Of a DNA stretch of 37,177 nucleotides, positions 1-37,177 are shown piece after piece. The translations under genes were made by a program, and so were the position numbers. The notes under the pieces were generated by a model. That model made no database searches. It saw nothing but the letters and a program-made list of their open reading frames with translations, and was not told the origin of the DNA. The DNA is taken from the NCBI GenBank assembly GCA_012515635.1, contig JAAYXZ010000004.1, positions 1-37,177 of the forward strand. The letters run 5' to 3'. This DNA is from Elusimicrobiota bacterium (lineage in GTDB: Bacteria > Ratteibacteria > UBA8468 > B48-G9 > JAFGKM01). The stretch's first letter is position 1, and each line of letters opens with the position of its first letter.

Positions 1-551
1 CCTTCAGGAGAAGCAACCATCATTTCCAGCCCCAACATATCCGCCATGATAATAAGGGAGTTACAGACATTGTTGCTGTCCCCTATATACAATATCTTCA
101 TACCGTCCAGTGTTCCTCTCTTCTCCCATATGGTGAAATAGTCGGTAAACGCCTGGCAAGGATGTAAAAAATCGGTTAATGCGTTTATCACGGGAAAACA
201 GCTCCACTGCGCATACTCTTCCACCTCCGACTGTTCGTAAGTCCTTATCACCAATCCATCAAGATATCGGGAAAGCACAGATGCCGTATCCTTTATCGTC
301 TCGCCCCTTGATGTCTGTATGGCGTCCCCCGGAAGATAAAGCGCCCTGCCGCCGAGTTCATTTACAGCCAGTTCAAAAGAGACACGAGTGCGGGTTGAGG
401 GTTTATTGAATATAAGTCCTATGGTATGGTTTTGTAAAAGAGAGGCGGGCTCTCTCTTTCTGCGGTCTGCCTTATACTTTTTACTGAGGTCAAAAATTTT
501 GTAGATATCCCTTGCTGTCAGTTCTTTTCCAGTCAGGAGATCTTTTTTCAT
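1..551 (-). CDS. argF: ornithine carbamoyltransferase, N-terminal part (gene runs off the left edge)
   Basis: Absent from the ORF track because there is no in-window stop. My minus-strand translation from ATG 551..549 reads MKKDLLTGKELTARDIYKIF...GLIFNKPSTRTRVSFELAV...INALTDFLHPCQAF.... It carries the STRTR carbamoyl-phosphate motif and the HPCQ motif. The start overlaps the argD stop (ATGA). Confidence 0.88.
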   Translation of the reverse strand, partial: MKKDLLTGKELTARDIYKIFDLSKKYKADRRKREPASLLQNHTIGLIFNKPSTRTRVSFELAVNELGGRALYLPGDAIQTSRGETIKDTASVLSRYLDGLVIRTYEQSEVEEYAQWSCFPVINALTDFLHPCQAFTDYFTIWEKRGTLDGMKILYIGDSNNVCNSLIIMADMLGLEMMVASPE

Positions 552-1750
552 TTTTTGTTCCTCAAACAACCGTCCAAAATCTCTGTTCCTTCGTCTATCT
601 CTTTCTCTGTTATATTAATAGCAGGCATAACTCTGATAACATTTCCATGTGTACAATTTATCAGAAGTCCGTTTTCAGCGCAAGCGTTTACCAACCAATC
701 GCCTGCGCCATCCATCTCCATAGCCAGCATAAGCCCTAACCCTTTAATTTTTGTTATAAAGGCATACCGCTCTTTTAACTGTACAAGTTTTTGATAAAGA
801 TGTTCTCCCGCGGCCTTTACATTGTCCAGCAATTTATCTTTCTCTATGGTGTCTATCACCGCTAAACAACTCACAGAGGCAAGAGGGCCTCCGCCAAATG
901 TGGATGCGTGTGTCCCGGGCACCATAAGGTCTGCAACCCCTGTCTTCGCTATCATCGCACCAACAGGAAATCCTCCGCCTAATGTCTTTGCCAGCGTCAT
1001 AATATCAGGGGTTATATCAAAATTCTGATATCCAAAGAACCTTCCCGTCCTTCCAAAACCTGTCTGAACCTCATCAAATATAAGAAGCATATCTTTTTCA
1101 TCGCATAACCTTCTCACTCTTTCAAGATACGTTTTCTCGGCTACATTGATACCGCCTTCCCCCTGTATCGGTTCTATGATAATACCTGCTGTCTCTTTAT
1201 CAACGGCTGATTCCAACGCTTCAAAATCATTGAACGGAACCGAAGAGAAACCTGCAGGTAACGGTTCAAAGGGCTTGCTGTATTTCGGTTGTCCTGTCAT
1301 TGTAACTGTAGCAAGGGTTCTTCCATGGAAAGAGTTATCCATAGATATTATCTTGTATCTGCCTTTATCTCTCCCGTAGAGCCGCACAAGTTTAATTGCG
1401 CCTTCATTGGCTTCAGCGCCGCTATTACAGAAAAACACCTTGCCGCCGAAAGAGCGCTCCGAAAGTTTTTTCGCAAGGAGCCCCTGCCAAGGGTGATAAT
1501 GGTTATTTGCTATATGGATTAGTTTCTCTGCCTGCTCTTTGATTGCCTTAACTATGGACGGATGGCAATGCCCAAGTCCGGAGACACCCCAACCGGGGAA
1601 AAAATCAAGATATCGTTTTCCGTCTATATCCCACAGATAACTCCCCTGCCCCTTGATAAATACGATACCGCTCCTTGTGTAAGACCCTATTACATAGTCC
1701 TGATAGTTCTGTAATACTTCTTCCTTATCGTTTCTTTTTTTCTCTCCCAT
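548..1750 (-). CDS. argD: acetylornithine aminotransferase (class III PLP aminotransferase)
   Basis: 400-aa ORF with FFCNSGAEANEGAIKL, LIFDEVQTGFGRTGR and THASTFGG motifs. It lies between argB and argF. An AGGAGGA SD sits upstream. Confidence 0.9.
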   Translation of the reverse strand: MGEKKRNDKEEVLQNYQDYVIGSYTRSGIVFIKGQGSYLWDIDGKRYLDFFPGWGVSGLGHCHPSIVKAIKEQAEKLIHIANNHYHPWQGLLAKKLSERSFGGKVFFCNSGAEANEGAIKLVRLYGRDKGRYKIISMDNSFHGRTLATVTMTGQPKYSKPFEPLPAGFSSVPFNDFEALESAVDKETAGIIIEPIQGEGGINVAEKTYLERVRRLCDEKDMLLIFDEVQTGFGRTGRFFGYQNFDITPDIMTLAKTLGGGFPVGAMIAKTGVADLMVPGTHASTFGGGPLASVSCLAVIDTIEKDKLLDNVKAAGEHLYQKLVQLKERYAFITKIKGLGLMLAMEMDGAGDWLVNACAENGLLINCTHGNVIRVMPAINITEKEIDEGTEILDGCLRNKK

Positions 1751-1838
1751 TCCCTATTCATCCTCCTGACCGCTCTTCAATTAAAGTGGTCTTTTTCACT
1801 CTATGCGGTTATGCTTAACAACACTATTAACGGCGCAT

Positions 1839-2705
1839 CTACAAACGTATCTCTGTCCCTATTCCGGGCTCTGTAAAAATCTCCAAAATAATGGAGTTAG
1901 AGATACTGCCGCTTATTATATGAATCTTTTTCACTCCTTTTTTGATAGCAGAGATACCTGCTTTCACTTTAGGAAGCATCCCGCCTTTAATAATATTTTG
2001 CGTGATAAGTTCCTCAGATTCTTCCACAGTTAATACAGATATCAGTGTCTCCAGATTTTGAGGGTTTCTCATAACTCCCGCTACATCTGTCAGGAACATC
2101 AGTTTTTCCGCTTTCAACGCCTCTGCGATAGATGCCGAAATAGAGTCGCCGTTGACGTTATACAGTCCGTCATCTCCTAACACCAAAGGCGCTGTCACCA
2201 AAACCCTGCTTGTTTCAAGTTTTGTTAATATCTGTTCCTCATTAACATCTGTAACCTGCCCTACAAAACCAAGGTCTATAACCTCGTCTCCCTTTTGGTA
2301 GTGAACTTTTTTCGCTCTCATATAATTGTTTTCAGGGGAGAGTATATCCGCATTGACATTCAGTTGCTCGTTCAACTGTTTTACTATGCTGTCCCTCACA
2401 GCAAAAAGCACCTTCTTGACTATCTGAAGTGTCTCCTCATCCGTAACCCTTAACCCGTCTATAAATACAGGTTTTTTGCCTTGGTTTTCTATCTCTTCTG
2501 TTATAAAAGGACCTCCGCCGCAAACAACTATCACCTTTATACCGACAACCTCAAGAAAGGCGATGTTTTTAATTATGTTGTCTACTACATTCGGTATCTG
2601 CAAAATACTGCCTCCAACCTTTATAACAAATACCTTATCCTTATATTTTTTGATATACGGATATGCCTCTACTAAAACCTCTGCTTTTTTTATTACATCT
2701 TCCAC
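1839..2705 (-). CDS. argB: acetylglutamate kinase
   Basis: 288-aa ORF with VIKVGGS and VVCGGGP amino-acid-kinase motifs. GTG start preceded by AAAGGAG. Sits in an arginine-biosynthesis cluster. Confidence 0.9.
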   Translation of the reverse strand: MEDVIKKAEVLVEAYPYIKKYKDKVFVIKVGGSILQIPNVVDNIIKNIAFLEVVGIKVIVVCGGGPFITEEIENQGKKPVFIDGLRVTDEETLQIVKKVLFAVRDSIVKQLNEQLNVNADILSPENNYMRAKKVHYQKGDEVIDLGFVGQVTDVNEEQILTKLETSRVLVTAPLVLGDDGLYNVNGDSISASIAEALKAEKLMFLTDVAGVMRNPQNLETLISVLTVEESEELITQNIIKGGMLPKVKAGISAIKKGVKKIHIISGSISNSIILEIFTEPGIGTEIRL

Positions 2706-2873
2706 TTTACCGCTCCTTTCTACAATAAAACATCTATTTATGTTATCATTTTTTTGCTTTTTAGGGAAGAGATTTATCCCGTAAGGTCTGATACATCCGC
2801 ACCGCGCTATCAGAGAGAGGCAGGCAAGAAAGACTCCTGATAGTTCAAAATCTTATAGCGTGTTCTCCGTTTT

Positions 2874-3263
2874 TTATTCTATCCTTTCAGAATATGTTGC
2901 TGACTTTTGCTCGTTCTCCCACACAGTTACACACTTTACTTTTACAGGATATTTTTTTAATGCGCTCTGCATTTTCTTATATATATATAGGCAAATATTC
3001 TCAGATGTAGGATTTGCTTCTCTGAAAAACAACAGTGTATTTAAGTCGCGGTGGTCTAAAACACTTATAACTTTTTTGAGATGTTCCTTCAAGATAGTGA
3101 AATCTATAAGAAGCCCTTCACTGTCAAGTTCTGCTCCCCACACAACAATCTCCACCTTCCAGTTGTGTCCGTGAACCCTCTCGCATTTACCTTTATAGTT
3201 TTTTAAATGGTGGGCGGAAGAGAAGGAGCCCTGCACCTGAACTTCATATATTCCCTTGTTCAT
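2874..3263 (-). CDS. queD: 6-carboxy-5,6,7,8-tetrahydropterin synthase (PTPS family)
   Basis: 129-aa ORF with the CERVHGHNWKVEI (C-x3-HGH) motif typical of QueD/PTPS. ATGA overlap with the upstream amidase stop. Confidence 0.82.
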   Translation of the reverse strand: MNKGIYEVQVQGSFSSAHHLKNYKGKCERVHGHNWKVEIVVWGAELDSEGLLIDFTILKEHLKKVISVLDHRDLNTLLFFREANPTSENICLYIYKKMQSALKKYPVKVKCVTVWENEQKSATYSERIE

Positions 3264-4372
3264 AAGACATCTCTAAATTTAAGATAATCTAACACCCCGT
3301 TAGCCAACGCCTCTGCTATCGCCTGCCTCACCTCAATATCTCTTAAATTACACTCCATATTAGGATTGCACAAAAAACCTATTTCAGTTAAAACAGCAGG
3401 CATCGGGGTATATTTCAGAACATAAAAACTCCTTTTTTTGGTTCCTCTGTCAGGGGTTAATAACCTCTCTGCAAGACGCTCCTGAACAAAATCGGCAAGT
3501 ATTCTGCTCTCATCCACAGCGCTTGAGGTATTTAACTCTTCAAGCATTCTGGATACCGTGGAGGTCTCTTCGTCCTCTGTGTCCGCTTCTTCCGAATATG
3601 AGACAGCAGGAAGATATACTGCCTCTTCCTTAACTACTGAGTAATATGTTTCAAAACCGTCTGCGTCGGGTCTTCTGTCGCGGGAAGAGTTGGTATGCAC
3701 GCTGAAAAATACATCCGCTTGTATATCCTGCGCCATCTGAACCCGTTCCACCAAAGAGACAGCCACATCCTTCTCTCTTGTCATATAGATTTTCACACCT
3801 GAGTTGTGTCGTGACTCCTTCTTAAGATAGTCCCTTATTCTTCTCGCAATATCAAGGTTCACTTCTTTTTCTCTGAGTCCGTAATGACCAATCGCACCGG
3901 CATCGTTACCCCCATGCCCAGGGTCTATAAGTATAGTAAAGTTTTGGGGTTTAGCGCTTTTAACCGGTTTATTTTCCTTAAAAAACGGCTCTTGTGATAC
4001 ATGAGACGCAGGCGTGATACCAGAGAGGATGTCGTTAAAATTATCTACAGGTATAAATATCTCACCTTCCACCTCTTTCACTGGAACATCCAGCATAAAA
4101 ACCTGCTGTCCAATCATTACAGAGGTACTATTAACCTTAAACTTAATCTCTGTGCCTTGGTATCCTATAAAGACCCTGTCTTCAACATTGCCCCATGAAT
4201 CCTCAGCGCCGATAATTCTAAGTAACCCCTTGAGCGATATATACGCGGTATTCTCTATCAGGTAGGAGGGCAACTTTCTCTCCTTCATCTCTTCGCGTAT
4301 GTTTAAGGCAGATAAATAAAGCGGAAAGAGTAACGTCAACAAGAGAAAAGACCTAATTATTTTTTTTTTCAT
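3260..4372 (-). CDS. N-acetylmuramoyl-L-alanine amidase (Amidase_3) with signal peptide and N-terminal beta-rich targeting domain
   Basis: 370-aa ORF. N-terminal hydrophobic signal (LLLTLLFPLYLSA). ILIDPGHGGNDAGAIG and FFSVHTNS motifs of the zinc amidase_3 family. Confidence 0.85.
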   Translation of the reverse strand: MKKKIIRSFLLLTLLFPLYLSALNIREEMKERKLPSYLIENTAYISLKGLLRIIGAEDSWGNVEDRVFIGYQGTEIKFKVNSTSVMIGQQVFMLDVPVKEVEGEIFIPVDNFNDILSGITPASHVSQEPFFKENKPVKSAKPQNFTILIDPGHGGNDAGAIGHYGLREKEVNLDIARRIRDYLKKESRHNSGVKIYMTREKDVAVSLVERVQMAQDIQADVFFSVHTNSSRDRRPDADGFETYYSVVKEEAVYLPAVSYSEEADTEDEETSTVSRMLEELNTSSAVDESRILADFVQERLAERLLTPDRGTKKRSFYVLKYTPMPAVLTEIGFLCNPNMECNLRDIEVRQAIAEALANGVLDYLKFRDVL

Positions 4373-4507
4373 TTTCTTATATTCTGTCTCAAATAGTTTT
4401 ATAAAATCGTTTTAACAGATCCGGTTTAGTTAATCACAACCCTGTTTTTTTACTATTTACAGAGGGGCTGGTTTTCAGACATCTTTAACCAAGACCTTTA
4501 GTATGCT

Positions 4508-4867
4508 TGGTGGAGGCGGCGGGTACTGCCCCCGCGTCCAGAAAGGGCATCAATAAGGATTCTACCTGTATAGTCAGGAATTTTGTCCTTTGGAAAGCAT
4601 CTGCCTCCTGACACCATCTGCTCTCCGCAACCTTTTTATTGATTCCCTTCGGGGAAAAAGGTTAACCCCCGCAGAGAATTCCCTGTTTGCCGACCCGTTC
4701 CACAAAGAGCAGGGAACTCTTTTACGGACGGGTGACTGCATTATTTATGCAGCCAGAGCGTTTGCCGTATTGGCAGTTATTTGTTGCCGCGTTTTTAAGG
4801 AGTTCACGACGAACTCCACAGGCTACCTTATCCCTGCTTCCTTCCTGTCGAGACCTATATCGCCCCC
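4508..4867 (-). ncRNA. ssrA: tmRNA (SsrA), one-piece; tag reading frame 4745..4774 encodes ANTANALAA
   Basis: Minus strand starts 5' GGGGGCGAUAUAGGUCUCGACAGG and ends 3' GGACGCGGGGGCAGUACCCGCCGCCUCCACCA. The 7-bp acceptor stem has G3:U. The internal frame is GCC AAU ACG GCA AAC GCU CUG GCU GCA UAA, preceded by ACAAAUAACU (compare E. coli AAAAAUAGUC before its resume codon). smpB lies directly upstream on the same strand (62 nt gap). Confidence 0.85.
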
Positions 4868-4929
4868 ATTTGCCAAAAATATGAGCCTTTTCTGCTCACA
4901 TAAAATATACCTTAAAAACTCAACTACTG

Positions 4930-5367
4930 TCAACCCTGTTTCATTCTTCTCTCAATATCGCGCCGAACATCCCTCTCCTTTATCTTCTCCCTCTTATCAT
5001 ACAGTTTTTTACCTTTCGCCAACGCAATTTCAATCTTTAACAGCCCATTTTTATTGAAATATGCCGCCAAAGGGATAAGTGTCAGCCCCTTCTCCTCCAA
5101 TTTCCTGTTCAGCCGCTTTATCTCTGCCCTCCCAAGCAACAACTTTTTCTTTCTCATAGGGGCGGGCTTCTCTAAAGACGCAGGATACGGTGTTATATAG
5201 AAGTTATAGATGAAACACTCCCCTTCTTCAATACGCGCAAACGCTTCTTTTATACGACCTTTCCCTTCCCTTAACGATTTTACTTCCGACCCTTTCAATA
5301 TAATCCCGGCCTCTAACTTCTCCAATATTTCATAGTTGAAAAACGCCTTTTTGTTCTCAAATCGCAT
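4930..5367 (-). CDS. smpB: SsrA-binding protein
   Basis: MRFENKKAFFNYEILEKLEAGIILKGSEVKSLR... is a typical SmpB N-terminus. I place the start at the internal ATG 5367, since the 19 upstream codons of the track ORF look non-coding. TTGACA-17-TAACAT and AAGGA lie upstream. Confidence 0.9.
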   Translation of the reverse strand: MRFENKKAFFNYEILEKLEAGIILKGSEVKSLREGKGRIKEAFARIEEGECFIYNFYITPYPASLEKPAPMRKKKLLLGRAEIKRLNRKLEEKGLTLIPLAAYFNKNGLLKIEIALAKGKKLYDKREKIKERDVRRDIERRMKQG

Positions 5368-5437
5368 ATAATATCCTTGTGGTATTTTTAGTATTATGTT
5401 ATAGTTTTGGTAATATATTGTCAATGGGAGAGCTTGA

Positions 5438-6838
5438 TTGAAAGTTAAATTTTTAGGCGGGACACAAAATGTAACAGGCTCAAAGTTTCTGCTTGAAATA
5501 TCCGGCAGACGGCTTATGATTGACTGCGGATTATTTCAGGAAAGAGAGTTTAAGGACCGCAACTGGAAGCCCTTTCCTATTAATCCTTCATCAATAGATG
5601 CTATCATACTTACCCATGCGCATATAGACCATTGCGGATATCTGCCCAAAATAGTCAGTGATGGCTTCAAAGGAGATATCTTCTGCACCGAACCTACCGC
5701 AGAAATTGTTAAAATAGCGTTGCTTGATGCAGGAAAACTACAGGAAGAGGATGCCTCAAAGAAAAGAGCGCGGCACCTCGCTGAAGGGAGAACGCCGCCC
5801 TATCCTGTTATCCCTTTATATACTGCCGAGGATGCGAAATCCGTATCTCCTTTATTCAAAACATATCCCTATGAACAGCCGTTTGAACCCTTTGATGATG
5901 TCTCCGTATCCTTTCATGATGCAGGCCATATTCTGGGGTCTGCAATGATAAAAATCAAGGTAGGAAAGGAGAACGCAAAAACGCTTATCTTTTCCGGAGA
6001 CATAGGAAGATGGGACAAAGCCATTCTGAAAGACCCGTCTATATTCCAAGAAGCGGATATTGTCTTTGTGGAGTCCACATACGGAAACAAAAACCACGAT
6101 GGAGGATCAGAAGCGGCGGGAGAAGAACTTGCAAACATTATAAATCAAACAGTGCAGAGAAACGGGAATATAATCATCCCGACATTCGCTATAGAACGCG
6201 CACAGGAACTTATTTATTTCTTGAGCAAATTTCTTAAGGACAATGTTATTCCGCATATCCTCGTATTTGTTGACAGTCCTATGGCGATAGATGTTACAGA
6301 AATATTTAACAAATATCCTGAATATCTTGATACCAAGCCGGAGGAACTGATTAAAAAAGGCGCTTCCCCATTTGATTTTCCCCTTTTAAAACTCACGCGC
6401 TCTGTGGATGAATCTAAAAGCATCAACCATATAACCGGCTCTATAGCCGTTATGGCTGGCTCAGGCATGTGCACAGGGGGAAGAATCAAGCACCATCTTA
6501 TAACAAATATATCCCGAGAAGAATCTACAGTGGTCTTTGTGGGATATCAGGCAAAAGGAACTCTTGGGAGACACATACTCAGCAAACCGGAAAGAGTAAG
6601 AATTTTAGGAAGGGAATATCCTGTAAAAGCAGAGATTAGAAATATCAACGGGTTCTCTGCCCATGCAGACAAGTCAGAACTTTTACGATGGCTAAGCGGT
6701 TTCATAACACCGCCTAAAAAAATCTTTGTGATACACGGAGAAGAGGAAGTATCGCAAGAATTTGCTGAAGTTCTCAGGCAAAAAATGCCCGGAAGCGAAA
6801 TAATTATTCCAGAATACCTATCAGAACACAATATTTGA
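5438..6838 (+). CDS. beta-CASP / metallo-beta-lactamase-fold ribonuclease (CPSF73-like, COG1236-type)
   Basis: 466-aa ORF with the HAHIDHCGYLP (HxHxDH) motif and later SGDIG, ESTYG and FSAHAD motifs in beta-CASP order. TTG start preceded by GGGAGAG. Confidence 0.8.
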   Translation: MKVKFLGGTQNVTGSKFLLEISGRRLMIDCGLFQEREFKDRNWKPFPINPSSIDAIILTHAHIDHCGYLPKIVSDGFKGDIFCTEPTAEIVKIALLDAGKLQEEDASKKRARHLAEGRTPPYPVIPLYTAEDAKSVSPLFKTYPYEQPFEPFDDVSVSFHDAGHILGSAMIKIKVGKENAKTLIFSGDIGRWDKAILKDPSIFQEADIVFVESTYGNKNHDGGSEAAGEELANIINQTVQRNGNIIIPTFAIERAQELIYFLSKFLKDNVIPHILVFVDSPMAIDVTEIFNKYPEYLDTKPEELIKKGASPFDFPLLKLTRSVDESKSINHITGSIAVMAGSGMCTGGRIKHHLITNISREESTVVFVGYQAKGTLGRHILSKPERVRILGREYPVKAEIRNINGFSAHADKSELLRWLSGFITPPKKIFVIHGEEEVSQEFAEVLRQKMPGSEIIIPEYLSEHNI

Positions 6839-6866
6839 TAAGAATATCCCCGCCCTATGCTAACCC

Positions 6867-8867
6867 TTAAAATACTATCTGGAAAACTGTTTTAGCAATC
6901 AGGGCTACTGCTATTGAGACCATACCTATCAAGCCCATTCCGCAGGAATATCCTGCAAGTATTATCGGGGTATATCTATTCCAGTTAGGTCCCACTTTTT
7001 TAGCGAAATAAAACCTGCCGAGGAGTGCTCCGATAAACATAGGCAATGCCATATGCGGCAACATAGCAACTCCTCCTATTATCCCGTAAAACAAACCGAT
7101 AGGCGCCTTTAAAAGCAGAAGCAACGAATACAGAGCAACTCCAACAATAGAGGAATTTAAGATATACTTGAATTTTATCGCCTCTATCATCCAACTTCTC
7201 CCTCCATCTAAAGTGCTTGTCGCCCATAACGCCTGAAACATGGCATCCATAGGCCACATCTTCTGAGCGTAAGGATAGGTTGAAGAAGGAATCGGAGACA
7301 TCTTCCATATAATAGACCAAAAAAGAAAACTGCAGAACAACATAATAACCAATGATGTGAACTCCGCTTTATACCAGGAAGAAAACTTTGTTCTTGTCAG
7401 TTCAAGTTGCTTAAACTCCTGGGCTGTCACTCCGTGGTCAAAATACGGGACAGGGGCAAACCATATATCTACTCCTTTATGCCCGCTCAATATAAATGTT
7501 CCTTCCCTAACCATAGGGAAAGATATGCCTCCGGCAACACCTGTGATACCGAACATTCTTGCTGATGTATATGTAAGAAACGGAGTAAGAATAAAACCAA
7601 AAAACACAAACAACACTGTCGGGAAAGAAGGAACAAGAATTTTGCATATCACTATATAAATAATGGTTGAAAGCATCCATATCCCCATAGCGATATATAT
7701 CGGATAATCGCCCCTGCCTTCAGGAAGCTTCTCTTCAATGCGCGCCGGCTGCCCTATCACAACATCTTTCTTCTTTCTTCTGAAGGCCTTAAACATTATC
7801 ACTATACCGATAATAGCGACAATAGCGCCACCCGCTATAGTAGCATTAATCCAAAAATCAAGGTTTGTCGCTACATTAGCCGGTATAACGGTCATACCCG
7901 GCTGCCAGTTTTTTATAATCCCTGCCTTGTAAAGAATAGGGTTGCCGATTGTCCTTGTAAGCACCGCCCCTATAAAAGAACCTGTCACTACCCAGAAAGC
8001 GAGAACAAATCCTGTCAATAATATACCTAACTCTGTCATAAAACCCAACATTGAGGAAGGAAGAATATCTCCCATCTTTGAAGTAAAGTCCACCCATGGT
8101 ATCGGCAAAACCTGAAACGGCTTTGTCATCAACAACCCCGTAACCGTCGGTATTACCACATAAAAAGCCCCGAAAATCACTCCTATCATTGCCGATATAC
8201 TGAACACCCTCCATCTCCAGGTCTCCTGTTTGCCGCTTACTTCTGCAAGAGCGACAGCGCCCTCTGCCGCAACAGAGGCGAGAGGGAAAGGCAGTTTTTC
8301 CTTATCGCTGGTTATCCGAAACATCGTATATCCAAGTGTGAATTTGTTTATTTTGAAAAGGACGTTATGAATTATAAGCAACAGTATTGGTATCAACCAT
8401 ACGCGGCTAAGAAAGGTTCTCTTCAAAAGCGCTTCAGAGTTTGCGGGAGGCATCGCCCATAAAGGCATATGTTCGTGGAGTTTGAATGACTGCGCATAAG
8501 GGGACTGAACAAGATACTGTCTCCAAATCAAATCACTAAATGCCCCGCCCTGCAATGTAAGACCTGCCGTTCCAAAGATAAGCCCTGCGCTTACCAGAGA
8601 TGCGGCAAGCATATATATGATGTAAACCTCCTGCTTCTTCAACTCAATAAAAGACCTTTTTGCTATCTCAACAAGCAGTATCACCGTAACCCATTGGGCG
8701 GCTCCCGCTATGCCGCCGCCTGTCATAAGCCCCAAATATATGGCGCCGGGAAGCATAATAAAACCGATAAAGAGAGCTGCTATTATTGTCCTAACATTAA
8801 ACCCTTCCTGAAACGGCTCCATCCTTCCCGGCTCAAAATGCATCTCCGCTCTTTTTTCTTCCGTCAT
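6867..8867 (-). CDS. 666-aa polytopic membrane protein, OPT-superfamily-like (putative peptide/solute transporter); last gene of the 13990->6867 operon
   Basis: Hydrophobic segments run through the whole length. The N-terminal NVRTIIAALFIGFIMLPGAIYLGLMTGG and the KLPFPLASVAAEGAVALAE segment resemble OPT-family motifs (xLTxRAxxxG...YxGL and LxFPSGTATAE). AAGGAAG SD lies 5 nt upstream. The function call is weak. Confidence 0.5.
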   Translation of the reverse strand: MTEEKRAEMHFEPGRMEPFQEGFNVRTIIAALFIGFIMLPGAIYLGLMTGGGIAGAAQWVTVILLVEIAKRSFIELKKQEVYIIYMLAASLVSAGLIFGTAGLTLQGGAFSDLIWRQYLVQSPYAQSFKLHEHMPLWAMPPANSEALLKRTFLSRVWLIPILLLIIHNVLFKINKFTLGYTMFRITSDKEKLPFPLASVAAEGAVALAEVSGKQETWRWRVFSISAMIGVIFGAFYVVIPTVTGLLMTKPFQVLPIPWVDFTSKMGDILPSSMLGFMTELGILLTGFVLAFWVVTGSFIGAVLTRTIGNPILYKAGIIKNWQPGMTVIPANVATNLDFWINATIAGGAIVAIIGIVIMFKAFRRKKKDVVIGQPARIEEKLPEGRGDYPIYIAMGIWMLSTIIYIVICKILVPSFPTVLFVFFGFILTPFLTYTSARMFGITGVAGGISFPMVREGTFILSGHKGVDIWFAPVPYFDHGVTAQEFKQLELTRTKFSSWYKAEFTSLVIMLFCSFLFWSIIWKMSPIPSSTYPYAQKMWPMDAMFQALWATSTLDGGRSWMIEAIKFKYILNSSIVGVALYSLLLLLKAPIGLFYGIIGGVAMLPHMALPMFIGALLGRFYFAKKVGPNWNRYTPIILAGYSCGMGLIGMVSIAVALIAKTVFQIVF

Positions 8868-8914
8868 TGTTCTTCCTTTGTAAATATTGTTTCGTTGCTC
8901 TCTGCTTGCTTATC

Positions 8915-11900
8915 TTATGCAAGATTCAGGGATGTTTTGCCCTGTGTTGCATAATCCTGTTTTACATCACCGCTTAAGGTTCTCCAGATAAGAAACTGTT
9001 TTCTTATACCATCAATAAATCTTCTGTTAAGACGTTTCCAGTCCGTAGATTCCCCACTGCTTCTTGCCATCAGCAGATTGATGGTATAAAACTCATGCTC
9101 GCCCATCGGCTCCATTACTACGTTGAAATATTGGCTCACACCCAAATCAAAAGGAGCCAGCCAGACCTCTGTCTTTATCGTATATTTATTCTTATCGGAG
9201 GAGAGTGTTTCGTGAGAAAAAGTAGCGCCTTTTGTATAAAAATTTCCTAAAGAGACATCCCGATAAGAATTAAAGTAGTCCGACAAAAATGTGGTAAGAC
9301 CGATAACTTCGGCTTCTGCCACAGTAAAAGGAAACTCAAACTCCCATTTATCCCCTTCCGGTTCCGGAAGTATCCATTTTCTTGTAACATCAGGCACAGC
9401 CATCTGTGCCGCTTTTTTAGCAGGATAAAGAGTTGAGAGTATCACTGTAATAAATATTATAATGGTAGCAAATACAGCCGACAGAGAGGAATAGTTTAAT
9501 ACCAACCCTTTTAACATATCTGTCATCATAAGCACCCTAACCACTACCTGCCCTAAAAGATAACCCGCAACAGCACCCATCACAGCATATACCATTGACT
9601 CTGCAAGAAAAAGAGATGAAATATGAGAAGGGGCAAGACCGACAGCGCTATATGTTCCTATCTCCCTGATTCTCTCATACACCGCACCAAGCATCGTGTT
9701 CAAAACTATCATAGCAGCGATAAGAATGGGGATTATCAAACTGCTTATCCCTGAAAAAGACGTAAGCCCCATACTGCTGTACACAAATGTTTTATCTTTA
9801 AGCCCGGCAAAGACAATAACAGCAAGTTTAGAGATAAATTTTTCTACAAGACCCTTACCGTCAAGGTCCTCATTAAACCTTACAGCGATGGACTGAAGCG
9901 TCCCTTTCATATTCATAAGCGTCTCGTAAGGAACTATAGCAATATTTTCAGATTCCGCATGGACAAAAGATTCTAATTTTACCTGCGATGAAAAAATCTG
10001 CGCAGACCTTGCCAATCTAACCTTTAACAACTCCCTTTCAGGAAGCACTGAAAAGTCCACAGGAGTTACACGCTCATTATCCAGGTCCCTTACTTCATTA
10101 AGCGCCTTCTCATCAAAAATACCGTTAAAAATAAATTCCTTGCCATATATCATTATCTCCGCTCTCCCTATATCCGCATCAGTCAAGCGAAGTTCTGACG
10201 CTGTCTTCTTTGAAAGCAAAACCGTGCTTTCAAAAGGATATTTAAACCATTCTCCCTTTACCACTGCGTCCTTTACAGGGATAAACTCCTGCGGAGAAAA
10301 CCCAAGAAGCCCTGCCGTGTTCGCAACATTTTTCCCATACCTTATCTCAATAGATGTCCTATTGCCTAACTCCTCAAGAATAAACCATGCCCTCGGAACA
10401 ATAACGCCTTGACCGGAAAACTCGCTATCAACATAATCAAACGCTGTGTCCATAAGGGGAGCCCATGAACGGTCCCTAAGCAAAATACCCTGATATGCCG
10501 GCTTATACGGTTGCATAATTTGATTATATTTCATATACGATTTTATTGAAGTGAACGAAAGCACCGTAAAGGTAAGAAGCACCAGTGTAATGGCTGTAAG
10601 TATTGTTCTTGTAGGTCTTCTCTTCATATTGGCAACTCCAAGAGAAAACGCGGTTGCTGTCGCAGTAACTCTGCCCACATCTGTCTCGTACACCCCTGAA
10701 GACGCTGTTTTTAACTGTTTCATCTGCCCTTCAAATTTTGAGGCAATTATTGACAGCACTATCAAAGAAAGCGCAAGAACTATGAAAGAAAGCAGAATGA
10801 CTTCAGGGGCATTGGTCAGTTTAAAGGCGGGGTGAACCATACGCATTATCCAATATATTACTATAAAGATACCGACGGTTCCCGCTATCCGTTGCTCAAG
10901 CTTTGTAAAACTAAACAAAAGCCGCTCTCCGAAAAAGGCAAATGGCAGAAGCAGGATAAAATAGAATATCAGTCCTTTAACAACATCATTGACCGTGTTT
11001 TTTACATCGGGGTATGCGCGAGATTCTACTGCCTGAGATTGCCTTGAATATTTCAAAAAATCATACCACTCTTTTTTCTCTCTCGCTTCTTCCGCTTTTA
11101 GCAGTAATTGACCGGATTCATTCTGAAGTTCTGCAAGACGTTCATTTTTTATTCCATACTGTTCAAAATTCTCTTTTCTGTATGCATCCAGAATTATCAT
11201 ATCCTTTGCTGCCTGATAGGGTGTATTGTGTATCATCGGCATCTTATCCATTTCAAAACCGACACCCTCGGACTCTGTTTTTCCCCCTTTCTCTGAATTC
11301 AAAAGCAAGAGACGCTTCCCTAACGGACCTGCCTGTCCAAGCACCTTAACCCTGATATGCGGTCTTGCGAACACACATCCCAATGGCTCAGAATATGAAC
11401 TCCACCGATAAGGAATAGAGTCAGGGTATTGTAAATAGTACCCATATTCGCTTGGAACGCTATTGGCCATATCAAGAACCTCTATCTTGTCCAGTTGAAC
11501 AAGATACTGCGGGTCTATCAGCCCTGTAAGCGAGATGGTTTTGGAGTTAAACAACACTATCATCCAGTCCTTCTCCTTGTAGTCCATCACCAAATCAACA
11601 GGATACTGTCCCGCTCCGCCTACTCCAAGGTCGGGAGAGAGAACAATTTCACCGCTTTCCCCATCTACACCAAAAGCGGACATTGTTATAACATCTGATA
11701 AAGTGAACGAAGAAAACACTGCCTTTCCGCTCTCGTCAGTCATTCCCACAACAGTATTTCTTACGCCCATTGATGTCTTGTCAAATATCACTACTCTGGG
11801 ATGAATTCTCGGCACAACCAACGCGTTAACTACCGGTTCGCTCGGAATGAAACTCTTAGTAGGGTCAAATGTCACTATCTTGGTTTTAAGGGAATAAAGG

Positions 11901-13303
11901 TTATCCCTTATCTGTCCAAGCTCAATATCAGGGATTAAACCCGGGTCATTGACAGCGTTTTTAAAAATCTCTTTAATAAACCTTGATTGCCTCTCTATAT
12001 TATTAACATTTAGATTCACATAAGTGTCCGCAGGCGTATCCACGCGCCATCTTCCATCGTTAACCGTAACAAAAGAGAGCGCTGCGTTACCTGAAAGAAC
12101 AACCAGTTCTCCATCAGTTCGGATTTTTTCAGGGAAGAATGTTTGCCATATAATTCCTCTTTCAGGGCTTATTCCGTTCACCAGAGATGTCTCAGGATTG
12201 TATCCTAACTTTCTGCTTACCTGCTCTTTGTATTCCATAAACTTTCTGCCATAAGGGGCAAACACCCTCTGAGCATAAAAGTCATAAGAATTATGCCAGA
12301 TTCCCAAACTCTCTGACCCATCAGACAGGTCTAACCCTATAAAAAGTTTGGCATTAACAATATCCTTTTGGGGAATCCTTTTTTTGAAAAGCGGTTCCTG
12401 CCTTAAGTGTCTCTGTATAAAATCATTTATACCCGACATCTTTTGAAAATGCGCAGAGGTAGCAAGAAACATAACCGTCCTTGCAGGAGGGTTCTCTTTC
12501 AAGTGGTCTAAGACATCCAGAAGCACTGATATGCCTGCGGCAGACGACGCACTGCTTGCAATGGCAGGGACAACCCCTATGCCATCATAATATGCCTGTA
12601 ATATAATTATTTCTTCTTTCAGTTCGTTGTTTCTGCCCTCAATATAGCCAAAGATATTATAATCAGGGACGCTCTCCCAGTCCATTCTCCCGAACAGTTG
12701 AACATCTTTCTCATGATAAGCCAGATTAATAATTGTCTGGCTGTTTTTATGAGCATAAAACCGCGGGATATCAACAGGAATATCTACGAATTTCTGTTCC
12801 GCCTGAATACGGGTCAACGCCCCTGTCTCCGTAAAGATAAACGCCTTTACGCCTAACATGGAGAGTGTCTGCCATTTTGTTCCTGAATCAAAATCAAGGA
12901 CAAGGATGCTTCCCTCAATATCCTTACCGGTTAAATTTCTGAGGTCCCCATTCCCTCCATATATCAGTTTCCCTGTAATCCCTTCCGACGGCACTGTTGA
13001 TGTTCTTGCAAGGTTCGGCCAGAGACAATGGATATCTATTTTTGCGTTTTCGGCAACGATATAAGCGTATTTTTCTACAGGAACAACCGATTTGAACTCT
13101 TCTACATGGATGTTTTTAAGACCTGCTGCTCTGAACTTTGATTCTATAAAGTCCGCTGATTGCTTATGTCCTTCTGTTCCGGGCATACGGGAAGAGACAG
13201 AGGAAAAAAACTTGATATACTCGTTGACTCCTTCAGAGTATAGAAAAGATTGAAAAAAGAAGATGATGAAGATAGCAGGCAGATAAAAAAACCGTTTATT
13301 CAT
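8915..13303 (-). CDS. 1462-aa fusion: signal anchor, PA + M28-like (probably non-catalytic) ectodomain, about 350 aa of beta-rich and helical ectodomain, 3 TM, then a MacB/FtsX-type permease unit (TM, periplasmic domain, FtsX 3 TM) and a C-terminal domain of about 170 aa of unknown function
   Basis: N-terminus MNKRFFYLPAIFIIFFFQSFLYS. MPGTEGHKQSADFIESKFRAAGL is an M28-type N-terminal helix. KDIEGSILVLDFDSGTKWQTLSMLGVKAFIF is PA-domain-like. NIFGYIEGR...IIILQAYYDGIGVVPAIASSASSAAGISVLLDV...VMFLATSAHF occupies the M28 core positions. KRRPTRTILTAITLVLLTFTVLSF is a typical FtsX-family TM1. YERIREIGTYSAVGLAPSHISSLFLAESMVYAVMGAVAGYLLG is the FtsX-domain signature. AGGGAG SD. The start overlaps the stop of the TPR gene. 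Confidence 0.7.
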   Translation of the reverse strand: MNKRFFYLPAIFIIFFFQSFLYSEGVNEYIKFFSSVSSRMPGTEGHKQSADFIESKFRAAGLKNIHVEEFKSVVPVEKYAYIVAENAKIDIHCLWPNLARTSTVPSEGITGKLIYGGNGDLRNLTGKDIEGSILVLDFDSGTKWQTLSMLGVKAFIFTETGALTRIQAEQKFVDIPVDIPRFYAHKNSQTIINLAYHEKDVQLFGRMDWESVPDYNIFGYIEGRNNELKEEIIILQAYYDGIGVVPAIASSASSAAGISVLLDVLDHLKENPPARTVMFLATSAHFQKMSGINDFIQRHLRQEPLFKKRIPQKDIVNAKLFIGLDLSDGSESLGIWHNSYDFYAQRVFAPYGRKFMEYKEQVSRKLGYNPETSLVNGISPERGIIWQTFFPEKIRTDGELVVLSGNAALSFVTVNDGRWRVDTPADTYVNLNVNNIERQSRFIKEIFKNAVNDPGLIPDIELGQIRDNLYSLKTKIVTFDPTKSFIPSEPVVNALVVPRIHPRVVIFDKTSMGVRNTVVGMTDESGKAVFSSFTLSDVITMSAFGVDGESGEIVLSPDLGVGGAGQYPVDLVMDYKEKDWMIVLFNSKTISLTGLIDPQYLVQLDKIEVLDMANSVPSEYGYYLQYPDSIPYRWSSYSEPLGCVFARPHIRVKVLGQAGPLGKRLLLLNSEKGGKTESEGVGFEMDKMPMIHNTPYQAAKDMIILDAYRKENFEQYGIKNERLAELQNESGQLLLKAEEAREKKEWYDFLKYSRQSQAVESRAYPDVKNTVNDVVKGLIFYFILLLPFAFFGERLLFSFTKLEQRIAGTVGIFIVIYWIMRMVHPAFKLTNAPEVILLSFIVLALSLIVLSIIASKFEGQMKQLKTASSGVYETDVGRVTATATAFSLGVANMKRRPTRTILTAITLVLLTFTVLSFTSIKSYMKYNQIMQPYKPAYQGILLRDRSWAPLMDTAFDYVDSEFSGQGVIVPRAWFILEELGNRTSIEIRYGKNVANTAGLLGFSPQEFIPVKDAVVKGEWFKYPFESTVLLSKKTASELRLTDADIGRAEIMIYGKEFIFNGIFDEKALNEVRDLDNERVTPVDFSVLPERELLKVRLARSAQIFSSQVKLESFVHAESENIAIVPYETLMNMKGTLQSIAVRFNEDLDGKGLVEKFISKLAVIVFAGLKDKTFVYSSMGLTSFSGISSLIIPILIAAMIVLNTMLGAVYERIREIGTYSAVGLAPSHISSLFLAESMVYAVMGAVAGYLLGQVVVRVLMMTDMLKGLVLNYSSLSAVFATIIIFITVILSTLYPAKKAAQMAVPDVTRKWILPEPEGDKWEFEFPFTVAEAEVIGLTTFLSDYFNSYRDVSLGNFYTKGATFSHETLSSDKNKYTIKTEVWLAPFDLGVSQYFNVVMEPMGEHEFYTINLLMARSSGESTDWKRLNRRFIDGIRKQFLIWRTLSGDVKQDYATQGKTSLNLA

Positions 13304-13814
13304 CTCTTAACTCCCTTAATTTTGTCCACGCCCTTCTTGAACCGGGGTTTACATTCACCTCGCTTACATACTCTCTTTTTGCAGCCAATATATTCCCTTC
13401 CGCTTCATACATCAACCCTTTCAGATAATGGGCATCACGATAGTATTCATTCATCTTTAAGACCCTATCCGCCAACTCCCTTGCTGTAAAAAAATCATCC
13501 TTATAAAAACTTATAAGAGCAAAGTCAAAAGAGAGATTAACATTGTTTGGAAAATAAATCAACCCTGTTTTAACCCATTTTTCTGCCTCATCAAGTTGAT
13601 TTTTTATTATATATGACATTACTATTTTTTCATACGGTTCCGCCGTTTGCCCATACTTTAAGGCCTTTGTCCATACCTCTATTGACTTATCTATTTCACC
13701 TGTGGAGAAATATGTATCGCCCTCTTTTATAAGATTTCGCGCTAAAGAAACATTAGGATTCACAGAACACCCCGACGCAAGAAACACTATTAGAACCAGA
13801 GACAATAATCTCAT
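13296..13814 (-). CDS. TPR-repeat lipoprotein
   Basis: MRLLSLVLIVFLASGC has a lipobox (LASG|C). TPR-like helices follow (IEVWTKALKYGQTAEPYEKI..., YRDAHYLKGLMYEAEGN). I start it at ATG 13814. The longer track ORF adds 52 non-protein-like residues ahead of a perfect signal peptide. Confidence 0.75.
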   Translation of the reverse strand: MRLLSLVLIVFLASGCSVNPNVSLARNLIKEGDTYFSTGEIDKSIEVWTKALKYGQTAEPYEKIVMSYIIKNQLDEAEKWVKTGLIYFPNNVNLSFDFALISFYKDDFFTARELADRVLKMNEYYRDAHYLKGLMYEAEGNILAAKREYVSEVNVNPGSRRAWTKLRELRDE

Positions 13815-13990
13815 TTTGAGATACCCCGTATTCTTTTCCAACGTCTTATAAATATCCATATAAGCAAAACAATGGAGATAGCCATAAGAATTTTGGATAA
13901 GGTTGTTTCTTTGTGTAAAACAGCAGGCCAGAGAGTAAAGATAGAAAGAATTATTGCTAAATCCTCCCAAAAAGGTGTTTTTTTATTCAT
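13811..13990 (-). CDS. 59-aa two-TM microprotein (hypothetical), first gene of the operon
   Basis: MNKKTPFWEDLAIILSIFTLWPAVLHKETTLSKILMAISIVLLIWIFIRRWKRIRGISK has two clear hydrophobic helices and a basic tail. Its TGA stop overlaps the ATG of the TPR lipoprotein gene (ATGA). TATAAT (14004..13999) lies 8 nt upstream of the ATG, and there is no SD. Confidence 0.5.
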   Translation of the reverse strand: MNKKTPFWEDLAIILSIFTLWPAVLHKETTLSKILMAISIVLLIWIFIRRWKRIRGISK

Positions 13991-14122
13991 AATCAAAGAT
14001 TATAATTACGGAAAACTAATTTAGCGGTTTCACTTGTCCGCCACAACCATAGTCATTCATCCGCACCGCCAAAACATGCGCAGAATCCGCTTTATCCGAA
14101 CCTCCTCCTCAAAAAATTGTAA

Positions 14123-14204
14123 TGCCGGGAGGGGGATTTGAACCCCCACGGCTTACGCCATACGCCCCTCAAACGTACGTGTCTGCCAATTCCACCATCC
14201 CGGC
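14123..14204 (-). tRNA. tRNA-Leu (anticodon GAG), no encoded CCA
   Basis: Folded by hand. Acceptor GCCGGGA/TCCCGGC. Anticodon stem TACGT/GCGTA with loop TTGAGGG. Long variable arm TGGCGTAAGCCGT. T-arm GGGGG-TTCAAAT-CCCCC. Discriminator A. A T-run follows the 3' end. Confidence 0.85.
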
Positions 14205-14212
14205 TAAATCTT

Positions 14213-15091
14213 TCATTGAACACTTACTATTATATTACCTTTTCTCTTCAAGTAAAGTTCTGCGCACATCCTCGCCAGTTTTCTCACCCTGCCTATAAAC
14301 CTCACTCTCTCGCTTACGCTTATCGCCTTTCTTGCATCAAGGAGATTGAATAAATGCGAGAGTTTAAGCACATAATCATAGGCAGGATACAGAACTTCTT
14401 CCTTTAACAGTTTATCTGCCTCTCTCTCAAACCTATCAAAGACCTCAAACAACAAAGAGACATCCGCCTTATCAAAACAATAAACAGAGTAGTCCCGTTC
14501 CCTCTCTCTCTGTATATCCCCGTATAAGACATCTCTGTTCCAATTCAGTTCATACACACTTCCCTTCTTCTGAATAAAATTCACGATACGGTCCAGCCCG
14601 TATGTTATCTCTACAGAAGGGGGAGAAAGATCAACACCTCCCGCCTGTTGCATATATGTAAACTGCGTAATTTCAAGTCCGTCAAGCCAAACCTCCCAGC
14701 CGACCCCCCATGCGCCCAGTGTTGGCGCCTCCCAGTTATCTTCCACAAACCTTATATCATGTTGCGTAGTGTCTATCCCTATAGATTTCAAACTATCAAG
14801 ATATATATCCTGAACATTAGCAGGCGGCGGTTTCATTATTACCTGTATCTGGTGATGAAGATAAAGACGGACAGGGTTATCCCCATACCTCCCGTCAGCA
14901 GGTCTTGCCGACGGTTCAAAATATACAACATTCCACTCTTTGTCTCCAAGAATACCGAAAAAAGTAGCAGGGTTTAATGTCCCTGCTCCAACCTCTACAT
15001 TATAAGGATGCCAAAGCAGGCATCCCTTTTTAATCCAGTAATTCTCCAGTCCTCTCCATACATCCTGAAAATTCATTATCTTGTTTTTCAT
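14213..15091 (-). CDS. glyQ: glycine--tRNA ligase alpha subunit
   Basis: [40 protein letters not shown]... and [40 protein letters not shown] are near-identical in pattern to bacterial GlyQ. The start is ATG 15091 or ATG 15076. Confidence 0.93.
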
Positions 15092-15097
15092 ACTAAA

Positions 15098-15126
15098 ATT
15101 ATAAGATATTCTCTCTTGTCCCGCAA
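15098..15126 (-). promoter_or_regulatory. putative sigma70-type promoter of glyQ (TTGCGG-17-TATAAT), with the -10 only 6 nt from the ATG
   Basis: Minus strand reads TTGCGG gacaagagagaatatct TATAAT tttagt ATG. There is no SD between the -10 and the start. Confidence 0.4.
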
Positions 15127-15204
15127 CACCTTCTATACAATAAAGAAAGGAGATTGTTTTTTGCGTAAACTTTCAAAAACTATCCTTTGCCATCTTAGAA
15201 AAAG

Positions 15205-15233
15205 TTGACAGAGAAAAAAAACAAGGGTATAAT
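15205..15233 (+). promoter_or_regulatory. consensus sigma70 promoter of rpmA (TTGACA-17-TATAAT), with the -10 only 9 nt from the ATG
   Basis: TTGACA at 15205..15210, a 17-nt spacer, TATAAT at 15228..15233, then tcttttatt and ATG at 15243. No SD. Confidence 0.6.
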
Positions 15234-15242
15234 TCTTTTATT

Positions 15243-15488
15243 ATGGGTAGAAAAAAACAAGGAAACGGAAGGGATTCAAATCCCAGGTATGCGGGAACCA
15301 AAGTATATGGCGGACAGGTTGTGCGGGCAGGAAATATCATCATTCGCCAATCAGGTTCAAAGATAATGCCAGGGAAGGGCGCCTCTATGGGGCGTGATTT
15401 TACCATCTTTAGTTTAACCGACGGGATGGTAGAGTTCTCGAAAAGAAAAGGGAAAAAAATTGTTACGGTTATTCCTATTTCTCAATGA
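15243..15488 (+). CDS. rpmA: 50S ribosomal protein L27
   Basis: [44 protein letters not shown] matches the L27 pattern (KK..G..NGRDS...LG.K.fGGq.V.aG.IivRQrG.k). No in-frame start lies upstream. Confidence 0.9.
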
Positions 15489-15817
15489 TACATCTCTCCA
15501 TTGAAACAAAAAAACTCAAAGATATTGGAAAGATTCAAAAAGAGATAAACGATTTTTTTACTAAGCGGGAACAGACAGAAAACCAAATCACCCTTGCAGG
15601 CAAACTTGCCGCAAAAGATGCTTTCTTAAAAGGTATCGGAATAGAGCAACCGACCGATTTCTACAAAAAAGTAGAGATTGACAAAATGCCTTCCGGCAGG
15701 CCTTTCATACGGATTCTTGACTCTAATCTTTCCCAACAACTTTCAGAATATAAAATATCAATATCTATCTCTCATACAAAAGAAGAGGCGGCGGCTATCT
15801 GCATTCGCTATAAATAA
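15485..15817 (+). CDS. acpS: holo-[acyl-carrier-protein] synthase-like (divergent AcpS)
   Basis: [29 protein letters not shown] and [15 protein letters not shown] align by eye to the AcpS motifs (FAAKEAxxKAxG, IEIxxxxxGKP, ISISHxxxxA). The N-terminal GIDIxE motif is replaced by [12 protein letters not shown] overlap with the rpmA stop. Confidence 0.62.
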
Positions 15818-15844
15818 TAAAAATATTGACCGATTACAGCATTT

Positions 15845-16690
15845 ATGAAAACAGGCAAAAGAAGAAAGGACTCGCATAAAGGGGACTACGGACACCTGTT
15901 AATTCTCGGCGGTAGTCCGGGATTAACAGGGGCAGTTTGTCTTGCGGGAGAAGCGTCCTTAAGAAGCGGTTGCGGACTTGTAACAATAGGCGTTCCTGAA
16001 GGACTCAACGATATTATAGAGATAAAACTTACTGAGGTAATGAGTTTGCCTCTTCCGCAGACAGAACAAAGAACGTTCTCTGATAAAGCCATAAAACCTG
16101 TCGCAGGATTTATCACAAATAATACCGATGCAGTGCTTATAGGTCCAGGCATATCAACAGAGAGAAGGGAGACCCGTAAGTTCGTGGAAGAGATTGTGCG
16201 GAACACGAAAAAACCGCTTGTTATAGATGCGGATGCTATAAATATAATCTCTTTAAACCCCGCCGTCCTCAAAAAAAACACAAACCGTAATATTATACTT
16301 ACCCCGCATCCGGGAGAGATGTCCCATCTTACAGGATTAACAATAAACGAGATACAGCGTAAAAGAGAAAAAACCGCAGAAGAATTTGCCAAAGAAAACA
16401 ATGTAATCGTTGTGTTAAAAGGGCACCGAACGGTAGTAACTGACGGAAAGACCACATACATCAACCTTACAGGGAACCCCGGTATGGCAACAGCAGGCAG
16501 CGGAGATGTTCTCGCAGGAATTATCGGAGGTTTGCTTGCCCAAGGAGACACCCCCTTTGAATCGGCAAGAGATGGTGTGTTTCTGCACGGACTTGCAGGC
16601 GACCTTGCAGCAAAAGAGACAGGGGAAAGATATCTCATCGCCTCGGACATTATTAGCCACCTTCCGTCTGCGTTTGGATATAGTGAATAA
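15845..16690 (+). CDS. nnrD: ADP-dependent NAD(P)H-hydrate dehydratase (YjeF C-terminal type, no epimerase domain)
   Basis: HKGDYGHLLILGGSPGLTGAVCLAGEASLRSGCGLVT and GNPGMATAGSGDVLAGIIGGLLAQG are carbohydrate-kinase/YjeF_C signatures. Confidence 0.87.
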   Translation: MKTGKRRKDSHKGDYGHLLILGGSPGLTGAVCLAGEASLRSGCGLVTIGVPEGLNDIIEIKLTEVMSLPLPQTEQRTFSDKAIKPVAGFITNNTDAVLIGPGISTERRETRKFVEEIVRNTKKPLVIDADAINIISLNPAVLKKNTNRNIILTPHPGEMSHLTGLTINEIQRKREKTAEEFAKENNVIVVLKGHRTVVTDGKTTYINLTGNPGMATAGSGDVLAGIIGGLLAQGDTPFESARDGVFLHGLAGDLAAKETGERYLIASDIISHLPSAFGYSE

Positions 16691-16702
16691 TAAGCAATTA
16701 CA

Positions 16703-16731
16703 TTGACAGTAAACTTTTATAACGGTATAAT
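16703..16731 (+). promoter_or_regulatory. consensus sigma70 promoter upstream of pal (TTGACA-17-TATAAT)
   Basis: TTGACA at 16703..16708 and TATAAT at 16726..16731. AGGAGG at 16747..16752. ATG at 16757. Confidence 0.6.
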
Positions 16732-16756
16732 TTTGGAAAAGATAACAGGAGGCAAT

Positions 16757-17353
16757 ATGAAACTATTTAGAGTGGCTTTGGTGTGTGTGTTGTTTGGACT
16801 TCTTGCAGGATGTCAGACCGCAAAGAAACAGCATATAGTAGAAAAAGATTCTGCTTCAACTCTTGTAACGCCGGGCGAAGACGCTATTGAAGAAACAACC
16901 GAAGGCAAGGCATCAGAAGAAGATATAGCAAAAGCGATAAAAGATGAGCCCATCCCCGCAACAAGAATCCCGGAAGATAGCCATTTTATAGCGCCTGCTG
17001 AAATTAGTGAAGAGATGGCACAGATATTTAAGAATATCCCCTTTGACTTTGATTCATACGCTATCCAACCCAACGCAAGACCGATTCTCAACACCATTGG
17101 AAAATACCTGTTAGAAAATGCTGAGGTAATAGTCATGATTGAAGGACACTGCGATGAACGCGGAACAAGAGAATATAACCTTGTGCTGGGCGAACAAAGA
17201 GCCCTAAGCGTAAGAAGATTTTTAGTTTCACTGGGCGTTGCATCAGACAGGTTATACACCGTCAGTTATGGGAAGGACAAACCTCTGGATACAGCAAGCA
17301 ATGAAGATGCATGGGCTAAAAACAGAAGGGCAGAGTTCAAGATAGCAAAATAA
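16757..17353 (+). CDS. pal: peptidoglycan-associated lipoprotein (OmpA-like C-terminal domain)
   Basis: MKLFRVALVCVLFGLLAGC contains a lipobox. An acidic linker follows. FDFDSYAIQP...IEGHCDERGTREYNLVLGEQRA...NRRAEFKI is the canonical Pal/OmpA_C motif. The start is set at the internal ATG behind AGGAGG. Confidence 0.88.
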   Translation: MKLFRVALVCVLFGLLAGCQTAKKQHIVEKDSASTLVTPGEDAIEETTEGKASEEDIAKAIKDEPIPATRIPEDSHFIAPAEISEEMAQIFKNIPFDFDSYAIQPNARPILNTIGKYLLENAEVIVMIEGHCDERGTREYNLVLGEQRALSVRRFLVSLGVASDRLYTVSYGKDKPLDTASNEDAWAKNRRAEFKIAK

Positions 17354-17355
17354 AA

Positions 17356-18147
17356 ATGAATAGGTTCATTTTAATAGGTTGCGGATTGCTTTTAGCGCTA
17401 TCCGGATGTATTGCCACACAAACAGATGTGGGCGTTGTCCAGGAAAAGGTCTCTTATGTTGAAGAGGACCTCTATTCTACTACCAAAGCGCTCGTTAAGC
17501 GTATGGATACCATTGAAGAAAACAATAAGAAGAGTTTTTCATCTCTCTCTACAAGGGTGGACAACCTTGAGGCCCAACGCGCCATACTGGCTGACGAGAT
17601 AACGAAGTTAAGCGCTGAAATTAAAGAAGTTTCCGGAAAGATAGATGAACTCAACTATGCCTATAACACGCAGTTAAAGGAAGGGCAGGAGACCGCCCAG
17701 AGCAAAGAATTTGAATTGCGACGCGATATGGAAGGATTGAAAAAAACATATACGGACATTATCACATCCATCTCAACATTGAACCAAAATCTTGCCGCGA
17801 TGCAGAATGATATCTTTACCATTAACAAAGCGCAGATATCTATCGGAGAGGGTCTCAACACAACATCAAATGACATACAGGAATTGACAGATAAACAAAC
17901 CAATCTGGAATCAAAGATAGACGATACCATTCAGGTGTTTCTCAACGAACTCACAAGACAAGAGAGTGAACTCTATTACTTGAAACATCAGGCAGAGGAC
18001 AAAAAACCCAAGACCTATATCGTGAAAAGCGGGGACTCTCTCGGAAAAATTGCGGAGCAATTCAGAACAACAATAAGTGAAATCAAAAAAACCAATAATC
18101 TGAAGAGTGATATTGTGTATATAGGGCAGAAACTCACTATACCTTAA
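17356..18147 (+). CDS. lipoprotein with a long coiled-coil region and a C-terminal LysM domain
   Basis: MNRFILIGCGLLLALSGC contains a lipobox. About 180 aa are heptad-rich (E/K/Q/L-rich). The C-terminal YIVKSGDSLGKIAEQFRTTISEIKKTNNLKSDIVYIGQKLTIP is a LysM motif. It starts 2 nt after the pal stop. Confidence 0.75.
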   Translation: MNRFILIGCGLLLALSGCIATQTDVGVVQEKVSYVEEDLYSTTKALVKRMDTIEENNKKSFSSLSTRVDNLEAQRAILADEITKLSAEIKEVSGKIDELNYAYNTQLKEGQETAQSKEFELRRDMEGLKKTYTDIITSISTLNQNLAAMQNDIFTINKAQISIGEGLNTTSNDIQELTDKQTNLESKIDDTIQVFLNELTRQESELYYLKHQAEDKKPKTYIVKSGDSLGKIAEQFRTTISEIKKTNNLKSDIVYIGQKLTIP

Positions 18148-18267
18148 CAATGCTCTAACCTGCCATATATGTTATCCCCAAAATACAACCATACATAACT
18201 TTACAATAGTGGTGGACAGGTCTTTCCTGAGAATAGCCCTGTGTGGGAAGGAATACAAAAAAAAGAG

Positions 18268-18339
18268 CGCCCCCAGCCGGATTCGAACCGGCCCGCCCAC
18301 CTTGAAAGAGTGGTGACCTATCCACTAGTCGATGGGGGC
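18268..18339 (-). tRNA. tRNA-Glu (anticodon UUC), no encoded CCA
   Basis: Folded by hand. Acceptor GCCCCCA/TGGGGGC. D-arm GACT-AGTGGATA-GGTC. Anticodon arm CCACT-CTTTCAA-GGTGG. T-arm GCCGG-TTCGAAT-CCGGC. Discriminator G. 72 nt. A T-run follows. Confidence 0.85.
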
Positions 18340-18351
18340 ATAAGAAGCTTT

Positions 18352-18381
18352 ATTATATACTCTTTTCACTCCTTCTGTCAA
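18352..18381 (-). promoter_or_regulatory. consensus promoter for tRNA-Glu (TTGACA-18-TATAAT)
   Basis: Minus strand reads TTGACA gaaggagtgaaaagagta TATAAT aaagcttcttat GCCCCC (mature 5' end of the tRNA). Confidence 0.55.
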
Positions 18382-18625
18382 AACCTATGCTCGCTCAAAC
18401 GATTATTTGACAATAATTGAGGGAGAAGCATAAAATAATAGGGACTCTTAAAATTAAACCGCTATATGAATAAAGAGTTCAAAGAGAAGGTTCATCCGTC
18501 TGGCTTACGCATATACATAGGCGGTCACTCTTTCAAACAAAGAGCAAATATTAACAGGCAATAGCAGTGCTGCTATCCTTAAAGGAGACAGGAGTTAAGT
18601 TGGTTGTGTTCAACTTATTATTACT

Positions 18626-19906
18626 ATGTGTTTTTATCTTTTCATCTACAATATTTTGCTTTTATTGTCGCTTTTGTTATCTTTGCCTTTTATATGGAAA
18701 AAGATAAAACCTGATACGGAGTTCCCTTCGGGATTCAAAGAACGGCTTGGGATATACGACAAAACAACGACAGAAAAACTTAAAAAACAGAAAAATATAT
18801 GGATACATACGGTATCCATCGGCGAGTTTCTCTCCATAACACCTCTTATAAAAAAGATACAGGAAGAGTATGAAAACAACATAGTGGTTACCTTTGCCAC
18901 AAAGACAGGCAGACGTGTTGCCAAGCAAAAAATTGGAAATGTTGTATATCTGTTCTTCCCTATAGACCTATATCCTGTGATGAGTAATGCTATAAAAAGA
19001 ATTAACCCTGAACTTATCGTTATCGTAGAGACAGAACTCTGGGCGAACCTTTTACATATAGCGCGCAGACATAAAATACCTGTGGTGTTGATAAACGGCA
19101 GGCTATCTCCTTTCTCCTATTCAAAATATAAAAAATTCAGGTTCTTCTCAAAGAGAGTTCTGCCTTTGTTTTCCTCCATTACAATGAGGTCGGAAAATGA
19201 GGCGGACCAACTTATTTCCTTAGGCGCTGAAAGAAAAAATATACAGGTAGTGGGAAGCATGAAGTTTGACCTTGCTTACGAGATGAGCCAAAGAATCAAC
19301 GCTGATAAGGTAAAAGAATCTCTGGGAATAGAACAAAACAGGGAGATAGTGATATTCGGTTCGCTCCACACAGAAGAGGAAGAGCCAATCATTAATGTTG
19401 CAGAAAAACTGCTGAAACAATTTAAGGATTTATTAGTGGTAATCGTCCCCCGCTACCTTGATAAAACAGGAGTATTTCATATCTTGAACGGCAGAGAACT
19501 GAACTATATACGTAAAAGCGAAATGCCGAGTGATAAACAATATTCCATAATTGTTGTTGATACTTACGGCGATTTGAATAATTTTTATGCTATATCAGAG
19601 TTCGCATTTGTCGGCGGAAGTTTACACAGATGGGGCGGACAGAATCCTATTGAACCTCTCGCCTTCAAAAAAACCGTTCTTTTCGGTCCTTATCATTGGC
19701 ACTTCAAAGAGGAGTGGAGAAAGATAAAAGAGAGCGGGGGAATAGAGGTCTCCGATTATAATGAACTCTATAAAGAGTGTCTCCGTTTGATTAAAGACTC
19801 TGAGGAACGCAGACGGTTAGGAGACGCTGGTTATCAGGCACTCCTTAAAAATACGGGGGCAACAGAGCACAACCTTAAGGTTATGCTCCGATTCATCAGA
19901 CAGTAA
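18626..19906 (+). CDS. waaA: 3-deoxy-D-manno-octulosonic acid (Kdo) transferase
   Basis: 426-aa ORF with an N-terminal membrane anchor, the IWIHTVSIGEF motif (compare IWLHAVSVGE in WaaA) and C-terminal GT-B motifs (FVGGSL...GGQNPIEP). Confidence 0.87.
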   Translation: MCFYLFIYNILLLLSLLLSLPFIWKKIKPDTEFPSGFKERLGIYDKTTTEKLKKQKNIWIHTVSIGEFLSITPLIKKIQEEYENNIVVTFATKTGRRVAKQKIGNVVYLFFPIDLYPVMSNAIKRINPELIVIVETELWANLLHIARRHKIPVVLINGRLSPFSYSKYKKFRFFSKRVLPLFSSITMRSENEADQLISLGAERKNIQVVGSMKFDLAYEMSQRINADKVKESLGIEQNREIVIFGSLHTEEEEPIINVAEKLLKQFKDLLVVIVPRYLDKTGVFHILNGRELNYIRKSEMPSDKQYSIIVVDTYGDLNNFYAISEFAFVGGSLHRWGGQNPIEPLAFKKTVLFGPYHWHFKEEWRKIKESGGIEVSDYNELYKECLRLIKDSEERRRLGDAGYQALLKNTGATEHNLKVMLRFIRQ

Positions 19907-19916
19907 GAGAATCATA

Positions 19917-22517
19917 TCAATTTTTAGTTTTTGTGTCCCGAGTTTTTTTGAACACAAGCGCCCCATCTTTTATATTCACCATTACACTGCTTCCTGCGCT
20001 TATTTCCCCTGAAAGAACCTTTACAGCAAGCGGATTTTCTATCTCTCTTTGGATAAGACGCTTCAACGGTCTTGCTCCGTATGTCTCGTCATACCCTTTT
20101 TCGGTAAGGTAATTTTTCACTTCATCCGAAAAAGAGAGTTGTATCTTTTGCTGTTCCAAGCGCTCTTTTAAATACCCTGCCTGTATATCCACTATTTTTA
20201 ACAAGTCCTCTTTTCTTAATTTTCTGAAGATAATAACTTCATCCACCCTGTTCAAAAATTCCGGTCTGAATGATGCCCTTAATACCTCTGTCACCTTTTC
20301 CCTCATTGCCTCTTCATCTTTAAACATGGTGATATATTGGCTTCCGATATTGGATGTCATTATGATAACTGTATTCCTGAAGTCCACAGTGCGGCCCTGT
20401 CCGTCTGTAAGACGCCCGTCATCAAGAACCTGCAAAAGCAGATTAAAGACCTCAGTATGCGCCTTTTCCATCTCATCCAGCAAAATCACGCTATAAGGTC
20501 TTCTTCTAACCTTCTCTGTGAGTTGCCCCCCTTCCTCATAACCCACATAGCCGGGAGGCGCCCCTATAAGCCGCGATATAGAATATTTCTCCGTATATTC
20601 GCTCATATCAATACGGACAAGCGCATTCTCGTCATTAAAAAGGACCTCTGCAAGGGTCTTGGCGAGTTCTGTCTTTCCAACACCCGTAGGCCCCAAAAAA
20701 ATAAATGAACCGATAGGCCGTCTCGGGTCTGACAACCCCGCTCTGTTCCTTCTTATCGCATTGGAGACAGCGCCTATTGCCTCATCTTGCCCCACCACTC
20801 TTAAGGAAAGGCGATTCTCCATCTTAATAAGTTTCTCAATCTCTCCCTCAAGCATTCTCGTAACAGGTATGCCCGTCCATTTTGAAACAATCTCGGCTAT
20901 ATCTTCGTCAGTAACCTCATCCTTTAAGAGAACACCCTCTTTCCCCTGTATTTCTTTAAATCTTGCCGTCTCTTCTTCCAGATTTTTCTGCAATTCTATA
21001 AGTTTTCCGTACTTATATTCTGCGGCTTTATCAAGGTTTCCTTCTCTTTGCGCTCTCTCTACTATATTTTTGGCATCTTCTATCTTGCCTTGTATCTCTC
21101 TGATTTTTTCAACAACACCTTTCTCCGAAAGCCACTTGGCTTTTAAATGTTGTCGCTCTTTCTTCAACGTTTCTAATTCGTCGTTCACTTTTTTGAGAGA
21201 CTCTTTCGTGTCAATCCCCGCCTCTTTTGTCAATGCCTGCCGTTCTATCTCAAGTTGCACTATCTTTCTCTCTATTTCGTCCAGTTCTGCCGGCATACTA
21301 TCCATCTCTATCCGCAACCTGCTGGCTGCCTCGTCCACAAGGTCTATCGCCTTATCAGGCAAAAACCGTCCCGAGATATACCTGCTTGACAGAACAGCCG
21401 CCGCCACAATAGCGCTATCGGTAATTCTAACTCCGTGATGAACCTCATATCTCTCTTTTAGTCCCCTTAAAATTGATATTGTCTCCTCTACCGTCGGTTC
21501 CTTGACATAGATAACCTGAAATCTTCTTTCAAGGGCCCTGTCTTTTTCTATGTATTTCCTGTATTCATCCAACGTTGTAGCCCCTACAACCTTTAGCCCT
21601 CTGGCAAGCATCGGCTTCAACATATTTGACGCATCTATAGCCCCCTCAGCGCTTCCTGCTCCGACAAGCGTATGGAGTTCATCAATAAACAAAATTATCT
21701 CCCCTTCGCTCTTTTCTATCTCTTTAAGCAGCGCTTTCAAGCGGTCTTCAAACTCTCCTCGGAATTTCGTTCCCGCAACAAGCGAGCCGATATCCAGCCC
21801 TAATATTCGCTTGTTCTTTAACTGTTCAGGGATATCCCCCGAAACAACCCTTCTTGCCAACCCTTCCACTATTGCGGATTTACCAACGCCCGCTTCCCCT
21901 ATAAGCACAGGGTTATTCTTTGTTCTTCTTGAGAGAACCTGTATAATCCTTCTTATCTCTTCATCTCTCCCTATAACAGGGTCTAACTTGCCTTTTCTTG
22001 CAAGGTCAGTAAAATCCCGCGTATATTTTTCCAGTACTTTGTATTTGTTTTCCGCATCTTTATCCATAATTTTTTCTCCGTCTCTTATCTGTTCTATTAT
22101 CTTTAATAACCTGTCTTTAAAAATACCGTATTTTTTAAAGATTTCGGATACCTCTGAAGACTGCTCGGCGAGAGCAAGCAATAAATGCTCAATACTGACA
22201 TACTTATCCCCCATCGTCTCCGCTGCTTTTTCGGCTTTATTAAGGACAGAATCAAGTTGTCGGCTTATATAGAACCCTTCAGCCCCGGGACCTGTAACCT
22301 CCGGTAGTTTATCTATTGCGATATCAATATCTTCTTGCAGTTTTGAAAGGGATACCCCCATCTGTTTCAGTATGTCTATAACTATATCTTCCGCTAAAAG
22401 AGATAATAGCAGATGGGGCGGGGCAATAACCTGATGATTCCTCTTCTGCGCTATAGAATGCGCATTCACCAAAGATTTCTGCGCCCTATCCGTGAGTTTT
22501 TCATTTATGTTTTCCAT
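19917..22517 (-). CDS. clpB: ATP-dependent chaperone/disaggregase ClpB
   Basis: 866-aa ORF with two AAA+ modules (GEAGVGKSAIVEGLA and GPTGVGKTELAKTLA Walker A), a long middle coiled-coil domain and a Clp N-domain. Confidence 0.95.
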   Translation of the reverse strand: MENINEKLTDRAQKSLVNAHSIAQKRNHQVIAPPHLLLSLLAEDIVIDILKQMGVSLSKLQEDIDIAIDKLPEVTGPGAEGFYISRQLDSVLNKAEKAAETMGDKYVSIEHLLLALAEQSSEVSEIFKKYGIFKDRLLKIIEQIRDGEKIMDKDAENKYKVLEKYTRDFTDLARKGKLDPVIGRDEEIRRIIQVLSRRTKNNPVLIGEAGVGKSAIVEGLARRVVSGDIPEQLKNKRILGLDIGSLVAGTKFRGEFEDRLKALLKEIEKSEGEIILFIDELHTLVGAGSAEGAIDASNMLKPMLARGLKVVGATTLDEYRKYIEKDRALERRFQVIYVKEPTVEETISILRGLKERYEVHHGVRITDSAIVAAAVLSSRYISGRFLPDKAIDLVDEAASRLRIEMDSMPAELDEIERKIVQLEIERQALTKEAGIDTKESLKKVNDELETLKKERQHLKAKWLSEKGVVEKIREIQGKIEDAKNIVERAQREGNLDKAAEYKYGKLIELQKNLEEETARFKEIQGKEGVLLKDEVTDEDIAEIVSKWTGIPVTRMLEGEIEKLIKMENRLSLRVVGQDEAIGAVSNAIRRNRAGLSDPRRPIGSFIFLGPTGVGKTELAKTLAEVLFNDENALVRIDMSEYTEKYSISRLIGAPPGYVGYEEGGQLTEKVRRRPYSVILLDEMEKAHTEVFNLLLQVLDDGRLTDGQGRTVDFRNTVIIMTSNIGSQYITMFKDEEAMREKVTEVLRASFRPEFLNRVDEVIIFRKLRKEDLLKIVDIQAGYLKERLEQQKIQLSFSDEVKNYLTEKGYDETYGARPLKRLIQREIENPLAVKVLSGEISAGSSVMVNIKDGALVFKKTRDTKTKN

Positions 22518-22585
22518 ATCTGTTAGATGAAATTTGGAGGTAAAAAGTTACAACATCAGCGCCAGAAACTTTTTTGCTATAATGA

Positions 22586-22960
22586 TTATTCCTGTTCTAA
22601 GAAAAAGGCGCATTCCAAAGGTCCTAATCTGATTTTATCATTATCCTTCAATGGGTAGAGGTTTTTTGTTTCAATCTGCTCATCATTGATAAATGTGCCG
22701 TAGTTGCTACCTTCTCCGGTGGTTCCAACATCTTCAATATACCATTCGCCCTCTTGCTTAATAATCCGCGCATGTATTCTTGAGACCTTCATAAGTTCTT
22801 TAACCATCTCCTTCTGAAAAGCAAGGGACAACCTGCTAAATAAATTATAATCCGGAATAGTTATATCATTGCTGTTCATCCGTCCTATATAAAACTCATC
22901 CTTCTCCCGTAAAAGATACTCTTTCTGCATAAACGGATAACCGAATACAAGTTTTGCCAT
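22586..22960 (-). CDS. stand-alone FHA-domain protein
   Basis: 124-aa ORF. YIGRMNSNDITIPD...VSRIHARIIKQEGEWYIEDVG...SNYGTFINDEQI...LKDNDKIRLG matches the FHA pattern (GR..., SR.HA.i, S.NGt.vN). It starts 4 nt after the lgt stop. Confidence 0.8.
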   Translation of the reverse strand: MAKLVFGYPFMQKEYLLREKDEFYIGRMNSNDITIPDYNLFSRLSLAFQKEMVKELMKVSRIHARIIKQEGEWYIEDVGTTGEGSNYGTFINDEQIETKNLYPLKDNDKIRLGPLECAFFLEQE

Positions 22961-22964
22961 CTCT

Positions 22965-23702
22965 TTATCTATTCTCAGAAAGTATAGAGATTAACCAACC
23001 GATACCGATGATAAAAAGCACCAACGCTATTATTTGTGTAGCATAAAGTCCTACAAATGTTAAAACTAAATCGCCTCTTAATATATCCACCACATACCTG
23101 ATAAAGGCGAACCCCAGCAGATAGAAGGAGAACACTATGCCCGGCTTAAGACGTCTCTTAAAAAGTTCTCTTAAAAAAATAAATAACACTATATACAACG
23201 CTGAATAGTATAACTCTGTAGGATGTAATTTATCAGGAGAAAACGGAAACCTCACTCCTGTGAAAAACTCTGTAGGTCTTCCATAGCAACACCCGTTAAA
23301 AAAACATCCGATTCTTCCGATTGCCTGACCTAACGGAGTGGCAAGAGCAATAATATCAAGCATCTCTCTCAGATTAAATCTTTTAATCCTTGAATAGATA
23401 TTAACAAATATCAGAGCGGATATAACCGCACCCTCAATCGCCAGCCCACCGTTTCTTATTCTTATTATGTCAAACGGACGGCGATAATAATATGGAGCAT
23501 GAACAACTATATGCAAAAATCTGCCGCCAATCAACCCCCAGACAATTAACCAGAACAAAAGAGACGAGACAAGTTGCGGTGAATACCCCTGCTTCAGAGA
23601 TTGTCTCTGAAATATAGAGCCGCTCAACAAAACACCCGCCGCCACAAATACCCCATACCAATATATAGCAAAACTACCTATCCGCAGGCACTCCGGATAC
23701 AT
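22965..23702 (-). CDS. lgt: phosphatidylglycerol--prolipoprotein diacylglyceryl transferase
   Basis: IGSFAIYWYGVFVAAGVLL, GGRFLHIV, RNGGLAIEGAVI and GRIGCFFNGCCYGRPT are Lgt signatures. The start is taken at ATG 23702 (MYPECLRIG...), which overlaps the end of lspA. Confidence 0.88.
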   Translation of the reverse strand: MYPECLRIGSFAIYWYGVFVAAGVLLSGSIFQRQSLKQGYSPQLVSSLLFWLIVWGLIGGRFLHIVVHAPYYYRRPFDIIRIRNGGLAIEGAVISALIFVNIYSRIKRFNLREMLDIIALATPLGQAIGRIGCFFNGCCYGRPTEFFTGVRFPFSPDKLHPTELYYSALYIVLFIFLRELFKRRLKPGIVFSFYLLGFAFIRYVVDILRGDLVLTFVGLYATQIIALVLFIIGIGWLISILSENR

Positions 23703-24150
23703 ATCTCCCTCTCTTAAAGTAATGGAAAAATATAATGGACACACCCACAACAATCAGTGTATCCGCAAAATTAAAGACGGGCCAGATATGAAAATTAATA
23801 AAATCAATTACTGCCCCTATCCTGATTCTATCTATAAGGTTTCCTATGATACCGCCTTCTATCAATCCCAGCGCAATAATAATCTGCTTATCCTTCACGT
23901 ATTCTTCAAGATACAGAAAAATCCCGACTGCGATAATGACAGAAGCGGCAATAATAATATTTTTTACGTTCAGATTATTGAGAAAACCGAAGCATATGCC
24001 CTTATTTCTGATAAGCGTAAGTGAAAAGTATCTAAATATAGATAAAGAACCGCTCTCTGATAAGAAACCCGCCACAAGATATTTAGAGAACTGGTCTATA
24101 AAGACGGAAAGAAAAACCGTTAAAAAAAACTGCCTGTGTCTATTTTCCAC
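23674..24150 (-). CDS. lspA: lipoprotein signal peptidase II
   Basis: 158-aa ORF with four TM segments. NKGICFGF, GGIIGNLIDR and VFNFADTLIVVG are LspA catalytic-Asp motifs. GTG start overlaps the upstream stop. Confidence 0.88.
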   Translation of the reverse strand: MENRHRQFFLTVFLSVFIDQFSKYLVAGFLSESGSLSIFRYFSLTLIRNKGICFGFLNNLNVKNIIIAASVIIAVGIFLYLEEYVKDKQIIIALGLIEGGIIGNLIDRIRIGAVIDFINFHIWPVFNFADTLIVVGVSIIFFHYFKRGRYVSGVPADR

Positions 24151-24493
24151 CTTTTTCCTTTTCTCTCTGACATTTTATGCAATATCGGGCATAAGGCAGC
24201 GCTTTTAATCTCGTAATGGATATCTTCTTACTGCATTCTTCACAGATGCCATATGTATTTTTTTCTATCTTGTCTATGGAGATATTGATATTTTTAAGTA
24301 TCTTTGCTTCCTCATCGGAGATATCTATGCCCAACCCTTTACCAAATTCATCTGTTCCATAATCCGCTATATGGGTAGGAATACCTTTTTCGCTGGTCCC
24401 TATACCTTCCCTGAGATACCCCAGATTCTTAAAAACACGTTCTTTCTTCTTGTTCAGGAGTTCAAGGAAATACTTCTTTTCTTTTTTATTCAT
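24140..24493 (-). CDS. DksA/TraR-family C4 zinc-finger protein
   Basis: C-terminal CEECSKKISITRLKALPYARYCIKCQ (CxxC-x17-CxxC) after a helical N-terminus. The start is set at ATG 24493, 6 nt after AGGAGG. The track ORF begins 7 codons earlier. Confidence 0.75.
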   Translation of the reverse strand: MNKKEKKYFLELLNKKKERVFKNLGYLREGIGTSEKGIPTHIADYGTDEFGKGLGIDISDEEAKILKNINISIDKIEKNTYGICEECSKKISITRLKALPYARYCIKCQREKEKGGK

Positions 24494-24503
24494 TGTTTTC
24501 CTC

Positions 24504-24914
24504 CTAAATATCAAAGATTATCTCTGATACAAAGGTCCCTTTTTCTTCCTCTGCAATCCTGAGATTATGGTATGTCGCCGCTTTTATCTCTCTCTCTACC
24601 GATATGCTCTTTCCTGTCATCTCGCACAACAGGTTTAACCCTTCTTTTTTCTTTCCAATGGATAGTCGTGTTATCTTTCCACCCATCTTTTCCATCTCCA
24701 TATAATATATCAATTCGTTCAAAAACTTAACAAGCAACTCTTCCATTGTCAGGGACGTCAGTTCTATCTTTGCCGTTTTCCCTTCCCCCGCATATTTAAC
24801 TCCCGCAAGGTAATAGAGCAGTTCTGCGGCATTAAGAAATAACTCTATAACGTCCCTTCCGTATACCCGACCTCCTATATCCGCCGTATGTTCCAAAACT
24901 TCAAAGTTCTTCAT
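24504..24914 (-). CDS. archease-family protein
   Basis: 136-aa [22 protein letters not shown]... carries the archease N-terminal EHTADIG motif, and the C-terminal [10 protein letters not shown] matches the conserved (K)x(A/V)TYH motif. The ATG lies 14 nt inside the 3' end of gyrA. Confidence 0.72.
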
Positions 24915-27351
24915 TGTCCGTTGATATCAACGCCATATCAACTATAGCATCACCCTGAGCAAGATTAATCAACTTAACGCCATAGGTGTTTCTTCCTACA
25001 GCCCTGATATCATCAACCTTCATACGTATAATAATCCCTTTTACGGTAATAAGCATCATTTCTTCACCGGGTTTTACAGATTTAATACCCACCACATAGC
25101 CGTTCCTTCCCCCTGTTTTTATATCTATAATCCCCTTGCCGCCTCTGTGCTGCCGCCTATAATGGTGAGCCATAGTCCGTTTACCAAACCCTTTGGAGGT
25201 GGCTGTGAAAAACGACCTCTCTTTTTCGTCCTGCTGACATATCTCGCTTCCGATAACTTCACCGCCTTCCTTTTTACTAAATCTTATCCCTATCACGCCA
25301 ATAGCAGACCTGCCGACGGACTTCACCTCTTGCTCAGAGAACCTTATGCTGAGTCCTTGTTTGGAACTCAAAATCACGTCCTGATGGCCATCTGTTAAAT
25401 GAACACTGATAAGTTTATCTTTCTCTTTCAGACCAATCCCTATAATACCGCCTTTCCTTGGTCTGCTATACGCTGTTAACAGCGTCTTCTTCACCATCCC
25501 TCTTTTGGTAACCATAAGTAGAAAACTATTCTCTGAAAACTCCTTTACAGGTATTACCGCTGATATTTTTTCTCCAGGGTCTATCCTCAAAAGATTTACG
25601 ATGGGTCTCCCTTTAGCATTCCTCCCTGCCTCCGGTATTAAATACCCCCTTAACCAATGAACCATTCCCTTCTCTGTAAAGAAAAGAATTGTATCCACCG
25701 TAGAACAAACAAACAGGTGCTTGACAAAGTCCTCCTCTTTCGTCTTTATCCCAATCATTCCCTTGCCGCCCCTGCGCTGTCTTCTGTATGCATCCAAGGG
25801 AGCCCTCTTGATGTACCCTTCAGAAGAGACGGTAACCACTATATCTTCGGGCCTTACAAGGTCCAGTTCATCAAACGCCTCAATCGGTCCCGCTATCTCT
25901 GTCTTCCTTTTGTCTCCATACTTTTTCTGAATCTCCTTGAGCTCCTGTTTTATCATCTCTCTTACTTTTGCTTCGCTGGCAAGTATCTCGTTCAATTCCT
26001 TAATTGTCTTTTTAAGTTGCTCTTTTTCCTCTATTATCTTTTCTCTTTCCAGCCCTGTAAGCCGTGAAAGCGGCATAGACAAAACTGCCTGCGCCTGTTT
26101 TTCACTCATTTTGAATTTTTTGACAAGGCCGGCTTTTGCCTCTTCCACTGTCTTTGAATTTCTAATCAGAGTGATTACCTTGTCAAGATTATCCAACGCA
26201 ATGATAAGTCCTGAAACAATATGGTCTCTCTCCTCTGCCTTGCGGAGTTCGTAACTTGTGCGCCTAAGGATAATCTCCTTTCTGTGCTCCAAAAAGAACT
26301 CCAACATCTGTTTTATATTAAGAAGTTTCGGTTGTTGATTGACAAGCGCAAGATTGATTATTCCAAAAGATGACTGAAGAGCCGTGTATTTGTATAACTG
26401 ATTTATAATGATATCTACATTCTCGCCTCTGCGAACCTCCAGCACTACTCTCATTCCATCTTTATCCGACTCATCCCTAACCTCAGTAATACCGTTTATC
26501 TTGTTTGCATTTACAAGTTCCGCTATCTGCTCCACAAGCCGTGATTTATTCACTTCATACGGAATCTCTTTTATAATAATCGCCTCTTTTTTCTTGCCGC
26601 TGTCTTCCTCTACATCTATTTTTCCCCTTATCTTTATTATTCCCTTGCCTGTTGTATACGCTGAGATTATCCCCTCTCTACCGCAGATATGCCCGCCTGT
26701 AGGAAAATCAGGACCGGGCAGAAACTCCATAATCTCTTCTATTGTAATATCCGGGTTATCCACAACATTTATTAACGCCTTCACTACTTCATTAAGATTG
26801 TGCGGAGGGATATTGGTCGCCATACCAACAGCAATACCTGACGAACCATTGACAAGCAGGTTAGGTATTCTACTGGGCAGAACCACCGGCTCTACAAGAG
26901 ATTCATCAAAGTTCGGGGTGAAATCCACAGTATCTTTCTCTATATCCGCAAGCATCTCCATTGCCAGATGGGTCAAGCGCGCCTCAGTATATCGCATAGC
27001 AGCAGGAGGATCCCCGTCTATTGAGCCAAAGTTCCCCTGCCCTTTAACCATCGGATATCTTAGTGAAAAATCCTGCGTCATTCTTGCAATGGATTCATAT
27101 ATAGGAGCATCGCCGTGAGGGTGGAATTTTCCCATAACCTCACCAACTATTCTTGCGGACTTTTTAAATGGTTTACTCGGTTCAACGCCAAGTTCCAACA
27201 TACCATATAATATCCTTCTGTGAACAGGTTTAAGACCGTCTCTCACATCAGGCAAAGCCCTCCCGATGATTACGCTCATAGCGTAATCAATATATGAGGT
27301 CTTCATCTCTTCTTCAACGCCAATCGGTACAATTTTCTCTTCTTCGCCCAT
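24901..27351 (-). CDS. gyrA: DNA gyrase subunit A
   Basis: 816-aa ORF with [30 protein letters not shown] (QRDR region) and [10 protein letters not shown] (active-site Tyr). C-terminal beta-pinwheel repeats include the GyrA-box-like QRRGGKG. Confidence 0.96.
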
Positions 27352-27391
27352 CTATTTCTCCTAAATGTTCCTTTTCTTTAAGTTTTTTTAC

Positions 27392-29767
27392 TTATACATC
27401 CAGATTCTTAACCTCTTTGGCATACCTCTCTATAAACTCCCTTCTCGGCTCCACGGCATCTCCCATTAGCACGGTAAACACATCCTCTGCCTTCACAGCA
27501 TCCTCTATGGTAACAAGTTTCATCCTTCTTATCTTTGGGTCCATGGTGGTCTCCCACAACTGATGGGGATTCATCTCTCCAAGCCCTTTATATCTCTGAA
27601 CAGAGAGCCCTTTTTTCCCTTTGTTTTGAATAACTTCGTGGAGTGCCGTTAAATTAAAAACCTCTTTCTTATCGGTATCATTTTCTTCTATCGTAAAGAC
27701 ATTTTCCAACGGCTCTTCTATCTTAACGGCATTCTCTTCCATCCATTTAAAGATTTTCTCAATATCTCTTGCCTCGTAAATCTCCACCATCTTGTAATCT
27801 TGCTCCTCGCCTGAAAAAAGGTCTATATGGTTTTTATTGTTTTTTGCCATAAAATCGGAGAGTTCTTTATCTGTCGCAAAAAACTTGTTTTCATCTTTAT
27901 GCTTTACGAGATATATCGGGATTTTTTTCTTGGACTTCCAGTAATTGAATATATCTGCCGAATTGATTCCCTTGTTCTCCAAACTCTGCAAAATATCCAC
28001 CATCCTCTTGCTAAAAGTCTCTATTTTATGCATATTATCAGTTATGTCTATCTGCTTGTTACCTGCTTTTCCCGCAAAGATTTTTATGTTTTCCTTTGCC
28101 ATTTGAACTAAAATCTTGTCCATCTCGGCTTCCGTCTCCACATAAAACTCTTTCCTGCCCTTTTTTACTTTATATAGCGGCGGTTGCGCAATATAAACAT
28201 AACCCTGCTTTATTAAATCCGCCATCTGTCTGTAAAAAAATGTCAGAAGAAGGGTTCGGATATGGGCCCCATCAATATCTGCATCCGTCATTATAATAAC
28301 TCTCCTATATCTTGACTTTGAAGCGTCAAAATCCTCGCCTACTCCCCCTCCTATAGCGCTTATCATCATCCGTATTTCCTCGTTATTTAAGACCTTCTCT
28401 AAAGATGCTTTTTCCGCATTGATAATTTTACCTTTCAATGGAAGTATTGCCTGAAAAAACCGGTCTCTTCCCTGTTTGGCGCTTCCACCCGCAGAGTCCC
28501 CCTCAACAATAAACAGTTCTCTCTTTTCCGGGTCTTTGATAGTGCAATCAGCCAACTTACCCGGTAAAGCCCCTGTCTCCGTTAATTTTTTACGTGTCAG
28601 TTCTCTTGCTTTTCTTGCGGCATCTCTTGCCTTTGCCGTCATAATACATTTATTGATTACTTCACGGGCAACCTCAGGGTTCTCTTCAAGATAGGTGAGT
28701 ACCTGTTCTGTAGTTATGCCTTCCACAAAAAAACGTATCTTTGAGTTCCCTAACTTTGTCTTTGTCTGCCCTTCAAACTGGGGTTCTGCCACTTTTACGC
28801 TTATAACGGCAGTCAATCCTTCCCTTACATCCTCCCCTGCAAGCGGCGAATCTTCCAAAAAACCGTTGTTTTTTCCGTATTCGTTTATTGCTCTGGTAAG
28901 CCCGCCTCTGAATCCGGCAAGATGAGTGCCCCCCTCTTTTGTATTGACATTATTGGCAAACGACAACACTGTCTCGCTATAACCGTCATTATACTGAAAA
29001 GATATCTCTACCTCTCCTTCTTCCGTGTTTTTCTTAAAATACAACGGAGGGGAAGAAAGAACTTTTTTGTTTCTGTTTAAGTGCTCCACAAAAGATATCA
29101 GTCCGCCCTCAAAATGGTACTCCTCTTTTGTTTTTTTTCTTTCATCTGAAAAGACGATTTTTATCCCTGCATTGAGAAACGCCAATTCCCGTATTCTGCC
29201 CGAAAGAATGCTATCGTCAAACTCTGTGATTTCAAATATCTCTTCGTCAGGCTTGAATGTTACCTTTGTCCCTGTGCTTTTTGTCTTACCTACCTCCGTG
29301 GGCGCTGTAACAGGTTTGCCTCTTTCGTATCTCTGCCTATACACCTTACCATCCCGCTTAACTTCCACCTCAAGCCATTCTGAAAGCGCATTAACAACAG
29401 AGACACCAACTCCATGCAGTCCACCTGAAACTCTGTATGCTTTTTTGTCAAACTTGCCTCCTGCGTGGAGCACTGTCATAATAACCTCCAACGCAGGCCG
29501 CTTCTCTATCTTATGCATATCCACAGGGATACCCCGCCCATTATCCGCAACACTGACACTGTTATCCGTGTGAATTGTAACTGTTATTTCATCGCAACAT
29601 CCCGCCATCGCTTCATCAATTCCGTTATCTATTACCTCATAGACAAGGTGATGGAGGCCTGATATGGATGTATCTCCGATATACATAGCGGGTCTTTTTC
29701 TGACCGCTTCTATACCGCCCAATACCTGAATAGTCGTTGCATCATACGTCTGCTGTTTTCTTTCCAT
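27392..29767 (-). CDS. gyrB: DNA gyrase subunit B
   Basis: [50 protein letters not shown], the TOPRIM motifs [14 protein letters not shown] and [12 protein letters not shown], and C-terminal [11 protein letters not shown]. The start is set at ATG 29767 behind GGAGGG. The 38 upstream codons of the track ORF are promoter sequence. Confidence 0.96.
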
Positions 29768-29804
29768 TTTGCTCTCTTTCCCTCCTGTATTAAATAAACA
29801 ATAT

Positions 29805-29833
29805 ATGATATAACTTTTATCCTGTTTTGTCAA
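29805..29833 (-). promoter_or_regulatory. putative promoter of the gyrB operon (TTGACA-17-TATCAT)
   Basis: Minus strand reads TTGACA aaacaggataaaagtta TATCAT, about 35 nt upstream of the gyrB ATG. Confidence 0.45.
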
Positions 29834-30026
29834 TAAATTTTTATCTGTTTTTGCTTGATAAAACTGCAGAAATTGAGGCATACCGATAATGCCTTGTGCA
29901 TGAAAAAAATAAAGAAATTTATGTGGACAAAATAGAAAGTTATTTCCCTTCTCTATCAGAAGAAAATAAGGATAAATTCATAGGGAAAAGGGTATGAACT
30001 CGTTATATGTCATTTTATGCGCGTTA

Positions 30027-31952
30027 TTATATCCAGAACACGGGGTTGCCCACTTTCCCTGTGAACAGGTCCACAATAAACCATACCCCTGCACAGGTAT
30101 ACATCCCCAAGGGAAGCCCAAGGAAGAAATACTTCACCTTATCATATACCTGCACCCCTGCATAACGCATAATCAACGATTTTATCATCCACGTAATGAA
30201 TATTGAAAACCACAACGCGTCAATCCATACCACAGGCGCTATAACAAGACCGATTGGATGGAACGGCCACCATAAGAAGTGTTGGCGCATAAATACAAAC
30301 AGCCACATAGTAGAAGCGCCGATAATTCTGGATATCCATCCTATCTTATTGGGCGCTGTCTGCGACCGTATCATTTCAGCGACATATTGATATGGAGATA
30401 CAACATTGCCACGGAAATACCAGGCATCCATATTGATACCGCCGTGTTTATACCCAAGATATAATTGTAAGACAAGGGTTACTATAATATTAACGATTAT
30501 CGCGCACATTATCGCCCAGAATAAGCCATAACTGTTCTTTTTTCTGTCACTGCTCATCTTAAGCCCCATAGAGACAGAGGAGAGCGGAAAAGTTCTTAAA
30601 TCAGCGGCATAGACATACGTCATGCCCAATGCAACAATAGCCATAGGCGTGAGATGGGCAGAACCAAAAGCAGAGACAATCTGCGCCGAGGCGATGGAAG
30701 TAGCAACAAGAGTAGGGATACCCCCTTCGCATACAACACGGGTCAGTATAAACCATATAATAAACGCGCCTATTAAAAACAGAACAGCAACATACCATTC
30801 CATACCTGAGACAATAAGCCACCCTGTTAGGAACAATGACCCGAACACAAGCCCCCAGAATGCCGTCTTATAACTCATAACCTCATCAGAATCATCTACC
30901 TGTTTTTTGCCCGTTGCTCCCTGCCATACATCCTTTAAATGCGCCCTTGACAGCCATAAGCTGTAAGCCACCATCACCACCATCGCACCCATGCCGAAGT
31001 GATTGATAATCGGCTCTCCTGCGGATCCGTATATGCCGACATTCTCCGGACTCGCTATACCCATAATACCAAAACTTCCCCGTATTATTCTAAATATAAT
31101 ATTAAAAAACCATACAGAGAAAAGAACATTCAGGTTAACAAAAAAAGTGAACCCTATGACCGGAAAACTTATTCTAAAAGGAAGCCCTATCGTTCTCCTG
31201 AATATCAATATCTCCCGAACAAGTTCAACCTTCGGAAACAGGGGGAAATAGGAGTTGAGCGCAGTGGTGCTCCCTATTATAAAAGGTATTGCAAACCCTA
31301 TCCACATAAGCGGATTTTTGAAAAAGGGAGGAACCTTCCCCTTGTTATTGGATTCTTTCACCATCTCCTGCGGCAATATCGTTAACGGATAGACAAGACG
31401 CTCCTTTTCTACCCACTGTTTTCTAAGTATAGACGCAACACAGAACATAACAAAATAGAGGATAAGGATAAACGGTATCCATACAGCAAGCGGTCTTAAC
31501 CAGGCGACCCAAGGAACCTTCATACCTGAAGGAAGCCCTTCAAAAAAATATCTTGCGGCATTTGCGTCTGTAACTATGAGGAACTTTTTCAAATGCGGAA
31601 AGATAAGGGTGTTCCATTGATTTTCAGGTGAGGCATAATACATAGGACCTGATATAATAGGAAGAATCTGGCTTCCAAACCCCATCTCTGTTACAGACGA
31701 GGCAACAAGCATCATTATATATATCAACAACATCTCTCCCGAAGCAAAAGCAAGTTTAGGGTTTACAACCTTTAACAATGTGTTGACAATAAAGACAAGC
31801 AAAAAGAACAAGAATATACCACCTGCCGGCATATGGTCTATAGCCATATAAGAACTATGAGTAATATTGGTGGAATACTGCGCTAAGAAAGCGATGACGA
31901 CTGAAAGCAAAATCCCTGTAATAAATGCACGTCTGGTAAGGAATTTATCCAC
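30027..31952 (-). CDS. 641-aa polytopic membrane protein, distant paralog of the 6867..8867 product (OPT-superfamily-like)
   Basis: Hydrophobic segments run through the whole length. RLVYPLTILPQEMV aligns with KLPFPLASVAAEGA of the other copy. The C-terminal FITWMIKSLIMRYAGVQVYDKVKYFFLGLPLGMYTCAGV aligns with FIGALLGRFYFAKKVGPNWNRYTPIILAGYSCGMGLIGM. GTG start 5 nt after AAAGGAGGA and 1 nt after the gatA stop. Confidence 0.5.
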   Translation of the reverse strand: MDKFLTRRAFITGILLSVVIAFLAQYSTNITHSSYMAIDHMPAGGIFLFFLLVFIVNTLLKVVNPKLAFASGEMLLIYIMMLVASSVTEMGFGSQILPIISGPMYYASPENQWNTLIFPHLKKFLIVTDANAARYFFEGLPSGMKVPWVAWLRPLAVWIPFILILYFVMFCVASILRKQWVEKERLVYPLTILPQEMVKESNNKGKVPPFFKNPLMWIGFAIPFIIGSTTALNSYFPLFPKVELVREILIFRRTIGLPFRISFPVIGFTFFVNLNVLFSVWFFNIIFRIIRGSFGIMGIASPENVGIYGSAGEPIINHFGMGAMVVMVAYSLWLSRAHLKDVWQGATGKKQVDDSDEVMSYKTAFWGLVFGSLFLTGWLIVSGMEWYVAVLFLIGAFIIWFILTRVVCEGGIPTLVATSIASAQIVSAFGSAHLTPMAIVALGMTYVYAADLRTFPLSSVSMGLKMSSDRKKNSYGLFWAIMCAIIVNIIVTLVLQLYLGYKHGGINMDAWYFRGNVVSPYQYVAEMIRSQTAPNKIGWISRIIGASTMWLFVFMRQHFLWWPFHPIGLVIAPVVWIDALWFSIFITWMIKSLIMRYAGVQVYDKVKYFFLGLPLGMYTCAGVWFIVDLFTGKVGNPVFWI

Positions 31953-31953
31953 A

Positions 31954-33387
31954 TTATCCTCCTTTTAAACACCTTTCAATAAAAGAAGCCATCCCTATAA
32001 TCCTGTCTTCCCTGAAATGCGGGGCGATTATCTGTAATCCAACAGGAAGTTTATCTATAAAACCCGCAGGTATGCTAACAGCAGGCAATCCCGCTAAATT
32101 TACATTTGCGGTAAATATATCTGAGAGATACATCTTTAAAGGTTCGGACTTTTCTCCAAATCTAAAAGGCAGTTCCGTAGTGGTAGGAGTAATAATGACA
32201 TCCACCTCTTTAAACGCTTCCGTGAAATCTTTTTTTATAAGTGTTCTTATCTTCTTTGCCTTAAGATAAAACGGTTCATAGTAATCCACAGAAAGCATAC
32301 AGGCGCCAAGCATAATCCTTCTTTTTACCTCTGGGCCAAGCCCCGCTCCTCTGGTATTGGCATACATCTGATAAAGTTCTGTATAATCCTCGCTTCTAAA
32401 CCCATATTTTACTCCGTCAAATCTGGCAAGGTTGGAGAGAGATTCAGCAGAGACGAGGATATTATATACCGCCATTCCGTATTCAGCATGCGGAAGAGGA
32501 ATTGTTTTTACAGTCATTCCCGCATCCCTCAATTTTTCTATGGACTCTGCAACCCTTTCTTTAATTCTGCTGTCTATATCCGATACCAAATCTTTGTCAG
32601 GTATGCCTATCTTTAAATTTTTTGCATCTTTATCCAGAAAGGTCGTATAATCGGGCACATCTATATCAACGGATGTTGAATCCTTCTCGTCCTGCCCAGA
32701 GACAACATTCATCATTATTGCCGCGTCTCTCACATCCTTAGTAAAAAAGCCTATCTGGTCCAGCGAAGAGGCAGTGGCAACTAATCCATACCTTGAAACC
32801 CTTCCATATGTGGGTTTTAAGCCGACCACCCCGCAGAAAGCCGCAGGTTGCCTGACAGACCCGCCTGAATCAGACCCCAGCGCAGAAAAGCACAGGCGGG
32901 CAGATACTGCCGCCGCTGAACCGCCCGAAGAACCGCCCGGAACCCGCTGTAAATCAAATGGGTTTCTGGTTGAGCCAAAGATAGAATTCTCTGTGGAAGA
33001 GCCAAAAGCAAACTCATCCATATTTGTCTTGCCTAAAACAATAGCGCCCTCTTCTTTGATTTTTTCTATAACTGTAGCGTTATATGGCGAATAAAAATTT
33101 TCTAGCATTTTGGAAGCGCAGGTTGTGGGCATACCTTTTACACATATATTATCTTTCACTGCAACGGGGATTCCTGCCAGCGCCCCCGGGTCTTCTCCTT
33201 TTGCAATCTTTTCATCCATCTCTTTTGCTTCTTCAACAGCATGCGGATTTACGGAGATATAACTATGCAGCTCTTTGTCTTTATTATTAATCTCTGTTAT
33301 CAGCTGTTCGGTTATTTCTACAGAGGAGACCTCTTTTCTTTTAATTAATTCTGTCGCTTCCCATATCGTCAGGTTCAAAATATTCAT
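31954..33387 (-). CDS. gatA: Asp-tRNA(Asn)/Glu-tRNA(Gln) amidotransferase subunit A
   Basis: 477-aa ORF. LAGIPVAVKDNICVKGMPTTCASKMLENFYSPYNATV and GGSSGGSAAAV (amidase signature) are characteristic of GatA. Confidence 0.92.
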   Translation of the reverse strand: MNILNLTIWEATELIKRKEVSSVEITEQLITEINNKDKELHSYISVNPHAVEEAKEMDEKIAKGEDPGALAGIPVAVKDNICVKGMPTTCASKMLENFYSPYNATVIEKIKEEGAIVLGKTNMDEFAFGSSTENSIFGSTRNPFDLQRVPGGSSGGSAAAVSARLCFSALGSDSGGSVRQPAAFCGVVGLKPTYGRVSRYGLVATASSLDQIGFFTKDVRDAAIMMNVVSGQDEKDSTSVDIDVPDYTTFLDKDAKNLKIGIPDKDLVSDIDSRIKERVAESIEKLRDAGMTVKTIPLPHAEYGMAVYNILVSAESLSNLARFDGVKYGFRSEDYTELYQMYANTRGAGLGPEVKRRIMLGACMLSVDYYEPFYLKAKKIRTLIKKDFTEAFKEVDVIITPTTTELPFRFGEKSEPLKMYLSDIFTANVNLAGLPAVSIPAGFIDKLPVGLQIIAPHFREDRIIGMASFIERCLKGG

Positions 33388-33393
33388 TTTCCT

Positions 33394-34653
33394 TTATTTT
33401 TCCAAATACCTGCGCGGGTCAGTTATCATCCCCTCAATACTGCTTGCGGCAACCGTAGCGGGAGATGCAAGATATATAAAAGCATTCTGGTTCCCCATTC
33501 TTCCTTTAAAATTCCTGTTAGCCGTTGAAATAACGTTATCCCCATCTGAAGGAATACCCTGATGCGTTCCTACGCAAGGACCGCAACCCGGGTTGGTAAC
33601 ACAACCTCCTGCTTCTGTTATTGCCTGTATATATCCCTTCTCCATACATTCAAGATATATAGCCCGCGAACCGGGGGTACAGATAAGACGCACACCTGCT
33701 TTAACTCTTCTACCCTTCAATATAGATGCGGCTATTGCAAAATCTTCCGTTCTTCCGTTGGTGCAAGTCCCTATGAATGCCTGCTGTATCTCTGTTCCTG
33801 TTACCTGTTCAATATCCACAACATTATCAACCGTATGCGGCTTTGCCACCTGAGGCGAGAGGTTTGATATATCTATCTCCACCTCTCTTTCATATACTGC
33901 TCCTTTATCGGGAAATACCGCATTATATTCCTTTACGTTATGACTTTTAAGCCACTCTTCCGTTATATTATCAACCTCCATTATCCCGCATTTTGCGCCA
34001 ACCTCAGTGGTAAGATTACAGAGAGTGAACCTCTCACTCATGCTTATATCTTCCACACCAGGCCCTGTAAACTCTACGCTCTTGTATGTAGCGCCTTCTG
34101 CAGTGAGAACCTTTACAAAATTTAAGGCGATATCCTTCCCGTAAACTCCGTTTTTTCGTTTTCCTTTAAGGATAATCCTGATACTCTGCGGAACTTTAAA
34201 CCACTGGCTTCCGGTAAGAAGCGCAATGGCAAGGTCCGTGGAGCCCACACCGCAAGACATTACATTGAGCGCTCCGTATGTGGGCGTGTGGCTATCTGCG
34301 CCAAGAACAAGGTCCCCGCTTTTTACCAACCCTTTTTCCGGCAACAGAACATGGCAAACGCCTTCCCCTACATCAAAGAGTTGTATCTTATATTTTCTGG
34401 CAAAATCCCTCATCATCTTATGAAGCGCAGATACCCCTTGGCTCTGGCTGGGACTGTTATGGTCTATTACCAATGCCGCTTTTTCAGGATTAAACACTCT
34501 GTCAGCGTTAAACTGCTCAAATGCCTGTATCACAAGAGGCGCAGTGCCATCTTGCGCCATAAGAAAATCCACCTTTGCCAGAGTGATGTCTCCTGCAAAA
34601 ACCTGTCTCCCCGAATGAGAAGAAAGAATCTTCTCTGCTATTGTCTGTTTCAT
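33394..34653 (-). CDS. aconitase-family dehydratase large subunit (3-isopropylmalate dehydratase / homoaconitase type, short 'archaeal-type' form)
   Basis: 419-aa ORF. MKQTIAEKILSSHSG, GADSHTPTYGA, GTCTNGR and NPGCGPCVG are Fe-S cluster ligand motifs of the LeuC/HacA family. Confidence 0.85.
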   Translation of the reverse strand: MKQTIAEKILSSHSGRQVFAGDITLAKVDFLMAQDGTAPLVIQAFEQFNADRVFNPEKAALVIDHNSPSQSQGVSALHKMMRDFARKYKIQLFDVGEGVCHVLLPEKGLVKSGDLVLGADSHTPTYGALNVMSCGVGSTDLAIALLTGSQWFKVPQSIRIILKGKRKNGVYGKDIALNFVKVLTAEGATYKSVEFTGPGVEDISMSERFTLCNLTTEVGAKCGIMEVDNITEEWLKSHNVKEYNAVFPDKGAVYEREVEIDISNLSPQVAKPHTVDNVVDIEQVTGTEIQQAFIGTCTNGRTEDFAIAASILKGRRVKAGVRLICTPGSRAIYLECMEKGYIQAITEAGGCVTNPGCGPCVGTHQGIPSDGDNVISTANRNFKGRMGNQNAFIYLASPATVAASSIEGMITDPRRYLEK

Positions 34654-34722
34654 AACCTCTGTTAAGTTGACAACAAAAAACTGAATATGTTAATTTTTTA
34701 TTATCTCTGCTGTTTTAATCTC

Positions 34723-35970
34723 TTAATCAGCATCTTTCAGCGGAGTCAAAGTAAGAATCTCTTTTGCTTCATCAGGATGCTTTGCGATAAATATCAATTC
34801 ATCTTCTGAGATGGGCAGCTGATTTTCAACGTTTGCGTATCTTGCAAGCGTAAGAATCTTTCTTGCCTCCTCGTCATCCTTAAACTTTATCGCTAACTTG
34901 CCATATACATTCCTCAATCCTTTTATTCCGCTGTATTCTCCCATTAATATCATTCTTCCTGTTTCCACAATATCAGGTTCTCCCCTGCCTAACTCCTCAA
35001 AATCATATAACTCATAGTTTCTTCTGTTTTTCAATGCTCCGTCAACATGGATTCCTGACGCATGCGCAAACGCATTTTTTCCGACACCCACCTGATTTAT
35101 TGGAATAGGAACCTCAAATGCATACGATGCATAATGACACATCTTCCATGCCATCTTCAAGTCAATTCTCTCGTCCAGTTGATACTTTCCTGTAAACCCG
35201 TTCGCATATTTTAAAGCAAGAAGGACAGAGACAATGTCCGCATTTCCTGCCCGCTCTCCCATACCATTAACAGTGGTATTGATATAAGCGTCCACTCCCC
35301 CGTCAATAGCGGCTTTTGCCCCTGATATAGAGCAAGCGACAGCCAACCCCAAATCGTTATGACAGTGAAGTTCTATCGGTATCTTAACTTCCTTTGCTAT
35401 TGTGTATATCTTCTCATATATGCTGTTCGGAGAATCAAAGCCCAGTGTATCGCAATATCTAATTCTGTCCGCGCCATTTGCTTTTGCTGCCGCAGCAAAC
35501 TCAACAAGGTGTTTTATCTTGGTTCGAGACGCATCTTCAGCATTTACCCCGATAGATTTTATCCCTTTTTCTCTGGCAAGTTTTAAGGCATCCGCCATAG
35601 AACTCAACACATCCTTAAACTTCATCCTCCCTAAAAACTTTCCTACTATCATCTGTTCAGATGTAGAGATGGAGATATTTGCGTGTTCTATTCCCGGAAC
35701 ATTTTTAAACGCTAACTCCACATCCTGAGGTATAGCCCGCAACCAACCGGAAAGCCGCATTGGAGATAATACTTTCTTCTTTGCAAGTTTTACATTGGCA
35801 TTCAGATAGTTCACCTCATGCTCTGTCGTGGGAAACCCCGCTTCACTTTGAAATACACCCATCTGGTTCAGATAACAGTTTATCATCGTCTTTTGAAGTT
35901 TAGAGAGTCCTAAATGCGCCGTCTGCACGCCATCCCTATTTGTTACGTCTATTATTCGTATCTTGTTCAT
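34723..35970 (-). CDS. HMGL-like acyl-CoA:2-oxoacid condensing enzyme (2-isopropylmalate / citramalate / homocitrate synthase family)
   Basis: IIDVTNRDGVQT, ELHCHNDLGLAVA and TVNGMGERAGNA motifs. No long LeuA regulatory domain. The start is set at ATG 35970, 8 nt after AAGGAG. The track ORF uses an upstream TTG. Confidence 0.8.
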   Translation of the reverse strand: MNKIRIIDVTNRDGVQTAHLGLSKLQKTMINCYLNQMGVFQSEAGFPTTEHEVNYLNANVKLAKKKVLSPMRLSGWLRAIPQDVELAFKNVPGIEHANISISTSEQMIVGKFLGRMKFKDVLSSMADALKLAREKGIKSIGVNAEDASRTKIKHLVEFAAAAKANGADRIRYCDTLGFDSPNSIYEKIYTIAKEVKIPIELHCHNDLGLAVACSISGAKAAIDGGVDAYINTTVNGMGERAGNADIVSVLLALKYANGFTGKYQLDERIDLKMAWKMCHYASYAFEVPIPINQVGVGKNAFAHASGIHVDGALKNRRNYELYDFEELGRGEPDIVETGRMILMGEYSGIKGLRNVYGKLAIKFKDDEEARKILTLARYANVENQLPISEDELIFIAKHPDEAKEILTLTPLKDAD

Positions 35971-36005
35971 ATTCACTTTCTCCTTTATTCTTTTCAAGAT
36001 ACACC

Positions 36006-36437
36006 CTACGCTTCAATCTGTTGCGGGTCCTGTGCTTGATGCGGGTGTTGGCTCCCTTTATACACCTTCAGTTTTTTAATCATCTGGTTCCCTAACTTTG
36101 TCTTCGGCAACATTCCCCTGACAGCAAGATTAACTACCTTCTCAGGTTTTCTGCCAAGAAGGGAGCGGAGCGATTCTTCCTTTAAACTTCCCAAATACCC
36201 GCTGTGTTTATAGTATTTTTTGTCATCTAATTTCTTACCTGTAACCTTTACCTTGTCAGCATTAATAACTATAACAAAGTCGCCTGTATCAACATTCGGA
36301 GACCATATCGGTTTGTTTTTTCCCATCAGTATCTTTGCAATCTTGGTTGCAAACCGTCCCAACGTCTGGTCTGATGCGTCTATGAGATACCACTTTCTTT
36401 CAATATCCTGCTTTTTTGCTACTAATGTTTTGGTCAT
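36006..36437 (-). CDS. rplM: 50S ribosomal protein L13
   Basis: [31 protein letters not shown]...[32 protein letters not shown] matches the L13 pattern. GGAGGAG SD. Confidence 0.93.
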
Positions 36438-36468
36438 TTTTCTCCTCCATAAAAATATTTAGTGGTTT

Positions 36469-36498
36469 ATTATACCATTATCCGCTTATTTTTTGCAA
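36469..36498 (-). promoter_or_regulatory. putative promoter of rplM (TTGCAA-18-TATAAT)
   Basis: Minus strand reads TTGCAA aaaataagcggataatgg TATAAT, about 30 nt upstream of the rplM ATG. Confidence 0.5.
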
Positions 36499-36532
36499 TA
36501 TTCCTGTTTGGGACTATTCTGTTAGATTTAGA

Positions 36533-37177
36533 TTACGAAAAAAATATTCTTGCGCTGGAAAGGAAATAAGGGAGATATTGCTTAAGGACCGGACTGGTAA
36601 AATTATCCACAAACGGCTGCCCTGCTTTATTCATCTCCGTCCCGCACACCACAGGCATATCCATCTTTTGAGCGGTTAGCATAAACTCTTCCAATCTCTT
36701 AATCTTATGCGCCCTCTCATCGCTGTCTTTAATATTATAGTTTCTCTCGGGAATAATGGTGACCGCTTTTATTCCTTTACTCTTTAACAGTTCCAGAAAC
36801 TCTTCCGCTTTTTCTTCTCCGGGGCTTGTCCCGTCAAGCCATGTTCCTGTAGGAATACCGCCTGCATTCTCTATCATCTGCGCCACATCATCAAAGAGCG
36901 GAAAGGTCTCCCTCTCGGGAGGCATATACCCCGGACCACCGTATTTTACAAGCGTTTTCCTTAATAATTCCTGAAAATCCATCCTTTTTTTTATTCTTAT
37001 ATCCCTTATCTTCTCTATATTGATTTTCAGGATATCTGCCCAAAATATATCCGTTTTTTCTCCCAATATCTCTTCCGACCGTCTCTGGTATGCCTCTGTG
37101 ATATGTCTCTCTGTCGGGTTCCCTGAAGGAGTTAAAGAAAGCACATCCCTCTCATAGTTCACCTCAACATCTTTCAG
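36533..37177 (-). CDS. hypothetical protein, C-terminal part (open to the right window edge); weak resemblance to PHP/TIM-barrel metal-dependent hydrolases
   Basis: The frame stays open through position 37177, so the GTG in the ORF track is probably internal. The translation looks like a soluble alpha/beta protein (...IKAVTIIPERNYN...MPVVCGTEMN...). I could not recognise a diagnostic motif. Confidence 0.4.
   Translation of the reverse strand: MKDVEVNYERDVLSLTPSGNPTERHITEAYQRRSEEILGEKTDIFWADILKINIEKIRDIRIKKRMDFQELLRKTLVKYGGPGYMPPERETFPLFDDVAQMIENAGGIPTGTWLDGTSPGEEKAEEFLELLKSKGIKAVTIIPERNYNIKDSDERAHKIKRLEEFMLTAQKMDMPVVCGTEMNKAGQPFVDNFTSPVLKQYLPYFLSSARIFFS

Follow-up and report, generated by a model that had tools for sequence, protein, structure and literature searches.

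What kind of machine is encoded by four closely packed genes on the minus strand of this stretch of DNA (37,177 nt, in the following simply the window), and has such a machine been described before? Their products are a membrane microprotein of 59 aa, a TPR lipoprotein of 172 aa, a protein of 1462 aa (in the following the giant) and a polytopic protein of 666 aa. An earlier reading, made from the sequence only, had proposed that they form one envelope operon. The genes and their flanks are as follows:

13990..13811, minus strand, microprotein gene, 59 aa, ATG start
13814..13296, minus strand, TPR gene, 172 aa
13303..8915, minus strand, giant gene, 1462 aa, ATG at 13303
8867..6867, minus strand, OPT-like gene, 666 aa
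14204..14123, minus strand, tRNA-Leu(GAG), co-directional and upstream of the operon (ARAGORN and Rfam)
5438..6838, plus strand, beta-CASP/RMMBL gene, downstream of and convergent with the operon

All open reading frames and junctions were found where the sequence-only reading had placed them. The TGA of the microprotein gene lies within an ATGA overlap with the TPR start (13814..13811), the TAA of the TPR gene (ending at 13296) falls 8 nt into the giant ORF, and a gap of 47 nt (8914..8868) separates the giant from the OPT-like gene, whose ATG has a Shine-Dalgarno sequence (AAGGAAG) 6 nt on its 5' side. The flanks were also as described, with the tRNA-Leu upstream and the beta-CASP RNase gene converging from downstream. 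The tRNA-Leu(GAG) is followed by ACAATTTTTT, and the same tRNA stands directly upstream of the microprotein gene in the related loci L003, L012, L017, L022, L031, L035 and L042. No terminator-like site was located inside any of the operon's junctions; over the region 7 such sites were counted versus 5.9 expected from shuffles, i.e. no enrichment. The earlier observation is confirmed: these genes make up a genuine operon, closely coupled and conserved.

The operon recurs in hundreds of uncultivated diderm bacteria. In species-representative genomes, 568 related loci were identified, from MAGs labelled in GenBank as Omnitrophota, Ratteibacteria, TA06, Latescibacterota and Gemmatimonadota. Co-occurrence of the four genes in related genomes had been set beforehand as a test, and it was found across phyla. 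The complete order microprotein-TPR-giant-OPT-like is seen in about 30 related loci of the window's clade, and a giant directly followed by the OPT-like gene in 58 of 74 informative loci from at least six phyla; nearly all loci lacking this adjacency have a DUF6785 gene upstream. The distance from the giant stop to the OPT-like start has a median of 21 nt (n=59), TPR and giant genes overlap in 31 of 36 loci, and the order TPR-giant-OPT-like is retained in giant variants of 2451, 3053 and 2075 aa. Even as the identity of the giants falls from 98% to 38%, adjacency, order and short gaps persist, in several phyla. This arrangement is far beyond chance, and the module is a syntenic feature of the core genome, not an island.

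One may object that the 666-aa protein is a plain OPT-family peptide importer and the giant an unrelated neighbour without shared function, as NCBI names the former 'OPT/YSL family transporter' or 'peptide transporter'. The persistence of the arrangement over such a range of identities and phyla, and in variants of 2000-3000 aa, makes this very unlikely, and where the OPT-like gene is missing, its probable paralogue DUF6785 adjoins the giant instead. Is the system then a known one? No curated model in Pfam, NCBIfam or PADLOC assigns the four genes to a characterised system, and we found no paper or curated family describing it; the earlier statement that the operon matches no characterised system therefore held against profile searches.

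The two small proteins come first in the operon. The microprotein had been read as having two TM segments; hydropathy shows a strongly hydrophobic segment at residues 30-48 and a less marked one at about residues 11-29, so that the first stands and the second, and with it a hairpin, is likely rather than proven. Its family is well conserved (KTPxWED..IFxLWP...RRxKR), with homologues in about 35 of 84 loci by tblastn and an alignment of 24 members from 23 loci. The TPR protein begins with MRLLSLVLIVFLASGC, which contains the lipobox LASGC, and matches Pfam TPR_2 (6.7e-10) as well as TPR_8. Thus the window's protein is, as previously proposed and as predicted from these motifs, a periplasmic lipoprotein tether. 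A lipobox is present in only a subset of the TPR family, the other members having a signal anchor without Cys. In 29 of 59 loci the giant is preceded by a TPR gene on its upstream side.

The giant itself can be divided into seven parts:

13235..13303, minus strand, giant residues 1-23, signal peptide or N-terminal anchor by hydropathy, poorly conserved
11924..13234, minus strand, giant residues 24-460, PA-domain M28 aminopeptidase-like head, predicted to be catalytically dead
11234..11923, minus strand, giant residues 461-690, beta-rich ectodomain region according to AF2 secondary structure
10985..11233, minus strand, giant residues 691-773, stalk of three long helices leading into the membrane, 27% invariant positions
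10736..10984, minus strand, giant residues 774-856, three extra TM helices before the FtsX module by hydropathy, 29% invariant
9416..10735, minus strand, giant residues 857-1296, MacB/FtsX-type module
8918..9415, minus strand, giant residues 1297-1462, 165-aa C-terminal domain, cytoplasmic and family-specific, 32% invariant

Regarding the head, Pfam M28 matches the giant at 23.8 bits, above its cut-off, and PDB profiles match YwaD/BSAP, TfR1 and nicalin, although other residues stand where these profiles have zinc ligands. The AF2 model of the head (pLDDT 88.9) gave 2ek8, 6hc6, PaAP, TfR and GCPII as best Foldseek matches (E 1e-24 to 1e-18), with 2ek8, 6hc6 and 8acg at E 1e-24 to 1e-21. Compared with YwaD/BSAP, a zinc-ligand His is replaced by Tyr (HYD to YYD), the bridging Asp by Ser, Glu or Thr among homologues at a variable position, and the Glu-Glu pair of catalytic residue and ligand by His-Phe (AEE to SAHF). 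These active-site substitutions are fixed across 17-43 homologues; the last two di-zinc ligand positions were assessed by eye only. Of the M28 hallmarks, the PA-M28 alpha/beta fold is present, and the catalytic Glu and the set of di-zinc ligands (His, Asp, Glu, Asp/Glu, His) are absent. As judged from alignment and model, the head is therefore a PA-M28 aminopeptidase fold without metal-binding and catalytic residues.

This bears on the idea of an active, membrane-anchored M28 aminopeptidase whose digestion products would be imported as peptides by the OPT transporter. The idea would agree with the Pfam Peptidase_M28 match and with the label 'M28 family peptidase' that some sources give to homologues, but with these fixed replacements it is extremely improbable. 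Below the head, residues 461-690 gave no match in the Pfam search, and the stalk helices in the AF2 model span residues 694-714, 721-742 and 746-772. Invariant positions make up 10-15% of the ectodomain, versus 76% of TM1 and 42% of TM2-4.

The membrane module is composed of a cytoplasmic N-helix, TM1 (900-918), a putative periplasmic domain of 262 aa forming the loop to TM2 (1183-1201), and TM2-4 with the coupling-helix motif ERIREIG. Pfam FtsX (PF02687) matches residues 1189-1301 at 50.5 bits (2.7e-13; cut-off 25.5). The module also matches the NCBIfam models MacB, ADOP and LolC and, in the PDB, MacB, YtrF, LolF and LolC, MacB being the best relative of residues 1124-1303 in both collections. 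PF12704 (MacB_PCD) is recorded for many homologues, and the window's giant is unmatched by it at E<=0.1. The coupling helix YERIREIGTYSAVGLAP, of the ERxREIG type, lies between TM2 and TM3, and 17 homologues share without exception its residues E1210, R1211, E1214, I1215 and G1216; the role of this motif is known from established MacB and LolCDE structures. By its sequence the giant belongs to the type VII ABC (MacB/FtsX-type) permease superfamily, and the proposal of a pseudo-peptidase ectodomain on a MacB/FtsX module is borne out by the FtsX and M28 matches, the replaced active-site residues and the fold match taken together.

The extra TM helices and the conserved cytoplasmic C-terminal domain had not been mentioned in the sequence-only reading. 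The latter domain had no match in Pfam, NCBIfam, PADLOC or the PDB; it occurs in 1425 clusters at 50% identity and, in full-length members, is almost always the C-terminus of proteins of 1450-3050 aa. Together with the giant's matches to the PADLOC models PDLC01991 (E 5e-56) and PDLC01990 (E 1.6e-23), both 'CARF_m8--CARF_LolE_TM', this conserved domain could point to an anti-phage membrane effector regulated by cyclic oligonucleotides, in which the C-terminal domain would respond to a second messenger and the membrane part would damage or gate the membrane. However, the PADLOC match is carried by the TM/FtsX region alone (profile positions 79-547 of 810), the C-terminal domain taken separately matches nothing in PADLOC at E<=1, and no CARF-containing PDB chain matches it. 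By eye its predicted pattern is beta-alpha-beta4-alpha, not Rossmann-like. Moreover, the window contains no cas, cyclase or other defence genes, the operon's neighbours are housekeeping genes, and the module is syntenic, not an island. A defence function is thus highly improbable.

The 666-aa protein had been called OPT-like, and its predicted fold bears this out. It scores 25.7 bits with Pfam OPT (PF03169), just under the cut-off of 25.8, and 13 of 30 homologues are matched by the same model at E<=0.01 (best 6.7e-10). Its AF2 model (pLDDT 78.8, pTM 0.83) matches barley YS1 (HvYS1, 7wsr_A) in Foldseek with E 2.2e-11, probability 1.00 and TM 0.64/0.71; the next-best matches have TM below 0.15. 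The model thus identifies it as a polytopic membrane protein of predicted OPT/YSL fold.

A second polytopic protein of the window, absent from the sequence-only reading, is also relevant here:

30027..31952, minus strand, DUF6785+DUF6784 protein, 641 aa, polytopic, 16 kb from the operon

It matches Pfam DUF6785 at 1e-128 (430.4 bits, cut-off 25) and DUF6784 at 3e-27 (95.1 bits, cut-off 26.4). In 33 of 59 loci a gene of this family is the immediate upstream neighbour of the giant. Alignment of the OPT-like and DUF6785 families with hhalign was full-length and collinear (E 3e-4) but weak, with a probability of 39%. The giant's C-terminus and DUF6785 also occur as a single ORF on one 3.1-kb metagenomic contig, possibly an assembly or sequencing artefact. 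As far as these alignments go, the protein is probably a remote OPT-like paralogue, and in the window it is a probable fifth, unlinked component of the system.

What could energise such a complex? Of 84 loci, 14 have a co-directional LolD-class ABC_tran ATPase gene in the cluster, in some of them as an orphan just upstream; the best NCBIfam matches of this ATPase are LolD, MacB, YbbA, DevA and FtsE. In L033, L036, L038, L073 and L076 the OPT-like gene is followed by a PCD-less FtsX protein of 214-228 aa (mini-FtsX) and then by the ATPase. Neither the ATPase nor the mini-FtsX of these lineages had been noted in the sequence-only reading. The 37-kb window holds no ABC ATPase gene by tblastn, the giant has no ABC_tran domain, and no ATPase gene adjoins the operon in the window's own clade, so ATP dependence in this organism is an extrapolation.

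An ATPase of the LolD/MacB/DevA class and a TM module whose closest solved relatives are MacB, LolC, LolF and YtrF would both fit an exporter or extractor similar to MacAB, Lol or DevCBA. Here giant and ATPase would move a lipid-linked, lipoprotein-like or peptide product from the periplasm or outer leaflet towards the outer membrane, the OPT-fold protein would carry it over the inner membrane, and the TPR lipoprotein would be the outer partner. HlyD-type membrane-fusion (adaptor) genes just upstream of the operon in 8 loci, and PqqD-like peptide-chaperone genes, which are typical of RiPP clusters, in 4 loci (L001, L002, L073 and L076) point the same way. Both are lineage-specific, however, the HlyD-type genes being confined to Latescibacterota. 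The window has no HlyD-type gene, and near the operon the window and its clade are without genes for a membrane-fusion protein, an outer-membrane factor or an ATPase. LolC/LolE models reach only 13-16 bits, where their cut-offs are 439-540, the OPT proteins characterised so far import, and the cluster contains no conserved precursor-peptide or biosynthetic genes. Overall we consider export unlikely.

A regulator of cell-wall remodelling similar to FtsEX is to be placed at the same level of doubt. The giant would then be an FtsX mechanotransducer fused to its own activator, in the role of EnvC or PcsB, which switches peptidoglycan hydrolases on and off, and peptides released in this way would be recycled by the OPT-fold partner. 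In favour of this, the giant has an FtsX module, and the stalk with its dead peptidase-fold head is a parallel to EnvC, a coiled coil with a degenerate, inactive LytM domain. Further, a 2451-aa giant variant adds LysM and NMB0315 domain I and keeps its OPT-like neighbour, and an Amidase_3 gene lies 3-9 kb from the operon in the window and close relatives. However, this amidase synteny is confined to those relatives, LysM occurs in a single variant only, no ftsE or hydrolase gene is consistently adjacent, the NCBIfam FtsX models are unmatched by the giant, and no FtsEX system shows a strict pairing with an OPT-fold protein.

As a whole, the core of the module is the giant, the OPT-fold membrane protein and the membrane-tethered periplasmic TPR protein, and it is very probable that they act as one functional module built on a mechanotransmission permease. 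The best overall explanation, which we hold tentatively, is an ATP-driven mechanotransmission complex with a periplasmic peptide-like ligand and an OPT-fold partner. In detail, the giant's FtsX module would dock a LolD/MacB-class ATPase, encoded not in the window but in the cluster of other lineages, through its conserved N-helix and ERxREIG coupling helix. ATP binding and hydrolysis would cause a conformational change across the membrane, as in MacB, LolCDE and FtsEX, that moves the periplasmic domain and the dead-peptidase head. This head may be a receptor for a periplasmic or cell-surface ligand, like transferrin receptor, nicastrin or nicalin, and not an enzyme. The very highly conserved TM helices of the giant could contact the OPT-fold protein, its DUF6785 relative or both, which would provide the actual path across the inner membrane, with the TPR lipoprotein and the microprotein as possible scaffold and assembly subunits. 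As substrate class we would prefer a peptide, or an envelope fragment that contains peptide, with the OPT-fold partner as the route of uptake.

Each of these proposals has a specific basis. ATP is suggested as energy source because of the cluster ATPase in 14 of 84 loci and the invariant coupling-helix residues, the intramembrane contact because of the invariance of TM1 and TM2-4 and the giant-DUF6785 fusion ORF, and the peptide theme because of the aminopeptidase-like head, the OPT (oligopeptide transporter) fold and the PqqD-type genes in four loci. Against the preferred mechanism, the PqqD and HlyD-type genes point in different directions, and the LysM/NMB0315-like variant hints at peptidoglycan, not free peptides. 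Nor does the fold of the head by itself imply a peptide ligand, as the di-zinc site by which real M28 enzymes anchor peptides has been lost. To our knowledge, the type VII ABC systems characterised so far all serve export, extraction or signalling, whereas characterised OPT proteins import. Thinkable but doubtful is a new class of envelope machine, in which a primary-active type VII ABC mechanotransducer, with a dead-peptidase head resembling transferrin receptor or nicastrin, would be physically coupled to one or two secondary-transporter-like OPT-fold proteins (the OPT-like protein and DUF6785). ATP-driven movements of this receptor would gate or feed a permease from another superfamily, and the C-terminal domain would be a regulatory ligand sensor. 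Similarly doubtful is the specific mechanism, also proposed in the sequence-only reading, in which the ligand would be captured and handed over to the OPT-fold permease; in that reading it is speculative, as is the alternative given there of an adhesion or remodelling device.

The module is widespread, with 568 loci and its signature C-terminal domain in more than 1400 clusters at 50% identity, and experimental work on the envelope is almost absent for its host phyla (Omnitrophota, Ratteibacteria, Latescibacterota, Gemmatimonadota, TA06, WOR-3). The membrane core of the giant is among the most conserved sequences of the host genomes, and the operon gives a genomic context to Pfam DUF6785 and DUF6784. 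If giant and OPT-fold protein form one complex, it would be the first MacB/FtsX-type mechanotransducer coupled to an OPT-superfamily protein, and the first bacterial PA-M28 pseudo-peptidase receptor head. These results also suggest that the annotations 'M28 family peptidase', 'peptide transporter' and 'FtsX-like permease' are misleading when the genes are read singly.

Among known systems, MacB of MacAB-TolC resembles the giant in its four-TM FtsX-type domain, its amphipathic N-helix, its coupling helix and the large periplasmic domain that follows TM1, which in the giant is putative, and the ATPase of related clusters is of the MacB/LolD class. In contrast to MacB, the giant has no fused N-terminal nucleotide-binding domain and is longer by about 770 periplasmic residues, by three TM helices and by the 165-aa C-terminal domain; the window offers no MacA or TolC partner, and the OPT-fold neighbour is obligatory. 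LolCDE and LolF belong to the same permease superfamily, related clusters have a LolD-like ATPase, and a giant paired with a mini-FtsX would resemble the asymmetric LolC/LolE pair. However, the NCBIfam LolC/LolE scores of the giant are precisely 12.9-15.8 bits, there is no sign of a Hook and no link to LolA/LolB, and the architecture is entirely different. FtsEX-EnvC/PcsB/RipC combine an FtsX-type transducer, a helical stalk and a degenerate peptidase-fold periplasmic domain, which in the giant form one chain. Here the degenerate domain is of the M28/PA fold, versus LytM or CHAP in the FtsEX partners, FtsX_Gneg, FtsX_Gpos and FtsX_actino of NCBIfam are unmatched, no ftsE adjoins the operon, and the giant is accompanied by an OPT-fold protein.

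Among library models, those nearest to the giant's extra TM helices and FtsX module are the CARF_m8 models of PADLOC, which we take to come from the CARF census of Makarova et al. 2020; unlike these, the window's giant has no detectable CARF-like part and no defence context. The 666-aa protein has its predicted fold in common with OPT/YSL transporters (barley YS1, 7wsr), but at 14% identity, and we know of no characterised OPT protein that is encoded beside a giant FtsX protein, as the 666-aa family always is. Finally, TfR, GCPII, nicastrin and nicalin also carry the PA-M28 fold as a membrane-tethered ectodomain, and the catalytic metal site is lost in TfR, nicastrin and nicalin as it appears to be in the giant. 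These receptors and their relatives are eukaryotic and single-pass, whereas the head of the giant is bacterial and fused to an eight-TM ABC-type permease module.

The sequence-only reading had proposed a tightly coupled envelope operon, and four co-directional ORFs indeed form such a unit on the minus strand, spanning 13990 to 6867. The features referred to in the following are:

13990..13811, minus strand: ORF of a 59-aa microprotein
13814..13296, minus strand: ORF of a TPR protein of 172 aa, N-terminus MRLLSLVLIVFLASGC
13303..8915, minus strand: ORF of 1462 aa, here called the giant
8867..6867, minus strand: ORF of a 666-aa polytopic protein, here called the OPT-like protein
14204..14123, minus strand: tRNA-Leu(GAG), which with a T-run precedes the operon
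5438..6838, convergent with the operon at its 3' side: beta-CASP/RMMBL gene
3260..4372: Amidase_3 gene, in the window and near the operon
30027..31952, minus strand: DUF6785+DUF6784 polytopic protein of 641 aa, away from the operon

The junctions originally claimed were all recovered. Microprotein and TPR genes share an ATGA as stop and start, the TPR gene runs 8 nt into the giant ORF (ATG of the giant at 13303, TAA of the TPR gene ending at 13296), and the giant is separated from the 666-aa ORF by 47 nt that include an SD (AAGGAAG, 6 nt ahead of the ATG of the 666-aa ORF). A terminator scan found no terminator-like site at the junctions, and promoter and terminator scans of the region gave no excess over shuffles. 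When a riboswitch was sought with Rfam, tRNA and tmRNA were the only matches. The tmRNA gene (4508..4867, minus strand, 144 bits in Rfam) lies beside smpB (4930..5424) and was not called by ARAGORN; the overlapping plus-strand ORF 4590..5057 is therefore spurious. Regarding the 5' side of the operon, a co-directional tRNA-Leu(GAG) is found directly 5' of the microprotein gene in all checked loci of the window's clade (the related loci L003, L012, L017, L022, L031, L035 and L042, plus the window), with spacers of 15 to about 430 nt. Neither an SD nor a -35 element is obvious at the microprotein start, and the sequence TATAAT stands 9 nt 5' of the ATG; co-transcription with tRNA-Leu or a leaderless start are both possible.

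Full-length homologues of the giant span 98% down to 38% identity, and scanning species-representative genomes yielded 568 confirmed loci, with Omnitrophota, Ratteibacteria, TA06, WOR-3, Latescibacterota and Gemmatimonadota as the phyla named on records and proteins. Gene order was read in 84 fetched loci. The order microprotein, TPR, giant, OPT-like is kept throughout the window's clade; the OPT-like gene directly follows the giant in 58 of the 74 loci with enough flank, at short gaps (median 21 nt), and TPR and giant genes overlap in 31/36 loci. Variant giants of 2451 aa with LysM and NMB0315 domain I, of 3053 aa with Big_5 and of 2075 aa with M28 undetectable still keep TPR and/or OPT-like neighbours. 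Co-occurrence, which the earlier reading had put forward as its own refutation test, thus clearly holds across related loci, and, given this synteny, we reject the idea that the genes are neighbours by chance. Some Latescibacterota chromosomes carry two copies of the giant, among them the complete OZ244744.1 (L046/L067), OZ250150.1 (L049/L064), OZ220733.1 (L055/L080) and OZ251458.1 (L060/L082). One of the paralogous loci reads DUF6785-giant-OPT-like; the other, TPR-DUF6785-giant, lacks an OPT-like gene, and a gene for an AdoMet-decarboxylase/spermidine-synthase fusion often comes after it.

To describe the giant, domain scans were combined with a profile search of the PDB (profile of 17 homologues) and structure prediction. 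Pfam matched FtsX at residues 1189-1301 (50.5 bits) and Peptidase_M28 at 216-330 (23.8 bits); the NCBIfam models for MacB, ADOP and LolC/LolE also matched, all far under cut-off. The profile search connected residues 18-311 to PA-domain aminopeptidases (YwaD/BSAP, 1e-13), transferrin receptor (TfR) and nicalin, and residues 1124-1308 to MacB, YtrF, LolF and LolC. AF2 was used to model residues 1-775 from 43 sequences (pLDDT 88.9, pTM 0.87). The model shows a PA-M28 head, then beta-rich structure at about 461-690 and, from 694 to 772, three long helices; Foldseek returned for it PA-M28 aminopeptidases, TfR and GCPII (E 1e-24 to 1e-18). In the case of the M28-less variants P0290 and P0324, the PDB sequence search of the ectodomains gave no match outside the FtsX part.

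Aligned to YwaD/BSAP-type aminopeptidases, the head carries Tyr in place of the zinc-ligand His of HYD, Ser at the bridging Asp position (Glu, Thr or Asp in other members) and His-Phe for the Glu-Glu pair of active M28 enzymes. These replacements are fixed family-wide. Because the zinc-ligand and Glu-Glu positions are replaced across the family, the head is, judged by its sequence, a pseudo-peptidase, and we reject an active peptidase. Five invariant residues, Y239, D240, T282, S283 and H285, may make up a different site in the head. Such a dead head on a helical stalk looks, by analogy, like a receptor or scaffold of the kind seen in TfR, nicastrin and nicalin. The same stalk and degenerate peptidase also recall EnvC and, together with the LysM of one giant variant, speak for a rival explanation, an FtsEX-like system controlling cell-wall hydrolases.

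Hydropathy predicts an N-terminal signal/anchor, then three extra TM helices spanning 774-856 and a linker in the cytoplasm; FtsX TM1 (900-918) comes next, a periplasmic domain of 262 aa separates it from TM2-4, and a 165-aa cytoplasmic tail closes the chain. The predicted topology is self-consistent, with head and periplasmic domain outside and coupling helix and tail inside. The membrane and cytoplasmic parts are the best conserved: invariant positions make up 76% of TM1, 42% of TM2-4, 32% of the tail and 29% of the extra TMs, and 10-15% of the ectodomain. Searches of Pfam, NCBIfam, PADLOC and the PDB gave no match for the tail, which defines 1425 clusters at 50% identity and is placed at the extreme C-terminus of proteins of 1450-3050 aa in nearly all full-length members.

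In the case of the 666-aa protein, the Pfam OPT score stays just below threshold (25.7 bits vs a cut-off of 25.8), 13 of 30 homologues match OPT, and PDB sequence searches gave no match. Its AF2 model (pLDDT 78.8, pTM 0.83) has the barley Yellow Stripe 1 structure as sole match (E 2e-11, TM 0.64/0.71), so that the initial label 'OPT-like' stands at the fold level. An identical copy is annotated in a Ca. Ratteibacteria MAG. The microprotein family is well conserved. Domain scans of the window's TPR protein show a generic TPR; within its family some members have a lipobox and others a Cys-less signal anchor. Envelope genes near the operon (OmpA-like, coiled-coil LysM, Kdo transferase, lgt and lspA, within 16703..19906 and 22965..24150) indicate a diderm with a lipoprotein pathway, which fits the lipobox on the TPR protein.

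A second polytopic partner emerged from the related loci. A DUF6785/DUF6784 gene lies immediately 5' of the giant in 33/59 loci (Latescibacterota, Gemmatimonadota) and is present in nearly all loci without an OPT-like gene; L029, L054 and L076 hold DUF6785, TPR, giant and OPT-like genes together, L029 and L076 the microprotein as well. In the window the DUF6785 gene belongs to the conserved string rplM-HMGL-aconitase-amidase-DUF6785 and is therefore unlinked from the operon. PDB sequence searches with the family gave no match. Profile-profile comparison with the OPT-like family was collinear end to end (562 columns, E 3e-4, probability 39%; reversed-sequence control, E 0.22), which is suggestive, though not proof, of a remote paralogue. 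Additionally, one ORF (P0331, L090 3..3110) joins TM2-4 and C-terminal domain of a giant to a DUF6785 domain with 32% identity (E 3e-77) to the window's DUF6785 protein. As a single case on one 3.1-kb JGI metagenomic contig, it may be a natural Rosetta-stone fusion or an assembly/frameshift artefact.

Type VII ABC permeases such as MacB, LolCDE and FtsEX pass ATP-driven movements to the periplasm and carry no substrate through themselves. A stand-alone, co-directional ABC ATPase occurs in 14/84 loci, with LolD, MacB, YbbA, DevA and FtsE as best matches; some loci hold it as an orphan immediately upstream. In L033, L036, L038, L073 and L076 the OPT-like gene is followed by an FtsX of 214-228 aa without periplasmic domain (mini-FtsX) and then by the ATPase. 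Other lineage-specific extras are long TPR proteins, a PqqD-like peptide chaperone with a familyless protein of roughly 300 aa (4-5 loci), and an HlyD-type adaptor with an FGE-sulfatase-domain gene on the upstream side (8 Latescibacterota loci). Extended clusters with the ~300-aa protein, PqqD-like protein, mini-FtsX and LolD-class ATPase were seen 3' of the OPT-like gene in L033, L036, L038, L073 and L076, and also in L001 and L002. In the 37,177-nt window, tblastn found no such ATPase, no mini-FtsX and no F37, a conserved protein of ~300 aa that lacks Pfam matches and is encoded 3' of the OPT-like gene in some loci.

Since the N-helix and the ERxREIG coupling helix are invariant and LolD-class ATPases stand in related clusters, we argue that the giant is probably a true type VII ABC permease. 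The HlyD adaptors and the class of the cluster ATPase would suit a rival explanation, export or extraction of the MacAB/Lol type. The extreme TM conservation, the neighbour of OPT fold and the one fusion ORF suggest that the giant forms an intramembrane complex with one or more OPT-fold proteins. A ligand would be captured in the periplasm and then handed to the OPT-fold partner, through which it would cross the inner membrane. Three features favour a peptide, or an envelope fragment containing one, as this ligand: the resemblance of the head to aminopeptidases, the OPT fold of the partner and the PqqD genes of occasional loci. That the genes make up one functional mechanotransmission module we regard as highly likely; capture of a peptide-type ligand with hand-over to the partner, the mechanism that we favour, is a tentative proposal, more doubtful than probable.

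As to known systems, scanning the four products against Pfam, NCBIfam and PADLOC gave generic domains only and no named system. The PADLOC models 'CARF_m8--CARF_LolE_TM' and 'CARF_Beta-galactosidase_LolE_TM' match the giant (E 5e-56 and 1.6e-23) within residues 775-1347, only through the TM/FtsX module, and the match includes no CARF domain. As the match is carried by this module alone, we reject a CARF-type defence effector, an explanation that we place with active peptidase and chance neighbours as rejected or very unlikely. The strength of the match implies that relatives of the giant had been catalogued before; in the searchable literature (DUF6785/DUF6784, FtsX+M28, CARF+LolE, CARF_m8) no paper describing the system was found. 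The giant's module has its permease core in common with MacB, LolCDE and FtsEX but falls outside each of them in the specific membership tests. Likewise, its head shares the fold of M28 peptidases but not their chemistry, and the 666-aa partner shares the fold of OPT/YSL proteins. Altogether, we classify the module as a type VII ABC-type mechanotransmission system of unprecedented architecture and partner set.

Follow-up and report, generated by a model that had tools for sequence, protein, structure and literature searches.

The stretch of DNA analysed here, a window of 37,177 nt, carries on its reverse strand an ATG-initiated open reading frame of 1,462 amino acids plus a stop codon (8915..13303), which we call the giant. 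One protein is 98% identical to it and several hundred others are full-length homologues, so this is a real gene. Its orthologous loci number more than 560, from Omnitrophota, Ratteibacteria, Desantisbacteria, Latescibacterota, Gemmatimonadota, and Armatimonadota, and the family is large and unstudied. The product is a pseudo-peptidase ectodomain of the PA+M28 type fused to a MacB/FtsX-type permease, an architecture that a first-pass annotation had proposed (the peptide quoted there spans residues 234-291) and on which Pfam, profile searches, AlphaFold, and Foldseek agree. From the N terminus, the protein consists of a signal peptide or anchor, an ectodomain of ∼750 aa, three transmembrane (TM) helices, one further TM helix, a periplasmic domain of ∼260 aa, three more TM helices, and a C-terminal domain of 160 aa. 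The TM order and ectodomain length are as first described, but the periplasmic domain is shorter than the ∼330 aa originally given. The N-terminal signal peptide or signal anchor (residues 1-23; 13235..13303; like all parts of the giant, on the reverse strand) was recognized by hydropathy, as MNKR followed by 18 hydrophobic residues, and is poorly conserved within the family (mean column conservation, 29%).

The ectodomain begins with a PA+M28-fold pseudo-peptidase (residues 24-465; 11909..13234), identified by all four methods, with the PA insert at residues ∼100-205. It continues with a beta-rich module (residues 466-693; 11225..11908), whose strands span ∼470-667 according to DSSP of the predicted model, and a predicted stalk of three long helices that runs into the membrane (residues 694-771; 10991..11224). 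Pfam places Peptidase_M28 at residues 216-330 with 23.8 bits (cut-off, 21.3). Searched against the PDB, the family profile recovers PA-M28 aminopeptidases first (BSAP/YwaD, E = 1.9e-14, and also 2ek8), followed by MacB (6e-11), transferrin receptor (∼6e-6), and nicalin (9e-5). The AlphaFold model of residues 24-772 (pLDDT 92.6, pTM 0.92) matches the same PA-M28 folds in Foldseek, with E values from 5e-23 to 1e-17. The best matches by profile and fold are BSAP/YwaD (6hc6), the Aneurinibacillus enzyme (2ek8), and Pseudomonas aeruginosa PaAP (8acg), in which the PA insert is located as in the giant. Transferrin receptor, GCPII, and nicalin likewise have membrane-anchored PA+M28-fold ectodomains (Foldseek, 1e-19), which in transferrin receptor and nicalin serve for binding and not for catalysis; unlike the giant, however, all three are anchored by a single pass and are not coupled to an ABC engine, GCPII is catalytically active, and their matches are weaker. 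The earlier label of a transferrin-receptor/GCPII-like ectodomain thus holds for the PA+M28 fold but not for affinity, since the closest relatives are the bacterial aminopeptidases.

Those bacterial aminopeptidases are soluble, active di-zinc enzymes, whereas the giant replaces His97, the Asp117 carboxylate, Glu151, Glu152, and His256 (metal-ligand positions in AAP numbering). The former metal site comprises Y238, D240, S253/S254, H285, F286, D325, and D422. The first His had correctly been read as Tyr (His97 is Tyr238), and loss of the GAxD Asp also stands: the Asp117 loop, one residue shorter in the giant, is Ser253-Ser254. The Glu151-Glu152 pair had been misaligned: it corresponds to His285-Phe286, and the Ser283-Ala284 proposed in its place lies two residues upstream. 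His256 is Asp422, while Asp179 is probably retained as Asp325, an assignment by motif position only. Judged from sequence, the giant ectodomain lacks a canonical di-zinc site, and the suspected metal-ligand loss extends across the ligand columns of its relatives, with the canonical set in 0 of 112 family members and the first His replaced by Tyr or Phe in every one.

Could the ectodomain still be an enzyme? Its best-conserved part is the old active site (D240, S283, H285, D422, D426, R418), where D240, H285, D422, T423, P424, D426, and R418 are invariant or nearly so in the family, and this invariance could mean new catalytic chemistry, not binding alone. The M28 scaffold might have been re-tooled, for example into a hydrolase that is mononuclear or metal-independent and uses His285 as its general base, giving an ATP-regulated peptidase anchored in the membrane that feeds the OPT-like transporter described below. 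In the majority clade, E253, H286, and D422 occupy Zn1-ligand positions (pattern YDEHHDD in 59 of the 112 members), and the best PDB match of the ectodomain core is 2anp, which we take from its entry title to be a functional E151H mutant of Aeromonas aminopeptidase. Against this, Ser253/Ser254 and Phe286 of the query giant are incapable of binding metal, and the universal loss of the first His and of the canonical set also speaks against catalysis, which we regard as rather unlikely. Because the di-zinc site is missing, the PA-M28-like ectodomain would instead serve as a binding or clamping module and not as an aminopeptidase.

The ectodomain is followed by a block of three TM helices (residues 772-860; 10724..10990; TM ∼774-796, 806-827, and 833-857). 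The block is conserved, with F791, E793, R794, L795, H824, and P825 invariant, and it has no detectable homology to FtsX TM2-4 (hhalign probability, 0.3%), which leaves one of the two tandem FtsX-like units of the first-pass annotation without sequence support. A cytoplasmic linker and amphipathic elbow helix (AFSLGVANMKRRPTRT; residues 861-896; 10616..10723) precede TM1 of the one genuine FtsX unit with a periplasmic domain, which is of the MacB/LolC type (residues 897-1302; 9398..10615) and is found by Pfam (FtsX at residues 1189-1301, 50.5 bits), PDB profile, and Foldseek. It is made up of TM1 (897-920), the periplasmic domain (921-1180), TM2 (1183-1206), and TM3 and TM4 (up to 1301). The predicted model of the membrane half is of low confidence (pLDDT 70.6, pTM 0.46); its best Foldseek match is MacB (4e-14), and LolCDE, YtrEF, HrtBA, YbbAP, FtsEX, and MacB periplasmic domains are also matched, whereas structures of FtsX proper match far less well (E = 3e-3 to 4e-2). 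The major coupling helix of the giant reads YERIREIGTY, with E1210, R1211, E1214, I1215, and G1216 invariant in the family; in MacB, the TM2-TM3 helix makes contact with the NBD (PMC5985334). Large size and a TM count above four are also features of the FtsX-family proteins ADOP (TIGR03434), YbbP, and BceB, and the ADOP model name marks its members as orphans without an ATPase next to them. The giant differs from them in its score (29.5 bits against the ADOP cut-off of 622) and in its single detectable FtsX unit.

The hallmark of the family is the cytoplasmic C-terminal domain (residues 1303-1462; 8918..9397). The first-pass annotation had recognized an extra domain of this kind, and indeed its 160 residues fall outside known sequence families and are confined to the giant family, with all 1,421 matches at the C terminus of giant-family proteins. 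Its conservation is strong, reaching 95% or more in 59 of the 160 columns; it has a predicted beta-alpha-beta5-alpha-alpha layout and shows a weak Foldseek likeness to helix-grip folds (SRPBCC/Bet v 1/CoxG; E = 0.02-0.05).

An OPT-like membrane protein always accompanies the giant, and a DUF6785 protein usually does. The former, c1, is a polytopic membrane protein of 666 aa encoded downstream (6867..8867, reverse strand); of the 56 loci that have it, 54 place it directly downstream of the giant in the same orientation. Its likeness to OPT is remote and marginal, scoring 19.7-25.7 bits where the cut-off is 25.8, with E<0.01 in 2 of 18 members. Directly upstream is a TPR lipoprotein gene (13296..13814, reverse strand), likely starting at the ATG at 13814, which gives MRLLSLVLIVFLASGC and a lipobox; the end of this gene and the start of the giant share 8 nt, and the gene directly precedes the giant in 19 of the 21 loci where it is present. 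The DUF6785+DUF6784 polytopic membrane protein (641 aa; 30027..31952, reverse strand) is encoded 16.7 kb from the giant. Since 30 of the 40 loci with an orthologue place it directly upstream of the giant, the window's gene is a probable displaced component of the system. Its 43-48% identity to giant-adjacent DUF6785 proteins tracks the giants' own 44-46%.

No ABC ATPase gene occurs anywhere in the 37-kb window, which bears out and extends the earlier remark that no Walker-A gene is adjacent, and the window likewise has no gene for a small FtsX (sFtsX), for PqqD, or for c26, an uncharacterized protein. All four are missing within 10 kb of the giant in most of 80 genome loci, with few exceptions in the query's TPR clade. 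The framing of the giant as an orphan nevertheless runs into the refuting observation that the first-pass annotation itself had named: orthologous loci of several phyla encode a small FtsX partner and a LolD/MacB-type ATPase within one same-strand cluster. The order giant–c1–c26–PqqD–sFtsX–ABC(–GGDEF) is unbroken in L021, L045, and L057, is broken by one short opposite-strand ORF in L019 and L023, and is also found in L089 and L092. In L032, L039, L042, and L048 the arrangement is solitary ATPase–DUF6785–giant–c1, that of L030 and L047 is related to it, and L093 has a divergent DUF6785–giant–c1–sFtsX–ABC cluster. Giant-linked ATPases score highest against LolD/MacB/FtsE-type models. Across the two arrangements they are 56-63% identical, compared with 29-42% to other ABC ATPases of the same loci; sequence identity thus places them in a dedicated group of their own. 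Among its best 120 matches, the system ATPase is 79-98% identical across phyla. L086, L090, and L091 carry the module but no giant within 10 kb of it, so split arrangements exist; by the same token, the module might be a transporter in its own right whose genes often happen to lie beside the giant's. Envelope genes are common around it in L091 and L092.

If the giant were a true orphan, there would be no ABC ATPase, and the C-terminal domain would sense a ligand or otherwise supply a conformational drive sent outward. Most loci do lack an ATPase within 10 kb, and the C-terminal domain is conserved, family-restricted, and weakly similar to ligand-binding folds, all of which suits this explanation. 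However, giants with an adjacent ATPase bear the same C-terminal domain, the invariant NBD-docking motif of the coupling helix would lack a reason to persist, and members of the dedicated ATPase group repeatedly share an operon with giants in different phyla, a deeply divergent version included. We consider a true orphan unlikely. The first-pass annotation had allowed for coupling by either a remote ATPase or the C-terminal domain; the ATPase in orthologous loci, its dedicated group, and the invariant docking motif favor the remote ATPase over the domain. The giant is probably not an orphan permease; with no ATPase in the window or, in most loci, within 10 kb, its partnership in the query organism is putative.

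What kind of ABC system might this be? The giant resembles MacB, LolCDE, YtrEF, and HrtBA in its 4-TM FtsX unit with a large TM1-TM2 periplasmic domain, its elbow helix, its TM2-TM3 coupling helix with an ER..EIG motif, and the LolD/MacB-type ATPase in its orthologous operons. Unlike them, it adds an ectodomain of ∼750 aa and a 3-TM block before the FtsX unit and a 160-aa domain after it, its likely partner is a minimal FtsX without a periplasmic domain, it is co-conserved with two polytopic membrane proteins, its ATPase gene is often unlinked, and no adaptor or duct is recognized among its recurrent neighbors. An ordinary MacB-type tripartite efflux pump or RiPP exporter that bears the extra ectodomain by chance would be consistent with MacB as the top structural match of the membrane half, with the ATPase's good scores on DarD and DevA exporter models, and with the PqqD-type peptide-binding protein in the module. 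Yet no HlyD-type adaptor or TolC-like gene is recognized among the recurrent neighbor clusters, most of them unannotated, the cross-phylum conservation of the ATPase is unlike that of sporadic natural-product clusters, and the giant's conserved partners are absent from MacAB-TolC, making such an exporter very improbable. We also rejected the giant as simply a known ABC exporter: its conserved partners are two polytopic membrane proteins, and the mostly unannotated recurrent clusters include no recognized membrane-fusion adaptor.

A further comparison is offered by FtsEX–EnvC and by the PcsB, RipC, and CwlO systems, where an FtsX-type engine acts via a non-catalytic peptidase-fold domain. EnvC is an FtsEX-driven activator with a catalytically dead peptidase fold (PMC7668044). 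By analogy, the giant's dead peptidase domain, fused to FtsX where EnvC is a separate adaptor, might switch on another protein, a cell-wall hydrolase, under ATP control, and both the Amidase_3 gene in the window (3260..4372) and the envelope genes around the module would fit this role. Genes of this amidase's cluster (c32) are present in 5 of 85 loci, but the amidase is not a conserved neighbor beyond close relatives; the conserved partners are polytopic membrane proteins and not hydrolases, and no conserved hydrolase target is encoded near the giant. In addition, the periplasmic domain is MacB/LolC-like (Porter/Sabre type), with true FtsX structures far weaker matches, and the dead peptidase has the M28/PA fold, fused in cis, whereas EnvC-type domains are LytM (M23). 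An EnvC-like regulator is therefore quite unlikely.

We think it probable that the giant belongs to a split type VII ABC mechanotransmission system as its large subunit and that its ectodomain binds but does not catalyze. It would be the force-receiving subunit of a MacB/LolCDE/FtsEX-like machine whose genes are split in the query genome. Its single FtsX unit would dock a LolD-type ATPase via the conserved TM2-TM3 coupling helix, and the second FtsX unit would probably come from the minimal 4-TM FtsX partner (∼210 aa). ATP-driven movement of the TM1/TM2 stalk could then pass through the Porter/Sabre-type periplasmic domain to the fused ectodomain. The machine would work with the adjacent OPT-like protein and the DUF6785/6784 protein and, in the query's clade, also with the TPR lipoprotein, while the ATPase, small FtsX, PqqD-like protein, and GAF-GGDEF cyclase would be encoded elsewhere in the query genome. 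The aminopeptidase-derived pocket, the PA domain, and, among the partners, the OPT-like protein and the peptide-binding PqqD-type protein lead us to suggest, tentatively, that the ligand is a peptide or a peptide-bearing envelope molecule.

An open reading frame of 1462 codons on the minus strand (8915..13303) encodes the giant protein, in which a PA-M28-like ectodomain is joined to an FtsX-type membrane half and a C-terminal domain; the peptide quoted in the first-pass annotation corresponds to its residues 234-291. A 98%-identical protein and many homologues are present in the database, so the gene is real. We found at least 299 homologues in the protein database at E ≤ 0.001, of which 111 reach 1400 aa or more, with lengths from about 1450 to 1630 aa. 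A scan with one genome per species matched the giant at 563 or more species-level loci. By source name the family occurs in Omnitrophota, Ratteibacteria, WOR-3, Latescibacterota, Gemmatimonadota and Armatimonadota, with Desantisbacteria added by later look-ups; it is large and spread across several mostly uncultivated phyla. The window has a GC content of about 42%, and the closest relatives come from unclassified, Omnitrophota-like or Ratteibacteria-like MAGs (69-78% identity). No curated family model spans the whole giant, our literature searches on DUF6785 and on FtsX-M28 permease fusions found no study of the family, and a promoter and terminator scan of the giant's operon gave no signal beyond shuffled expectation.

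The ectodomain has the alpha/beta fold of the M28 family. In Pfam, Peptidase_M28 matches residues 216-330 at 23.8 bits (cut-off 21.3), and a profile of 25 family sequences matches the PA-containing M28 aminopeptidases, i.e., B. subtilis BSAP/YwaD (E = 1.9e-14) and 2ek8 (2.4e-13). Lower in the same search are MacB (6e-11), then YtrF, LolF, transferrin receptor 1, nicalin (9e-5) and LolC; the match to transferrin receptor 1 (about 6e-6) is confined to the N-terminal and PA region. An AlphaFold model of residues 24-772, built from a 61-row alignment (pLDDT 92.6, pTM 0.92), has a PA-M28 part up to about residue 465, a beta-rich module at about 470-667 and three long helices entering the membrane at 694-771. 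With this model, a Foldseek search of the PDB places 2ek8, BSAP, the P. aeruginosa aminopeptidase PaAP and 3iib at the top (E = 5e-23 to 1e-20), and transferrin receptor and GCPII/III rank next (1e-19 to 1e-17). The PA and protease-like domains of the M28B proteins transferrin receptor and GCPII also align with those of the giant but score below the bacterial PA-M28 enzymes. M28B proteins combine these two domains with a helical dimerisation domain on a type II anchor; the giant has a helical segment at 694-771, with an extra beta domain ahead of it. Pfam, the family profile and Foldseek on both halves thus bear out the originally proposed joining of a PA-M28 ectodomain to a MacB/FtsX-type permease.

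The former metal site reads the same in three independent alignments, made with the single sequence, the family profile and a core-only profile. The last of these includes the Aeromonas aminopeptidase chain 2anp, off which the residue numbers of this enzyme (AAP numbering) were counted, with His97 and Asp99 in register. The zinc ligand His97 is Tyr238 in the giant (Tyr in 101 and Phe in 11 of 112 family sequences), and Asp99, which supports His97, is Asp240, invariant in all 112. At the bridging ligand Asp117 the loop is one residue shorter and carries Ser253-Ser254; position 253 is Glu in 72 of these sequences, Thr in 19, Ser in 14, Asp in 5, and Ala and Gly in one each. The general base Glu151 is replaced by His285 (His 109, Tyr 3) and the zinc ligand Glu152 by Phe286 (His 61, Phe 39, Tyr 12). 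The ligand Asp179 is probably Asp325, assigned by motif position only (Asp 99, Glu 9, Asn 4). The last ligand, His256, corresponds to Asp422, invariant in the 112 sequences, because YHTPEDS of BSAP and YHTPNDT of 2ek8 align to VDTPADT of the giant. Two of the substitutions read by eye in the first-pass annotation, the first ligand His to Tyr and the loss of the GAxD Asp, hold in these alignments; the Glu-Glu pair had been placed two residues off, at a Ser-Ala, and is in fact His285-Phe286.

None of the 112 members has the canonical five-ligand set (His97, Asp117, Glu152, Asp179, His256). Over the seven positions the giant reads YDSHFDD, 59 of the 112 members read YDEHHDD, and a deeply divergent relative at locus L093 (30% identical) reads YDEHADG. 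Given that no member is canonical and that this distant relative is not either, the loss of the zinc site is ancient and family-wide. Among the best-conserved residues of the ectodomain are D240, T282, S283, H285, T413, D416, R418, D422-T423-P424 and D426, all around the old site. This conservation indicates that the pocket is under selection, for which ligand binding is most likely the reason. In the YDEHHDD clade, the former active site may alternatively carry re-tooled chemistry.

Hydropathy places hydrophobic segments of the giant at residues 5-23, three at ~774-857, one at ~900-918 and three at ~1183-1299. The charged loops fit a path from an external ectodomain through three TM helices to a cytoplasmic linker that includes an amphipathic elbow helix, and from there through FtsX TM1, a periplasmic domain of about 260 aa (921-1180), TM2, the coupling helix, TM3 and TM4 to a cytoplasmic C-terminal domain. 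Pfam finds FtsX at 1189-1301 (50.5 bits), which with the profile and Foldseek matches to MacB identifies a four-helix FtsX unit, and MacB_PCD is on record for many homologues. The model for residues 755-1462 has lower overall confidence (pLDDT 70.6, pTM 0.46), with good values in the periplasmic and C-terminal domains. Its Foldseek matches are MacB (4e-14), LolC/LolE, Spr0694-0695, YtrEF, HrtBA and YbbAP, with FtsEX more weakly, and the domain between TM1 and TM2 matches the isolated MacB periplasmic domain (5c59, 5lj8; E = 9e-5 to 8e-4). The major coupling helix of MacB, between TM2 and TM3, docks the NBD (PMC5985334). In the family profile, YERIREIG of the giant aligns with TERTKEIG of MacB, and 25 sequences all share the coupling-helix residues E1210, R1211, E1214, I1215 and G1216. 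Column conservation is 87% in FtsX TM1 and is least in the N-terminal segment (29%), which suits a signal peptide or a plain anchor.

It is tempting to read the membrane half as two tandem FtsX units, as was first suggested, and the order of one TM helix, ectodomain and three TM helices does resemble such a unit. Sequence comparison does not support a tandem duplication of the kind seen in ADOP, YbbP and BceB permeases: hhalign of the three-helix block (residues 755-870) against FtsX TM2-4 (1170-1305) returned a probability of 0.3%, and Pfam finds a single FtsX match. By sequence the giant is also not a duplicated permease of the ADOP type, scoring 29.5 bits against a cut-off of 622.

The C-terminal domain (1303-1462) has 59 columns that are at least 95% conserved, and it matched nothing in Pfam or, by sequence, in the PDB. 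Its model (pLDDT about 80) has the layout beta-alpha-beta5-alpha-alpha, with weak Foldseek matches to helix-grip proteins (CoxG 2ns9, 3lyd, Ara h 8 and PYL3; E = 0.02-0.05, TM(target) 0.3-0.44). Among 1.84 billion representatives, searched exhaustively, 1421 proteins match at E ≤ 1e-3 (1030 of them at E ≤ 1e-10), and more than 1000 clusters at 50% identity bear the domain. Within the best 150, the long proteins carry the match at their C-terminal end (lengths of 1450 to about 3050 aa), and the short matches that we read, which could have represented other architectures, are truncated gene calls of giants. On these matches, the domain is a hallmark of the family, with no shared module traced elsewhere. 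A PilZ-like c-di-GMP motif was considered by eye; the domain does contain RxxxR, but it fits PilZ neither in motif order nor in the second motif.

No ABC ATPase gene lies beside the giant, as had been noted, and this holds across the 37-kb window: Pfam found no ABC_tran in any of the 20 window ORFs that encode 150 aa or more beyond the three-gene locus, and tblastn of the window with c26 (a protein of about 300 aa), PqqD, the small FtsX and the ABC ATPase matched only the giant's own FtsX domain. The orphan label thus stands for the window, but it fails in a number of orthologous loci, where a dedicated ATPase and a small FtsX share a same-strand cluster with the giant. Three loci (L021, L045, L057) have the same-strand run giant–c1–c26–PqqD-like–small FtsX–ABC ATPase, c1 being the polytopic protein encoded downstream of the giant, and two more (L019, L023) keep this order, broken by one short opposite-strand ORF. 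c26 is about 300 aa without a known domain (no Pfam or NCBIfam match; 16 homologues found), and the small FtsX is about 210 aa, with four TM helices, no periplasmic domain and 27-36% identity to the giant's FtsX domain (tblastn). A Desantisbacteria locus (L089) has the full set DUF6785–giant–c1–c26–PqqD–small FtsX–ABC–GAF/GGDEF, L092 has giant–c1–PqqD–small FtsX–ABC–GGDEF, and the divergent L093 has DUF6785–giant (1703 aa)–c1–small FtsX–ABC. In four Latescibacterota loci (L032, L039, L042, L048), a solitary ATPase gene lies just upstream of DUF6785–giant, and L030 and L047 have an ATPase of the same group in related arrangements.

The giant-linked ATPases score best on the LolD, MacB, YbbA, FtsE and DevA models. 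They are 56-63% identical between the two arrangements and 29-42% identical to other ABC ATPases in the same loci, and so form a group of their own. An ATPase-profile scan of metagenomes returned mostly generic MacB-type loci (46-55% identity) and only four matches of the system type (62-70% identical); in L093 and L095 this ATPase lies beside a giant-type gene. Three loci (L086, L090, L091) have the ATPase module with no giant within 10 kb, so split arrangements exist. How, then, would the giant of the window be driven? The first-pass annotation offered either a remote ATPase or coupling by the C-terminal domain. The operonic ATPase group, the split modules and the invariant YERxREIG make a remote cognate ATPase much more likely than an ATPase-free mechanism, although for this genome we infer it from relatives. 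Altogether, the surprise of an orphan permease is largely removed, replaced by a large, phylum-spanning multi-gene system with a clear parts list; FtsX permeases should not be named orphans from local context alone.

Several features of the ATPase loci merit mention. The system ATPase is unusually conserved: its best 120 matches (P0137-P0256), which include proteins named Omnitrophica, Desantisbacteria, Calescamantes and Caldiserica, are 79-98% identical, whereas the giants of such lineages are only 44-60% identical. A GAF-GGDEF diguanylate cyclase gene (367-404 aa) follows the ATPase in all five loci read (L087, L089, L091, L092, L021), which hints at a link to c-di-GMP. In L095 (6423..9365), an FtsX protein of 980 aa whose N-terminal domain is CarboxypepD_reg-like instead of M28 adjoins small FtsX–ABC; the engine may accept different ectodomains. 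L086, a Planctomycetota contig, has c26–PqqD–FtsX–ABC without a giant, and here the FtsX protein is 364 aa with DUF2795 and is followed by an unrelated 797-aa protein.

We called and clustered ORFs in 85 loci to survey the neighbours of the giant. The c1 gene (6867..8867, 666 aa, polytopic) is 47 nt from the giant in the window; it is the next gene downstream, on the same strand, in 54 loci and occurs in 56. Its identity keeps pace with that of the giant (71% where the giant is 59%; 43% where the giant is 44%). c1 is not a clear OPT transporter: its scores against PF03169 are marginal (25.7, 23.5 and 19.7 bits; gathering cut-off 25.8), two members align co-linearly across profile positions 133-620, E < 0.01 is reached by only 2 of 18 members, and there is no PDB sequence match. 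The second recurrent partner, a DUF6785+DUF6784 protein, is encoded by the gene just before the giant in 30 loci and occurs in 40. In the window, a gene for such a polytopic membrane protein (641 aa) lies 16.7 kb from the giant (30027..31952, minus strand). Its product is 43-48% identical to giant-adjacent orthologues, in step with the giants' 44-46%, and the gene is probably a displaced component of the system. BLAST found no match between c1 and DUF6785; hhalign gave a probability of 51% (E = 1.5e-4), with the N-terminal 200 residues in register and a shared E(K/R)L-x-(F/Y)-P motif, and the two may be remote homologues. Less widespread is a TPR lipoprotein gene (13296..13814, minus strand; lipobox LASGC) that overlaps the giant's start by 8 nt; it precedes the giant without an intervening gene in 19 loci and occurs in 21. 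The mechanical ORF (13296..13970, minus strand) opens at TTG, and the ATG at 13814 is the likely start, giving MRLLSLVLIVFLASGC (lipoprotein signal) and a protein of 172 aa, most orthologues being 172-199 aa.

In type VII ABC systems (MacB, LolCDE, FtsEX, BceAB), cytoplasmic ATP hydrolysis does work outside the membrane. The giant has the FtsX fold, lacks the M28 catalytic set and would work like a type VII mechanotransmitter. Its FtsX unit would pair with the small FtsX beneath the ATPase dimer, and stalk motion powered by ATP would shift the periplasmic domain against the assembly formed by the PA-M28-like part, the beta module and the stalk. The ectodomain would bind rather than cleave, and the polytopic partners c1 and DUF6785 would receive or deliver the ligand. 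Our best guess, of low confidence, is a peptide-type ligand, because of the ancestry of the parts: an aminopeptidase pocket, a PA domain, an OPT-like partner and a PqqD-type peptide-binding partner. The ligand may instead be a lipid-linked molecule, given the helix-grip hint and envelope-biogenesis neighbours in two loci, i.e., bamA-skp-lpx (L091) and lptFG and mla (L092).

The closest conceptual analogue is FtsEX–EnvC, in which FtsX drives a dead peptidase fold; the giant differs in having another peptidase fold, a fusion in cis and no conserved hydrolase target. A more specific proposal, which we consider rather unlikely as a whole, is that the giant, the minimal FtsX and the conserved LolD-type ATPase form an asymmetric engine working a non-catalytic PA-M28 "receptor" over c1 and DUF6785/6784, with the helix-grip-like domain, GAF-GGDEF and PqqD-like proteins giving ligand or second-messenger control. 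If this is true, the system is a previously unrecognised, phylum-spanning envelope machine, not a variant efflux pump, in which ATP gates how a peptide- or lipid-linked molecule is captured, handed over or extracted. To our knowledge, each known type VII ABC system has revealed a different envelope process. To these the giant family brings an ancient pseudo-peptidase ectodomain fused in cis, along with a new cytoplasmic domain and a pair of conserved membrane partners (one of them DUF6785/6784), and the dedicated, sometimes unlinked ATPase module provides a component list for reconstitution.

The window itself is full of envelope genes, including Amidase_3, OmpA-family, LysM and Kdo transferase genes and overlapping lgt and lspA (3260..4372, 16703..19906, 22965..24150). 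This richness may be due to chance; of these genes, the amidase alone is found again near giants, and solely in close relatives. Within the family, the M28 core of Latescibacterota-type members (about 1580 aa) has an insertion of ~100 residues following its RHLR motif, which is probably helical; in the family alignment the insertion sits near residue 305 of the giant, whose own clade is without it. The longest members, of 2000-3050 aa (P0262, P0269 and others), have 1200-1400 extra N-terminal residues with Big_5 Ig-like domains before the M28-like part.
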